Shown here piece by piece: positions 1-64,000 of a stretch of 64,000 nucleotides of DNA. Numbering within the stretch: position 1 is the stretch's first letter; each line of letters starts with the position of its first letter. Where the stretch lies: contig OZ287754.1 in NCBI GenBank assembly GCA_965649765.1, positions 35,774,001-35,838,000 on the forward strand, written 5' to 3'. The notes beneath the pieces are model-generated. The model had not been told where the DNA came from. It did no database searches and worked only from the letters and a program-made list of their open reading frames with translations. A program made the position numbers and the translations under genes. The DNA comes from Bispira polyomma (Eukaryota).

Positions 1-720
1 CAATGTACCAATTCATGCCTTCAGTGACCCACGTATAGCTTACTAACAAAAAAACAGTACAAATGGCTGCCCCCTCCAGGTGAAACAGGAAGCTGAACAC
101 AGAAAGGTAATTATTGACATGGCCACATGGACAATTAGTTAATTCCGCAATTAAAAAGATACATACCTGGTACCACATTCAATTTAACTCTTCCAACAGT
201 GGATGCAATGACCAAAAACATCATCAAATTAGACATTATAAAAAGGAGCCCTGCTATATACGTTAGATATAAGTTACATGTTCCGTCACGTGAAGATAGA
301 CCCAGTCGAGTTACTAGGACCTAAGTTAAATAATACATATATATGCCTAAGCAATGCGGTGGGCTTTATCATGACATCACATGGACATGATGTCATCAAT
401 TGTATTGATGATGTCATTGGCTTCGGCCCTATCGCCACCATATATGAATCATTCAATATTCTACAAGATGTGTTCAAAGTGTTGGTTTCATGTTAAGCAG
501 AAATAAAGCAGTAGAATCAAGTACAAAGGTTGTATGCTTGGGCGTACTTATCAATACAGAAGACTATACTATCCCTATTGCAAAACCAGGCTACTTGAGA
601 ATATTTGGAACACATGGACTAGTATACAAAGAAGCCTACCTATTGGCATTTTTCTACCTTTTGCACCAGCTAGCAAGGTCTGACATGTTCTTTTCCAAAC
701 CTGCTTTAGTTTATGAGTAA
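1..720 (+). pseudogene. Scrambled YR-retrotransposon fragments (YR N-terminal piece, RT piece, YR piece)
   Basis: 1-60 resembles the Y3 YR sequence near 16800 (ttcatgccttcagtgaccc). RT motifs FRHVKIDP, INCIDD and VCLGVLI occur in 278-570, and EAYLLAFF at about 630-655. Confidence 0.7.
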
Positions 721-1206
721 CTCAAACTCCTAATGTGGCCTTGCTTTTGTAATTATCTATGTTTTTATACAATCTGTTCATAATGTAGAATGTACAATTT
801 CCCACCTGAATTAATTAGAATCTCACGTAATGAATAGAAATTGAGAGGACATAACACCATTTTAACTTTCAGTATATTATTCTCTGGTCAGATTTTATTT
901 TATAGAACGATTTATGAGCTTTTATTCTGATTTACAACTGGGCTATATATATATACACATATGTAATTGTGCACGTTGAGGATTGCTACAAAAAAAGCAT
1001 TCTAACTATTGGTGGAACCTGTTGTTGTGTTATTGACAACTTGCTTTGATATATGCAAATTCTGCTTTTTTGTTTGAGCCAGATATAATGATGATATCTA
1101 ATCTATCTTATTACAGCAAGATTTTGTCTCAAAGTAATTAAAAAATTTATGACCTCATTAGAATCCGCATATACCAAAGCACGGTGTGTGATTTCTATTT
1201 TCTAGA

Positions 1207-2170
1207 ATGCCACGTAGAAACTATTCAGCATGTGGTGAAAGCCATACAAAACGTGATGAAAGTGAATTTTTTTACCATGAGGATGCTACGGATGATACCT
1301 CTAAAACGGATACTAGTGACATTTTAAGTGCTGCAGTAAATTTATGTATTTTACAAGAACTGAAACAATTAGGTGAACGTATGTCAATAATGGAAGAGCG
1401 AGTTGAACTTTCTGAACAGCAGACTGTAGCTCCCTCCGCTATGGAAATTCCTGTTAAAGTATCCACTTTTGGGATCATTGCAACCACCAGCAGCACTGAT
1501 GATATCTTGGTCCCCTCATTGAGCACCTTGAAGATGTCGCAACAACTACTGCATGCAGTCAACTCCAGATTAAAGGAATTGGTAGACATGAATAAATCAA
1601 GTAACCACAAATCTCAGAGAGGAGGTCCTGATACTGTATGAGTCAATTGACAAGTCACTTGGCCACAAAACCATATTTAATTACTAATAACTATATTATT
1701 CTAAAACTCGTATGTCTAATGATAGTCTTTCCATGGCGCAATGGGTGTCTGGGTTTGGTGCTATAACCATAGGTAGGAGTAATGTTGAAGTTAAAAATTG
1801 TATGCCTGATTATATCCAATATCTAATGGAGGACAGCAATGATTTTTCATAGAAAGCGGCAAAAGGCAGTCATGCAGTCTTGCTATGCAAGATGGAGGAG
1901 GATAAGGTCTCATGGCATGAAATCCCTAAGAATGATCACATACGTAGTACACATGCCTAGAACGTATCAATCAGCAACCACGGGTCGCACTCCTCCCATA
2001 GCCATGGTAGAAAAACAAATGACAAGAGAATCCCTTGGGCTGATCATGAAACCAGGGGTCAGACGTATTTGCATGTATGTACTACATGCTTTATATTTGG
2101 CAAATATTTTCCGCATGCATCCAAAGATTGTAATCGAAACAAAGCTCAAAATATGTTAAATAACGAGTAG
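1207..2170 (+). pseudogene. Y1 gag-like ORF (stops and frameshifts)
   Basis: LQELKQLGERM coiled segment, VPSLSTLK and KSQRGG align by eye with the Y3 and Y5 gag. Confidence 0.65.
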
Positions 2171-2200
2171 GGCAATGCAAAACTTGCTAACAAGGCTTAG

Positions 2201-5200
2201 TAGTTGGGTCATTTACAGTACTTCCGTGACTGTGGAAAGCGAAGGTTCATTTCTCAGTGGATTTGTCTTTCATGAATGTTAAATAAAAAATTTAGCCTCC
2301 ATACCCCTCTCAAAAGTACAGGCTAAATCCGTAAGAGCCATTTTGAATATTATCTTTTTAATGATTTGGCCAACAATGCTGCATAGTACATCATTTCTGG
2401 GACTGTTTCGGTCAAGGAATTCATGTTTGATGTTAATTTGATGATTTAACCTATTTTTGACCTTAAAATTTAAAATGGCTGCCAATTTTTAACTCAGAAA
2501 ACTCAACTTTGCCTTCTGCTACACTAGCTTTTACCATGCCCACAGAAACCTGATGCGAGGTCACTGCCAGTGATGATATGGAGAGGTATGATAATATCTG
2601 AGAGCATTTAATGACAGTTAATAAATGAATGTTTACGTTTAATCCACAGATCACCTCAGATTTGTTGTGAAACATAAGCAGTTTGGACTCTAGTTCAATT
2701 GTTACAGTGTAGTTCCAAGTCCCCGCTTGGCAAAAGGAGACATCAGTATTGTGTCAGCTTCTGGATGCTTGAAGACATAATCCCCACTTGCCACACCTGT
2801 GGTCAGGTTGGTTGATGTTGCTCCCTCACAGTTTATGATTCCCTCCTGCACTTTAACAACTTGTGCTTTCAACTGTTCCTTCACAAGCTTCAGCTTCTGC
2901 AGTCTGACACTGTTCCTTAAATTTACCATAAGTTTGTTGAACTCAACAGCTCCTGAAAATGTGTCCTTTGGCTGGGGGAAAACATTTGGGATGTGTGGAT
3001 ATTTAGCTGACTGGAGATCATGCTCATCATCCTTGATGCTGAAGGGAAGGTCTTTGATAAGAATGATGAGGCTTGCGATGATAAAACAGATCTTATCCAG
3101 GTAATCATTCAAGCGGTACTCTGATCTGTCCTGCTTCCTAGTCTTGCGGTTCTTAGGGGTGGGGGTAGCTAGCTGCCAGATAAGCCCGTGTCCACGAGGC
3201 TGATATAATCCTGTGGTTGGTCAGTAACTGTGTCTAAGGGTAAACAGCTTGCTTTTCACGGTCTTGCACATTGACCTATCTACAATGCAGATTGAGAGGC
3301 ACTCCTCAGTGACTGTCCTCTCAAGGGGTGATCCCAGTTTGATCAAGCCTGATCCCTCCACAAGTTTAACCAGAGCTACATGTCTCGATCTATCCATATG
3401 AGCAACCTTCATAGATACACCAGGTGGTGCACAGATTTGTTCTGATTGTTCTGATTTGTCAACCTGAGCTTGACCAGGGGCCGCGGTGGCCTAGTGGTTA
3501 GCAAGCACTGCACTTCACAATCACTGGTCTCTCACCTCTGGGCGGCGTGAGTTCGAATCCCATCGATGCCTATGTGGGAAAGGTGATAGTTCCCTACTGT
3601 GGGCCGCTGGTTTCAGTGCAGAACCTTGATCAACTGTATGCAGTGTTTCCTCCAGCGTTTCCAACTACCCGTGCCAATATAACCTAAACAGGTACTAGAG
3701 TGGACGTTAAATATCCAAATTCAAATTCATTTCAAAACCTGAGCTTGACCATCTGCAATTGTAGTCTTTAATTCACATCCCAAATCTGGTCAGGCAAATA
3801 GGCCATCCTGTAGTGACCTCAATGCAGGTGAGGAGATGTCAAAGGACTCAGCTTCAATATCATTCATGCATGTCTGCAAGTCCTGAACTGCTTGCTTATC
3901 TTTCTTCATTCTTGCTGGCTGCTTTTTGTGGTGACAGTGGTACTTGAGGTTCTGTTTCACATTAATCCTCATCCTTGCGATGTTGTTTACATTCCTTGTT
4001 ATTGAGAACAGTTGCTTCTCATTCTAAAGAATCTGAAGCCACCCTGAAGCTTAAGTTTAAAATTCAGATTCATACCAGTTTCTATCCAAAAATATAGTGG
4101 TTGGCAGGAGTATGGTAGCCCTGTCATTGACTGGTTGAAGTGATTGTCAAAGAAGGACGTTTGTTCCTGTGACAGTGAAGACAGCAAAACCCAATAATCA
4201 GGCAACCACCTTCCATAGACATTATTATTCTATGCCATCAGTCCAGGCAACATGTTGTATATTGATGAAAGGTACTAACGGCCATTTCTATCATTGCATG
4301 CATCAATACTTTGGACAAGAGAATCCAGCATCTCTAGGAATAAAATTCAAAGGTCCCCTAAGGTCCGCTGGGTTTCTTGTAAACGTTATTGATCAGTTTC
4401 TCCATGTCATCATCATTCTGAAGATCAGTGTAAACTCCCTGTAGAGCATCATGTGTAATAGTCAGTTAACGTTTTTCTTGATATTCTGTTATAGTTCCTC
4501 ATGATCAAGAATTTCTCTTTCTGGATAAGAGCCTCTCTCCACATCCCGCCTTTTATGCTTTCCTTGTTGTGCTTGGTTCAACATACCCCTCCACTATTAC
4601 CTCTGCAGTAACCAGAGTGTTTGCCATGCCAGAGCCTTTGAATCTATATTTCATAGCGTAGATGCAGGACATGTGCTAGTGAAATGCACCAATAATTGGT
4701 ATAAGCAGCATGATCGTCTTGCAGGTGTGCTTGCAACGAGAAAAGGAGAATGGAATATTCTTCCTGTGCATAGCAGCCACAAATTTAACTATGATGTAAT
4801 ACACCACTGACTTTTTGGTAGTTCAGGATAGGTTGTATGGCAGTAGGGCTTACTCTTGTTGGGTGATGCATTGCAGAAGTACTGGGCACTAATCTATTAA
4901 TGTCAGGCATCTTCCAAAGCCCAACACCATTGACAAAATTGTTAAAACTGTAGTCCGTTTCCAATGCAAACTCGTGATCGGAGGGACGTAAAAGAAATCT
5001 ATGAAGAGATGGGCCTTTAGGTTACTTCTAAAGCCAGAGAGGGGTTCCTAGGGTCTTATATTTGTTGGTAAATTATTCAATAGGGTAGGTGCTGCAACAG
5101 AGAAGGCATAGGATCCAATCCATTTACTGGTTCTGGTATCAGAGACTGAAATATCTACATGTCAAATTTATTCAACTACATACAATTTGTTCAGTTATCT

Positions 5201-5668
5201 CCAGTGATGTTGTAATCATGGAGAATGAAGGTTTGCTTCTTACCGATCACAAACATGAACCTCTTTTTACCTCTGAGATAAACTTTATGCATTTAGTTTT
5301 ACTGTCTTTAACACAACTCCACATCGACACAGCTTTCATTAGAGCCTATTATGAAGGCTTTATGATGACTTTAACATATTTAGCTTTCTGAGTTGAAAAT
5401 TGGCAGCCATCTTGAATTTAAAGTTCAAAAGTAGGTTAAATCATCAAATAACAACAAATATGCATTTCTTGACCCAAAAAGTCACAGAAATGAAGTACTA
5501 TGCAGCATAGAAGGCCATTTTGAATTAGCTGCTTTTGCGGATTTAGCCGTTTTTTTTGGGAGGGGCATGGGGGCTAAATTTTTTATTTACCCTACAAAGA
5601 AGACAGGTCCACTGAGAAACGAACCTTCGCTCTCCACTGTCACAGAAGTACTGTAAATGACACAACTA
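2201..5668 (-). mobile_element. Academ-superfamily DNA transposon (deleted/degraded) with about 290-bp TIRs
   Basis: TAGTTGGGTCATTTACAGTACTTCCG at 2201 is the reverse complement of ...AAGTACTGTAAATGACACAACTA ending at 5668, and homology extends about 290 bp. Minus-strand remnants include HPEADTIL (XPG-like HEEADT motif) and ARMKKDKQAVQDL. No TSD is recognisable. Confidence 0.75.
3477..3735 (+). mobile_element. tRNA-derived SINE copy 1, nested in Academ
   Basis: A box GGTGGCCTAGTGG and B box GAGTTCGAATCC. 16-bp TSD AACCTGAGCTTGACCA at 3461-3476 and 3736-3751. Confidence 0.92.
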
Positions 5669-5679
5669 TGTAGGCATGC

Positions 5680-6090
5680 TGTAATAACCAGGTGTACACT
5701 AAAGCAATTCCTATTGGTTTTCAAAATTATACAATAATGCACTTAGAGATGCACAATATCCTAGTAGCAATAAGAGTCTGGAAACACCAGTGGAAGGGAA
5801 AAAAGTTATTGGTTCACTGTGCCAACCAAGTTTTTGTCACTTTCCTAAATTCAGGCGAAACCTATGACCCCACCTTAGCTGCAATAGCTAGAAATATACT
5901 AATGAAAATTGCCAATGCAGACATTGAGTTAAAAACAATTCGTATCCTAGGAAAAAACAATGTCAGGACTGACCTTCTATCCTGATGGGCACTCACACCC
6001 AATAATATACTCAAACTTGTTTAGAGAGTACACAATCAAATCTGGCTGCAGGTCACAGATGACCTACTACAACTAGATTGGTCTATCTAA
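5680..6090 (+). pseudogene. Y1 RNase H domain (DIRS type)
   Basis: HLEMHNILVAIRVW...HCANQ...GKNNVRTDLLS. Confidence 0.8.
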
Positions 6091-6513
6091 AAAAATTGAT
6101 TATTTTTAGGTATCACAAGTTAGGTGGCAAAAATGGCACCCAAAGCAGTCTCTTAAGCAAAGTTCTTCAGAGAGTCAGGCAGTTATTGGCCTGAAAGACA
6201 TATTCACTGATTGGGAATAACCTTAAAAACAAACTATAGTAAGTAAAGTAAAATTATATTACCTCAGACACTGACATATTTTTAAGAAAAAACACTAAAT
6301 AATATGTCTTTATCTAAGATGTATGTGTAATGAATTTACTATCATATTTGAGTGATGTCAAGCTAAGCAAAGGCATAAAATTGTTGCTATAATGAATTTT
6401 ATATGTATTGCTTATTTAACTGTTACCAGGTTGACAGGTCGAATTTGAGTTAAACACTAGTAACATTTTGTGTACAGATAATAAAAACGTTTTTTTTTCA
6501 AAAAATAAATAAA

Positions 6514-6785
6514 GGGGGCCGCAGTGGCCTAGTGGTTAGCAAGTATTGCGCTTTACAATCACTGGTTTTTCACCTCTGGGATTGGCTGGCGTGGGTTCCA
6601 CTCCTGTCAATGCCTATGTGGTAAAGGTTGTAGTTCCTTAGTGTGGGACGCTGGTCTTAGTGCAGAATCTTGATCAACTGTTTGCAGTGTTTCCTCCAGC
6701 TTTTTCAACTACCCGCTCCAATATAATCTATATAGATACTAGAGTGGACGTTAAATATCCCAAATTCAAATTAAAAAAAAAAAAT
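6514..6785 (+). mobile_element. tRNA-derived SINE copy 2 (more diverged)
   Basis: Colinear with 3477-3735 and ends in an A-rich tail. Confidence 0.88.
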
Positions 6786-7142
6786 TCACTATATACCTTC
6801 GAAGATTCGGTATCTTTAAATATTCTTAAATCTTCATGTATTGTCTATATATGGCTGTATGTTATTTTTTAACATTTAATTTGACTTATTAGGCAGCTCT
6901 ATACTGTATATGTTTGTTTTTTACATATTTGTCAAAACAAATTTGTTATTTATTAGAGAAAAATTCAGTAAATTATTATTGAGTGTTTTTGAGTTATGGA
7001 TGTGCTTCTTTTTTAACACATAGACTGTTAAAAGAATATTATTTAGCATTCAGAACATCTGTTATATATTTCACATTTATTTGAAAAAAGCAATAGTAAA
7101 TGATTGAACTGTTTCATTAGTTATGGATGTATTACTTGTTAA

Positions 7143-7975
7143 GGCTTTAGTAACGTAAACACAAAAAAACGATCGCCGCTACAGCAAGTTGTGAAGGAAT
7201 CACTGTCAAGAAACATACACTACATTCTTATAAAGGCCTCAAAGTCAATTTTTAAATACGATTTTTGGTATATAAGTTGTGAAAATGATAGAGGACAGAT
7301 TAAATAACAATTCAAGCTAAATTTTATAAATTTTAACATTGATTCTGACAATTTATCAGCAACAAATACTACGTATAAGAAGGTGTAAAATTGTAAGAAA
7401 AACATGAATATTTGTCGAAGAACACCTTTCACAAACGTGACACATACCAAGAAGGTATCAATGCTGAAATATTGTACATGACTAGAAACAGGAAAACATC
7501 AGCAATATTTTGAATGAATTCGTTTTTTCATAAAGTACAAGACAGGGATAATTTTAGAAAAAACATTAAAGTTACACTCTTCTGAACAAAAAGATACTTT
7601 GTATTCTTCGTTTATATAACGTAGGGAAACCTATTTAAAATGTAATTCATTCAAAACAATATACACATTTTTTAAAGTTGTGTAGTTTAAATAATCTCTT
7701 CATATACGCTGGATCAATACTCGTATTGTGTCACAATAGAAGGGGCTCTCTGTGAGACTTGTTTACAAATGTGACGTTTCACCATAGATTTCAAATTGTG
7801 TGACGTAACAATACAAGATAACAATGTAACAATGGTAATTGCATATAAAAATTATTAAAACCGTTACTAAAGACTTATTTTAAAGCTGCCATAGTGAGTA
7901 CTTATGGTTAAAATATTTTCGAAGGTGCAGTATAATTTATAAGCTGCGCATTTGTGTGTTTACGTTACTAAAGCC
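7143..7975. mobile_element. Non-autonomous DNA transposon (MITE), Kolobok-like
   Basis: Perfect 21-bp TIR GGCTTTAGTAACGTAAACACA with TTAA on both sides (7139-7142, 7976-7979). GG termini plus a TTAA TSD fit Kolobok. Confidence 0.8.
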
Positions 7976-8379
7976 TTAAACATATATATTATTAAAATAA
8001 TATTATTTAACATTTAGACAAAATTTGTTTTAATTTTGAAAACACACAATTTTGTTGACTTGAAATTTTGAAAAAATAAATGTCATAGTAAAGCTGCCTT
8101 GAAATATATAGAAAATGTTCAGGCCTTCTGTGCTAATTAATAATATACACAGTCACAATCCCATTCCACAAGATTGAAATTCAATAAGATCTCGTTTAGT
8201 TTACCAGTCTGACAGGATTTGCAGAAAAAGGGGAATTTTAAGGACGAGATGTGAAGTCTCGTTAGGGTAACAAGTCTCATAAGGGTGAGAGGTTAAAAAT
8301 CGTTATTGCATTGGGCAAATCTACTTTTATTAGACCTAACACATGGTTAAAATAAACAGCCCAAGCCCCAAAACAGTAT

Positions 8380-9279
8380 TTATAGGGTAAAGTAGTTGAT
8401 AAGTTTCTGGAAAGTTAGGAGAATGGAATGGTGTTGTGATGTATTCTTGCCTATGTACGCCCACACAGCGTCACTTCTCCAAACCCCATGCATCTTTATG
8501 TTATTATAGGATACGTTGGCTTCATACGCCAGGGTCACCGCCAACCTTCTAAATGTGTGAAAGCCGTGCCTGAGTAAAGGTATATTGAGGACTCTCAAGA
8601 TAGATGTCATTGACTGTGACAAAATGTGATAATCCTCAGTGAGGAAAAGAGGTGAGTCTGGTGGCAGGTAAGCTTTCTGAAACAGTGCTTTAATGTTATG
8701 AACAGAACACATGGGAGGATATTTCAATGGTAATTTAACTACATGTGTCTGATTAGGGGACTGTAGATTTTTGGCCCATTTTAGGTTCAAATGAATCCCT
8801 GGGTACTGGAAAGTTACGTCTGACTGACACAGATTCCTACTAGGATCAATGAGAAGCAATGTTGGAAATTCTCAGAAAACCATAAAATGCCATCAGATAC
8901 ACAGTCCTGTATACTAACGTACTCTCATGCATGGAAAATAAATGTGAAATATCTCTACTGTTATGAATATTGAAATTGCCTTTTGGCCTGGGTGTGAAAA
9001 CCCCTCCCAAGAATAAAGATATCAATAATACTGACCAAAATGATACCTTATGGCATCCACATGGTTATTCACAACCCTATATAACACACACTGAGAGGCC
9101 ATAAACTCCAAAAAGGCCAAAACTGAGGGTAATGTGTCCCATTCTACAAACCTACATTGCATCATATATGCTACAAACATTTTAAATTGCTTCAATTACT
9201 GCCTTTGTCGAAGGCCTAATAGCTAACCCTGAACGCTTCAACGCATCTTGCAGTGTGTCCTGCATGTCCTGTGACATAC
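8380..9279 (-). pseudogene. Y2 tyrosine recombinase (frameshifted)
   Basis: LKWAKNLQ, HGFHTFRR and HGVWRSDAVWAY catalytic motifs. Confidence 0.85.
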
Positions 9280-9299
9280 CTAAAAATACAACAAAATGA

Positions 9300-10754
9300 C
9301 TTGGCTATATACCAATATCTATACAGCCACAGGCTGTCTTGCTGGACCTTTGTTGTTACACACTCACTAAAATCTCGCCTAACCTGTCCATCAGAGGACC
9401 TGGAAAGCTTGTCAGCGACTACATTATCAACACCTTTAATATGAAACACCTCCAAATTTATATTATATTGGACTACAAGGTACCAAATATTTCTTAGACA
9501 AAGCTATGAACATATCACAAGTCTTTCCTGTATTTATAACACTGACTGCTGCTGCATTATTGCACCTAATGCCTATGCTAATATCTCACTACTGCAGGCC
9601 CCATACTCTCAATGCAACTAATACATTGTGCATCTCGTAATGTGAAATGGATTGTGTATCTACCAATTCTCACGGGAGGTCTACCGAATAAACCTGGTCT
9701 CGTTTGGAAACTGTTTCCCTCAACAAATTAACCTCACACTCGTCTAATATACTACTGAGCTTTTCCTGAGTGATGCTGAAGGTGGCCTCTGTAACATCCA
9801 CCAGTATACCCAAGATGGTGATGCTTTTAGATGGGGGTGAAACCTTCTTCGGGTTTAAAGGGAGACCCAGGTTTTCAATAACTGTAATCAATGTTTCAAA
9901 ACCTTTGGTTGCCATGATATAGCGTATATAGTCAGAAATGCGCTGGAAAATTGCAGTCCCCTGTACTGCTCCAAAAGCAAGGCTTTGGTCCCAATAGCAC
10001 TCCCCCCCCTCCACTCTATCCCCAAATGTACTGCGTCAGCAGGGTCTATGTGTATGTTTCTGAAAGTATGTAAAATATCTGCTTTCACCAGTCTCGCATT
10101 CTGACCCAATTTCACGAGATCTGGGACTAGAGATTCTAAGGCTGGGAGGACCAGTTTAAAGGGCAAGTCATCATAAGTATCCTTTGTGGTGGCCTTATTG
10201 ACCGAAAAGTCCCTATAAGAAAGGTCAAGAATGACACACCTATCAACCAAGTCTTTCTCCCTAGTCATGAGAGGCGACCATGTGAATGAGGGGTGCGGTA
10301 TAGTTTCAAAAGGGCCCACCATTGCCTTGTGTGCTATTTCAGTCTCCAAATACTTATCAATGGCTTCAGGGTACAAACAAGCAGAATGGTGGTTCTCACC
10401 TACTGAGGTCAAAATCTTACTAAGAGAATCAAGCCCTAAGGGGAACCCAAAGCACAAATAGTCCAATAGTCTTTGGTCATGATAACCTGTCATATTTTCC
10501 TCCCAATAAGAAATTTTAGGACTTATTGTCAAAGGAAATCTACAGGATTTATAGTTGACCACTTTAGAAGATTTAATTTGAGAAACCATATAAGCATACT
10601 GCTCTACATCAGACATATCTAGTTTAGGACCCTGACGTACCTGACTGCTACACGTATTATTAGCAACAAAACCCACTGTTCTATCGTGTGGAACCCCACA
10701 ATGCTTATTTTTAACTTTTTGTACATCAACACTATTAATTACAACAGACAACAA
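9300..10754 (-). pseudogene. Y2 RT-RNase H (frameshifted; the YxDD region appears deleted)
   Basis: FGFPL, SPLMTREK, KADILHTFRNIHIDP, LAFGAVQG, HIKGVDNVVADKLSR. Confidence 0.85.
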
Positions 10755-13096
10755 AGGTAGTCAAATACAAGACAACACTCTTAAAATCTTTTAAATTGTT
10801 ATATGGCCCATGAGCATGGTTGATACAATGTTCCAGAGGTCAGTATAGTCCCTGAAGAAACTCTTTCACGGAACGCGAGAGTTTAACCCATCACCATTAG
10901 TTGTAGTAGGGAAATACGTGAGCGCGTGATTCGAGAACAGCAGCCAGTACTGGCCTTTTCAGTGGAATTTTTCTTCTTGTGGCACCCAGCCTCAGTGTGA
11001 TAATTGTTCCGTTTCAGTGACCGAAAACAGTACAGGCACACATGTCTAAAGAGGGTAGTAGCTGAGGCGTCAGGGTGATTGTTTTGATGTGAACAAGTTC
11101 CTTCATTAAACCATTTACATGGAACTTTCTTTGGTTTTGATTCGCTAGCAGCGTGTGCAGCAGTCGTGGTTTTGTTGGATAACGTTGTAGAGCTGCTAAA
11201 GACGGCAGACTGGGAGTATGTCATCTTATTCTCATCTAGTTTCCGGGTGTTGTCCATTTGACCACTTCCACCTGATGCATCGAGACCGCATAAGCACCGC
11301 GTGCAAAGGGCCACGAAAGATTTTCGGATAACTTGTCATCGTTTCTGACAATTCTCAAAGCATGGCCCGAGAAGTTGCTGTGTCTTTGGTCTCCAAAAAC
11401 TGGTCTGTCATAGGGAACAACGTGTTAGAGTTAACATCCCTGACCATTGATGCAGTATGCTGAGGAGTTTTAAGGCCTAAAGGCAAAACTGAAGGCTGAA
11501 AAGTTTGTTGGAAAGATCCAGTCTCGCTGTTCTAAGACAACAAGTTCTGTTGAACTGGTCTTTGTTGGATCCCTTGAATCCCCATGAAGTCATGTACAGG
11601 AGGCTGATACTGGTAAATGTTCTGTGGTGCGCTTGTAGTCTAAGTGGTGATCACTGTGGTGGTTGTGTAAAGGTTTGCTGTTGAGTGAAAGTCTGGTGCT
11701 GTAAAAAGTCTAGCCTCTCAACTCCTGTCCCTTCCAACTCTCGCGTTGCCTTAGCTTTCTTTGTGCGTGCTGGCGTCTCCTTTTTTGTCCTAGGATCTTT
11801 TACAATAACTGACACGTCCTTAAACGGATGCGCAATTCTCGAGCCTTCAATCCCGTCCTCAGGGCAGACACGTGCTTCCTCACCCGCAGCTTGTCTTTTT
11901 CGGTCAGACCCGCCATCTTGGTTTCCATATTTTCTAGTTTCTGATCATAAGGTTTGTATTGTAGCCATCATAGAGGCAAACAAAAGGGGAAAAAAGGGGG
12001 AAAAAGAAGGAAAAATGTAAACTTCTTTATGGTGTCTTCTAATATAGCTCTCACTGTTTTATATTAGTGCCCTTTTAGACCTATTGTACTTAAACTAAAA
12101 GCCTTGTATCTATGATGTGCATTTATATATATATATATATATTCTTGAATAATACTTTTTAATATATAAGTATGTTTGTTTACACTTAGAATAATAAACC
12201 CGGTAATAGTTTTTAAATAAAAAGTATCTATCTAAACTTTTTTGCAAACACCTGTCAGTTTTGTTTGTTCCTTGAATTGTATAGTAAATACAGTTTATAC
12301 TCTTCAAACATATTACAGTTTTTGGACTGTTAAAATGTGTAGGTTTATAGTTACCAAGTGTTATTTAAAACATTTTGATAAATAGATTTGAGTACTCCTT
12401 TTCATATTAGCCTTGTTCAGATGTATAACTACTCATTAAAAAACTGGTCTAGAGTTGAACCTCAATGGGTGGAACACTGTTTTACTCTTTTGATCATCTT
12501 TCTTTAGTAAAAGTTGTCTAAAAGTATGTATATTTGATATAAATTATAGGTTTTGAAATATATAATTACCCACTAAATATTTTATATAAAATAAATAAAT
12601 AATTCTCAAATTTTTATACCAACTGTCTGCATATTACCTGGGTAAATAGAAGTTAGTCAATACTCTTCTTCAGATTATCTTTATGCTATTTATTTAGCAC
12701 ATAATTATGCTAATGACATGTATATACATGCTGATTTATTTTTGTACATATGTACTGTATATTATGCATATTATGTAGTGTATGCTTCATGTCTATTTGT
12801 TAGCCACATTTGTCTGATTTTTAAGCATCTTATTTTGTTGTTATGTGTTTAGTGAAAAACGTATCACAAAGTTTTATGTAAACTAATGAATTTTTCAGGA
12901 TCAAAAAATTCTAAAAACATTTGAATGGTTCAATATTGTGAGCTTTAAGCATGATCAACCCATTTTATCGCACAGTCAGCAATCTATACATTATGAACGT
13001 GTCAATTCAAAATAGTTTAAAACTGTTGTCAGTAAACTGTCAGGGCTAGTAATAGATATGCAATTACGGTGGGCTGACGCCTTGGCGACAACCCCC

Positions 13097-13164
13097 TCAG
13101 TTCTGGCAGCAGGCAAATGGAGGACCAATTAGGTTACCTGAGGTCAAGGGGCCAGATATAAAAG
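13097..13164 (+). promoter_or_regulatory. Putative internal Pol II promoter of Y3 (CCAAT plus TATA)
   Basis: TCAGTTCTGG...CCAATTAGGT...TATAAAAG is conserved upstream of gag in Y5 (30479-30543) and partly in Y7 (40788-40846). Confidence 0.55.
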
Positions 13165-13282
13165 GGATTGGCGCCAACAAGCACCATCATTAATTTCGTA
13201 GCATCACATAAAGTAAGAGTGTTTTGCAAATTGGGGCTTTTACTACCCTATTTTATTATTTTAAACTGTTAACTTGTTAAAT

Positions 13283-14272
13283 ATGCCTCCTAAAAAGGAG
13301 TTCTCTTGTAGTGCTTGGAAAGACATGAATGGCCTGTGGGAAAGCGTTGTCATTTTCAAATGGAGGACAGTGTTGCCGAGGATGTGACCCTGTTGATTCT
13401 TTTACTTCAGGTAATATGTCTGATTCAGTATCCGGTCAAATTCTGCAGCAGTTACAAGCTATGAATAAAAAATTGGAGAGCATGGATCAACGGGTACAGG
13501 TCACGGAGGCGGCACTGTGCTCACCCAGCGCCAATAAGGCATGTATGACTTCTCAAACCAATGTTAGTGTTGCTAGTGTATCTGAGCCAGCAGTAGTTGA
13601 AGCTGTGGTCCCCTCATTAGAGTTCTTACGTACAAACGAAAACCTGTAGTCGCAGGTCGATCAGCGTTTAGTCCAGCTACAACAACTCAATGAACCAGCA
13701 CGAGGTAAACTTAAGTCCCAACGAGGTGGTGTCGAGGCCCCTATAAAAAAGCATGTTGATCGGCCACAGAATTTGGTCCTATCCGGTGTAAAAAAGACTA
13801 GGCCACTTATGACGACTTTTCACTACTTCAGTTTACCTCGGGATTCGTGAGATGTATACAAGAGCCAAAAATGCCGGAAGTACGGGAGGCAATGTCTCGC
13901 AAACCTCATGGATGATGCCCATGATTTTTCTTGGAAAACCGCTAAAGCTTCTCATGCCATTTTACTTACAAACATGGAGGTAGATCGTTTAAAATGGACG
14001 GATGTGGAAAAGGTGAACCGTGTCCGCAGGACCCACGCACAACGCCATGTTGCCCCGAGTGTGAATGGTTTTGGCTCGTCAAAACAAGTAATAACAAAGG
14101 TAAAAGTCAAGTTAAAACCCAAGGGGTCGTCTGTAGGTTCTTCCAAGAAGGAACGTGTAAATTCAATGCCAGCCAATGTACTTCTGGGCAACTTTTTAAA
14201 CATTGTTGTGAGAACTGCGATGGCTCTCATCAAACCAAGTTATGTACAAAGAAAGGCGTTGCAAAAAACTAA
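13283..14272 (+). pseudogene. Y3 gag-like ORF (disrupted)
   Basis: VVPSLEFLR, KSQRGG, DDAHDFSWKTAKASHA, and C-terminal CRFFQEGTC...HCCENCDGSH. Confidence 0.75.
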
Positions 14273-14552
14273 GTGGCCACTGCAGAAATGCAGTGGATGT
14301 AAAAAATTCAAAAACCAAAGTGTATTCAAGAAAAGTGTATAACTCCCAGTTTAAGGATTTTCAGTTATGTAAAAAATCTAGACATTCAATGTGTTTTAGG
14401 GCGGGCCAGTCCTATAGGGATGCTGTGGCAAAAGGAAAATGTTATTCAAAAAATTATCAACCTCCTGTTGACGGTATTGTGGAAACACACACTATGCTTA
14501 GTACCAGTAAAACTAAAACAAAGGCTTTCACAAATCCTTTAAATAAAAGTGA

Positions 14553-16550
14553 GTGGGTTCAAGTGAGGGGAACGGGAATATTGCTGTGTGTGGCCCATGT
14601 GTGACCACTACAGAGAAAAAACGTGTCCAAAAGGTCAATGTTAACAAAGTGGGCTGTAGAACCCCTGAAAATGTAAACAAAGCTATGTTAACTGATTGTG
14701 ATGACAAGTATGCCTTGGATGTACCAAGACTCCCTGATAAAAGGCAGAAACTGAATAAAGCCAAAAATCGTGAGACTTATAAATTGTGGGATGTCCAGAA
14801 CCAGGGGAAGTTTGGGTTTATCCCGCTTAGCCACTGGGGTGTCCCTGTGTTAGACAACTCTGGCAACAAGTTGCCTGCACACTCACTAACCCTGCATGAA
14901 CATCTGCAATTGGATGGGCGACCTAATTATAGGGGCCTCCAATTACCAGTGACCTCCCAGTTAAAAGCCTCTGTATGGGCGGGTTACTTGCAGAATTACT
15001 GGGATTGGGAGCTACCACTTCTTATCAAGTTCGGATTTCCCCTCGATTGTGATCTACAATCTGAATTTAAGTCGAAGATAAATAACCACTCGTCGGCTTG
15101 CCAATACCCGGAACACGTATCTCACTACTTGTTAGAGGAGTGTAATTTGGGGGCCATGTATGGGCCTTATGCTGCTCCACCACTTGAGAGTTTGCATACC
15201 TCCCCCTTCATGACCCGGGATAAATCAAGTTCAAATAAACGTAGGGTTATAATTTATCTGAGTTGGCCCCATGGCCTGTCAGTTAATTCGGCTGTCCATT
15301 CAGACTCATATTTAGTCAAAGAATTTTTACTCACCTATCCCTCAATTAATACCATAACATCCCAAGTTATAGCCATGGGCAGAGGTTCATTACTGTTTAA
15401 AGCAGATATTAGTCGCCCTTTCCATCATGTGACTATGGATCCGAAAGATATAAACCTATTGGGACTGTATTGGGATGGGTACTATGTAGACGGGTCGCTC
15501 CCGTTCGGATACAAGCACGGATCCGCTATTTTTCAACGTATTTCGGATGGCATACGTTATATCATGAAGGGTCAAGGCCACAACATAATAAATTACATCG
15601 ACGACCTATTATGTTGCTCGACGTCCACAAAAATACATAAAGCCTATCACCGACTGCAGGAACTATTGTCTGAACTAGGCCTCACATTGAGTGAGAAAAA
15701 GCTTGTTCCCCCTGCAACCTGTGTAACGCGTCTAGGTATTGATATTGACACCACTAACTTTACTACTTCAATTCCACCTGAGAAGCTAGTCCACATACAA
15801 ACTATGTCTAATACTTGGGCAAACAAAAAATATACAAAGCGAGAATTACAATGTCTACTTGGGTCACTTTTGTATGTGTCCAAGTGTGTAAAGTACTCTA
15901 GGTTTTTCCTCAACAGGATGCTGCAACTTCTCAGAAGCAACCATAAAAGTAACTCGTTCAAAATTTCCCCTGAGTTTGGACAAGATCTAAATTGGTTCAG
16001 GACCTTTTTGAAGAAATACAATGGCGTTTTCTTCATTTACCACCAACCAATTACTGCTATGATTGAGTTGGATGCTTGTTTGACTGGGATAGGGGGAGTT
16101 TATGGAAACCAAGTATATTCTTTGCCAATACCTCTAGAAATGCAACAACAAAACATTGCATTTTTAGAAATGTTGGACATTCTTTTTGCCCTGAGAATGT
16201 GGGGCCATCAGTGGAAAGATCATAGAGTGCTCATAAAGTGTGATAATCAGGCGGTAGTAAGTGTTCTTACAAATGGGCGAACTCGAGATCCTGACTTGGC
16301 ATTGTGTTCTAGAAATATATTTATGATGGCCAGCCACTTTGATGTCGATATACAAGTGATTCATATATTAGGTGAACATAATACAACTGCTAACTTGCTG
16401 TCCAGGTGGACCAACTCAACACAGGACAATAGTCGTTTACATACTCTTGTAGGTCAAGTCCTGCGGTGTCCTGTAGATGAAAAGCATTTGTACCTTGATA
16501 AAAAATATATGACGTTGAATACTCTGCAAATGTTCTTATTTTCTAGATAG
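14553..16550 (+). CDS. Y3 pol: reverse transcriptase plus RNase H (665-aa open frame; true 5' start probably upstream via frameshift)
   Basis: LPFGYKHG, NYIDD, DACLTG, LEM, CDN, NTTANLLSR. Confidence 0.9.
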   Translation: MGSSEGNGNIAVCGPCVTTTEKKRVQKVNVNKVGCRTPENVNKAMLTDCDDKYALDVPRLPDKRQKLNKAKNRETYKLWDVQNQGKFGFIPLSHWGVPVLDNSGNKLPAHSLTLHEHLQLDGRPNYRGLQLPVTSQLKASVWAGYLQNYWDWELPLLIKFGFPLDCDLQSEFKSKINNHSSACQYPEHVSHYLLEECNLGAMYGPYAAPPLESLHTSPFMTRDKSSSNKRRVIIYLSWPHGLSVNSAVHSDSYLVKEFLLTYPSINTITSQVIAMGRGSLLFKADISRPFHHVTMDPKDINLLGLYWDGYYVDGSLPFGYKHGSAIFQRISDGIRYIMKGQGHNIINYIDDLLCCSTSTKIHKAYHRLQELLSELGLTLSEKKLVPPATCVTRLGIDIDTTNFTTSIPPEKLVHIQTMSNTWANKKYTKRELQCLLGSLLYVSKCVKYSRFFLNRMLQLLRSNHKSNSFKISPEFGQDLNWFRTFLKKYNGVFFIYHQPITAMIELDACLTGIGGVYGNQVYSLPIPLEMQQQNIAFLEMLDILFALRMWGHQWKDHRVLIKCDNQAVVSVLTNGRTRDPDLALCSRNIFMMASHFDVDIQVIHILGEHNTTANLLSRWTNSTQDNSRLHTLVGQVLRCPVDEKHLYLDKKYMTLNTLQMFLFSR

Positions 16551-17438
16551 AATACCTGTGCGACAGTTACTGTACAAGAATGCTACACAAAAATTGCAAC
16601 TTGCCTTCTCTAGATCTACTGAGAGGTCTTACACTGCCATGTATCGACTGTACTTGGCCTTTGCTGCCTTTATGGACTTGCCTTTACACCAGGTGACTGT
16701 GTTTGACCTTTTGTCTTTTTTAGAACTTTTTCAATGTAATAATGTCAAACCAGCCCATATGGCTAACTACCTTTCTGCGATAAAAGCAAAGTCCATTCTG
16801 CACAACGTCCAAGTTCATGCCTTCAGTGACCCCCGCATTGCTTATTTTCAAAAGGCTGCCCAAAGGACCTGCTCTCTTACATATAAAACTAAAATTATTG
16901 ATATACCAATGCTACATAATATAATAGAGTTGTGCAACACTACCTATATATATGGGTCTGATTTACAAGGACTTGTACCTGTTAAGTTATTTCTCATTTC
17001 TTTGGTTGTCAAACCTAATGCCACACTCTGTTTCACAATTTTCCCCTCTTAAACATCTAGCAATAGCAGATGTAATGATACATCAAGATAAAGCAGTTTT
17101 ACTCATAAAATGGTCTAAGACCATGCAGTCAAATAACCAAATTAAGCTTATTACTGTTTCACGTCTTCTGGGCTCATCCTTATGCCCAGTCGGGTCACTG
17201 GAGGACATGTTGGCACTCACTCTCTCTGGGGATAATTCCTCCCTCTTCCAAATTAAAATTGACCAAAAATGGGTTCCATTGATAGATTCAAAAGTACGTC
17301 GTCACTTTAGTAGCATTCTCGGTTGCAATTACACCAGTCTGGACTTACCTTCCACGCTTTCCGTCGTTCAGGTGCAACTTTTGCTTTTAATCACAATGTT
17401 AGCATTCAAAACATCCAACAACATGGCACCTGGACTAC
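16547..17438 (+). pseudogene. Y3 tyrosine recombinase (frameshifted, truncated)
   Basis: MANYLSAIK, IKWSKTMQ, FHAFRRSG, HGTW. Confidence 0.85.
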
Positions 17439-17984
17439 TGTGAAATATCAGTTATACCCATTGTAATACTTGTAATGATAATTTTCCATTACTTAAATTC
17501 AGCGATTGCTGAACTGTAATATTAGTAATTAAATTCTCAACTGTAATTGAAGTAATTAAATTCTCAAGTAACTATTACATAAGTAAGCTATTTCTGTAAC
17601 TGTTAACTATTACTGTAAATTTTGTATTTCGTGTTAACAGAATATATTATAATGCTGACGTGTAATTAACTTAACTTCATTTGGGATTGTAAGGTCACTT
17701 GCGTAAGGGCCTAAGGGCCTCCTCAAGTAACAAAGACAATAAACTTTCGTGCTAAGGTGACCTTACTCTAAATTTAGGCTAAAACATTTATTTAAGGTGA
17801 CCTTAAGTCACTTTAAGTTTGTGCCAAAGTTTAGTTTTCACTTACTGGTGACCTTAGTAGCCCTGTACATAAGTAGCCTAACATGTAGTCTAACAATAAA
17901 TGTTTTACCCGCATTCTGTGTATACCTATCTGTCTTCTTAATCTTGACCTCTGACCTGTTGCCGGGGAAATGAGCTCTCTGTCA
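17439..17984 (+). repeat. Unclassified LTR-like segment (TG...CA, AATAAA)
   Basis: Interrupts the Y3 YR at TG. AATAAA...CCGCATTC and AAGGTGACC motifs are shared with 39795-40207 and 45611-45951. No TSD. Confidence 0.35.
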
Positions 17985-17989
17985 TTAAG

Positions 17990-18369
17990 ACTTGTAGTCA
18001 TATATGCACCAAATCGAGATAGACCTCAGTTTTTCGCGATATTTAATAATTATAAAGAGCTTAACAACCAACAGTATGGAATTATCTGCGGAGACTTTAA
18101 TTTCGTTCTCAATTGAAGTATGGACTCAATGAATTATTGTAATATAAATAATCCTAAATCAAGACAATACAAGACTCGACTATTTGTTTGTTTTAAAATC
18201 TCTAATTGATGTTACTCATAGGTGTAAAGTACTATCTGGATATAGAACTGATCATTCTATCATTGGGTTGTCATTGACTCTAGATAAGTTCGAAAGAGGA
18301 AAAGGCATTTGGAAATTAAACACAAATTTATTAAAGGACTATCAATATTTGAATTTATTTAACACTTAA
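17990..18369 (+). pseudogene. L1/Tx1-like LINE AP-endonuclease fragment
   Basis: NIYAPN, ICGDFNFVL, YRTDHS, GKGIWKLN. Confidence 0.8.
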
Positions 18370-18399
18370 ATATTTTTCACCGATTTACAATTTTGATAG

Positions 18400-20529
18400 C
18401 TTTTTTTTTAATTAATACCAAAACAAATATATATATATATAAATAAATGTTCGTACATGCAAAAACAAAATAGAGACAAAAAATAAATACAAAGTTAAAC
18501 TACAGTACTATAAAACAAGGATAAATAAAGAAATACACTTAAATACATAACAATACGATCACAATTATATGTCTTCTTTATATTACATTAAAGAGCGTCT
18601 GCATATTTGACCAAATTTCGTTAAATGTGTCTTTACTTCCTTTTTCTTTATATATATATACTATTCGTTTTGGTAAATATATTCTTTTTTAGAATATTTT
18701 TTTTAAGGTATAGAAGTTCAATTTTCGTTCTTTATAGCACATGAGAAAATATAATTTTTAGTTGCTATTGTAATAAGGTTGATTAGAAGGAATTTATTTC
18801 TATCATTGCTACCCAATATAATATGGTTTGGATCAAAATTAACCTCAGAGTGGAATAGGTTTTCAACCACTGCTTCAAATCACTCCATAATTTTTTGCAC
18901 TGGTTGACAGAACACAAATAAGTGTAATATTGTTTCAGAGTCAGTATTGCACAATCTACAAATATCTGATCCAGTAATTGACATTTTAAAAAGCAAACTC
19001 CTTGTGCCAAGTATACAATGCAGTATTCAATTCATTTTTATTAATTTCATTATAAATATTTTTGCAACCACTTTACTTCAGATAACCAGGGACAGATGAT
19101 TAGTTATATATGGTCTTTCTAGCCTTGGCAAAGCCAGTTCATTATTTTTCTTCAAAAATTTGGTAATATCTGTTTTTCTTGAAAATACTCCAAAAAAATT
19201 ATGTTAGATAAATAAAACATGGACTCGATTGTTTGTTTGCTCAACATTATGCCATACTTTGTAGAATGTAACCTACAACTGTTATACCGTTCTACCTTAT
19301 TATACCATAAAGGTGTATCCAAGATAGTATCCTTATTACTTTCCATTGTATGGTCAAATAGAGATTCACAAATTTGTGATATGTCTATCCAAAATTCGTT
19401 ACTTACTTTTGATTGTAATAGTGTACACCAATATGAACCAAAGTCTGTTAATATTTTTATTGAAAAATGTGTTTATTAAAAAAGTTTTGACCACTCTGAT
19501 TCCTGTGATTTCTGCAGTTTTCTGATCAAAGTGCTTTTGAAAGCTTTGACAAAGTTTTCAATGTTAATCATTTTGAGTCCACCATTACTGTAATCTTGAC
19601 TAATTTGGATACGGTTCATTTCGTCAAGTTTGCCATTCCACAAAAAACCATATAATATATCATTAAACTCTTTATAGAATTGTCTACTTTGCAGAGTAAT
19701 TGACATGAATAAATGGTTTAATTTCCCAAGAATCAGTGTTTTTATTAATGTAATTTCACCTAGTGGAGTTAATGATCGGGTTCTTCAACTAGAAATAATT
19801 TTCTTTATTTTGTCAATAGCTTTTGAATAGTTCACACTATGTATTTTTTTTTAAATCAATATCAAAATCCAGACCTAATAAAGAAAGTTCTTCAGTGTTC
19901 CAGTCAAAACTATATTTGCATTTAAGTTTATCTTTTGAATATTTTTTCTTCCAATCCAGATCAGTTTTATTTTACTAGTATTCATTTACAATCCTGATGT
20001 TGTACGAAATATTTCTAATATATTTAGTGTGGCCGTTAAGGAGCTCTCTAAACCGTTAAGAATTAGTGTGGTATCATCAGCAAATTGTGTTATTTTAAAT
20101 TCAGTTTGTTTTATGGTTAAGCCTTTGATCTCTTTATTATTTTCAAGTAACAGATATAAAATTTGACCACATAGTATAAATAAATATGTCGCCAATGGAC
20201 CACTTTCTTTGCAACCTCTTTCTATGTCCAAAAGTCAGAGATTACCCTACCTGTATAACTGAGGCTTTAAATGCTGTGTTAAACAGTGTTACCCATTTGA
20301 TATATTTTTTCAATCATCTAAAATATTTTAGAACACTACCCAAAAATTTCGATGAAATTAAATTGAAGGCTTTCTTGAAATCTATAAGCATTAGTAATCC
20401 ATCAATGTTATTATTTTCTATGTAATCCATAATTTTATATATTAAACGAGTGCTATGACCAATAAATCTTGATTCTAAAAAACCTGATTGAGCCATGGAA
20501 ATTAATTTTGGTAAAACAGTTTTCATGCA
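18400..20529 (-). mobile_element. L1/Tx1-like LINE, 3' half of ORF2 and 3' UTR (left part, split by Y4)
   Basis: LIDFKKAF, QFADDTT, GGLKMINI, and an A-rich 3' end near 18402. Confidence 0.85.
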
Positions 20530-20739
20530 TGTTGTGGTCACGTCAGTGGAAAAAAAATTATATACATTATGGTAAACTTTCCCTCCTAGAAATTGTTTAC
20601 TCAGTAACACCTATCACAGTCTAGGAGACTTAAGTCACACAACCAATCACCTTCCTTCTTAAATGAACCCCTTCCCGCTTTTTCTATGATATTGGCATTA
20701 ATTAGTTGTAAGTCTAGGAAGCAACACTCTGAAAGATTT
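20530..20739 (+). repeat. Y4 repeat A1
   Basis: Matches 26097-26325 except that it lacks 19 bp (TGCTAGTATAGCATGACAA). Confidence 0.95.
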
Positions 20740-20916
20740 AATGTCTAGGCCCATGAGCGGCCATATTGGATTTGGCAATATTTCTAAATAATACAAGCTT
20801 ATTTTACAAGTTCTTATCTCTTTTACATCTTTTTAATAAGTGTTTTTAGTGCCTTTTTACTGTGTCTATATTATTGTGTCACTTGTGGAGCATTTACGCC
20901 TGGAGAAATCAGCACC

Positions 20917-22269
20917 ATGGGAAGAGGTAAAAAGAGACATCCCGCTGTAAACACAGTTATGTGCTCGAGGTGTGACATATCTCACACTCGTCCAGTCGGG
21001 AATAGGTGCACTAGGACCACTGAACCGTTGATTCCAGGGGAAGATTCATCACCCAACCGGGATCTCTGCACAGATAACTTTGACGGTGACACCGCGAGCA
21101 GCGTTTCTGAGAAAGTAAGTTCAGACCACTTTTATCGTGATATGCACACCAGACAGCAAGCTATGATGCAAACCCTCCTTACCACAGTTTCCAAACTACA
21201 GGAGGACGTGTCTGACCTCAAGAAGGGGCGAACCGACACCCCTCTCCCTCAGTTACTACCCGCTACTCCAGCTGTCGTGTCACCTCACCACACATCTGCT
21301 ACACTACTTCACGTACCAGCTCACAACACGCAGATCCTTCCAGACCATACCTACAGGCACCTCACACAACCTGTGTTGCATAGTGTACCTAGCAGTACTC
21401 ACCCACATAGAGACGTCCATCACAACGTTTGCTCACCTCACGTCAACCCGTCCCACGTAACACCCCCTTTGCAGCCTCAACCACAGGCAGCAGCCAACGT
21501 AGACAATTATGGTCAGGGTGTTACTCAGCGCGCGTTACAGGATGCCATCCTACCCACACCGGATATCTTAAGACAGTCGTCGACGATACAAAATGAAGTG
21601 TCACTACGCCTGGCGAGGTACGAGGCTTGGGCGGCTAACGAGAGCGTACAAGGTAAGCTCACTTCAAAGAAAAAATCTGGTCGTTATAATGTGTCTGACA
21701 TTTGTGTTACTGACCCGATGCAACGATGGCCAAATGAGGCCTGCTTTTCAGGCGTTAATAAGAAGCGGGTCTCGTTTGACGACCTCAGCGTATCTCAATT
21801 TGCAGCCGGACAAATCCAAAATATCTTAGACGTACAGAATCCGACTATCTCTCGGGCGATGCTCTCGCAACTTGCCGACACACTAAAGGACGCCTCCAAC
21901 ATATCCTGGCCAATTGCACGGGGGGCGTACGCATGCAATATGCATGATGTGGAGGAGGGCCGTCTGACTTGGTTAAATGAAACTAAATGGACTTTAAATA
22001 GGTTGTCATACTCTCAGGCCCTTGTCTCCAACCACACCACTCCAAGCGCCTCTTCCACCATGTCAACTACCAACAAGCCGGAAATGCCCTGTAGACATTT
22101 CCAAAAAGATCAATGCCAGCATCAAAAAGACCATGAGGGGACGAATACCCTTTTTAAACACATTTGTGCTAACTGCTATCGGTTGAATAAAAAATCCAAC
22201 CCTCACCCGGAGTCCAAATGCTATAAACTCCATGGACGACCTTCTACTACAGCAACTACTACCCAATAG
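20917..22269 (+). CDS. Y4 gag-like protein (450 aa)
   Basis: N-terminal CSRCDISHTRPVGNRC and C-terminal CRHFQKDQC..H / HICANC..HPESKC zinc-finger-like motifs. Confidence 0.88.
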   Translation: MGRGKKRHPAVNTVMCSRCDISHTRPVGNRCTRTTEPLIPGEDSSPNRDLCTDNFDGDTASSVSEKVSSDHFYRDMHTRQQAMMQTLLTTVSKLQEDVSDLKKGRTDTPLPQLLPATPAVVSPHHTSATLLHVPAHNTQILPDHTYRHLTQPVLHSVPSSTHPHRDVHHNVCSPHVNPSHVTPPLQPQPQAAANVDNYGQGVTQRALQDAILPTPDILRQSSTIQNEVSLRLARYEAWAANESVQGKLTSKKKSGRYNVSDICVTDPMQRWPNEACFSGVNKKRVSFDDLSVSQFAAGQIQNILDVQNPTISRAMLSQLADTLKDASNISWPIARGAYACNMHDVEEGRLTWLNETKWTLNRLSYSQALVSNHTTPSASSTMSTTNKPEMPCRHFQKDQCQHQKDHEGTNTLFKHICANCYRLNKKSNPHPESKCYKLHGRPSTTATTTQ

Positions 22270-24900
22270 GACCACGGACTGCCTGCAGTCACCACCACCA
22301 GCAGTTATGACTTGAATCTGGATAACGTACATAGTGCGAGTCAGAGAAACTTAGAGAATTATCTTAAGCAAATTACTAGGGTGGACGATAATAAGAACCA
22401 TATTTTAGAAAACACTTTCAGCATTAGTACTAGGCGTAGTCATTGTGATCAATTACCTGTAGATGACAAGGCTAATCCATCACAGTTTTTATCTAGTTAT
22501 GGCGACTCACGTGTTGGCTGTTTATCAGCTAAAAGTGACAGTTCTAAATTTATTGTTAATCCAGATCTTAGTGACTGTGATGTAACGGCTTATGAAGACA
22601 ATGATACAGAACTCACGTCTCCATTGTGTGATATGTATTTCAGTAACAGTTGTAATGTTCAGAATGTTACCAATTTATGTTACTTAGTGTGTCGTAGTAA
22701 TGCATGTCTTTCAGGTGTCTATATATGTAATTATGTACAAGGACACTGGGTATTCAAAAAGTCCATAATTTCACTGGATTATATATGGCCAATAACCTAC
22801 TCAGGCACTGGTCCCATTCCAGGTCTCAGTAACAACTTCCTACAGCACAAGAAAAAACACAATAAACTACCAACAAAAGACATCACACACACACGCACCA
22901 CACTAGGTAGCACATTATACTATACAGACATCATTGACAGTATATGTAAGCGAGATATTCAGAAACACGTATACACACAGACTGCAGTTACCAACTCTGA
23001 AGCTGCCCCAGGCAGCACACATATCAATAATGTACACACTTCATTTGCACTCATGCAATCTGGATGTAATGAGGACATTATAACAGAGGAAGTTTTAACA
23101 AAACATCCCTTAGACAGCAATAGTGATTATCACATGATAGAGGACTCCCCTATTAAAAACCACAAAACTTATGGCTACATTCCACATAAGCTTAACAGCT
23201 TTGTATTCACAGGTCCTGACAAGCAAGAAGTCGACATCAACTCTTATGAGAAACTGGTACAGGTGGCCAACGTTGTAAAATCCACTAAAGTATCAAACTA
23301 CAGGTTAGCTCGTATACCACTTAAGAGTAACCTTAACGTAAAAAAGTGGCAAGAATACTTAGTTGATTACCCTGACAAGATTATTCTGCAGTACGTCCAA
23401 TTTGGCTTCCCCATATCTTTATATGAGAGACATAGATTACAAGTCACCAATGTCAAAAATCACTATTCAGCCAAAGCCTTTCCTCAAGCAATAGATGAGT
23501 ACTTCATTACTGAGGTTAGCAGAGGCACCATAGTTGGTCCAGTAAATAGCGATATACACCCAGACTTACACTGTTCCCCACTCCTTACAGTTCCTAAGGA
23601 CATTGACCAACGTAGACTGGTATTAAACTTATCTCATCCTACAGGTCAGTCTGTGAATGACTGTACTGTAAAAACCAAATATGACCATATCGACTTTAAC
23701 TTGAGACTACCAACCATTGATCTTATAACTTCACATATTTTGAGTATTGGAACTAAGGCTACCTTAGCAAAGGTGGACGTGGCCCACGTTTTTCGAAATT
23801 TAAGAATAGACCCCTACGATTGCCTCAAACTCGGATATTTTTGGAGAAACAACTATTACATCGATTTAAGTTTAACTTTCGGCTTAACTCACGGCACGCT
23901 GGCGTTTATGATGGCATCAGATTGTATTACTTATATAATGAAACAAAAAGGCTTTACGGTCTTTAACTACATCGATGATTTCATACTCGTAGAGTCGGAA
24001 GATAAGGCAGCCTTAGCTTACAGCACTTTGCAACAAATCCTAGTAGATTTAGGTCTCCCCATTAATGCCAAGAAATTAGTTCCCCCTAGTAAACGTGTCA
24101 CTTGCATGGGCATTATAATTGACATCGATAATAAAACCCTCAGTATTGACGAGGACAAACTGAATTCCATATATGATACTTGCGTCGAGTTTAAATACCT
24201 AAAGAAGGTACGTAAACAAAAATACCAGTCCTTACTGGGAAAGTTGTTATACATACACTGTTGTATTAAACCTTCCCGCATTTTTATGAATAGGATGTTA
24301 ACATTACTCCGAGAATCTACCAGTAGTAATACAGTCACGCTGACTAAGGACTTCCATCAAGACTTAGCATGGTTTGTACGTTTTCTCATTCAATTCAACG
24401 GCACCACCACATTTAATCATGTCAATAAACCTCATGATGTCTGCCTACAAGTCGACGCTTGTTTATCCGGGATAGGCGGTATCTGGAACGGCAACGTCTT
24501 TAAAACTCCCCTCCCCTCTTTCATGACTCACACATTGTCCATAGTACATTTCGAGATGATAAGCATAGTAATTGCGTTAAAACTGTGGGGTCACGAGTGG
24601 ATAAATCAAAAGATCAAAGTTCAATCTGATAACATGGCTGTGGTGGCTGTAGTGCAGTCATCAAAAACTAGAGACAATTATCTAGGCTTATGCCTAAGGA
24701 ACATCTGGCAAATTTGCGCTGAAAAAAATATTGACCTTGTTATTAATCACATCCCTGGTAAGGAAAACATCATCGCTGACGCCCTTTCGCGATGGTATGA
24801 ACTTGAACATTATGGTAGCCATATCCGACAGACTATTATTGACAGTTTTTCCATATATGACATACCCCTTGAATTTTTTACACTGGATACTTATATATAA
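22270..24900 (+). CDS. Y4 pol (RT plus RNase H), in frame with gag after a single TAG
   Basis: KVDVAHVFRNLRIDP, LTFGLTHG, NYIDD, DACLSG, SDNM, ADALSR. No stop between 22270 and 24897. Confidence 0.93.
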   Translation, partial: DHGLPAVTTTSSYDLNLDNVHSASQRNLENYLKQITRVDDNKNHILENTFSISTRRSHCDQLPVDDKANPSQFLSSYGDSRVGCLSAKSDSSKFIVNPDLSDCDVTAYEDNDTELTSPLCDMYFSNSCNVQNVTNLCYLVCRSNACLSGVYICNYVQGHWVFKKSIISLDYIWPITYSGTGPIPGLSNNFLQHKKKHNKLPTKDITHTRTTLGSTLYYTDIIDSICKRDIQKHVYTQTAVTNSEAAPGSTHINNVHTSFALMQSGCNEDIITEEVLTKHPLDSNSDYHMIEDSPIKNHKTYGYIPHKLNSFVFTGPDKQEVDINSYEKLVQVANVVKSTKVSNYRLARIPLKSNLNVKKWQEYLVDYPDKIILQYVQFGFPISLYERHRLQVTNVKNHYSAKAFPQAIDEYFITEVSRGTIVGPVNSDIHPDLHCSPLLTVPKDIDQRRLVLNLSHPTGQSVNDCTVKTKYDHIDFNLRLPTIDLITSHILSIGTKATLAKVDVAHVFRNLRIDPYDCLKLGYFWRNNYYIDLSLTFGLTHGTLAFMMASDCITYIMKQKGFTVFNYIDDFILVESEDKAALAYSTLQQILVDLGLPINAKKLVPPSKRVTCMGIIIDIDNKTLSIDEDKLNSIYDTCVEFKYLKKVRKQKYQSLLGKLLYIHCCIKPSRIFMNRMLTLLRESTSSNTVTLTKDFHQDLAWFVRFLIQFNGTTTFNHVNKPHDVCLQVDACLSGIGGIWNGNVFKTPLPSFMTHTLSIVHFEMISIVIALKLWGHEWINQKIKVQSDNMAVVAVVQSSKTRDNYLGLCLRNIWQICAEKNIDLVINHIPGKENIIADALSRWYELEHYGSHIRQTIIDSFSIYDIPLEFFTLDTYI

Positions 24901-24906
24901 TTTCAG

Positions 24907-25887
24907 GCACCTCAGACTCAGCTGGTCCACTGATACAGGGTGCTTTTAGACGACTCAGACAAAGCCATAGACCCAGAACACAGAGACAATATGACAGCCA
25001 ATTTAGATTTTTTCTCAGCTTTACAGTCTACTACAACTTACAGCACACATTTAGCTTTAACAGCATCATTGCATTTCTAGAATTTCTCACACAAACAAAC
25101 ATTTCCTATAAAGTTATCTGTAACTACCTATCGGCTGTGAGGTATAATGCAAAACTCTTGAATATCCAAAACACAGGGCTATACGACCCTAGGTTAGCAC
25201 TATACACCAGATCACTTGAGTTAACCTCCAAGTATAAACCTCAAATTAAAGGGGTCTTTGATTTGAACCAACTATGTCAGATCTCACAAACCTGCGAATC
25301 TTTACCATGTCCTGAGTTATATAGAACTGCATTCCTTTTTGCCTTTTTTGGTTTTCTTAGGAGTTCCAACCTTACCACAACCTCAGGCAGTCCATTTGAT
25401 CCAACTAGACACCTGACCAGGGCTGACGTATTATTCGCCCCCCCCAGGTATTCACCTTATTTTAAAATGGACTAAGACTAATCAGAGCAGATCCAACCCA
25501 GATATTATACAATTACCCCAGTTGACAAACTCTTGGCTATGCCCTGTCAGAGCAGCCACAGCTTTATTTCAGAAATACCCCATGGATCCACGGGGTCCAT
25601 TACTAGCAAACCCCACAGACAGAGGCACCTGCCTCTCAGATACAAAACTTAGAACCACATTGAAGAACATTTTGATTCACTTAAACATACCAAGGGAAGG
25701 TCACTCATTCCACTGCTTCAGGCGTTCTGGAGCCTCACTTGCCTTCAATTCAAACGTAAAACTTCAGCACATACAAAAACATGGTTGTTGGAAATCAGAT
25801 GCTGTTTGGTCCTACCTTCAAGCCACGTCACACGCGGCTTCCATTATTCCTTCTACTTTTGCTTCTATTGTCTCTTCTACTTTCTAA
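24907..25887 (+). CDS. Y4 tyrosine recombinase (probable spliced second exon; +1 C in the C8 run at 25438-25445)
   Basis: FFGFLRSSNL, KWTK, HCFRRSG, HGCWKSDAVWSY give the R-K-HxxR-H/W-Y catalytic set. Confidence 0.88.
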
Positions 25888-25894
25888 TTTGGCT

Positions 25895-26098
25895 TTGGCA
25901 TTTTTAAAATTTTACCTTAAATTTTACTTTGTACAGATGTAAATAGAGACAGTAGTTAGAAATAATAAATATATCCCAAACAGCATCTGGTTACCATTTC
26001 TAAAAACCTAACCCTTGTAGGTCATAACACTGAACTTCGAACTACAAGGTCAATTATAAGATTACAGTCTACTTAGCTCCACACATTTTTAGCTACTG
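25895..26098 (+). repeat. Y4 repeat B1
   Basis: 204 bp; appears identical to 26770-26973 by eye. Confidence 0.95.
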
Positions 26099-26325
26099 TT
26101 GTGGTCACTGCTAGTATAGCATGACAAGTCAGTGGAAAAAAAATTATATACATTATGGTAAACTTTCCCTCCTAGAAATTGTTTACTCAGTAACACCTAT
26201 CACAGTCTAGGAGACTTAAGTCACACAACCAATCACCTTCCTTCTTAAATGAACCCCTTCCCGCTTTTTCTATGATATTGGCATTAATTAGTTGTAAGTC
26301 TAGGAAGCAACACTCTGAAAGATTT
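26097..26325 (+). repeat. Y4 repeat A2
   Basis: Direct repeat of A1. Confidence 0.95.
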
Positions 26326-26769
26326 CCCAACCCTCCTCCCAAAATTTCTATTCTCATACATCACATTTAATTCTGCCTTGGGTCAACGGAGCTCAGAGAT
26401 CATGTGGAGAGTCCTGTCTCTTAATCCTCCCCTGAGTTCACGCTAGGGTTCCAGGGTTGAATAAGAGCTCTGAGAGGCAGGACTGTCTGCAGGCGAATAG
26501 CATCTCGAGCTTCCATTCCCAGAGCAGAATACATTAGGAATTATAATAGTAATTCTAGCAGTTAGCGTTTTATGTATATTTTATCATGTAAACTTTTAAG
26601 TAAAACTCTTGTGTTAAATTTGTTGCCTCACAATGGCTCTTCAACATCACCAGACATATGACGTTTTATATTGCAACTGGTCATGTTGTTATTTCGGGTC
26701 TTACTGTACCCTAGTATCTACTTAGTATACCTTTGTTATTGTCATGGTACCTTTATTTTTACAGCCATA

Positions 26770-26973
26770 TTGGCATTTTTAAAATTTTACCTTAAATTTT
26801 ACTTTGTACAGATGTAAATAGAGACAGTAGTTAGAAATAATAAATATATCCCAAACAGCATCTGGTTACCATTTCTAAAAACCTAACCCTTGTAGGTCAT
26901 AACACTGAACTTCGAACTACAAGGTCAATTATAAGATTACAGTCTACTTAGCTCCACACATTTTTAGCTACTG
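26770..26973 (+). repeat. Y4 repeat B2
   Basis: Direct repeat of B1. Confidence 0.95.
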
Positions 26974-28220
26974 ACGCTGTAACACTTGACCCTAATTTAT
27001 ATAGTACACTTAACAGAGAAATACGACGCCAGTTCTTAAGCAGATCTTTTGGTTTGTCCCCTTCGGTATGCAGTTTATTATACTTTGCCTTAGACTCAGA
27101 GGCAGGATACCCATAATGTAGCCTTCATTAGGGGCTCTTACTATAAAATATTTTAGTTTGCACCAAAAGACTTTGTAAAAATCGGCCGGTAGGCCATCTA
27201 TGCTTGGAGTTTTATTGTTCTTCACATTTTGAAGTACTTTACCTAGTTTGTCTATTGTGATTGGACCACCTATCGAATTAGATTCCAGGTCAGATAATAC
27301 ATTATTATTTTTTTTAGTGACAACTGCTAAAAATATTAATGTTTCCCATTAAGTTATCGTTTTTTTCAGAACAACTTTGCACCATAACACATTACTTCAT
27401 TGAGAATTTCTTTTTGACATGTTAAGAAACCACCATTATCTACACAGAGTCTTCTTATAGTTTTATCAATAAAATGTTTTCTTTCTAAACCACAAAATAT
27501 CTTGTTGGTTTCTCATTAAGCAAGAGGTGTTTTGCACAAGAGCGATTCATATAACCAGTTATTTTCAATTTCTTGATTGTTTGCAATTCTTTTTTCATTT
27601 GATCAAGTTCATCTAAACGGGTATTATTCTTTTCGATGTTTTCTATTTGCCTTTTAAGTTTTTCCTTTTGTAAACGTTCTTTTTTCTTTAAAATACTCAC
27701 AAACTTAATAGTTTTCCCCCTAATTTTTAACAGTATTATTTCCAAAAAAGGTGCTCTATGTCACAGTAAATTTGATTTCTGAGTCCTCCATATAATTCAG
27801 ATAGTCTGTGTTATAAACAGGTAATGCATACTGATATTTTATTTCCTTTATGGCTGTGTTAACAATGTCTATATAGTCTGAGTTTCTTAAGAGGCTGCAA
27901 TTAAGGTGCCAAATTTCTTTGCCCTTCTCAAATTTGTTTATAATTAAGGTTAACTCAACAGAAGAGTGATCACTCCTATAACTTGGTTTTATTACACAAC
28001 TGTTTATAAGATCATTCAAATTATTAGAAAATTATAAAGTAATCTAGATCGGCTTGCTTAACAGGATTGCGACAACACCACGAGTATCTTTTTAGATGTG
28101 GATTCTGATGCCTGAAAGTATCTATTAAGTCATGTGCTTTGATTAGGTCAAGCAAGGTTTTTCTTAACTGTGAGTTATTAGTATTCACATAGTTGCCACT
28201 ACTATGTATCAGTAACCACA
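26974..28220 (-). mobile_element. L1/Tx1-like LINE ORF2 5' part (endonuclease end, RT start), continuous with 18400-20529
   Basis: YRSDHS, KGKEIWHLN, EKPTRYF, NNKTPSIDG, WRRISLL. Confidence 0.85.
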
Positions 28221-29319
28221 TTTGTGTATTAACATAACAGTAAGAAGTTTTTTATAAATGCCATTTTGATAATACTGGGATTTCTAAACCCAATTTAAAT
28301 ATTTATTCTTTACTTTACCTGTATGAATAATACAACATTACTTTCTAACATTGGTACTTCACAGGTATGGATCTCTGTTTGTTACAATTACTTTTTATAA
28401 TTTGTACATCCCTTTAAAACACATATTTTCAAAGTAGCTATATTTGTTCATTACAAGTAATTTTACATTAATTATTTTGTTAATTACATATAATTTTACA
28501 GTGTAACATACATACACTGTACTGTATTTCTGCATATGAACATCTGGCACAACTACCATATACATGTATATATGGGTAGTTTTACATTAGTTATTTTGCT
28601 TACTACATATCATTTTACAGTGTAGCATTTAGTTTGTTTCTGTAAACGAGCATAATGGCCCAACCACTATATCCATGTGTATTTAATATTACGATGCTTT
28701 CTAAATCTTAATTAAATACGACTTTTTAATTTAACCTGCAACAAGGGTATTAAAACTTTAAAGGAATACTGCATTTTAAATACATTTTAACATGATTACA
28801 TTTTATTTCAGAGGTATGTGGTTGTATGTGTTACAGTTATTTCCCAGACTTGGTATAATCGCTCATGACACATAATTTAGCTGCAGCTGTTTTTCTCACC
28901 AACATGATATCAGAGTATCAGATATTTTTAAAATTTGTATTATCCCTGCCTAATTTAAAAGTTCACATATAGAAATTATTAAATTGTTTTTATCAAACAC
29001 CAATTTGTAAGCAATACATAGGTCTACTATAAACATGCACTACATCTTATAGATGTAAATTTTGTATACAATTCACACATATCTTTATTACCTACTTCGA
29101 CAATCTACCCAAATTATTCACTTTAATGAATTTCATTATTTTGACTAATAATTACAGTAACCTATTGTCTCAGATTGTTATGACTGAATAATATGTTTGG
29201 TATTGTTTATAATTAATTTATATATTCAATACCCTACCATTATTTTACATGTATAAATTACAAGACTTAAGTTCGAGACCATGCTCACACTAAGACCCTC
29301 GTGAATATTGCTTATATAC

Positions 29320-29940
29320 TTTGTGGTTCTAGAAACTGCCAAGAAAATATTTGATAGCTTTTTTCAGAAGTTAGGTTAGCGAGAATGCCGGATGTTGACA
29401 ACTCTTCATCATCACTATGGCCCATTTTCTTTGTGTCTGTGTCATCCATAAATGAATAGGTATAGATAAGGTGGTGCGAATTGGCGACATGGGTGGATTG
29501 AAAAAGGGTTTATTTATAATCTGCAGCCTGCTTCATTGAATTTATGGTTGCTGAATACCCTTGAGAAGTACTCCTCTTCTGTTCCACCTTTTCTGTATGG
29601 CTTATTGTCTGCATGGAAAGTGTGGCAGAAATTAGAGTTTTGCTTAGCTTGTTAAGTTTAAAAGTATCGTTTACCACTTGATTTCCTACATACAGTTTAT
29701 TTTTCACTAGTTTTACATGCATGGGAGATCCTTTGTACAAGTCTTTGTACTTTTTCAAACTCTCCATTTGAGCTGTCCTTGATTTTAGCTGGGTAATGCT
29801 CGCTTACTTTTATCGTTGAAGCTTGCCTTAATTTTCTGTAGTGGTCTCAAAACCGCTTCTAGTAAATCTTGAAATAAGTGGTCTTGACTTATCTTCAACT
29901 CGTCTTTTAAGTCTATGGGCTATGCCTACTTCAACCAATA
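29320..29940 (-). pseudogene. LINE ORF1-like remnant with C-terminal IMPACT/YigZ-like domain
   Basis: AHRLKRR..RPLISRF and KLVKNKLYVG, followed by SHHLIYTY..GHSDDEE..NIFLAVSR. Confidence 0.55.
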
Positions 29941-30439
29941 ACCCATAATTTGAAACCTAGCTATAACTACAATAAAATCATTGACTTAAACTCAAAGTTA
30001 GTTAGGCGAGACTAACCTAACCTTAAATACTTAGGGTGGCCTTATTTACATTTATATATTTAAACCAGTCTGTATATACTTGTAGCTTAAAAATAAAATA
30101 TATTATGCCAACTGTTTGTATCTATATACTTCATCATCACTAGTCACAAGGTACAAGGCAATGATATATAATATCCCGACTGCTTTGTCTAATTCAAGGT
30201 CGAAACGTGCACAAATCAAGCTTGCATATTCAATCTCATGAGCTTAAGAACCAGGCACTGACAGTTTATAATATCGTAATCAAGAGGTCTGTAATTTAGT
30301 CAGCTGTCCATAAAAGTTGAACCTTTATGTGTATATTGTTCCTATATTTGATATATAAGCAACCCAATAACCAGTTTCTGGTCTGTAATTAGGTCAGCTG
30401 TTCTTAGAAGTTGTTAAATTTGTGGCAGTTCACAGAAAT

Positions 30440-33000
30440 TGGGGGGGGGGGGGGGTTGACGCCCGCACGTCACCCCTCTCAGTTCTGGTACCAGACTTAA
30501 AGGGGCCAATTAGGTCACCAAAGGTCAGGAGGCAGTATAAAAGAGATTGCCGCCAAGTGGCAGCCATCGTTAAACTAGAAATCTTGCTAAGAATAACACC
30601 ATTTTTAAGTTTGGGGTTTCTCTACTACCCTACTTTTAATCATTTTAGAATTTTATACTGACTTGTGATGCACGAAAGTCCGGTTGAAAGAAACTGTCAA
30701 ATACAGAAACTACAATCAGAAGTGTCTGGGGCTAAGGGGAGTGATGCAGGCGTCATCGGTAGCTCGGACTCGGGTGACCAGGTATCTACTGCTGACACTG
30801 ATAGTACTACCGTTTCTTACCAGATACTTGTGCAACTCCAGGCCATTAATCCAAAACTCGACAACACGGATCAACGAGTCCGAGTCACGGAGGCGGCGCT
30901 GTGCTGACCCAGTGCCCCACAGACACGTAAACCTGATTCACTTACTGCTAATTCTGTGAACAATGTTACCACCGTTTCAGATACTGTAGTCCCCACCTTA
31001 GATTTTCTTAGAATGACCTCTGATTTACAACAACAAGTAGATCAACGACTACTTCAATTACGACAGTTAGATCAGTTAATTGGGACAGGTAAACTCAAAT
31101 CTCAGAGCGGAGGTACTTGTGATGTCCATATCAAAAAGAATGTAGACTGGCCTCAAACTTTTGTACTTTCGGGTACTAAAAAGGTCCCACCCTCCTTCGA
31201 CGATTTATCATTGATCCAATTTGTAGCGGGTTTTACCCAGTGTATTTAAGAGAAGAGAGCTTCAGATTTTAGGGAGGCGATGCTAGAACATCTAGGAAAT
31301 GTAACGGACGATGCGCAAAACAAAAGGCATGTGGACTCGGCTGTCACCAACACAAATGGTAAACAACCCCTTGGTTACAAACATGAATCCGCTATATTTC
31401 AGCGAATTTCGGATGGGATCCGGTACATCATGCAGACTGAGGGCCACACAGTGTTAAACTGCATAGATGACATCTTATGTTAGTCAACCCCTAGTAAAAT
31501 ATATGCTAACATTTACAGGTTCTGCTCTCCGAGCTAGGTCTCACCCTTAGCAAGAAAAAACTTGTCCCCCGCATACTCGTGTTACATGCCTCGGCATTGT
31601 TATTGATACTGTGGCATTCACTACTTCTATTCCTGAGGAAAAATTGCAAAGCATTAAACATATATGTAGCCAGTGGGCTAAAAAATTGTATTATAGTAAA
31701 AGGGAACGCCAATGTTGACTTGGCTACCTATTATACGTGTCAAAATGCGTCAAGTATGCGAGGTTTTTTCCAAAATAGGATGCTTCAGCGTCTCAGGGAT
31801 AACCACCAATGTAAATATATACGAACCACAACGGAATTCAAAATGGACCTTAATTGGTTCCAAGTATTTCTAGACAAATTCAATGGGATGAATTTATTTT
31901 ATCATAAACCCATTACGGCTATGGTCGAACTAGATGTATGCCTTACAGGCTTAGATGGGGTTTATGGAAGTCAAGTGTATACTTTAGCCATTCCCCTTAA
32001 ATTACAACAAAAATATTGCTTCCCTCGATATGCTGAACATCTTGGTAGCATTAAAACTATGGGGTGTCCAATAGCACGCCCAGCGTGTATTAGTAAAATG
32101 CGACAACCAGGCAGTTGTCAGGGTCTTAACCACAGGTCGCACCAGGGATCCCATTCTAGTATTCTATGCCCCTAACATTTACATGTTAGCCAGCCACTTT
32201 GATGTGGATTTAAAAGTCATACACATTTTAGGTGAGAATAATAGGTGGCTAATTACCTTTCTGCTATTAAGGCTAATTCTATTCTGTAGAGTGTAGGCAT
32301 GCTGGCGTTCAACGACCCAAAATTTACATACTATCAGAAAACAATTAAAATGTCAACTTCACAAAATGTCAAACTTAAAAAAATTACCACATTATCAAAC
32401 ATTATTGCTGCTGGTTAAAGCACCTAGTTGGGGGTTGTTTTTCAAGCAGTTTACCTGCTCAGCTTTTTCTCTTTCCTGAGACCATCAAATTTAGTGCCAC
32501 ATTTGGCCTCTTAGTACTCTCCCCTTAAGCATTTGGCTAAGGAGATGTCATGTTTAAACAGGATAAAGCTGTAATTTTTGTAAAAAGGTCGAACACCATG
32601 CAAACTGTCAATCAAATCAAACTCATCACTATACCACGCCTATCCGGATCACCTTTGTGCCCGGTTCATGCTTTGAAAGCAATAATGGCAATTACCCCTG
32701 GTGGGGACAATCTAGCTCTTTTTCAATTTGGAAATAACCAAACTTGGCTCCCTTTGACAGATACAAGGGTACATTGTCATTTCTCCAATGTACAAAAAAT
32801 GTAGCAGTTGCATAATTTGGACTTACCTTCCATGCTTTCCGTCTTTCAGGTGCAACTTTGGCTTTTAACCACAACGTTAGCATTCAAAACATTTAACAAC
32901 ATGGCACTTGGACTTCGGACTGCGTGTGGATGTATGTCACCGACACTGTAGATGCTGGCCAGGAAGTAGCCAACACCTTCAGGCAATATCTAGCTCCTTA
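30440..33000 (+). mobile_element. Y5: internally deleted YR retrotransposon, Y3 subfamily
   Basis: Same promoter block as Y3, gag (GKLKSQSGG), RT (LNCIDD), RNase H and YR (FHAFR, HGTWTSD) fragments joined by deletions. Confidence 0.85.
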
Positions 33001-33219
33001 GTTTTCCCCTACTCCCAGTTCTCCTAGTTAGGAATAGGAGGTCATATAAAGGTCATTAGGTAGTGGCCCATTGTGTTGCTAAAGGTTTAAAAACCCAAGT
33101 TATAAGTATTGAACCTATGTTTGAGATATTTTATTTTTACACGTTAGTAATCTATGTACAGTTTCAGGGTAAAATGTAAAGATTTTTAAAATATTTGCAG
33201 ATATTTTGAAATACTCAAG

Positions 33220-34197
33220 CCAAACTAAAAGTGAGGAGGGATAGCAGAGGCAAAGGAACTGTGGAGGAACTGTGGAGGCAGCCTGTGAAGTTTTATGCAA
33301 ATATGTCCAAACTACTGATGATCTCCACAGTCCATGAGCCATTATATTTTGGAGTGAAACATTATTATTAAAAGCAAAGGTGGCCCAGACCTTCTAAAAG
33401 TGTGGAAACTATGTGCCCTTGTTGAAAAACCAATATGTTCCAAAACTGAGGATAAAGCATAACGTACATGAGTTTCAATAACTGGTTGGTATGGTGGATC
33501 TTTGGTAACAAACAGGGGTGAACTAGGGTTCAGATCTCTTGTACTTAAAAGCTCCTTGAGTGCTGTGACTGGACAAACTATCTGATTTTTGAGCTCAGGA
33601 ATTTGTATAACATGGGCTTCTGTTCTGGTTTGCAAGTTCTTGGCCCATTTAATAATTATGTGAACTCCTGGTGGGCCAAAAATTATATCCTGTCGCAATA
33701 AGTGTCGTGATGAATCAAATTTTGCTCTAGAGTGAGGGGCCACATTAGAAATTCTTAGAAACCCAAAGAATGAAAGCAAAAAAATGGATCTAAACAGAAT
33801 TGGATCTTGTAATATGACACAAGCCTGTGAAATCAGCCCTAAATGTTGAATTTCAAAAATGCCTTTTGGCTGAGGTCTAAATTGTGAATTGTGTGTCTTG
33901 TAAACATCGAAATTGTGTTGTTATCAAATATATCCATGTTCCAGCCATATTTTCTGGCCATGAATCTGATAGCTGCTACATAATTGTTCACAGCTCCAGG
34001 TGAGTTTCCATTTTGCACTAAATATTCTAGAAATGCAATGACAACATGAGTGTTCATAGTATGGATACCTGCAAAGCACGTAAATGCCACAAATGTCTTA
34101 AACTGGTTTGTATAAGCATTTAATGTTTTTGGACGTAAAGCTGTATTTAGTCTATTCCAGGCTGATTCCATGTAAGTCTGTGTAATCTTTGTGGAAC
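33220..34197 (-). pseudogene. Y6 tyrosine recombinase (frameshifted)
   Basis: FFGFLRISN, KWAKNLQ, HSFHTFRRSG, HGLWRSSVVWTY. Confidence 0.88.
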
Positions 34198-34203
34198 CTG
34201 AAA

Positions 34204-36887
34204 TCACACGTCAAAGTTCACATTAAAGAAGTGTATGGGCACGTTATGCCATATGTAGTTTTGCCATAATATTTCAATTTCCCTAACTCTTGGAGGAATC
34301 TCAGAATATAATCTTGATAATGTGTTAGCTGTACAATTCTTTTTCCCCATAATATGCCTAAGCTTAAGTATAATGTCATAAGTTGCTGTTAAGAGCCATA
34401 TATTTCTCAAACAAAGTGCTAAAAATTTGTCCTTAGTTTTGTCACTGCCAACGACCAAAACCACAGCCATGTTGTCGCAGTTTATGATTACCTTCCTATG
34501 CGCCCACTGAACGCCCCATACTCGAATGGCCAGCAGTATGTTAAGCATTTCTATGTGTACAATCGTCAATTTTTGTCCATAAATATTATACAGGGGTGAT
34601 GCATATACCTGGTTCATGTACACGCCCCCTAAGCCTGTTAAGCAGGCATCTATAAAAACTTCATTATTTACTGTATCGACAATGGGTTCAATATAAGTAA
34701 TCCCGTTATAGTTGGGAAGAAAGCAAACGAACCAGCCTAGATCTGCCTTAATTTCTTCAGAAATTTTGAAACGTTTAGCATTGGCGTTATTTCTAAAAGC
34801 CATCAATAACCTATTTATGAAAATACGCGCTGGCTTGACGCATTTATTAATGTATAATAGCCTGCCCAAAACAGACTGAAATTTTGACCTAGAAATCCAC
34901 TGTTTCTTCAACGTTTCTACACATATGTGATATGTTTCCTTAATTTTTTCTTCAGTAATGCTAATAATACCTTTAGCGATGTCTATGTCTATTCCAAGAC
35001 AAGTGACCTGCTTGCCAGGTTTCGAAAGCTTATCTGGATTGATGGGAAGTCCTAGGGATTCAACAAGGTTATATAATTCAGCAAATGCTTTTTCTGAATC
35101 TATTTTTTCTGAGACACATATGTAATCGTCAATGTAACAGAAACATTTATGGCCTAATTTTCTCATTCTAAAGCTATTACGTCAGAACAATGCTGAAACG
35201 CTGCTGAGCCGTGGACCCAGCCGAACGCTACCGCAGGATCTATGTACTTTTCGCCTTCCAAATTTATACCGAATTTTAGTGCGTCGACTGGGTCCACTCT
35301 TAAATTTCTGAACGCCCTGGCTACGTCCAGTTTTAATATTCTCGCATCTTTTGTTCTGCGTATTTCATCTACAATATCGTCTATATTTGGAAATTTTAAA
35401 TTAAATTCTATGCCATCAAATTCTTTTCTATCGATGTTATCGTTTACTGACTCACCATGTGGAAATGACAAGTCCAGAATGACCCTTCACTTATCCAAAT
35501 CTTTTGGACGCGTTAACAGAGGGGAACAGTGGTAATGCTCACTTTTTATAGTGCTTACTGGGCCTAACATGGCTCCATTGGCTTTCTCTTTATTGATGTA
35601 ATCCCTTACTGCTGTTTTATGTTGAAGGGCAGAATAGTGATTCTTAGTTTCCTTAACCTTAAGTGTATTTGGTTGAGTAAGAGATAACAGGAAACCGAAT
35701 TTCAGATATTGTAACAAAAGTTTGTCGGGGTAATCTTCCAGTGCCTTTTCCCAGCCTTCAATTTTAAGACCAGATTTAAGTGCGATGCGTGCTCGCCTAT
35801 AGTTGGGGCAGCCAGAGTCTCTGATCACTTCAGCTATCTCTACTATTTGATCAACCGTTGTAATGTGCACTGGTAATCTGTCTGGACCAATAAATTCAAA
35901 TTTTGTATCAGAAATTGCTAAAAAACCCTTAGTTTTCGGAGGAAATTCAACATTCTTACTGCTCTGAACCCTGGGGGAAATTTCTTGCCCCATTGCCTGA
36001 GAAATTTGGTCGGATAAGTCGGACGACGCCATGAGATTCTTTACCTTGTTTCCAAGATTACATGTGTTAGTTAAGTTAGTACTGTGTTGTTCTGGTGAAA
36101 CATTTCCACCTAAACTCTTCTCAACTCGTTCACTACTCTTAATTAGCTCATCAATTACGTTTTCCATATATTGTACATATCCGTGTCCAAATTTTTCCCT
36201 AAATTTTTGATCCTGACTGAAATTTCTATAAACATTCTGAGCTTGTGATTTCTCATTTGAATCATAATATGTAATATTTTCATGGACAATGCTCTCCTGT
36301 ATAGTGGTTACTGCTATCTGCATTTTCCCCTGGTCAATGACCCAAATTGGGCCCTCAGGCAGTGAGTGGCATTTACTATAACTACAACATTTTTTCACAT
36401 AATCATATTTTTGAATGTAAAACCCATCCAATTCAGACCTGCCCGTGTTAATATATAATACAGGTAAACTATCCCCAAATTTCTCATGACAGTATGACCA
36501 GTTCATGACACATACTTCAGCAGTAACCAGTTCTACCTTAGGAGCATTGTTGGCAGCTTCATATATCTGAAAGGGTACATTATGGTTTTCACAAGTACAA
36601 TTATCATTACTGATAGGTATGTCCACATTCAAAGCATTATCAACAGCCTTACATTGCTCAATAAAGTCAATATAATTTCCAACATCTATTAGAGGTGTCT
36701 CTACATAGGCAAGTGTTTCTGAGAACCTTTCTTGGTTCAATGTTTTATCATACATACTGGAAACTGTTAAACTATTATAGCTTAAGTAATCACTATTGAT
36801 ATCTCTAAAGGTTCCTAAATTCTTTCTAATATTACTGCCCTTAACATGCTCTTCCATTGTCCCGTTTCTTGGTCGTCGGCAAATGTC
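34204..36887 (-). pseudogene. Y6 pol RT-RNase H (two frameshifts, near 35480 and 35165)
   Basis: LDVARAFRNLRVDP, AFGWVHG, CYIDD, DACLTG, CDNM. Confidence 0.9.
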
Positions 36888-38053
36888 CTAATTATTAACT
36901 GCTCCTTCTGCCTGTTTTGTCGAATTCTCCCGATAGCATTTGAATTCCGGATGTGTTGCTTCTTTCTTGAGAACTGTGGCACAATGCCAGCATTGATGGC
37001 GATATTGGCCGAGGTCCGCACGATGAGAACATTTGCCTGGATTGAATAGCTTGCAAATTGTTCGCCCTTGACTTGAATTATGGGAGTTGGAGGTGGAATT
37101 GGCTGAGAAAGCCGTGTTTCCATTCGCCATCGCCGTCTGGGAGGCACTAATACGATTTAGTGCCCACTGAGTTGTGTCACTCCATCCCAAGCGCACAGCT
37201 TTGACCTCATGCATACTCATGGACCACGCAGTGCGCACAACTTCCCATGGCAGAGAGGCGACATCCTGAAGAGAGAATATGACTTGTTCTACCATCGCCT
37301 TCATAACTACCGGATCTGAGACCTGAAGGGCATTTGCTAATTGTCCTGCAGCCCACTGGGGGAGCGACAAGTCGTCATACATAGGCCGTTTGCGAGTCGC
37401 CCCGCCGACCCAGCCTTCGTTGGCCCATCTAAACTTAGGTTCTGCTGACGCGATGTCCATGTTATTAAACCGCCCTGATTTCTGTCGCTTACCTTGGGCT
37501 AGGGCACACTAGGCTTGCGCCTCATACTGTGCGAGAGCAGATTGGGAAGCTGAAGATTCACCCCAGTCACAGAGATTGTGTTAAGTGTCCCGCCCTGGTT
37601 ACCGGTGAATGGCCCTGTAGGTTGGATCTGACTCGACTGCACGTGGGTTGCCACCTTTGAAGCTTCACGGGCTTCCATCTGATTAAACCTCCGAGTAATC
37701 TGAGAGTTTGACTCCTCCAGCCGTCAAAGTACCGACATCATGAGGGTCATCTCACTACTTGCCGTCGGTGCGGTGGAAACAGGGAAATCCCGTTGGCTGA
37801 ATTGCTCTGGACAGTCCGAGAGTAAATGAGCCGTGGCTGTAGCTTGGGCCTGTGTACCCGTTGCGAGTATTGGTGACGCAAATTGTGAATTGTCGCGTTG
37901 ATAACATGGCAGATTAAGACTGTTAAGTATACTGTCTGATACCTGTTCCACCTGGACTGTTTTCCTTGTTGGTCGTCCTTTCCCCGTACTCTTGCTACTC
38001 TGTCTCATGGTTTTCTTTGCCACGTCCGAAGGTGTCTTCTTGGTACGTCCCAT
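36888..38053 (-). pseudogene. Y6 gag-like (disrupted)
   Basis: QGKRQKSGRFN, YDDLSLPQWAAGQL, CKLFNPGKC..HQCWHC..HPEFKC. Confidence 0.8.
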
Positions 38054-39473
38054 ATTATGGGTATATGTATATAAACTGTTTGTAAACGTATAAAAGCTAT
38101 GTAAAATCACTCAAAATTAAAAACAAGAAAATAAAAGCCTAAAAATTTCTAAAATTCCAATATGGCCGACCATGTACCACTGCCATGGCTAGAACCCGGG
38201 TCCTATGGCACCTACTCGCCTAGCAGTGAAGGTTCCCGGCTGCAGAGCTTTAATCCCCGGTTACCCACACCAGGGGGTAGTTTACAAGCCGGGAACCAGC
38301 ACCACACGGATCCGGGGTCGAATCATTAGCAGTGGCACGTGTTAAGGTAAAAAAATTTTTAAACAGCCCTTATGCTGAGGTAAAGGGGAGGAGGTAGGGA
38401 TTTTTAAAAGCTGTTTCTCTATCAATGTGCGAGATCAATATGGTACGTGACCCTCTCGTTTTGCATGCGTTTTAATTGTGTAGAAATCTGATTGGAGGAG
38501 GCAGATTGAAGCCCTATAATCAAATCTGCCCCTAGGGATTAAGGTGATCATACAACCTATGGGGAACTGCGTTAGCAGACCCCTATGTGGTCGTGCTGTA
38601 CATACTATATTGGGGTTTAGGTGATCCTACTGCATGTACAGGCATAATGCTTGCTTGCCTGTAACTGTTCTATACGTAAACTAGCTCTAGTTAGCACTCA
38701 AACTAGTTCCAGTTAAAACTTAGTATTTAATGTGTACTACTAGTCCTTCAACTGGTTTCATACCTAAACTAGTTTTAGTTAAAGCGTAACTTTAATAACT
38801 AATGTGTCCTACTACTTAGCTAACACGTAACTGTCAATAATTAACGTGTACTACTTGTAACTGTCTTGAAAAAGGTAACTAATCTAGCATCCATGTGTAC
38901 ATGATTAAACTGTATATGGATATGTGTAAATTTAACTTTTAATGTACATAATGTAAACTGAACCTAGCCCTTTATTTTAAAGTAACAGGCATATGAACCT
39001 ATATCAATAGCCACGTTCGACTGGTAGGAAAGATACTTATCTTATTTAACCTAAAAGAAAGATAAGTATCTCTCACTGTTCGTCTGGTCAATATTCAAAA
39101 AAAGATAAGTATCAAAGTTATACACATATCTCGCTATTTAACTTTTTAAATAAATCACGTGATTGCAAATATAAGGTTTTAATAGGTTTCAGTAGAGAGC
39201 ACTCTGAAGTATGGACTTCCATATAAGGATGTTTAGTTTCTTTCAAAGTCAACCACCATGTGTTACGTTTATATAATGATAAAAATTTAATCAAATATTA
39301 CCTTATCCCTGCAAATATTTGCTTAAATAAATATCTTATATGGACCTTTAATTTGACATATAGGTTAGAATTCCTGAAAGTATTGTTTTTTTATGTAAAA
39401 TATTGCTATATCGCCCACTGGGAACGTGTTAAACCATGAATATTTCCTTCGTCAATTTCCGTTTGTCTTCGGT

Positions 39474-39724
39474 TTTTTCAATTTGGATGTTTAACGTCCA
39501 CTCTAATACCTGTTTAGGTTATATTGGGATGGGTAGTTAGAAACGCTGGAGGAAACACTGCATACAGTTGATCAAGGTTCTGCACTGAAACCAGCGGTCC
39601 ACAGTAAGGAACTACCACCTTTCCCACATAGGCATCAACGGGATTCGAACTCACGCCGCCCAGAGGTAAGAGACCAGTGATTGTGAAGCACAATGCTTGC
39701 TAACCACCAGGCCAACGCGGCCCC
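39474..39724 (-). mobile_element. tRNA-derived SINE copy 3
   Basis: Reverse complement of copy 1. TSD TTTGTCTTCGGT at 39462-39473 and 39728-39739. Confidence 0.92.
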
Positions 39725-39794
39725 CCATTTGTCTTCGGTAGCAGATATTAATTTTTTCTGTGCAACTGGAAACAAAAAAAACAAAAAGTATTTC

Positions 39795-40207
39795 TGTTAA
39801 TGCGCAGGTGGGCGGAGTTCACAGATAAGTATCTGAAACGCTACCAGTAGAACAGCCTAATTGCAAATTGTCTCATCTAACATTGGGCTTATTCATTGGG
39901 TCGAGGCGACCTTACAGACTTATGAAATTAAAAGGTTTACTACTGTACATGACCTTAAGTCACTTTTATCTAAAAGTTTTAATTAACTTAATTAGTGGCC
40001 ACCTTAACTTGTTCCCATCATGTAATGTTGTCATTGGTTAAGGTGACCCTAAAATTTTTAATAATCTAAAGTAAAACATTTATTCCTTAAGGTGACGTAA
40101 TTATGAATCTGTACATATACTTGTAGCTAGAATAAATGTTTCAACCGCATTCTGAACTGTTATTACCTTGGCTTCACCTGACCTCTGGAATGCTGCCCGT
40201 TTTAACA
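39795..40207 (+). repeat. Unclassified LTR-like segment (TGTTAA...TTAACA)
   Basis: Inverted 6-bp termini, AATAAATGTTTCAACCGCATTC near 40131, no TSD. Confidence 0.35.
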
Positions 40208-40348
40208 ATGATTGTCTTATAGCCGGGATCCAGAATCTGGGGAGCAGAATCCAGGAACCAGGTAAACGAAATCCCCATTTTGGTATCTTGATGGTGATAA
40301 TTTAAAATATTGAAAGCAAATTGGCAGTATAATAGTATAATAACCCAA

Positions 40349-40427
40349 GTGGTGTATATTAAAAAAATATATGAGGAAAGAAGATGCACTTTATCTTCTC
40401 GAGTCATATTTTTTTAATATACACCAC
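40349..40427. repeat. Palindrome/hairpin (22-bp arms)
   Basis: GTGGTGTATATTAAAAAAATAT ... ATATTTTTTTAATATACACCAC. Confidence 0.7.
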
Positions 40428-41775
40428 AAGGGTTGTCTTACATTTATTATCTACTTATAAAATATAATTATTATGCTTATAAATGTCAAAATACAACATA
40501 AACCAGTCAGAAAGAACCCCAAAATATTGGAAATTCACGGCAAATCACATAATACAAACTAAAAGTACGGAGTTGTGACCTGAAAGAATTAGTTTCAAAT
40601 ACAACCTTCTATCACCCTAAAAATCGGGTTTTGTACACAATAACATTGCATATTGCTTATATTATAAATACTACATTTTTTATATACACATTCACAGGCA
40701 CCAGATGATATAGCTCATTGTATCACCCGGCCCATATCACCAACGAAAACATCATACTTAAGTAGGCAGTGCCAATGCGCGGGCGGGTTCAGTTCTTCGG
40801 GTACCAGACTAAAATAACTTGACCTAGATTGCGTCTAGTATAAAAGACAGCTCTTTTCAAATTCTCCCACCTTTCTTACTTTTGTTTACCAAGGAACAAC
40901 TTCAAAACATGGTCGTTGGAATTTTGTGTTTGTTAAAACTCGGATATTGCACTGTTCTAGTGTTCTATATACCATTGCTTTATGTCTTCATTAGTTCAAG
41001 ATGTCACGTTTAAAAAATATAGTTGTTCCAAATGTAGAGGAAAGCATGTAAGGCCAGTCGGAATAGCTCAGTTTCGTAACAAATACTATTTCAACTGCAA
41101 TCTATGTCCCAGATGATGGAAAGGATGAATAAGCGGGTGCTTCTCCCGGAGGTTTCGATGGCTGGAGACCTCACAAAAAATCAGGCAATCTGAGCAATGT
41201 GAATATGCCAGCCCCAAGTACATATAAGAGGTTTGCTATACTTGACCAACCCAGTGTTTCTATTGTAGAAAGTGACAAATGCTTGAATAGTTTTGAGAAC
41301 AAAAGTATAAAATATGTTGGCAAGCACGTAGGGGGTGGGGAGAATAACAATGGTATTAATAATTCAAGAAATGCCCAAACAAAAACCAGTCGGTACAAAC
41401 GTGGGGCTGAGTTTAAAACAACTGGGGCCACTAGTAGTGAGGGATTTATATTCACTAATATATATGCTTGTGAGCTCAAGTACACAAAGAATAAACTCGA
41501 GTTGCTAAAGAAAGCAAAAATGGATAAAACTCACAACAATTGGCGTGATCAGAATGCAGTACAATATGGCTTTTCCCCTTTGTCCACACTAGGTTGTAAA
41601 ATCTGGGGTAACAATTTGGAAAATCAAGGTTCTGATATATTGGAAATGTATCGAAAACTATGTTGTGATGCCCGACATAATTATGAGAGGCTTCAGCAGA
41701 TTCACAGCTAAATGCTGATAGTTGGAAAGATTATCTTGACAAATATTTGGATTGCCAGTTGCCTCTTTTAATTAA

Positions 41776-42346
41776 GGTTGTTCACTACCATTTTTTTACC
41801 CCACAGATTTTCAAAAGATTTTTTTTATGAAAAGCTTGATTAATATGTTGAACAAAAATATTAAAAAAAACTATATCAAACCAGGCTCTTTTAAAACCTA
41901 CAGAGCTTTAAATAGAGTATGTATTTCCATTCATTTGCCTATTGTTTTCAATGGAAAAGGCTGTTTTGGGAAGAAAAAAATTCCATAAAACGGTACTTTT
42001 AAAAAATTTCACCCCACAGAATTTTATTTTTTTCTCCTCAGTTGTGGTAAATTACAAACTGTAACTGAATATGAGAAAAAAACTGGGGGTTACCGTGCTA
42101 AATTTTTCTAAACTTCAGTTTGTCTAGAAATTTTAGGGTGTAAAACCTTATGTTTCTGTTGAAATAATAGGAAACATCTCGAATTTGTCTGAAGATAAAC
42201 ATTATATTTATAGCAGAGTGGCTTATAAAAAGGCAAAATGACACATTATTCCACATAGACAATTTAACAAAGCACATTTTCTGAAATTTTCATGGAAATA
42301 TATTGAATTTTTGTTTTTAAGAAAAAAAAAATGGTAGCGAACAACA
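41776..42346. mobile_element. Kolobok-like MITE inserted in Y7 pol
   Basis: TIR GGTTGTTC(A/G)CTACCATTTTTTT with TTAA TSDs at 41772-41775 and 42347-42350. Excision restores PLLIKYGFPL. Confidence 0.85.
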
Positions 42347-43284
42347 TTAAGTACGGGTTTCCACTTAATGTGTACCATTAAAATATCAGCCAATCAGGTT
42401 AGGACAATCACAAATCGGCTAAGGAATTTCCTGATCACATAGATGTCTATTTCAGAGAGGAATGCGGCCATGGAGCAATCCTCGAGCCATTTTAAAATCC
42501 TCCAATTAAAAATCTTTATTTTTCACTAATGATGACACAATAAATCTAGCTCAAGTACCAGACGGATCATCATTGATCTGAATTAGCCAAAAGGCAAATC
42601 AGTTAATGCGGATGCATTACTCACGTCATACATGGGCACTGAGTTTTTACTGTCTTATCCTTTAATTGACAACCTAAATAATGAAGTTGTATAACTGGGA
42701 AAAGGTTGTGAAATCTTCAAAATTGACGTAAGCCGGGCATTCCACCACGTATCCATTGACCCAAAGGATATAGATTTGCTTGGCCTCAAATCGGGTGATT
42801 ATTACATAGATAAATTGCTGTCATTCGGATATCAGAATGGCTCCACTATTTTTCAATGTCTTTCGGACATAGTTTGTTTCATAATCTACTCTGAGGGTCA
42901 TATAATGTCTACAATTATATAGATGATTTTTAATATGTTTTGTTACCAAGCCAAATTAATCAGATCAGACTGCAACCTCATTTACCCGAATTGGGTCTAA
43001 CAGTAGGTGAAAAGTAATTAGTAGCTCCCAGTTCGGAGGTTGTTTGCCTAGGGATAAGCATTAAGACCATAGAATGGACCACTTCAATTCCGAGTGAAAA
43101 ATTAAAAGAAATCAAGGATATGTGTACTGTATGGGTTGTCAAGTCTGTTGTATGTTGTCAAGTGCATTAAGAATGCTAGAATACATCGGAATAGAATGCT
43201 TCAACTATTAAGAGATAACCACAACAAAAACAAATTTACTCCCGAATTTAGACGTGACCTTAACTGGTTTGCAACATTCATGTA

Positions 43285-43905
43285 TTACTGATAATATAAG
43301 TATAAATCTAAGATCCTTTATAGCGCAGGTTAGACTTAGTATTTTGCCAATTAACATTGAAATAGGTAGATACTCTAATATTAAAAAAGACGATAGGAAA
43401 TGTAAAATATGTGAGTTAAATGTAATAGAGGATGAATTACACTTTTTGTTTACCTGTCCCCAGTACTATGAACCAAGGCAAGCATTATACAAAAAAATTA
43501 ATAACATAAACTCGGGCTTACAGAAAATTTAGACAGTATTGAAAAAATAAAATTTCTGTTTACCACTCCCCTTTTTTTAGGAAATTATATAAAAGACGCT
43601 TTTCAAATTAGACAAAATTTATTATTTAACTAAATGAAAAGTAACATGTATACAGATATTTTTGTGCCATTGTGTCAGTCATATTGTTTATTTAAAGTAA
43701 ACGGTAAATAATTTTTTTTTTTTTTTTTCGTAATTAAGTGAAATACAGGTTTGTTATCTATTACATGCACCAGTAACGTATAATGATATTGTAAATGTAA
43801 AGTGACTAATAAGCCTTAAAGGCTGGGTGTTGTTAAGAAAATGTATCTGTATATATATCAATATGAATGTCAACCAAAACCCTTGTCACTGAAATATATA
43901 AATAT
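43285..43905 (+). mobile_element. 5'-truncated CR1/L2-group LINE 3' end inserted in Y7
   Basis: LPINIEIGRY..CKIC..EDELHFLFTC. TSD ATTCATGTA at 43276-43284 and 43906-43914. Confidence 0.85.
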
Positions 43906-44722
43906 ATTCATGTAGCAATATAATAGAATCTTATTTTTCAATCACAAACCAGGTAATGCTCAGATAGAATTAGTTGCCTGTTTTACCGGAATAGGGTTAT
44001 TTATTAGAATCAAGTCCATAAACTTGCTGTATCGGCTGAAATGACAGAAGACAATATTGCATCATTAGAAATGATAAATATACTGGTCACATTGAAACTG
44101 TGGGCTAAGGCTTGGCAAGGGTTGAGAGTCTTGTTCAAATGTGACAACCAGGCTGTTGTCAGCGTTTTAACAAGGGGGCGAACCAACAATCCTCTTTTGG
44201 CCACCTACATGCAAAATATATATATGTGGGCAAGACGGTTTGACATAGAAATTAGAGTCATACATATACTTGGGGCTAACAATAATGTGGCTGATTTGCT
44301 GTCTCGCTGGGACAAAACCAAGAATAACGAACAGCCGAACAGCTTTTGCATAAATGGGCGGAGTCTGTAACATGACTTTTCACTGATAAATTGCTTCTAG
44401 AAGTAGACAGCAGTATATAAGTTACAGGTATATATAGTTTTATGTTGTAGAAAGAATCCAATGGATAAATTGCTGACCCAGATGGCTTGCTAGAGGTTGC
44501 ATTCTGCATTCACTTCCTCTACTGCAAGGGCTTATGAGAGTATGTTCAGGCTTTTTCTAGCTTTTGGGGTCTTTATGGACTGACCCCCCCCCCCCACTCA
44601 GGTGACCGTTTTAAATATTATGTCATATCTAGAGTTTCTCAATTTCAATACTGTATCTGCCTCTCAAGATGCCAACCATCTATCAGCAGTTAAAGCACAA
44701 TGCATTTTATTTCATATTAACA

Positions 44723-44974
44723 GGGGCCGCGGTGGCCTAGTGGTTAGCAAGCATTGCGCTTCACAATCACTGGTCTCTCACCTCTGGGGGCGTGAGTTCG
44801 AATCCCGTCCATGCCTATGTGGGAAAGGTGGTAGCTCCTTACTGGGGGCCGTTGGTTTCAGTGCAGAACCTTGATCAACTGTATGCAGTGTTTCCTCCAG
44901 CGTTTCCAACCACCCGTCCCAATATAACCTAAACAGGTACTAGAGTGGATGTTAAATATCCAAATTAAAAAAAA
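44723..44974 (+). mobile_element. tRNA-derived SINE copy 4, in Y7 YR
   Basis: TSD TTCATATTAACA at 44711-44722 and 44975-44986. Confidence 0.92.
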
Positions 44975-46789
44975 TTCATATTAACATTGATGTTGTTTCT
45001 GACACTAGAATACTGACACTGATTAATAGACCCCTTCAAGTTAAACTTAAATGTCTATTTGATATGCCACTCCTCACTGCTTTGGTGGAAAAGTGTAATT
45101 GTACCTAAAGCATCTAGCCAGGGTGGATGTACTGTTCAAACCTGGTTATGCGGTAATTCTGGTGAAACGGTCGAAAACAATTCAAACCAAAGATGCGGTG
45201 CGACTAATTATTTTGCTGGCTGTTCCAAATTCATAACTCTGTCCAGTACTCGCTTTGAAAAAGTTGCTGGATCTCACACTCTCTGGCTTGAACTTCCCTC
45301 AAATTGTCGGCTTCCTGACTATCTCTGACTGACACACGGATCAGACACAACTTAAAATTGTTTTACAAATTCTTGGTTTAAAAGATTCAAATATCACTTT
45401 CCATTCTTTTCGACGTTCCGGTGCCATGTTTGCATTTAATAATAATGTGAGTGTCCAGGACATTTAACGTCATGGCACCTGGACGTCGTATTGCGTGTGG
45501 TATTATATAATGGATTCGGCCCAAGCAGGATCACAGGTAGCTTTTGTTCTTTTGCTCTAGCTTCACAAAATACCTCCCAATGTGTCTGGGATTTGGTGGT
45601 CTGGCACATCTGATGTATCAGATTGCAAGATTATATACAAATAGGAATGTCTGTAAAAATCAAAACTTACAGTAAACATATATTACCGTACTGGGCATAA
45701 GGTCACCTTACATTACACAGTACATAATGTTATCCTTTATATCTAGCCTTAAACTCAAATAATTTCAACCTTAACTATATATCAAACTCAATTTAGGAGG
45801 ACCGTATGCTCTTAACTAAGAATTGAAAATACAGACTGCTTGTTTGAACATGTAGTATGTAATAAAATTATTATTCCGCAATCTTTTTTCTGTGTCATAT
45901 AAATGCAAATACTTCTAAATTACTCTGTTACCCAGAGAAACTGACGTCACAGTGGATAATAAAAACACTTTTCTTTGATAACAGTATCTTTCTTCATCTT
46001 CCAATACATGGGCTCCCAGTCTCATATCCTCAGGAGTGTCTTGCTTACTTAGCACTTGAGATCCAAGAACAAATAGCTGTAGGGTTTTAAGCACATCCCT
46101 CTGTCATACACATTGACTATATAATCTGTATCTTTGGGGTACATCTGCCTTGCTAATTGTTGAATCTAACTGGCATTGCGGGGATTTTTAAACAGCACCA
46201 TATAAGGTGTATTTAAGCTGTTCATTCTCTGGTATTTACTTCGGTGAAATTCATTTTGTGTCACCGCAATGATAGAATTGTTGGTAAACAACTCAGTCAC
46301 CCCTCTTTCTAAGCGATCCACCATCCCATCTAAAAGTTACCACAGATGGGTGTGTGGAGGTACCACATGTGGAAATACCACATGTTGATGTGTGGTGGAA
46401 CCACATGTAGCGATATCTTTGTGTTCAATAAAATACAATTGTGCATTAGACATTTTAAGAACTATTTACATAAATACTTAAACTACTGATTCAAACCACT
46501 TAACTTTGTTAAACACTATTTACAAATCACTTTGGTCAGGAACTATGTATATTAATTTCTACTTGAAACTTTGGCTATTAAACAACTTAAACGCCTATTG
46601 TGTATATGACATTAAACAACTTGAATGAATATTGTTATGACATTAGACAACTAAAATATATATTGTTATGATAATAAATGCATACTGATATGAGATTAAC
46701 CAACTTGAATGCATATTGCTATTTCATTAGCCAACATTAATGCAAATTATTTGTTCATTATATATTAATGCAATTTATTTTGATTTTAT

Positions 46790-47830
46790 TGTATACATTA
46801 GTGGATTAATTTCAAATGCAATTCTATAAAGTTCTGAATTTGTCCATCGTTGTAGTTTTCTAATCTCTTCACAATCTTTTTCATGGTATATCCTGCAAAG
46901 GTATACAGATAAAGCAATGCACAATAGTGTCCACAGGCCATTGGAAATGGAATTTGTAAGTGAATATTGCTCAAGTACAATTTCTTGTAAACGCTGGAAA
47001 AACTGTGTGAATTATTTGAAGAGAGGTTGTAATCCATAGGAGTTGAAGTATAGACTATCACCTTGCTCAATGATACTTGGCACTTGGATCAGGTGACTCT
47101 CTTTAGCTAGTTCCTTTCTTTTTTGGTATCCGTTATCAGTGTTATCAGAGGAAAAGTTTTTACTGTATTTGTACCAAACCAGTTGACTTTCTTTACTCTC
47201 TGTAGCAATACTTAGAACAGATTCTATATATGACATGCAAGGGTAAGTGTTGTTGATGGTAGTCACTAAAGTGTCTTTCAAGGTGATATCCATCTGACTA
47301 AATAAGGGGTGCAGCCAAAAATTCATTAGAGCTACTGCTGCTGTGCCAACTAAATTGGTGCCGTCTCAGTTTACAATTCTGGTTTTGACATTAATAATAC
47401 TGTTTTTTAGATCAATGTAGTCAGAATGTATTTTAGCTATCTTAAATTCAATGGTATCACTGTTGTTTTTCACTGTTGTCACAGGACCATATTCGACACA
47501 TAATCCCTTTTCAATTCTGGTTGGAGTTAGGGGTACAGCAAACAAATCAAATTTCTTCGCATTACAAGGGGTGTATCAGGGCAGGGTTTAGGAGTATATA
47601 TCTCTTTTTCTCCTTTTTCGTTGAGGTTCTCTTTCTTTGAACACTTTGGATAAAATGACACGTCGTTTGTGAGGGACGTCTCTGTTATGCCTTCCAAGTA
47701 ATCAGGTACCAAACCTACTCCTATTGTCAAGCCCTTCTCACCCAATGACTTTTCCAAAGCTATTTGAACAATACCTTTAAACAAGCTACGCAAGCCATGG
47801 TCCCCCTGATATCTCGACCTTGAACTCCTG
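46790..47830 (-). pseudogene. Maverick/Polinton remnant: core-like protein, major capsid fragment, adenain-type cysteine protease fragment
   Basis: YQGDHGLRSLFKG (GxG core-protein-like), LHPLFSQMDITL..NNTYP..YIESVL..KESQL (capsid-like), ACGHYCALL (protease-like). Confidence 0.65.
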
Positions 47831-48139
47831 GTAGAACATTTCCAGCTTGACAGGTATAATATTTATTGTAAGCCTCATGTGTAGAATTATTGCAGCAGTA
47901 GTCTTTGTGCTTAAATTTTGATGAAAGTGTCACAAATGGGGTGATTTCATCTGTGTCGTTCTTTGAATTGATTCTCCTGATGTAACATTTGCTCCAGATT
48001 ACACCAATTTACACCAAACTACAACAGTTTTGTCCAGATCACACAAGTTTTAAGCAGTTAAAGCCCAGTTTACACTAGCTCTAAACAGTTTAAGCCCCGT
48101 TTTTGCCTCGACCACACCTATTTTGTCCAGTTCACTCAA

Positions 48140-48770
48140 GATGTGCTTACAGAGCCGACCAGATATCTCAACCATCATACAATATTGGGTGATCTTTGCC
48201 AAACTCAAACTTAATCCTGACAAAACTGAATACATACATACATGGCAGTAAAAGCAGGATAAAGTCAAATCACTGTTTCCTATAAAACCCCTCGGCCTGT
48301 ACTGCCAGCTTATTAAGTTAAGAACTTAGTTGTTAATTTTGACTACAATACAGTCAATACAGTCGATTGGACTACCTCAACTTCTTTGTAAAAGGTTACA
48401 GTCAATACAGAATCGCTTGTGCAGAGTTTTGTGCAGTGTGGGATCTCACGTCAGTACGACTCCTTTTTGAAAAGGTTCTATTGTCTACCCATCAAGTACT
48501 CCTCATATTCAAGACCAACGTCACCACATACAAAGCTACCAACTTTTGTTAGCCGCCATATCTTGCCATATTGCTGTCTTTTAGCAGGCTTTCTAGGGAA
48601 AACAGAATCTAAGTTTCTGATACCAGAACCAGTAAACAGATTTGTTCTCTTCATCCTTGCTTACCCTCAATAGAAATCTTTCTCGTTTAGGTCACCTCTT
48701 CGATCACGAATTTGCATTGGAAACAGACTATAATTTTAACAACTTTGTCAATGATGTTCCGCTTTAAAGG
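48140..48770 (+). pseudogene. Degraded L2-like LINE fragment
   Basis: KLKLNPDKTEY and downstream similarity to 52017-52700. Confidence 0.55.
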
Positions 48771-48832
48771 ATGCCTGGCAAAATTGGGCGCGTTCAAATT
48801 CTATCATATCATGTTACTTAAACTTGATTTAA

Positions 48833-48937
48833 GGTTGTTCGCTACCATTTTTTTACCCAAAAAATAAATTTCAATATATTTTTATGAAAATTGCAGAAAA
48901 TGGGCTTTGTTAAATTTTCTATTGGAAATGATGTGTC
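48833..48937 (-). mobile_element. Terminal fragment of the same MITE family as 41776-42346
   Basis: TTAA-GGTTGTTCGCTACCATTTT; reverse complement of about 42240-42346. Confidence 0.7.
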
Positions 48938-48990
48938 CCTTTAAGTATTGTATACACTAACAGTTTGCATAGCTTGTCCTCTGTCGAATT

Positions 48991-48992
<2 letters not shown>

Positions 48993-49069
<77 letters not shown>
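48993..49069. repeat. (AT)n microsatellite
   Basis: Perfect dinucleotide run. Confidence 0.98.
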
Positions 49070-49072
<3 letters not shown>

Positions 49073-49315
49073 CTGTTTTGTTTTACTAATAAGAACTCAG
49101 CTGGTAGCTGGATATAAAACTTTGCAAATAATTGGAAATGAAAGCAACAAAACTAAAACATGAGGGAAACGTTTGATTATGTGCCAGAGACAATATGAAA
49201 TATTCATGTATGGATTAAGGAATATCAACTGCATTCTGTTGACAATCTCGTTTGGGGTAGCAATGATTGCAAATGAGCATTAAATCATGACATGTTTCCG
49301 CAAAATGCATTTAGA

Positions 49316-50003
49316 ACAAGATAGCCGTCAGAGACTGCAAAACCTTAATATATGAAGTAAGGTGTACTTTACTTTTTAATATGAAGTTAGGATTATTGTG
49401 TTGAATATAAACACCATCATTTCTATATAACTTTTAGAAGAGTAATGTAACACAAAAATGGGGTCTATATTCAACACAATAACCCTAATTTCATATTTTG
49501 AAGTAAAGTACACCTTACATGCAATAAAATGGACCGTTTACTCCATAAATTACATCGGGATGTACACTACCATTAGTGCTAGTTTGTATATTGGGGTAAT
49601 ATATGGAGTATATATATTAAATATATACTCCATTTCTATTTAATTTTTAGAAATATTTACTTATCGTCATTTTTGTGTTGTGTTGATGACATGATGATAT
49701 TTCGTATACATCCCCAATCTTGGAGTCGGTGTAGTTTCGGTTTGCCGATTGCTGTTTTCGTTTCTTGCATATGGTGCAGAAGTAAACAGATTTTCAGTAG
49801 TAGAAAAAAGGAATCTTCATGTTAAAACTACAGTGCACAACCGATTTGTATGAAATTTCGCACAAATGTAGAGGTCCCCATTTTAAAACATATCTGTAAA
49901 TTTTAATTCATTTGATATGGTAGATTTTGTGTATTATTACTTAATATACACACACAAACACACAGACCAAAAACAATAACCTCTTCCAAAGGGCGAGGTT
50001 AAT
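49316..50003 (+). mobile_element. Possible Helentron-associated non-autonomous element (HINE-like)
   Basis: 5' ACAAGATAGCCGTCAGAGAC, a 3' (AC)n stretch, and terminal hairpin TAACCTC...GAGGTTA. Confidence 0.4.
49357..49518. repeat. Fold-back element / small MITE with about 55-bp arms
   Basis: GTAAGGTGTACTTTAC...TGTGTTGAATATA and its reverse complement; TA-flanked AGGTGTAC termini. Confidence 0.75.
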
Positions 50004-51479
50004 TAGCCAACATACACATGGTCATAGTTGTACATTAGTATGCAAATCAATATTATTTTAATCATATAGATGCTCCCATTGCACAACCCAATTTCGAGAG
50101 TTTCAGGGTTTATATCTTTAGTGCTTACCTTTAATTTCCATTTGCAGAAGCAGGAAGAAAAATGTTTAAATTTAATCGACCTAACTGCAGTTGAAATTTG
50201 AAAAAAAAACATAAAGGTTTTCTTACGCTGTAGTAAAAAAAGTCAGAAAACTGTCAAAAAAACCAAGGTTTGCTGAACTTCCCTGGCCCATATGTTGGCC
50301 TCCTTTATTCTTTGCCCTGCAGCTGGGAGGTCAGAAGTCGGCTACAAAAACAATCAGTAATTAGTGTCTACTGCACTATAGTGTTTATTATTTTAAGTAC
50401 TCAAAAATCTTTTTTGAGGCTTGCTTTATGGTTCCATTTCTATACTTTCTACAGCTGTTGTTCAGAATATGTCAAGTATGTGCAAGATATGGCGTAGCTT
50501 TTATCTATTTGATCCAATTTGGATCACTGTATTACTGTGAGGATAAAGGTGACTTCTAGTGGTGTCTGCAAGGAGTGACTTTCAAACTAGAGTTTACCTT
50601 CTTACCTAACCATACATATCTAGGCACTCGGTATGTTTTGTTACTTTAAACTCTATTTATTTATACATAGGGACATCATTATTTATATACCAGGGTTACT
50701 TAACAAAGTAGAAAAAACACATCAACATTTGTAAACGTAACAAGTGTCCTAATGTATACAAAGCAATGTTCAAACTCCCTTAAAGGAAATCCCTAATTAA
50801 ACTGCAGGATCCCTAAGATTGGATTATATTCCCTTTTATGTTTTGGCACAAATACATGTATAAACAGAAGAGCCGATTACTTTTTTGCGTCCGTGCTTCC
50901 ATTACACAGTATTACAGGACATAGTTCATGTATCCAGTGCTTAATACATCAATTACAGGGAGAAGTAGCCTCTTCAAATTTCGTTCTGGATACTATATAA
51001 TCAAGCACTACACAAAGTTGGTAGTACCAGGTTTTTATGTATTAAATAGGTATATTTTTAAATATATGCCCTTTGGGACCAAGAAATTATTTTCACACAA
51101 GATTAAAAGTGGTTTTAAAATGACACTTCTTCCTCGCCAGAAAACCTCTGGGACTAGATAAAGAATAACATTTGGGGTTTATTCTCCAAGCAATCTTTCT
51201 TTGTTCCTTTATTAGTTTACGAAAGATATAGGTAATAAAAGTTCATGTCTGATTGACCATCAAATATTCTTCTTGTGCTAAATTAATTGCTTGTTTTATT
51301 TTAAGTCACAATTATACCGACATACATGCCAAGTAAATACCATACACGGTATCCCAAGTCACTCCCCCCATGCACATATCGAAAATTGAAAAATCAATGG
51401 TTATGTTTTACGACGAACAGTTGGGGGGGGGGGGGGGGGGGGCAGGAAGGCACTGCCCCCTGGAAATACATCCACTTGA

Positions 51480-52860
51480 GGCATTTGGCAAAACAAATAA
51501 CAGAACATATCAACAAAAATGGTTTAGGTAATCTCCTGCAGTCTGCTTATAAACAGGGCTATTCCACTGAAACAGCTCTTCTGTACATCAAAAATGAAGT
51601 GCATATATCTCTTTCAAAAGGTGAACCTACAGCACTTGTCCTCCTCGACCTGTCGGCAGCTTTCGATACTATTGATCATGCTACCTTGCTTGAATACTTA
51701 TCGTCCTGGTTGGGCTTTCATGGTACAGCTCTCGAATGGTTCACTTCATATCTCTCAAATCAATTTCAGTCTGTCAAAATAGGCTCCACTCTATCGCAGT
51801 TGTTTAAGCTTGAGTTTTGTGTTCCACAAGGGTCAGTTCTAGACCCTATCTTGTTTTTTTTTGTACACTACTCCACTCAGCTATATCATCAACAAACAGC
51901 AATATCAAGTACAACTTTTATGCTGATGACACACAGCTGTAAGCTCATCTCTCATATAAAAATGCCACAACTGTTCTCAACAGTCTAAAAGTTGTCTCAG
52001 TGATGTTCAAAAATGGATGTTTGCCAACAAGCTTAAATTAAACCCGGACAAGACTGAGTTTATACTATTCGAATCAAGAGCACAGGCTGATAGATTTAAG
52101 GATTTCTTCCCAGTCATTATTTTAGGAAACATAGTGTACCCTGCAAGTGCTGTCAAGAACCTGGGGGTGTGGCTTGATTTAACGTTTCCTTCTCCAAACA
52201 AGTTCATAAAGTTTGCAAGTCTTGCTTCATCCAAATGAGGGGTCTGAGAAGGGTGAGGCGCTATTTGTCAGCCAGTACTGCTACTATAGTCGCAAATGCC
52301 CTGGTTACAAGTCGTCTTGACTACTGCAATTCTCTTTATAGAAGTTTATCTAACGCTGACATCCATAAGTTGCAATGCATCCAAAACTCATTAGCCAGAC
52401 TGGTGGCCAACCATTCCAAGTACTCTTGTGTTACTCCGGTCTTAAGATGTCTCCACTGGTTACCCATTGAGTTTAGATGTATGCTCAAAACAGCCACCTT
52501 AGTCTACAAATTCTTAAATTATGGCCTTCCAACATACTGGAATCCATACCTAACACTTTACACATGCAGTCATAATACCAGAAGGAGCAGACCGGAAAAA
52601 AGTTACCTGACTGTTCCAAGATTTATCTCAGCAGTACACAAATCAAAACGTCAGTTTAACAATAGCTTCGCCCATGATGCTCCAACACTTTGGAATGAAT
52701 TACCTGCTGAAATTCATTGTGCAACCTCACTTACATCCTTTAGAGAAAAACTTAAAACCTACTTATTCGACAAGGCTTTTCCACCATAGCCCTAAATTCA
52801 CCCGGCATCTCCATGGTGCTGACCCATGCTTCAGTATGTCAGTATACTTCTTGTCGTGAA
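51480..52860 (+). mobile_element. 5'-truncated L2-clade LINE (RT and C-terminus, frameshifted)
   Basis: QSAYKQGYSTETALL, LLDLSAAFDT, VPQGSVL, YADD, LKLNPDKTE, SRLDYCNS, LHWLP, KLKTYLF. Confidence 0.9.
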
Positions 52861-52902
52861 GGGTTTTTATGAGCATTTTTCAACAACAGCTCAGAAATAG
52901 TC

Positions 52903-53761
52903 TTTAGATGTTTTGGGTGGCCCTGAAAAGGGCCTTTCCATGTTGGTCCCCACCGGGATTCATGAAGGAGTAGGAGCAGGAGGAGAAGAGGTTGGCGTCT
53001 ACTCATCGGGGTCTTAGTGCTGGCTAGTGCCTGAGTACTTGGGACATCTTTGGTGGTGGTCTGGATTAAGAGGTGAGAACGTATCAGGAGTGTCTATGTT
53101 CTGGTAGCTGAGATTGTCAGTCACTGACTCAAAACCTCTGAGGAGAGATGAGACTGTCGAGACCTTCAGTAAGTCTGATACTCCTTCTACTGACGATGGG
53201 TTTGTGTACTGGTGGCTGGTGCTGGCTGCAGATGTTGAACTAAATGGTGCAGTGTGTGGCCCCTGGACTGTTGACTTTGGCCTGACAGGTGAGGGCTTAA
53301 TAGGTTGTGGCACTCTTTGCTGGGGTTACTGGTAGATTTACTGCGGTTGTTGCTGTTGAGGTACAAACGTTGGTAGAGCCATCTAGTATTGCATCTGGGG
53401 TTGTGCCTGGTACTGCTGAGGCTGCTGGAACTGTGGCACTCGCCTCAGGGTTCAGGGTTGGTCTGGCACAGATGTTTAGATGTTTTGGGTGACACTGAAA
53501 AGGGCCTTTTGGTGTTGGTCCCCAATGGAATCTATGAAGGAGGAGGAGGAAAGGCTGGCGTCTACATATCGGTGGTCGTAGTGCTGGTGCTGGCTTGTGC
53601 CTGAGTACTTGGGACATCTTTGGTTGGGGGTTCATGGTGGAATCCATTTGCTGGCGATCTGGATTAAGAGGTGAGAACATATCAAGAGTGTCTATGTTCT
53701 GGTAGCTGAGATTGTCAGTCACTGACTCAAGACCTCTGAGGAGTGATGAGGCTGTCGAGAC
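52903..53761. repeat. Diverged direct repeat (about 52903-53163 and 53475-53761), low-complexity minus-strand coding remnant
   Basis: Shared TTTAGATGTTTTGGGTG...CTGTCGAGAC. Both copies encode TDNLSYQNIDT. Confidence 0.75.
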
Positions 53762-53919
53762 TAATACAGGACTGCTAAGCCAATGCTATCAAGACCCTAT
53801 ATACCTCTTTTGGGGTCTAAAACTCATGCAACATTGAGTAATAAATTGAGTACAATGCCAGCAATCGACAAGAGAGAATGTATGAAAAGACTAGGTAATT
53901 TTTTGTGTTTTTTTTTGTT

Positions 53920-54960
53920 ACAAATATGCTTCCTCGTGGTCAAACTACGACAAGAAAGAGAAAAGGCTCAGGCTCCCACAAGAGAAGACCACCACCTGCC
54001 CCTTGGGCTCCCCAGGAGAAGGTCCGACCTCCAAGAATGTCATTTCTCCAGTGGATTAAGCCCTGGAACGACAGAAGAGAGGCCCTTGGATATTACAGCA
54101 ACTTAATGCAATAGTTACAGGAAGGAGATGGACCTGAATACAGGAACTTTTTCAGTTTACCTCAAGATCTATTCCTGGAAATCAAGAGAGGATCACACCA
54201 TATGTTAAGGAAACTACAACCTTTTACAGAAAGCCCTTCCATGTGAGATTCAAACTGGCAGTCGCCTTGAGGCACCTGGCCACTGGGGAGAGTTACAGTT
54301 ACTTGTCATACCAATTCAGGGTGGGGAGATCGACAATCAACAAGTTTGTCCGAGAGATCTTAAAGGCTATTAACCAAGAACACGAAACTGATGTATTTTG
54401 AAACAGATGGAAGATCCCCTTAGACTGGCAGTAAATTTTAAAACTACAAAGGATTCCATTCAATTGTACTTTTAGCCCTGGTTAATGGTGACTACAGATT
54501 TGTTTGGGCAGACATTGGCTGCAGTGGTTCCTTGTCTGATGCTTAAATGTTTAACCATTGAAAATTTGGAAGAAGGATCCATCAAGCTGCCCAGACCTGA
54601 ACCACTGTTTGAAGAATCCACATGTGATGTCAACTACTCTCTACTGGGGAAGACGCCTTATTCCAGGAGAGCACTTAATAACAATCAAAGGATATGCAAC
54701 TACTGAATATCCATGAATGTCGTTGAGTATGCCTTTGGAATATTGGTAAGCAGGTTCCGGGTTCTACTGATAACTATGTAACAACATCATTTAGTGGCCT
54801 TAAACATTACGGAGCACTGGAGCACCCAAATCAACAAGATCATTCGCCTGGGCCTGAGGAGCAGCTGGTGGGGGTCCCATTGCCCGATGAGAACAGAAAT
54901 CCATCTAGACGGGCAAAGGAGCAAAGGAACCCAAGCCCATGTCAGAATGATAGAGTATGA
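53920..54960 (+). pseudogene. PIF/Harbinger DDE transposase remnant
   Basis: KLAVALRHLATGESYSYLSYQFRVGRSTINKFV and VVEYAFGILVSRFRVLL. Confidence 0.8.
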
Positions 54961-55949
54961 AGCTTGACCTAATCCTGACCTGAGCCTCACCACCTGAGCC
55001 TGATGAGAAGGCACCCCGAGCCTGTGAAGTTGCAGTAACCTAAAAAGGTCCTTTTTAGGACCACCCAAATATTCCAAGAACAATTATAAAACTTTTTGTT
55101 ACACCTCTCACCTCCTTACCCAATCACATCTCACACTTCATAAGGTTCAAACCCAGTACCCATACATGTAATATTTTTGCCTCAACCATGGAAACATAGT
55201 AGATTTCAACCCAACGTGAAATATTTTAGATGCCAAAACACACACTGAAGAAAGAAACCCCTTACTGAAATATATTCGAACCCAAGGCCTTTCACTGACA
55301 TTATAAATTCCTACTGTGGGCCCCATTAATATGTAATCCAAAGATTCCCCAGCAATAGATAGATTATGGGCCATTGAATGTTAAAGATCAGTTTTTAAAC
55401 TTTGTCATTTGTGTGACCACTTGTTTGGGGAAAAATCTGGGTTCAAACCCTAAAAGTGGTGTGACCACTTGTTTTGAAGAGGATCATTTCAGGAAAAGAT
55501 TTATTTTGTCGATAAGAAACTCTTTATATTGCACAACTGTCAAAATATGAGGTTACAAATAGATTCTCCTTTTTTTCTAAATTATTTCTAAATCATTTCT
55601 TTTCTCTTAGCCTTTTTTTAAAGTTACAATTTGCCAAAAAATAGGGGCGTTTTATTTCAATTTGGTAATTGATCGGGCTTTTTATTTCTAGGGATAACAC
55701 TGTTACTGGGACATTTACTGTTATTAAATTATCACTTTGGGGTTTGAACTCTGGGCCAGTGGTTTATAATTTTTTTTGTGTATGTGTCTGAATTGTATTT
55801 GGTGGGGACAGTACAATCTGTTAGTTTTGATTTTTTTGGGGGGGTTTGAACTCTAGGCCAGTGATTTTTTAATGTATGTGTGAATTGTTTTGAGGGGACA
55901 GTGTAACCTGTTTTTCGGGATTTTCAACAAAATAGCTCAAACAATGTTC

Positions 55950-57098
55950 TTAGAACATTCAGATGGCCCTAAAAAGGGCCGGAGGTTTACGACGAATGGC
56001 AGTCTGAAAAAGGACCGCAAGGAGATTGCTGACTGGCTTCTGCAGTGGTGGTGTTAGTGGTAAAGGTGGCTGTGACTGTGAAGCGAGTGGGGTGGTTGTA
56101 GGTTACGTGTTGCAAGCTGTTGCTGATCACTAACTAAGGGTAGGTCACGTGTTCTAAGCCAAGGTTGAAGCTGAGGCACGTAGGTTAAAACTGCAGGTGG
56201 CTCGGACTGTGTAAAACTGGGGGTGGTCCTCACAAAAGCACCACGCGGCTGACTTCTATCACACTGTATCTTGCTGAGGGTGGCAAATGTCTCGTTCCTG
56301 AATGTCTAAAAATCTCCATCATCCAACTTCTCAGCCTCCGCCGCCAGGTACTGAAAAAAAGCCGCCCTGTTGGCCTTCGGCTTCTCAGGCTTCTGAGTCT
56401 CTACCACAAAGCTGGACATCATGGTCCGCATCTGTTCAAGGTCTTCAATCAGCTGGGTGCTAATGTCAGAGCCTTGATGGGGTGGAGAAGATCTATGACT
56501 ACTCCTGAGAATTGTCTCTGCGGCGCTTTCTCCACCTATGCTTGAACACCTGGACAAGTTGTAGATCTCTGTCTCTGTGGTGAAGCTCTTTGGGGTGAGG
56601 TAACACTTGGCTTGATAGCCAACGACTTCACATGACAAACTATGTGAGAGCCCAGGAAGGCAAAATAGCTGAGTAGCCAGTTCTCACGCTCTGTAAAATC
56701 TGTGGCTGCTTGTTCTGACCTCTTTACTATGAGCCTGCCGAATGGGTGCACTGCGACTCAAACCAGGTCTTCACTTCTGACACCTTCAGACCACGAGTGG
56801 TAGCGAACTCATCCCAGAGCCACTCCTTGAATGACCGGTCCATAAACTGTTCATTACACTTGTTGTACAAAACTTTGTTGTCACGGACAAAATCAATCAC
56901 CAACTTCTCATCTGCCTCTGTCAGGATCGCATGTACCATCTTCCTGGTCTTCTTAACTCTCCCTCTGTATTGTGACAACGACTCCGTAGAACCCTCTCTG
57001 TCACTCTTCTCACTGGGTACTGGACTTGCCCTCTGATCCTTCTTCTCGCTCTGTCCCTCTATCTCATCTAAAGAAACTCCAACGTCAAATCTCTTCAC
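55950..57098 (-). pseudogene. Harbinger accessory MADF/Myb-SANT protein remnant, convergent with the transposase
   Basis: LVIDFVRDNKVLYNK..KEWLW..VKTWFESQ (MADF-like) and RENWLLSYFAFL. Confidence 0.75.
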
Positions 57099-57499
57099 TT
57101 TCTTTCCTGTTGGCTTTGTTGATGTTGTGTATATAAAAAACCTAACTGTAAAATAGTCCTAAGCTCAACTATATAGAATATTAAAAACAATAAAAATCCT
57201 CTCTACTAAAAAACACAACACGATGCACCAGCCAGCAATCTCCTGATCATCGAGTCCCACATTTTTTATACCAGAACACCGTGAAAAGCCCCGGTGCGAC
57301 CCTATTGGTCGGGAGTGAATACATCAGATCCTACTGGGTGTAAGTTCAATCATATGATTCCCCCTGGCAGATCCGATAGACAATACGTCCTGTCCTACTC
57401 TGGCCAGTTCGATCGGGGTAATAAAATGTCTCCAATTTTTGACGGGGTAACAGTAAGTTTGATCAACGCGCAATACGTCAGATCGGGATATGACTAAAT

Positions 57500-57757
57500 T
57501 TTATCCTAATACTGGCCCTTTCTGTCCTACCCAAAAGAGAGCAAAATTTAATGGGATAGAAAGGGCCAGTGTTAGGACAGGCCTGGAGTGCAATCAGACC
57601 TATCAGACAGAATTTATTGGTGAATACGATCAAACGTATTTACCAATTTTTTACGATTTTTGGGCCCAGGGAGCAAATCGGGGCACTTTTAAAAAAATAT
57701 CAAATATCATGTTAGGACAGGCCTGGAGTGCAATCAGACCTATCTGACAGAATTTTT
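57500..57757. repeat. Probable Harbinger subterminal/terminal region with inverted and direct repeats
   Basis: Inverted repeat at about 57502-57527 / 57553-57579. Direct repeat TGTTAGGACAGGCCTGGAGTGCAATCAGACCTATC at about 57569 and 57710. Confidence 0.45.
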
Positions 57758-58274
57758 TAGAACACCCACTTTTGTTACCACCATAGCTCTTTGTGTTTTT
57801 TAGTCTAATTTTCTAACTGTTGTTTTTTAAAATATGTTGAAAAATATAGAACTAGATGATTTTCTGTTAAATCCAAGATGGCCGAACATTACAGAAAGGC
57901 CATTAAAAATAGCTTCTGAAGATTTATCTTGGTGAATTAGCTTTCGGAATGCATTTAAAATTATTAAGTAGTCAGTCTCCTTGAATAGCTGTGAATATTA
58001 AATAAAGTTATAATTGTTTACTACTTTCATGAATTTTAGTTGCAACCCCATCCATTATTTTCGTTTGTACCTTAAATACTCTGTAACCAGGAAGCCGAAA
58101 ATAGTAAAACCACTCCACATGGATTTGTGGGACAAAATGTACAGATTAAATAAGTACTTTTTCTGTGGCCTTAATGGGTAAGACATGTCTATAGGGACAC
58201 AGGGGATGTTGGTATAACCCAAAGTCAGGCAGATGCAGAGTGGTCCTATCCCCAGTGACAGGGTACAGTGGAAT

Positions 58275-61200
58275 GTGTAAGTTACTGCGGGTGTAACAGC
58301 ATGACAAGTCAGTCGCAAAAAGTACTTTACTGTATATTTATCCACCACTGGTGTTGATTGACTTATGTCCAGTCAGGGTTAAGCTAGAGGAAGGTCTCTC
58401 TACTTATGTATTTACTGACCTAGCAACCAATCAGAGCTGGTCTAAGGGAAGGTTTTCCCACCTTTTTCTCATTCTTGCCATTTAATATGACCAAAGTGTC
58501 AACAAGTGATATTTTTTATTATTTTAGCAGCCATATTGGAAAAACGGAATATATAAAGTTTATTTAAGTTTTAAAGTTTTATCTGTTTTAGTGGTTTTAA
58601 AGGTATTTAAAAAACAGCAGGCCATGATGGACACTATCTTACTGTGCACTCGACAGAAAGACGTGTCTGAGCTAAAATCTAAGGATAGCGAACAAACAAT
58701 TTGTGAGGAAGTCACAGCAACCGCGGTGACCACGGCTCCAGAGGACAATTTGCAAAGTAATGTAAGTCATAACCTAGATTATGTCACTGGCCCACCTCAA
58801 TTTCCACATAAACGTATTCGGCTCACTACTACACCGAACCAACCCGCACTATCTCAGCTGCCTAGGCAGACGGTACCCTGGAAACAGTACGACTGGCACC
58901 AGGACCCTTCTACATCTGGTAACCCGTACAAAGTCGCACCTGCACTGAGGGATCCTCACTGGGGCATGCTTAATGCGACAATCAATCCAGAGAGGCAGAG
59001 TCACCCTACACCTGAACAACAGTAGACACAACACTGGACACAAGACACAGCTCGGGACATACACCCAACTACCGACATGCTATGAAACTCAGTTTTAATT
59101 CAAAGTGAAGTCAATCACAGACTTGCTTAATATGAAGCCATGGCAACGGACAACATACTGCACGGTAAGCTCTATTCTAAATAAAAGTTGGGACGATTTA
59201 ATACATCTGAAAAGTGTACCACAGATCCACAGTATAGGTGGCCAAATAAAAGTTGTATGGTGGGGTTATCTAGAAAACGTTCTCAGTATGACGATTTAAC
59301 CATATCGCAATTCGTGTCAGTTCACATCCAAAACATGCTGGAGGTAAGGAGCGCAAGTACAGGAGAGCCATGCTAAGACAGTTAGGGGACACGCTGCGCG
59401 ATGCCAGCAATATCTTGTGGCAGGTTGCAAAGGCTACATATGCCAGCAATATGCACGACTTGGAGGAGGGAAAACTCACACGGGCAGACAAAACTAAATG
59501 GAGCATGAACCAGATCTCATACTCTCGGGCTTCCATGTCAGCCTCAACCACCATTAATGCAACGAAGACCCGCATACCCTGTAGGCATTATCAGAAAAAC
59601 CAGTGTTCACATTGCGGGGATCACCAAAATGGTACGACTAGTTTTAAACATATCTGTGCAAATTGTTTTAGGATCAATAAGAGAGAAAATGCTCATCCAA
59701 AGATAAAATGTTTTAAGCTGAATGGGAAACCTCAAATGGGGGGATCAGCAAGACAATAGGACAGGGAACTGCTTATAGAAACAACTGTTAGCGGGGGGAG
59801 TGTTAACTGTTAAAGTGGTAACTGTAGCAATGATATGTTTGACGAGAACAATGACAATGAGAATAGTATAGATAACAAATTGTTTGTTTTAGGAACAGAC
59901 AATGAAATTAATTATTTAGACTATTTGAGTGAAAATAACTCAAGTGATGTGACAAGTAACACATTATGCAGCACTAGTACCAGTAACAAGGCAGTGCTAC
60001 TAAATGCCAGTATAACAGACAATGATAACCCGACATGGTTAACAGTTCATGTATATAGTAGTTGTAGTGTGAGTTACAATACTAATCCATTATATTACTT
60101 AATGTGTAAAAGTGATACTAACATTAATGGAGTATATGAATTATGTTATAATAATGTATTTCAGGTGACATTCACAAAAACAAACTATGACACAAAAGAC
60201 GTATGGCCTTTATCATACTACAAACAAACAGACGTGTTAGCACATTATACAAAATACACAGGTACTGACACACATACAGACAAAAGCAATTACACAAAGA
60301 AACGCATTGGGACAAAACACGGGAAAACAACACATGTAAGGACAAAAATAGGACAAGCAAAAAATTACATTGATATAATAGACAAACTGTGTGATGACAG
60401 TGGTAATAGTCTCTTTGCACATAACTGTTAACCAAGTACTAATGTAGAATTGGCACCCAGCCATAAACAACAGCTAGAAGACAAAACAATTGAAAACACA
60501 GAACATACGACCAGGACGGTTAACATTGAGAAAGCACAATTATATGACAACATAATTGACACAGTACTCACCAGACGGACAGCAGATAGTTTCCCAATGG
60601 CCAATCTGTATGGGAGTACTGATTTGTATAAGGTGAATCTAGACGACAATAACTACCTATTAGACAATTTAACTGAAGAACACAAAATCGACAATAAGGA
60701 CAGTGACTGCGACTTAGCTGGTAATCCAGTAATGCAATATGTATTTATCCCTCGAGATAATACAACTTTTAAGTTTATAGGTCCAAGTAGAGCCCCAGTT
60801 GATATTAAGGACTACGCTACATTGATAGAAATAGCTGACATAATTAAACAAACAGGTCAGCCAAATTACCAAAATGCACGAATCCCTATTACTATGGATC
60901 TAAATATAGACAAATGGAAACAATATTTATGTCACTATCCAGATCAGCAATTGCTGCAGTATTGGGAATATGGCTTCCCCATATCACTTTGTGAAAGAAC
61001 TCGTTTGAAAATACAAAAGGTGATAAACCATTACTCGGCTTTACAATTCCCTGAATACATTGACAAATATTTTTATAAAGAGTTGAATAATGGTACTATT
61101 AGTGGTCCTATTAGTGCATTATGAAATGATGACGTACACTTCTCTCCATTATTGACTTGTCCAAAGGACGATGGTAACAGAAGGCTCATTTTAAATTTAT

Positions 61201-63853
61201 CACACCCAAGTGGTGAATCAGTCAATGACTGTACCATAAAAGGCACATAGGATAACACTACATTTGACCTAAAATTACCTACAATTGACCAGATTGTTGA
61301 CCATATTAAACATATTGGCCCCACAGCAAGAATCGCGAAGGTGGACGTAGCCCACACTTTCAGAAATTTAAGGGTGGATCCTTTTGATTGCCTTAAACTC
61401 GGTTACAATTGGAAAAACAAATTCTACATTGATGTAACGCTTGCGTTCGTGTTAACATGCAGCACGGCCTTATTTATGAGAACCTCAGACGTGATAACAT
61501 ATATTATGAAAGCAAACAACTTTAAGGTCTTAAACTACATAGATGATTTTGTCATTGTAGAGTCAAAAGAAAAGGCCATCTTAGCTTTTGAATTTTTGAA
61601 AAAGATACTCGCTGACCTTGGTTTCCCAATAAACAAGAACAAATCTGCACCCAGCACACGCGTAACATGTATTGGCATAACCATCGATGTAGATGAAAAA
61701 ACCCTGAGTATTGATAAAGACAAACTTAACTCAATACACGAAACGTGTGTAGAATTTATTCCTCTCCTTAATATTCGGAAAAACAAATCTCAATCCTTGC
61801 TGGGAAAACCCCTTTATATACACAGGTGCATTACGCCAGCAAGGATCTTCATGAAATGAATGTTAGCAATATTGAGAATCTCAACTAGCCAGGAAACAAT
61901 ACAGTTGACAGAAGACTTTAAGAGGGACTTAAACTGGTTTCTTAATTTTTTATCTGACTACGATGGTACTACAAAATACCAAAGTGATGACATAGGACAG
62001 AATATTTCTATGCAAGTAGACGCGTGTCTAGAAGGCATTTGGGGAGTGTTAGGTAGTGACGTATTTACAGCCATGTTGCCTTTATGTATCAAACAATTAC
62101 TTTCTATAGTCCACTTTGAGATGATAAGCCTCCTGGTAGCTATTCGACTGTGGAGACATAAGTTAAAGGATAAAACAGTATAAATTCAATCAGACAATGC
62201 TGCAGTTGTTTCTGTGGTGCAGTCTTCTAAGACTAGGGACCTATACTTAAGTACATGTTTAAGGAACTTGTGGTTAGTATGTGCTAAACACAACATAACT
62301 TTAACCATAAAACACATAAAAAGAACATAATAGCAGACGTGCTTTCTAGGTGGCATAAATTAGGGTCACATAGCTATGAAATGAAAAGTGAAATTGAGAA
62401 TAACTTTATCATGAATGAGGTGGACGTTTTTAAATGAACAATGAAATCTAATTACAGGTAACTCAACAGCAGTCACAACCCTGATTTCTGAAGCTATGAT
62501 GAAGATTCGTGACAGTCAACAACCAAGGACACGTTGACAATTCGAAAGACAATTCAGACTCTACATGGCCTTCATGGTCTACCATAACTTGGAGGATCAC
62601 TTCTCTTCTACTTTCACTACTTGCTTTCATGAAATACTTGCACCTGGTGAATATTTCCAGTGAAGTGATTAATAATTACATAGCTGCAATCAGACATTCA
62701 TGCAAATTATTACACATACAAAATAATTATTGCAGAATTGGGATGTATCAGAAATCCTTGGCAATTAATTCGAGATTCTCACCTAAACCAAAAGGCAGCT
62801 TAGATATTTACCAATCAGAGCAAGTATCAAAACTATGTGAAACTTTGGCTTTCCCAGAGTCATACAGAACTGAGATATTGTTCGCTTTCTTTGGTTTCTT
62901 AAGAATCTGAAACTTAACGCCTTCAAGCTTAAATACTTTTGACCCTACTAGGCACCTAAATAGGGCTGATGTATTATTTGCCGACCCAGGGATCCACCTA
63001 GTACTTAAGTGGTCGAAGACCAATCAAACCAGAGAGAATGCAAACATAATCCAGCTTCGGTATCTCAAAAACTCTTGGCTCTGCCCAGTGGCATCAGCTT
63101 AAGCTCTTTTTAGAAAGTACCCATTGCCTCCACTGTGCCCTTCACTGGCAAACCCGGGGTACAAGAGTAAATGCAGTTCAGATTCAAAATTAAGAGAGGC
63201 ATTAAGGTCTCTACTAATAAAAGTGGGTATCCCCCTTTAAGGTCACAGCTGGGGGCCGCGGTGGCCTAGTGGTTAGCAAGCATTGCGCTTCACAATCACT
63301 GGTCTCTCACCTTGAGGAGGCGTGAGTTTGACTCCTGTCGATGCCTATGTGGGAAAGGTGGTAGTTCCTCACTGTGGGCCGCTGGTTTCAGTGCATAACC
63401 TTGATCAACTGTATGCAGTGTTTCCTCCAGCGTTTCCAACTGCCCATCCCAATATAACCTAAACAGGTACTAGAGTGGACGTTAAATATGACAATTCAAA
63501 TTCAAGGTCACAATAATCACTGTCTGCGAAGATCAAGGGCTTCATTGGCTTTTAATACAAATGACAAATTACAATATATTGGGTGCTGGAAATCGGACAC
63601 CATATGGAATTACCTCTAATCGACTTCTCGTGCTGCTTCCATAATACCCCAAACATTTGCGGCTATAATCCCTCCTACTTAAATTCTTTTTTGACTTTGG
63701 CATTCATAAAAATTTACTTCATTTTAAATTTGTATGTACAGTTAAAGATTTAAACCATGTAAATAAAATTCTCCAAACATGTTTTAAATCATAGTTATCA
63801 CTGGCGTTGCTTTACACCAGTCCTTGCAACTTTAAAACGTCTGACAGCTACTG
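58275..63853 (+). mobile_element. Y8: degraded YR retrotransposon, Y4 subfamily
   Basis: A-like start AGCATGACAAGTCAGT, gag to 59759, pol 59760-62451, YR 62458-63680, and a B-like tail ending AGCTACTG as in Y4. Confidence 0.9.
63251..63503 (+). mobile_element. tRNA-derived SINE copy 5, in Y8 YR
   Basis: TSD core AAGGTCACA at 63239-63247 and 63504-63512. Confidence 0.9.
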
Positions 63854-64000
63854 GTTAGTTGTATTTGTGGAATTATTAATAGATAAAGTAGCACTGATAT
63901 ACTGCATTGAGTACATCTACCACATTTAGCGGTGGTACGGGATTACTTAGCTGGACCGTTAATGAAGGGTGAAGTAGCCTTAAAGTTGTTAGAAACACTA

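Follow-up and report, generated by a model that had tools for sequence, protein, structure and literature searches.

The stretch of DNA analysed here, referred to as the window (64,000 nt of Bispira polyomma contig OZ287754.1), carries on its forward strand a decayed tyrosine-recombinase retrotransposon of Ngaro type (DIRS order). Its gag (13283..14272) is broken by indels, with a last frame (13946-14272) that encodes a C-terminal Cys/His zinc finger and ends in ...GVAKN, i.e. Lys-Asn-stop, and with a candidate phase-1 splice donor, G/GTAAAC, at 13705..13710. The RT/RNase H frame (14553..16550), which contains YIDD and is followed by no methyltransferase domain, lies in another frame beyond 14552..14553, the point where about 178 nt of close sisters are missing. 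A U-rich phase-1 splice acceptor (16533..16546) precedes the tyrosine recombinase (16547..17466), which is split over three frames in this copy. For the ORF order gag, RT/RNase H, tyrosine recombinase, RVT_1 matched above the cut-off (E 1.7e-10) and a HAFRR motif was seen; RNase H-like and Phage_integrase matches were weak (E 0.0003-0.002) and below the cut-off. No Pfam match to a methyltransferase domain was obtained in three pol frames examined, and pol ends directly after RNase H. Split direct repeats of the order A1-B1-A2-B2 were found in L130 and L138, two elements of the same clade, and in the in-frame-stop element of the window; those of L130 (2263-2425/7827-7989 and 7152-7451/8560-8859) are 100% identical. 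In the window copy itself and in its close sisters L148 and L149, split direct or terminal repeats were not detected. The accessible parts of PMC3783388, PMC3266345 and PMC9210276 define Ngaro elements by the lack of a methyltransferase and by split direct repeats, and the split repeats of the young relatives together with the missing methyltransferase domain therefore fit Ngaro, an assignment made by these defining features. A DIRS1-like or PAT identity is not supported, as neither a methyltransferase domain nor inverted terminal repeats (DIRS1) were found.

The window contains a further, young Ngaro element at 20539-26973, whose split direct repeats are 100% identical and whose gag and pol frames are open, as well as an interspersed repeat of about 250 nt that occurs five times in both orientations (3477-3729, 6521-6773, 39476-39725, 44722-44974 and 63252-63504). 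Genome-wide, 13 of the 30 best gag hits of the L038 family (L070-L099) reside less than 3 Mb from a contig end, and tandem arrays of 36-67 nt flank L038, L049, L143 and L144. Targeting of L038-family insertion to subtelomeric or satellite DNA is possible.

At the end of gag, positions 14263-14296 read AAAAAAC TAAGTGG CCACTGCA GAAA TGCAGTGG, a string that none of 100 shuffles reproduced. The preliminary description had seen a slippery heptamer, a 7-nt spacer and an 8-bp stem at this place, and we read the same arrangement: the heptamer A_AAA_AAC (14263..14269) sits in the register of the last gag frame (0-frame), the spacer (14270..14276) opens with the gag stop TAA (14270-14272), and the hairpin CCACTGCA-GAAA-TGCAGTGG (14277..14296) constitutes a candidate stimulator. 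This hairpin is the dominant fold of 14270-14300, with -14.2 kcal/mol and a z of -4.4 (0 of 200 shuffles); over 141 nt the fold z is only -0.84, compared to -4.4 over the local 31 nt. A scan of both strands for the general layout of a heptamer, 5-9 nt and a perfect 8-bp stem gave one occurrence in the window and on average 0.3 in each of 20 shuffled windows, so that the motif by itself is just modestly unusual and proves little. The case for the signal is instead carried by its position at the gag stop and by its conservation. Pseudoknot stimulators are common in programmed -1 ribosomal frameshifting (PRF) signals, though not obligatory; among nine copies examined no conserved pseudoknot partner of the loop was found, only a simple hairpin. 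Rfam gave no family match to the signal up to E 5. With a spacer of 6-7 nt, a stem of 7-9 bp across lineages and one compensatory pair, the arrangement is that of canonical -1 PRF signals.

The -1 frame, which had been described as open from 14242 to 14604, is indeed open, though its stop-to-stop extent is 14212..14604 and 14242 marks an internal AUG (14242..14244), located 7 codons upstream of the heptamer and arising from gag Leu-Cys codons. From 14263 onwards this frame encodes a conserved transframe peptide, KKLxxHCxxAV ... VYN ... SYRD. Over window positions 14263-14440 and their homologues, the peptide keeps HCxxAV, RxVYN, FKDFKL, SYRD or SYAQVV and, further on, NRFxxL, and these motifs lie in an otherwise unalignable linker.

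In the host assembly (1.035 billion bases in 75 contigs), the heptamer-stop-stem pattern gave 112 exact matches, while the reversed control gave 0. From 110 loci, 92 distinct ones were obtained, of which 88 in 37 clusters were kept and four whose stem core differed at more than 3 positions were dropped. In these 88 copies, a set partly found or anchored via the motif itself, AAAAAAC is present in 80, the gag stop comes directly after the heptamer or one codon later in 85 (TGA 37, TAA 31, TAG 17), and the six core stem pairs are retained in 83 to 88. The outer stem pair switches between lineages, being C-G in 68 and G-C in 17 copies. Two-sided, compensatory change was observed at one stem pair only, the stem core being invariant, partly because of protein coding (His-Cys..Ala-Val). 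A GNRA loop had also been noted before, which holds for the GAAA of the window copy and not for the family: G..A ends of a tetraloop occur in 45 of the 88 copies, and since the loop varies among copies and lineages we rejected it as a required feature.

Lineage C, recovered by a search with the gag finger and not with the motif (20 of 150 hits taken, chosen for long open frames), reads AAAAAAC GAR TRR GGCACTGC-N6-GCAGTGCC, with a loop of six bases and an identical 8-nt distance to the core, in elements whose Gag is just 36% identical to that of L130. Heptamer and stem, whose lack of conservation among family copies had been named as one observation that would overturn the initial reading, are kept across copies and lineages. 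A TAA directly before the heptamer is found in 8 of the 88 copies (L049, L071, L082, L083, L089, L098, L139 and L147), which belong to more than one subfamily and in part still have an open pol (L049, 832 codons); it may mark a mutation hot spot or a Gag-only sublineage. In a set of viral contigs the pattern matched twice, neither time at a gag end or near an RT, and no protein relatives were found; we treated both matches as chance.

The heptamer begins at the wobble position of a codon that varies (GCA, TCA, GTA or ACA), and this base is nevertheless A in 84 of 88 copies; the Lys and Asn codons of the heptamer are AAA in 87 and AAC in 83; in the RT, AAG and AAT are freely used as well (265/125 and 132/196). 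All four wobble bases of the stem are fixed in 12 of 12 representatives, compared to none of 23 four-fold and none of 26 two-fold RT wobble sites (0/49 together) in the same comparison. The constraint on heptamer and stem thus acts at the nucleotide level. Pol might alternatively be reached by splicing: the 3' arm of the stem contains a CAG (14291-14293), a possible acceptor that lies in phase with the gag donor, so that splicing from the phase-1 donor in gag could join Gag to Pol as an N-terminal fusion, similar to what is proposed below for the recombinase. This CAG falls in phase 1 of the -1 frame in all 12 representatives and is present in 84 of 88 copies, and the gag donor is conserved in these elements. 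However, pairing with CTG already dictates the CAG, the 14 nt upstream of it contain little U (0.19 compared to 0.56 at 19 recombinase acceptors), and another AG precedes it within 15 nt in 78 of 88 copies. Splicing would furthermore account neither for the heptamer's fixed wobble bases nor for the 5' arm, the compensatory stem pair and the fixed distance, and we regard it as very unlikely to be the route to pol.

The position of pol relative to the site was followed in intact and decayed copies. Within 40 codons downstream of the site, the -1 frame contains a stop in 7 of 80 copies, compared to 67 for frame 0 and all 80 for the +1 frame. Among long loci (n=66), the -1 frame stays open for 100 codons or more in 47 and for 400 or more in 19; frame 0 reaches at least 100 codons in a single locus and at least 400 in none, and the +1 frame provides no such case. 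It had been asked whether pol is continuous with the -1 frame, and in the intact natural copies L038, L049, L130 and L146 it is, with 831-859 open -1 codons that extend through RT/RNase H to its end. L200-L202 leave almost no alternative place to shift, since the -1 frame is shut one codon ahead of the heptamer and gag terminates one codon behind it. In a separate observation, an indel near the gag end of L042/L079, L084, L085 and L087 fuses gag with the -1 frame, with 402-1040 codons open.

The window copy itself departs from this layout at about 14552, where it lacks a segment of 175-179 nt that most close sisters have (178 nt in L051, L056, L057 and L059). In L051, where the segment is present, the distance from the heptamer to a conserved Trp codon amounts to 702 nt, which is a -1 layout. 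Of 12 close sisters in this old family, five keep pol in the -1 frame from end to end, and in the other seven pol is shifted by private indels at differing places. A presumably mutational shift near 14560-14600 had been postulated for this copy; its mutational nature is borne out by the private 178-nt deletion, whose position is about 14552 instead. A second programmed shift near 14560-14600 was rejected on the same ground, the deletion being private to the window copy.

The AUG at 14242 raises the question of whether pol could be reached by termination-restart or leaky initiation at a -1-frame AUG near the gag stop, aided by the hairpin. Such an AUG is found between -20 and +19 codons in 47 of 80 copies, including the window copy and 27 of 27 copies of the largest cluster, and one subfamily of lineage C shows an AUGA overlap. 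By clusters, however, it is present in only 8 of 30, and it is missing from young families with identical terminal repeats (L130, L146 and L138). The first downstream Met varies in position from codon 4 to codon 164, with conserved peptide motifs upstream of these Mets, and restart does not account for the heptamer. We therefore consider this route highly improbable.

A different junction is shown by the relatives of two other window elements: a single in-frame TAG is present in 26 of 30 loci related to the element at 22267 and in 28 of 30 related to that at 10886. Within the window, the single in-frame TAG between gag and pol is found in sister elements at 22267-22269, 36888-36890 (minus strand) and 59757-59759, and the same layout occurs in L100-L129 and L152-L179. 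This agrees with the earlier proposal that sister lineages use an in-frame stop in place of a frameshift, and the layout suggests that the stop works by read-through. Among metagenome relatives, four of six display an in-frame TGA, one is without gag and one is unresolved; one metagenome locus, L209 (264-3821), combines a short gag-like frame, an in-frame TGA and an RT frame of 1029 codons with no usual gag-core match. To map the recoding mode, an RT/RNase H tree of 45 unnamed rows was used, unrooted and without outgroup (4 short rows omitted, 3 unlabelled). Both modes separate on it: one branch (100/99) splits 23 frameshift-type from 19 in-frame rows, and one recoding change is needed, compared to a mean of 14.1 after shuffling.

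In the sister lineages an RCTGY motif that resembles the core of the frameshift stem recurs in different frames, at a distance of 8-15 nt downstream of the stop. This recurrence could indicate that the inverted repeat is a DNA element, or a packaging or protein-binding RNA element such as a recombinase or Gag site, whose position at the junction is incidental, all the more since the core CACTGC-N6-GCAGTG is invariant, beyond what pairing needs, between lineages with 36% identical Gag. Yet the in-frame-stop lineages, which have the same recombinase and repeats, are without the palindrome, and the palindrome goes together with the -1 layout and with the heptamer, from which it is exactly 8 nt away. 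Such an element would moreover give pol no expression route, and we judge it the least probable of the alternatives weighed here.

A U-rich phase-1 acceptor precedes the recombinase in 19 of 19 elements of the frameshift and in-frame-stop lineages, so that the splice design proposed earlier as common to sister lineages is found as sequence signals. Donor and acceptor pair at 13705 and 16546 in the window and at 2910 and 6145 in L130, and the recombinase is without a start codon. Gag donor and recombinase acceptor may thus form a candidate Gag-recombinase splice. Three contig sets of unrecorded kind, compared with L130, contained no read joining the gag donor with one or the other acceptor, an outcome that counts neither for nor against splicing.

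Beyond this genome, the signal might be traced by the Gag C-terminus. A terminus close to the finger is found in 61 of 120 Gag homologues, and in 54 of the 61 it consists of KN, with or without one further residue. In the top 150 cluster representatives, the Lys-Asn ending is shared by 33 of 72, compared to 5.8 in tail shuffles, with a ranking that is biased because the search profile itself ended in KN. Lys-Asn-ending Gags fall in three gag clades, in a gag tree with weak deep nodes. Judged from protein sequences, the Lys-Asn end may serve as a proxy footprint of the signal in other assemblies.

Nucleotide-level conservation thus covers heptamer, stop, spacer and stem, and the coding sequence of pol continues from there in the -1 frame. 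We propose that the site is very probably a programmed -1 ribosomal frameshift signal making Gag-Pol in one Ngaro-type clade. By analogy to established -1 frameshifting, most ribosomes would stop at the gag stop, while a minority would pause at the hairpin, with tRNA-Lys and tRNA-Asn on A_AAA_AAC, slip back by one base and read through the long linker into RT/RNase H. Frameshifting would consequently set the ratio of Gag to Gag-Pol, and, on the unrooted tree, the frameshift clade and the read-through-type lineages would be separated by one change of recoding mode. A point against this reading is the simplicity of the candidate stimulator, a hairpin of just 8 bp at about -14 kcal/mol.

The signal shares heptamer class, spacer length, 3' stem, a gag stop inside the spacer and pol in the -1 frame with gag-pol signals of retroviruses and LTR elements, which combine an X_XXY_YYZ heptamer with a spacer and a stem-loop or pseudoknot. 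HIV-1 represents the stem-loop type of frameshift signal, and A_AAA_AAC is used at MMTV gag-pro. In contrast to these systems, the element described here belongs to the tyrosine-recombinase retrotransposons and has neither protease nor DDE integrase, and its stem is a short 8-bp hairpin with a variable loop. In the portion of PMC5009743 at hand, 28 of 51 animal LTR retroelements are given as having pol in the -1 frame, and A_AAA_AAC is listed among the most shifty heptamers for mammalian ribosomes. The one-frame, single-stop layout of gammaretroviral and Tca2-type gag-stop-pol read-through resembles the sister lineages (TAG) and four of six metagenome relatives (TGA), and is not that of the frameshift clade. 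MuLV is an example of this gammaretroviral read-through. For Tca2, gag-stop-pol read-through is reported in the part of PMC2194720 consulted.

With the Ngaro superfamily the element shares a gag with C-terminal Cys/His finger, RT/RNase H without methyltransferase, a tyrosine recombinase and, in its young relatives, split direct repeats A1-B1-A2-B2. Where Ngaro elements are described in the sections seen of PMC3783388, PMC3266345 and PMC9210276, overlapping ORFs are given and no gag-pol recoding signal. Frameshifting was proposed by Poulter and Butler 2015, as quoted in the available part of PMC13003380, at the overlap of RT/RH and recombinase; the signal reported here lies at gag-pol instead, and the recombinase has splice signals. 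For gag-pol slippery sites or read-through in DIRS-order elements, we found no description in the accessible portions of PMC8547959, PMC3266345, PMC6681497, PMC3783388, PMC13003380, PMC9210276, PMC5009743, PMC12440569 and bioRxiv 2022.06.16.496473, and the frameshifting review PMC5009743 does not use the word 'DIRS' within its first 300,000 characters; a mention of the junction may exist in Poulter and Butler 2015, Goodwin and Poulter 2004 (the founding Ngaro paper), supplements or Repbase records. The mechanism itself is canonical, and what would be new is its presence in this class of elements.

A wider picture, which we offer tentatively and hold to be rather unlikely in its entirety, would be a retrovirus-like programme of Ngaro elements run from one RNA, combining Gag-Pol recoding with Gag-recombinase splicing. 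Recoding mode would have switched more than once, A_AAA_AAC frameshifting would be widespread (the Lys-Asn footprint representing three gag clades), and the CACTGC/GCAGTG core would be a sequence-specific, possibly protein-bound stimulator descended from the post-stop element of the sister lineages.

The RT frame of DIRS-order elements has no fixed start codon, and the precise, deeply conserved 34-nt signal offers a probable route for its translation in the frameshift clade. Sister lineages in one genome would solve the same problem by a frameshift or by a leaky stop, as different genera of retroviruses do. For annotators, a Gag ending in Lys-Asn is a simple marker, and frameshift-type copies should not be counted as broken by a frameshift.

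What the first reader, a model, noticed from the sequence alone, without database searches (positions are those of the whole stretch)
21653..24906. Conserved phase-1 intron that would splice out pol and fuse the Gag N-terminus to the tyrosine recombinase
Seen, donors: a G|GTAA(G/A) donor sits at the same gag position, just before the KSQRGG/KSGR motif, in Y3 (13705), Y4 (21653), Y5 (31089), Y6 (37492, minus) and Y8 (59165), with a degenerate A|GTAAC in Y1 (1601). It always splits a codon after base 1, and the Gly codon is always GGT. Seen, acceptors: a pyrimidine-rich ...YAG lies at or just after the end of RT/RNase H in Y1 (6109), Y2 (9280, minus), Y3 (16546), Y4 (24906), Y6 (34198, minus) and Y8 (62457). 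Each enters the YR frame in phase 1; for example Y4 reads CAA G|GC ACC TCA GAC...LIQGAFRRL. The Y4 YR frame has no AUG in its first 76 codons. Inference: YR is made as a spliced Gag(1-245)-YR fusion of about 570 aa that keeps the N-terminal Cys/His finger, analogous to retroviral env splicing. I do not know of this being described for these elements but cannot check. Caveats: the degraded Y7 acceptor is 1 nt out of phase, and Y2, Y6 and Y8 have nearby in-frame AUGs.
Basis: partly seen in the sequence, partly recalled or inferred. Interest (0 to 1): 0.92.

Follow-up and report, generated by a model that had tools for sequence, protein, structure and literature searches.

The report
Splice joins Gag to transposon recombinase
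A family of jumping genes keeps matching splice signals around its reverse-transcriptase gene in almost every related group examined, which suggests that it makes its integrating enzyme by splicing it onto the front half of its structural Gag protein, a route not yet seen in RNA.

Summary
Copy Y4 (20539-26973) is a tyrosine-recombinase (YR) retrotransposon with split direct repeats and no methyltransferase, so it is Ngaro-type by structure. A phase-blind search gave a phase-1 donor in 22 of 22 sequence groups (21 at the homologous site) and a phase-1 acceptor in 25 of 28 groups, from this genome and from metagenome contigs of other organisms. The donor Gly is GGT in 20 of 20 groups, against 41 of 152 in other Gly-Lys/Asn pairs. 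The pol-to-YR spacer (6-783 nt) and frame (-1, 0, +1) vary freely, which argues against frameshifting. Y4-group YR frames have no AUG before the catalytic Arg. Best reading (0.85): a roughly 3.2-kb intron is spliced out to give Gag(N)-YR, 573 aa in an intact sibling. Y4's own YR is frameshifted. Splicing is inferred, not shown: no RNA run was available, and I found no spliced genomic copy or fused protein. Ten paper searches found no description. The scan noted a similar Gag-YR splice before, in a diatom-like genome (e1-7561852, unchecked).

The parts
20539..20739 (+). Split direct repeat A1 (about 26 nt longer at the 5' end in sibling copies)
   Evidence: 99.5% to 26125-26325; sibling ends
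20917..22269 (+). gag ORF, 450 aa: Cys/His finger, coiled-coil helix, linker and helix, then a helical domain and C-terminal Cys/His knuckles
   Evidence: domain layout from the model of relative L065
20917..21652 (+). Predicted coding exon 1: Gag 1-245 plus 1 nt
21653..21658 (+). Phase-1 splice donor, AAG|GTAAGC; best-scoring of 80 GT sites in the leader and gag
21653..24906 (+). Predicted 3254-nt intron holding the Gag C-terminal half and all of pol (inferred)
22267..22269 (+). gag TAG stop, in frame with pol (stop-codon readthrough inferred)
22270..24900 (+). pol frame, 876 aa: RT and RNase H, no methyltransferase
   Evidence: Pfam RVT_1 E 6e-6 and RVT_3 E 1e-4; stop 41 codons after the ADxLSR motif
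24887..24906 (+). Splice acceptor ending TTTCAG, 6 nt after the pol stop; phase 1 into YR
24907..25887 (+). Predicted exon 2: whole tyrosine recombinase with no usable AUG; frameshifted in this copy near 25440-25447
   Evidence: family matches Cre and Phage_integrase
25895..26098 (+). Split direct repeat B1
   Evidence: 100% to 26770-26973
26099..26325 (+). Split direct repeat A2, directly after B1
26770..26973 (+). Split direct repeat B2, the element's 3' end
1601..6109 (+). Y1, degraded copy: weak donor A|GTAAC at 1601, acceptor at 6109
   Evidence: no YR anchor found, so the acceptor was read by eye
9280..9300 (-). Y2 acceptor (no donor located)
13705..16546 (+). Y3 donor to acceptor, both phase 1
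31089..31094 (+). Y5 donor, phase 1 (the acceptor region is deleted in this copy)
34198..37492 (-). Y6 donor (37492) to acceptor (34198)
   Evidence: sibling L057
44431..44450 (+). Y7 acceptor, degraded, 1 nt out of phase
59165..62457 (+). Y8 donor to acceptor, both phase 1

Best explanation
One transcript gives three proteins. Unspliced RNA is the genome and makes Gag, plus Gag-Pol by recoding at the end of gag (an in-frame stop in the Y4 group, an A_AAA_AAC -1 site in other groups). A fraction is spliced from a phase-1 donor in mid-gag to a phase-1 acceptor just after the RNase H stop. This removes the Gag helical domain, the C-terminal knuckles and all of pol, and yields Gag(N)-YR (about 440-570 aa by family). 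Gag supplies the start codon. Its retained coiled coil probably lets the recombinase co-assemble with Gag and travel with the cDNA. Shown: the sites, their phase, codon constraint, and the missing AUG. Inferred: splicing, that this donor pairs with this acceptor, and recoding. Speculative: co-assembly (about 0.45).
For: Donor: best site phase 1 in 27 of 27 anchored elements and 22 of 22 groups, with 21 of 22 groups scoring >=0 against 15.7% of null windows. Its codon is GGT in 20 of 20 Gly cases, against 41 of 152 other Gly-Lys/Asn pairs. Conserved control glycines use all four codons (RPVG 3/2/2/2; KSGR or SQRGG 5/3/2/1). The base at -2 is A in 18 of 22, against 30 of 152. The donor ranks first in 9 of 19 gags and in the top 5 in 18 of 19, among 60-93 GT sites each. 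Acceptor: phase 1 in 39 of 43 elements and 25 of 28 groups, against 40% of null windows, and mostly 17-21 codons before a fixed YR motif. In 35 elements with an intact pol end the spacer is 6-783 nt, and YR is -1, 0 or +1 to pol in 19, 7 and 9. Of 16 fully read intact YR frames, 9 have no upstream Met and no Met before codon 25, while the match to Cre starts about 15 codons after the acceptor. The donor falls in a loop between predicted domains. Exon 1 of relative L065 as three copies scored 0.40, best control 0.01, through helix 49-78. That mark was reached by 21 of 30 proteins solved as pairs and 0 of 23 single chains; on eukaryotes by 17 of 29 (animals 7 of 16, but only 1 of 7 with no solved relative) and 0 of 30 single chains. 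Runs agree in at least 34% of contacts, pLDDT is at least 45, three copies is unlike the calibration, and a coiled-coil pass may be from memory.
Against: No junction was seen in RNA. No precisely spliced genomic copy was seen among the 18 exon-1 and 17 exon-2 close Y4-family matches. None of 150 exon-1 homologues continued into YR, though these are mostly gene calls on DNA contigs. Four elements scored out of phase (Y7, L058, L060, L073). L058 and L073 differ by an indel from an in-phase sibling and L060 from Y2; Y7 has no close sibling and carries a stop. Donor L061 was not found (score -1.5, frameshifted copy). Some donors are weak (L038 and L046 score 0.1; L046 ranks 13 of 73). Six of 16 intact YR frames have an upstream in-frame Met and one has a Met at codon 13, so some families could start YR alone. 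A loose branch-point motif was found in only 25 of 45, which says little. The groups are related, so the binomial P values (1e-7 to 1e-16) overstate independence. The splice weights were approximate frequencies that I recalled.
Confidence: 0.85

Rival explanations
1. Both sites are used, but not mainly with each other. The acceptor takes a donor in the leader or the first gag codons (an env-like short leader), and the mid-gag donor serves something else.
For: Y4 and L026 have a phase-1 G|GTAAAA at gag codon 4. In 10 of 19 gags another GT outscores the conserved donor.
Against: The codon-4 site is absent from L031 and L032. The other recurring donor bins in gag are phase 0 or 2 and reach at most 7 of 19 elements. 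The mid-gag site matches the acceptor phase in 21 of 22 groups.
Confidence: 0.07
2. YR is translated from its own start (internal AUG, non-AUG, reinitiation after the pol stop, or a separate short transcript), and the splice-like motifs are by-products.
For: Y2, Y6, Y8, L045, L061 and L066 have an AUG within 14 codons of the acceptor, and 6 of 16 intact frames have an upstream Met. T-rich spacers make AG sites score well.
Against: L031 has no Met in 327 codons, and L002 and L026 have none before 226. This reading explains neither the fixed phase of the AG nor GGT in 20 of 20 donors.
Confidence: 0.05
3. YR is made as Gag-Pol-YR by a -1 ribosomal frameshift at the end of RNase H.
For: In the Y4 group YR is -1 to pol and overlaps it by 2-9 codons; -1 is the commonest relation (19 of 35). 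PMC3783388 says the YR ORF can be in frame or frameshifted (passages).
Against: 16 of 35 elements are in frame 0 or +1, and spacers reach 783 nt with stops in between. I saw no shared slippery heptamer in the Y4-group overlaps (read by eye). It would need two recoding steps in a row.
Confidence: 0.03

Closest known systems
Ngaro retrotransposons (DIRS order; A1-ORFs-B1A2B2, no methyltransferase; PMC8547959, PMC13465315, PMC3783388, passages read)
   Same: Gag-like ORF, RT/RNase H, YR, split direct repeats, no MT domain.
   Different: The papers describe three ORFs that overlap or are frameshifted. PMC3783388 and PMC9210276 contain no 'splic' or 'intron' hits. Here YR lacks its own start and is bracketed by conserved splice sites, and 445 nt separate the A2 homology from B2.
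Pat1-like elements, echinoderm form (PMC4157794, passages read)
   Same: Split direct repeats and a Cys/His finger in Gag.
   Different: PAT elements encode an MT domain; here pol stops 40-41 codons after the RNase H motif.
MLV SD' RNA encoding P50/P60 (PMC10496198, passages read)
   Same: An alternative donor inside gag is spliced to an acceptor in pol and fuses the Gag N-terminus in frame to integrase sequence; P50 is packaged in virions.
   Different: P50 carries only the last 116 aa of a DDE integrase and is an accessory protein. Here the whole recombinase follows the acceptor, and splicing looks like its main route.
Spliced subgenomic RNAs of retroelements: retroviral env, foamy-virus pol, Drosophila copia gag (recalled, not checked here)
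   Same: A retained intron in the genomic RNA; the spliced form balances protein amounts.
   Different: As I recall, none of them makes the integrating enzyme as a Gag-N fusion.

Membership tests
Ngaro | Split direct repeats A1-[ORFs]-B1A2B2 | tested here: met
   A1 20539-20739, B1 25895-26098, A2 to 26325, B2 26770-26973; 445 nt lie between the A2 homology and B2
Ngaro | RT and RNase H | tested here: met
   Pfam RVT_1 (26.5 bits, under its cut-off of 29.6) and RVT_3
Ngaro | Tyrosine recombinase on the pol strand, with R, H-x-x-R and Y | tested here: met
   FLR, HCFRR and WSY in L002; Phage_integrase in 15 of 26 family members; Cre E 0.003
Ngaro | No methyltransferase domain | tested here: met
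   No MT hit in Y4 pol; pol stops 40-41 codons after ADxLSR in 35 of the 41 elements where that motif was found
Ngaro | Placement in an Ngaro clade on RT or YR trees | not testable with these tools
   No named reference elements were obtained. PMC4157794 warns that MT loss is homoplasious.
PAT / Pat1-like | MT domain after RNase H | tested here: not met
PAT / Pat1-like | Zinc finger in Gag | tested here: inconclusive
   Cys/His motifs at both Gag ends; only a weak zf_CCCH_4 hit, E 0.044; the published pattern was not applied
DIRS1-like | Inverted terminal repeats with an internal complementary region | tested here: not met
   Y4's repeats are direct
Spliceosomal GT-AG intron | Conserved donor and acceptor in compatible phase | tested here: met
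Spliceosomal GT-AG intron | Branch point | tested here: inconclusive
   Loose motif in 25 of 45, no control run
Spliceosomal GT-AG intron | Removal seen in RNA | not testable with these tools
   No RNA holder listed

The most novel reading that the evidence does not exclude
Splicing the recombinase onto the Gag N-terminus is the ancestral and general way Ngaro-type retrotransposons make their integrase across eukaryotes. The YR 'ORF3' is then an exon, not a gene, and the Gag coiled coil acts as a packaging tag that brings the recombinase into the particle without a protease or a Pol-integrase polyprotein.
Probability: 0.4. Interest if true: 0.85.

Novelty: new variant of a known kind. Interest (0 to 1): 0.68.

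Why it matters
The papers I read draw the recombinase of these elements as a separate third ORF and do not say how it is translated or how it reaches the cDNA. These elements have no protease or DDE integrase (PMC3783388). A conserved Gag-YR splice would answer both questions with one RT-PCR-testable junction. It would correct the annotation of a widespread element group, whose true recombinase would carry 130-250 extra residues. It would also be a case of a retroelement making its whole integrating enzyme by alternative splicing.

Tried and rejected
RNA: no RNA holder listed. The three listed runs, of unrecorded kind, cover all 30 bins of 13000-26120, including the sequence between elements, as DNA would. 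No 21652-24907 joint was among the 15 joints shown; 86 were not shown. This says nothing for or against splicing. Spliced genomic copies: none apparent among close Y4-family matches to exon 1 (18) or exon 2 (17), nor in the hit tables for the Y3, Y6 and Y8 families (read by eye, only 36-40 best candidates scored, biased against short copies). An exon-1 protein search for spliced copies was not run, so this stays open. Fused proteins: YR search at 185-590 aa gave 40 hits, none with a Gag match; the longer-protein search gave 2 fish gene models with Gag, RT and YR in one chain, not the splice; 0 of 150 exon-1 homologues had a YR domain. No YR relatives in viral or prokaryote contigs. Fold searches of the Gag model gave nothing clear (no E <= 0.001; best Z 4.9). 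The ESM Atlas gave only unnamed clusters. My first gag anchor hit the wrong helix and was replaced. Left out of the counts for lack of an anchor: 22 of 49 elements for donors (most lack gag in the fetched DNA; also Y2, Y6, Y7, L048-L050) and 4 or more for acceptors (Y1, Y2, Y5, L044); loci L052, L053, L055 and L056 were not analysed. Poulter and Butler 2015 is not held. No supplements were read.
Full report
Setting. The window lies in a 1.04-Gb assembly of 75 contigs. The window holds eight diverged, mostly degraded elements with RT and tyrosine recombinase (YR), 35-45% identical to Y4 in pol. Y4 runs 20539-26973, with direct repeats A1, B1, A2 and B2. It has a 450-aa gag, an 876-aa pol frame behind an in-frame TAG with RT and RNase H hits, and a YR frame that is frameshifted in this copy and open (337 codons stop to stop) in siblings such as L002-L004 and L012. 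The family matches Phage_integrase in 15 of 26 members and Cre weakly.

Observation. All twelve sites read as stated. They are kept in every one of the 30 loci that covers them.

Test set. I gathered 49 elements: 8 in the window, 21 elsewhere in the genome and 20 of the 24 metagenome loci. Protein anchors were placed by HMM, and the best donor or acceptor in a fixed window was taken without regard to phase, using generic recalled weights. Elements were grouped at 70% DNA identity.

Donor. The best site is phase 1 in 27 of 27 anchored elements and 22 of 22 groups. One of these (L061, frameshifted, score -1.5) is not the homologous site. In null windows the best site is phase 1 in 368 of 979, and phase 1 with score >=0 in 15.7%. 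The codon is GGT in 20 groups and AGT in 2. Other Gly-Lys/Asn pairs use GGT in 41 of 152, and conserved control glycines use all four codons. The -2 base, a third codon position, is A in 18 of 22 against 30 of 152. The following residue varies between Lys, Asn and Thr, so this is not a fixed peptide. Among 60-93 GT sites per gag the donor ranks first in 9 of 19 (first in Y4) and in the top 5 in 18 of 19. In 93 of the 150 database homologues that could be scored, the first Gly after the helix is followed by Lys (34), Asn (23), Thr (9) or Arg (7). This fits G|GTA but is protein-level only.

Acceptor. The best site is phase 1 in 39 of 43 elements and 25 of 28 groups, against 479 of 1194 null windows. 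The exceptions are degraded copies. In L062 and L032 the scorer picked a neighbouring in-phase AG, and the homologous AG is also in phase. The Y4 acceptor ranks 9 of 196 AG sites in its intron; ranks run from 1 to 38 over 18 elements.

Rivals. In 35 elements with an intact pol end, the acceptor lies 6-783 nt behind the pol stop, and YR is -1, 0 or +1 to pol in 19, 7 and 9. What is conserved is the phase of the AG to YR, not the frame of pol to YR, so frameshifting cannot be the general route. An own start fails in the Y4 group (first Met at 226, at 229, or none in 327 codons). It also fails in 9 of 16 fully read intact frames, but is possible in the other 7. A leader or codon-4 donor is not conserved.

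Protein logic. The AlphaFold model of the Gag of relative L065 (mean pLDDT 81, pTM 0.49) shows a finger, helix 47-78, a linker, helices 118-145, a helical domain 168-268 and C-terminal knuckles. The donor at residue 148 lies in the loop between them. Three copies of exon 1 scored 0.40 against a best control of 0.01, through helix 49-78 (counts and caveats under Best explanation; own-fold pLDDT under 50). This supports but does not show self-association, so co-assembly of Gag(N)-YR with Gag stays a hypothesis. The YR profile meets Cre residue 31 about 15 codons after the acceptor, so exon 2 holds essentially the whole recombinase. Joined frames are 573, 569 and 556 aa in L002, L026 and L031, 439-511 aa in four metagenome elements (L035, L037, L038, L042; L042's YR frame ends early), and 434 aa in Y4.

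What is missing. No RNA holder was listed, and the laid runs look like DNA. No spliced genomic copy or fused protein was found. These searches were weak for the purpose.

Known systems. By repeats and lack of methyltransferase the element is Ngaro-type; tree placement was not tested. Ten paper searches showed no report of a Gag-YR splice in their listings. I read term-matched passages only, of PMC7192593, PMC9341512, PMC9210276, PMC4157794, PMC6681497, PMC3783388, PMC8547959, PMC3266345, PMC13465315, PMC10496198 and PMC5633606, and no supplements. PMC4157794 has two 'splic' hits that were not among the passages shown. The Goodwin and Poulter papers and Repbase entries were not seen. I recall that they mention introns in some fungal elements, and they could hold a prior note. 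The nearest working analogue is MLV P50. The scan's own notes report a like Gag-YR intron in a diatom-like genome (e1-7561852) and a shared-donor plan elsewhere (e1-7350058). Both are unchecked, were read after my reading was formed, and are not counted as support.

Verdict. The feature is real and under selection at the nucleotide level. A spliced Gag(N)-YR mRNA is the best reading (0.85). It is a new variant of a known kind; interest 0.68, held down by the lack of RNA evidence and the gap in the older literature.

Noticed in passing
window 22267-22269; L031, L032, L035, L037, L038, L042, L044, L046 against L058, L063, L065, L070: Two ways from gag into pol. Of 18 elements, 9 have a long in-frame ORF right behind the gag stop (TAG in the Y4 group, TGA in six metagenome elements), which suggests readthrough; 4 have an A_AAA_AAC heptamer at the gag end, which suggests a -1 shift. 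L068 and some copies (open frames of 1343 aa) have no stop at all.
   Followed up: partly
L048:2718, L049:658, L050:1461: A distant clade without the N-terminal finger has AAAG|GTACG in phase 1 at an SSKGT motif in 3 of 3 gags (found after the fact) and phase-1 acceptors, so the plan may extend beyond the near clade.
   Followed up: partly
P0008-P0011, P0014, P0016, P0017, P0025, P0027: Database YR gene calls start with ISG, VSG, VTG, LTG or FLG at the acceptor position, which is what a T-rich YAG|G read in phase 1 spells. Their DNA was not seen.
   Followed up: no
window 1-64000: Eight diverged YR elements in both orientations within 64 kb, an unusually dense cluster; it could be a transposon trap or heterochromatin (speculation).
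   Followed up: no
window 3475-3725, 6514-6775, 39473-39725, 44721-44974, 63251-63505: A repeat of about 250 bp in five copies, 82-94% alike, several inserted inside the YR elements.
   Followed up: no
window 51305-51988: A separate RT fragment (Pfam RVT_1 E 4e-10) that Y4 pol does not match; probably another retroelement class.
   Followed up: no
L044, L046, L048: YR lies upstream of the next gag within 0.3-1.1 kb, which suggests tandem copies or a collapsed circular assembly.
   Followed up: no
window 40329-40447 and 49357-49518: Imperfect palindromes of about 120 and 160 bp (74% and 79%).
   Followed up: no

Follow-up and report, generated by a model that had tools for sequence, protein, structure and literature searches.

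Three elements in the window (the whole 64,000-nt stretch of DNA analysed), Y4, Y6 and Y8, carry a gag-like ORF and a pol ORF separated by one in-frame stop codon, which raises the question of how their reverse transcriptase is made. The initial annotation had noted that gag ends in TAG GAC with pol continuing in the same frame, and this was confirmed in all three elements (Table 1). Its description of the downstream frame held for Y4 and Y6, where 876 and 466 codons remain open, but not for Y8, which had been credited with one further stop: a stop 17 codons past the TAG is followed by more stops and frameshifts, and this copy is more decayed than previously claimed. We consider it likely that the UAG is read through, stimulated by a long-range RNA duplex, and that the recombinase is made from a separate spliced mRNA.

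Table 1. Features of the Y4, Y6 and Y8 elements, in window coordinates (U of UAG = +1; a slash marks a predicted splice joint).
Feature	Position	Strand	Description
Y4 split direct repeat A1	20539..20739	+	201 nt, 100% identity with A2
Y4 gag-like ORF1	20917..22269	+	450 aa from first ATG; terminates in TAG
Predicted phase-1 donor CAAG/GTAAG in gag	21653..21658	+	in 20/20 UAG-type elements examined
Y4 in-frame UAG, gag/pol	22267..22269	+	candidate read-through codon; context CAA-UAG-GAC
Y4 pol ORF	22270..24900	+	876 codons: long variable linker, reverse transcriptase, RNase H
Y4 proximal arm	22277..22295	+	+11 to +29; includes 5-bp stem
Y4 distal arm	24640..24659	+	predicted; RNase H codons past D-N-M-A (D codon at 24628)
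Predicted phase-1 T-rich acceptor ATTTCAG/	24900..24906	+	start of recombinase frame
Y4 tyrosine recombinase	24907..25887	+	two ORFs overlapping at 25417-25475, a frameshift in the Y4 copy
Y4 repeat B1	25895..26098	+	204 nt, 100% identity with B2
Y4 repeat A2	26125..26325	+	100% identity with A1
Y4 repeat B2	26770..26973	+	3' end of element
Y6 in-frame UAG	36888..36890	-	TAG GAC, pol in frame
Y6 proximal arm	36867..36882	-	+9 to +24; 16-bp helix, G-U allowed
Y6 distal arm in RNase H	34445..34460	-	-30.4 kcal/mol, top of 633 windows
Y8 in-frame UAG	59757..59759	+	TAG GAC, pol in frame; decayed copy
Y8 proximal arm	59773..59788	+	+17 to +32; 16-bp helix, G-U allowed
Y8 distal arm in RNase H	62202..62217	+	-32.5 kcal/mol, top of 690 windows

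Public contigs contain empty-site joints for Y4, from 20522/20527 to 26972-26976. Its split direct repeats are ordered A1...B1 A2 B2, with the internal repeats 3' of the tyrosine recombinase (YR), and the gag-like, reverse transcriptase (RT)/RNase H (RH) and recombinase ORFs all lie on one strand. By these repeats and their domain content, we class Y4, Y6 and Y8 as Ngaro-like tyrosine-recombinase retrotransposons, and membership in one old lineage of this type is the best explanation of their sequences. Ngaro-like elements share the order A1-gag-RT/RH-YR-B1-A2-B2 and the lack of room for a methyltransferase (PMC4157794, PMC8547959, PMC13003380). A DIRS1-like identity was ruled out: the Y4 repeats are direct rather than inverted with an internal complementary region, the longest reverse-complement match of the A2-B2 interval to either repeat being 8 nt, and there is no methyltransferase domain. 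No methyltransferase family was found in 10 proteins scanned, and in Y4 only 90 codons separate the RNase H Asp from the pol stop, too few for such a domain, the loss of which is homoplasic according to a warning in PMC4157794.

Searches of Pfam with Y4 pol returned RVT_1 (E 6e-6, below the cut-off) and RVT_3 (E 1e-4), and neither protease nor DDE integrase domains were detected in Pfam scans. The Y4 recombinase carries H-x-x-R and catalytic-Tyr-type motifs, and an intact relative, L105, matched Pfam Phage_integrase (E 4e-7). ORF1 is a putative gag by its position and the Cys/His motifs at its C-terminus; it matched no Pfam family at E 0.01. Its homologues comprised 2474 cluster representatives at E ≤ 0.001. 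The ESM Atlas yielded only eukaryotic clusters without names and one zf-CCCH lead (10% of members), and searches of metagenome contigs with the gag profile and of viral contigs with the RT profile gave zero matches.

A survey of copies for frame and TAG-G, the check that went with the initial annotation, showed that the gag/pol frame relation is not random. An in-frame TAG was found in 16/16 families, which, at one copy each, is the independent figure, and the +4 base was G in 15/16, with UAG-U in one large family. RT identity between subclades falls to 39-46%, and the stop is still an in-frame TAG. Among individual loci, TAG was present in 27/30 Y4-like (otherwise one TAA, one CAG and one frameshifted upstream) and 27/30 Y6-like copies (one TAA, one interrupted, one frameshifted). 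Genome patterns in which the stop was left free gave TAG in 53/54 matches and, for a second pattern, in 97 of the 100 matches listed of 101 (one TTG, two out of register); these locus and pattern sets overlap and their members are mostly recent copies. The UAG lineage forms one clade (SH-like support 0.997; 67/72 elements placed), in which L100, L101 and the window element Y2 were also placed, outside the junction counts.

Synonymous sites between the UAG families are saturated. Of 13 K/E/Q columns in gag, including the Lys of the predicted splice donor, the third base is invariant only at that Lys and the other 12 mix A and G; in RT, it is invariant in 0/10. Because these comparable third bases vary, we conclude that TAG rather than TAA is under selection. 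The earliest ATG in the pol frame is 8-121 codons past the stop, at no common position among the 16 families (in Y4, the first Met is codon 122 of pol). The 736 linker codons before it contain one stop in the pol frame, versus 42 and 130 in the other two. Amino-acid constraint on this linker is weak (pN 0.40-0.56, pS 0.46-0.86, from poor alignments), so its translation is argued by the absence of stops alone.

Recoding of the MLV type, with a small stem (GACTG-CCTG-CAGTC) downstream of the stop, had been proposed for these elements. The stem is present in Y4 at 22277-22290, 7 nt past the stop, but amounts to just -5.7 kcal/mol and is confined to part of the Y4 subgroup. Folding the region 3' of the stop (+4 to +74) spoke against a local signal: 0/11 UAG families beat shuffled sequences (z -1.48 to +1.73; nested folds only). 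We therefore rejected the local stem as a general stimulator. Stop-codon read-through remains the best explanation, given the conserved UAG, the selection on it and the duplex described below, but the compact local structure of the MLV comparison is unsupported.

The RNase H region first emerged from an unguided search for long helices. In the UAG families, about +10 to +30 is complementary to a site 2.3-2.8 kb further on, within the RNase H coding sequence, and in most of them the helix start is fixed at +10 to +12 from the stop. The predicted Y4 duplex (-39.2 kcal/mol, top of 690 windows) consists of a 13-bp core, a 1-nt bulge and 6 bp more. Both arms of the 5-bp stem pair with the distal site, and the stem looks like a by-product of long-range pairing in Y4; distal pairing also accounts for the conserved bases after the stop. 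Among 633-690 windows, the RNase H site ranked as the best partner in 14/14 UAG families, at -22.5 to -43.9 kcal/mol. It did so in 0/18 elements whose junction is of the -1, +1 or UGA type, at -6.4 to -18.2 kcal/mol. The scored windows had been picked after the pattern was seen. L098 (no RNase H match) and L095 (pol interrupted) did not enter this test, and the stretch fetched for L188 lacks RNase H.

Mean pairing energy was -32.4 for cognate arms versus -20.3 for swapped arms. In the swap matrix, the cognate distal arm came first in only 7/14 rows. The p-values from permutation (<1e-5, 0.003 and 0.0003) ignore kinship and so overstate the support. Pairing reached 73-76% in the true register versus 26-55% in slid registers. 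In the Y4 subclade, fully paired compensatory columns lay at +18 (U-A, C-G, G-C, A-U) and at +27; those of the Y6 subclade lay at +12, +17, +20 and +22. Among copies fetched later, the RNase H site was the best partner in 5/5 having the RNase H region, including one new family; three of the five are close to families already in the set. The duplex probably forms in cells, where it would have a stimulatory role.

In Y4, the predicted donor and acceptor delimit an intron of 3254 nt (21653-24906). The Gly and Lys codons of the donor are the sole two of 51 conserved gag columns in which the third base is invariant, and in the Y4 lineage the YR ORF lies in the -1 frame and overlaps the end of pol. 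Splicing from the gag donor probably yields the recombinase. Patterns for spliced retrocopies gave zero donor-to-pol or donor-to-recombinase matches in the Y4 subclade, which says little as spliced RNAs may go uncopied, and one match in the Y6 subclade, a decayed donor. In three public contig sets of uncertain kind, neither predicted splice site took part in a joint, which is uninformative either way.

The architecture, the conserved in-frame UAG, the complementarity with its covariation and the phase-matched splice signals can be read directly from the sequence, and from them we infer the following scheme of read-through and splicing. Unspliced RNA would mostly yield Gag. A minority of ribosomes would insert an amino acid at the gag UAG and go on into pol, and the resulting fusion of Gag, linker and RT/RNase H would be 1327 aa long in Y4. 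The bases around the stop, with A at -2, G at +4 and usually A at -1, form a leaky context that would promote this, as would the helix formed from about 10-12 nt past the U of the stop with its RNase H partner. UAG-G is a Beier-Grimm type III context, and an A at -1/-2 is favourable to read-through (PMC3159437); type III contexts generally need a downstream structure, which begins at +12 in MLV and bridges >3.5 kb in CIRV (PMC13517186). The recombinase would come from a separate mRNA in which the gag donor is joined to the acceptor just past the pol stop, a splice that would remove the UAG and both duplex arms.

The last point bears on an alternative in which read-through is real and the duplex serves otherwise, looping out the 3.25-kb intron for the recombinase splice or acting in packaging or reverse transcription. 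The predicted intron contains both arms, with about 250 nt between the distal one and the acceptor, and long-range pairings in tombusviruses act in more than one process (PMC3234231). We nevertheless regard such a role as unlikely, as the -1 and +1 lineages share equal splice signals without the duplex (0/15) and the helix start keeps its fixed distance from the stop. Splicing could also produce pol itself, by joining the gag donor, probably the one used for the recombinase, to a weak phase-matched acceptor at +20 to +22. A phase-1 YAG ending at +22 is found in 13/14 whole UAG elements listed, and +21 A and +22 G are each retained in 15/16 families. Yet the AG is absent from the Y6 family and two others, and in Y6 the distal arm carries the matching change (G-C to A-U). 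Upstream of the AG, there are 1-5 T per 15 nt versus 6-11 at the recombinase acceptor, TAG/G is phase 0 and out of frame with the donor, and the need for an in-frame TAG is left unexplained; we find this route very improbable.

Equally hard to credit is initiation of pol at its own AUG, through reinitiation or an internal promoter. An AUG in the pol frame occurs 8-21 codons past the stop in some families, and the Tca2 junction has a minor promoter (PMC2194720). Across families, however, the AUG position shifts from 8 to 121 codons and is often preceded by out-of-frame AUGs, while the spacer is kept in frame without stops and the identity of the stop is under selection. ADAR editing of part of the RNA is the least credible explanation of all. 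It would convert UAG to UIG (Trp), as in hepatitis delta virus; UAG is a favoured ADAR triplet and a duplex lies close by. The stop falls outside the core helix, though, and no TGG copy was present in the 54 + 100 matches listed or the 60 loci, even though edited RNA would be reverse transcribed. Read-through stimulated by the duplex is the reading that we retain.

Other lineages of the wider family have different junctions. Some have a frameshift signal, -1 or +1, with a stop that varies between TAA, TAG and TGA. Relatives from another host, which count against the proposed mechanism, have an in-frame UGA without the RNase H duplex in 3/3 clear cases, a count that omits L131 (gag C-terminus undetected) and L133 (without a junction). 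Within the -1 clade, L116-L120, L123-L125 and L127 have fused or odd junctions and were left unlabelled.

Gag-pol read-through in Ngaro elements was not found in the literature passages searched. All ORFs of Xenopus Ngaro are described as overlapping (PMC9210276), whereas gag and pol of the Y4 lineage are separated by a UAG. Ngaro YR is thought to be expressed by frameshifting (Poulter and Butler, quoted in PMC13003380), in contrast to the signals here, which point to splicing. Kilobase-range pairing as a stimulator, like the duplex proposed here, is described for the PRTE-DRTE interaction of CIRV and for poleroviruses and enamoviruses (PMC3234231, PMC9553062, PMC13517186), and CIRV, which makes its polymerase by read-through, shares the UAG-G context (PMC13517186). 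In tombus- and poleroviruses, which are plant RNA viruses, a local stem-loop makes a short contact with a 3' replication element, whereas the predicted helix in this animal retrotransposon is long, nearly continuous and formed with RNase H codons. MLV likewise makes a Gag-Pol fusion through UAG-G with a stimulator from near +12, which in the Y4 lineage would be the duplex; its signal is a compact local pseudoknot after an 8-nt spacer, unlike the Y4 lineage with no significant local nested fold. In the Candida retrotransposon Tca2, one in-frame stop also divides gag from pol, but this is an LTR element and the stop is UGA. Despite its putative pseudoknot, 300 nt of the Tca2 junction gave no read-through in yeast (PMC2194720). 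Absence of a distal partner from that construct is a possible reason.

How YR retrotransposons produce RT and recombinase from separate ORFs is poorly documented, and recombinase frameshifting in them is termed merely 'probable' in a review quoted in PMC13003380. We offer a scheme with three products (Gag, Gag-Pol via read-through and spliced Gag-YR), with exact bases and natural compensatory pairs. On balance, it seems rather probable that a kilobase duplex within pol controls Gag-Pol in an animal retrotransposon, that an integrity check results, with RT made only from unspliced RNA that keeps RNase H, and that the wider family switches between four recoding modes while keeping one spliced Gag-recombinase. 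Such a check by a long-range duplex is known from plant RNA viruses and was not found for retroelements in the literature searched. Of the four gag-pol modes, one would combine UAG and the 2.5-kb duplex, one would use UGA (in another host), one would join a -1 slip to a local hairpin, and one a +1 shifty stop to a 170-nt stem-loop. If true, a stimulator 2.3-2.8 kb away in an animal retroelement would take long-distance recoding signals past plant RNA viruses, and short junction reporters may overlook read-through. Neighbouring lineages with unlike recoding in one genome would make switching between read-through and frameshifting amenable to comparison.

An in-frame gag-TAG GAC-pol junction, claimed in the initial annotation, was confirmed in three tyrosine-recombinase (YR) retrotransposon copies: Y4 (22267-22269), Y6 (36890-36888, minus strand) and Y8 (59757-59759). 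The pol frame stays open for 876 codons in Y4 and 466 in Y6. Y8 is a decayed copy, and its recombinase is broken up by one copy of a dispersed repeat of ~250 nt, probably a small non-autonomous element. Y4 is ordered A1, gag, pol, YR, B1, A2, B2, and its split direct repeats are identical within each pair. Pol matches the Pfam families RVT_1 and RVT_3, and the third ORF of an intact relative matches Phage_integrase. With no more than 90 codons downstream of the RNase H Asp motif, Y4 has no room for a methyltransferase. Under the structural definitions in the available portions of PMC4157794 and PMC8547959, it is Ngaro-like. The 64-kb window holds at least seven YR-element remnants of several deep lineages in a dense cluster, as well as another, heavily decayed gag end reading TAG then G (2168-2170) and a tandem duplication with a period of ~570-600 nt (52903-53761).

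The window belongs to a eukaryotic assembly of 1.035 Gb in 75 contigs, where a single gag query gave 9074 first-look candidates, 150 of which were scored. Our survey covered 60 whole elements, hand-picked from match lists to cover families, and 120 shorter loci. In the Y4/Y6 lineage, gag ends in TAG at the homologous place in 20 of 22 whole elements, the other two having frameshifted gags. At copy level, TAG stands at 27/30, 27/30 and 53/54 junctions and at 97/100 of the matches listed in a further set; none of these junctions reads TGG. In a midpoint-rooted RT/RNase H tree of 67 of 72 elements, all 22 UAG-labelled tips fell within one 25-tip clade (SH-like support 0.997), which comprises two subclades sharing 39-46% RT identity.

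Junctions of other lineages in the same genome are unlike the UAG type. Several carry a classic -1 frameshift signal: A AAA AAC adjoins a variable stop, pol is in the -1 frame, and in most a 7-9 bp hairpin follows at short distance (z of -1.5 to -3.2 in four of five folds). In one family (fetched loci L137-L166) the slippery site lies 5' of the stop, and pol is likewise in -1. In the -1 loci L116-L120 and L124, gag is fused to pol or extends beyond its usual end, possibly through changes in A-run length. In a clade of nine tips, gag terminates with GUU and then UAG or UGA, and pol is in +1; positions ~+9 to +35, counted from the U of the stop, are predicted to pair with sequence 170-210 nt downstream at raw energies of -27 to -34 kcal/mol in 7/7 tested. 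On this folding, the junction is a candidate shifty stop of the +1 type, accompanied by an extended stem-loop. Metagenome contigs yielded five loci; the three with clear junctions are all in-frame gag-UGA-pol. A local stem-loop (z -1.95) occurs in one of them, L134, whose pol linker also contains repeated Cys-x2-Cys units. The UGA loci fall outside the UAG clade in the midpoint-rooted tree, whose deep nodes are unrooted.

Coordinates of features in the window and in related loci
Feature	Location	Strand	Details
Dispersed repeat, ~250 nt	window 3477-3729, 6521-6773, 39476-39725, 44722-44974, 63252-63504	both orientations	
-1 signal	window 14263-14296, element ~13600-17440		A AAA AAC, variable stop, 7-9 bp hairpin close behind
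Predicted intron, 3254 nt	window 21653-24906		N-terminal half of gag joined in frame to recombinase
Y4 duplex arms, predicted pairing	window 22277-22295 and 24640-24659	+	
-1 signal loci elsewhere	L061, L064, L067-L074, L113, L115, L122, L126, L128, L130, L171, L172, L175, L183		
+1 loci	L169, L173, L174, L176-L181, L185	oriented loci	GUU (CUU in L174) plus UAG/UGA; gag stop near 2410-2480
gag-UGA-pol relatives	L132:1562-1564, L134:3007-3009, L135:313-315		UGA-C in two, UGA-G in one

Judged from sequence, the gag-UAG-pol junction is real and selected, and very probably a case of programmed read-through. Across the final 215 codons of gag in 14 families, the amino acid is kept in 51 columns and the third base in only two, both belonging to a predicted splice donor. 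Among the rest, all 12 Lys/Glu/Gln columns of gag mix A and G at the third base, as do 10/10 such RT columns in nine intact ORFs. TAG is nevertheless retained in 16/16 families, although TAG to TAA is the same kind of transition. Editing of the stop explains less of this pattern. So does initiation of pol at its own AUG: depending on the family, 8 to 121 codons separate the UAG from the first in-frame ATG downstream, and these 736 codons in all contain one in-frame stop, that of the decayed Y8, where the other two frames hold 42 and 130, counting one copy per family with a choice biased to less decayed copies. At the amino-acid level this linker is weakly constrained.

The initial annotation also proposed local downstream structure, but +4 to +74 folds without significant structure in 11/11 UAG families. 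Both halves of its 5-bp Y4 stem are used in a predicted long-range duplex, a better supported and more surprising signal. Single bases are conserved at set distances from the UAG: +13 is C in 16/16 families, while +21 is A and +22 is G in 15/16 each. The YAG at +20 to +22 was first taken as a possible splice acceptor in the phase of the gag donor. Splicing to +22 explains less of the pattern, as columns +20 and +22 are paired in every family, the 'acceptor' exceptions being compensated by synonymous Leu changes in the distal arm, 2.4 kb away. An unguided search for long helices covered 13 families and in most of them placed the partner ~240-250 nt 5' of the pol stop, at the RNase H codons D-N-M-A-V-V-x-V-V. 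When +8 to +36 was scanned against positions stop+60 to stop+4200 of every element, the best partner was this site in 14/14 UAG families (-22.5 to -43.9 kcal/mol; mean over windows -6.6 to -9.6 kcal/mol). In ten -1, five +1 and three UGA elements it reached -6.4 to -18.2 kcal/mol, with 26-517 better windows elsewhere.

Swapping arms gave a mean of -20.3 against -32.4 for cognate arms, though the cognate arm tops its row in only 7/14 and the permutation ignores kinship. Among 29 columns per subclade, both sides changed in five (Y4 group) and ten (Y6 group). These include columns +20 and +22, described above, and column +18, which faces a synonymous Val position and is paired in every family, as U-A, C-G, G-C or A-U. 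Six later-fetched stretches again had the RNase H site as best partner in 5/5 with an RNase H region (-27.0 to -41.3; three of the five near-kin of families already tested), including two families lacking AG at +22; unrelated TAG sites there gave -3 to -14. Stimulation of read-through accounts for more of the pattern than a different function of the duplex would.

A predicted phase-1 donor (CAAG/GTAAG or CAGG/GTAAG) lies 200-209 codons 5' of the gag stop in 20/20 UAG elements examined; the homologous G/GT A is retained in other lineages, while the following residue varies. A T-rich phase-1 YAG stands at the YR frame start in most of 36 elements in one listing and in 19/25 rows of another, the latter including 3/3 elements of other hosts; copies in which the YR match begins deep in the ORF account for most exceptions. 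These predicted gag-YR splice signals are kept in all lineages examined. The frame of YR relative to pol varies by lineage. This variation fits splicing better than it fits the frameshift that Poulter and Butler assumed, as quoted in the part of PMC13003380 available. A junction-pattern search of the genome for spliced retrocopies found none.

In the accessible parts of the sources, type III read-through combines UAG-G with a downstream structure (PMC3159437; PMC13517186), long-distance stimulation is established in tombus-, polero- and enamoviruses (PMC3234231, PMC9553062), and an in-frame stop separates gag and pol of the LTR element Tca2 (PMC2194720). The metagenome relatives resemble the UAG lineage in their in-frame gag-stop-pol order but use UGA and lack the RNase H duplex. 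For YR elements, full-text searches and look-ups in the available text of PMC8547959, PMC9210276, PMC6681497, PMC3783388, PMC7192593 and PMC4157794 revealed neither read-through from gag into pol nor a long-range stimulator nor splicing of the recombinase. The main reviews (Poulter and Goodwin 2005; Poulter and Butler 2015) and Repbase reports may mention in-frame stops. 'Readthrough' in the available portion of 10.1101/2021.04.08.439009 refers to transcription.

Unspliced RNA would yield Gag and, most likely by UAG read-through, minor Gag-Pol, with the duplex assisting at the mRNA entry side of the ribosome. Spliced RNA would encode Gag(1-245)-YR and lack both duplex arms. By analogy with the tombusvirus quality-control model, as outlined in the accessible part of PMC3234231, we infer that the duplex may tie RT synthesis to intact, unspliced RNA.
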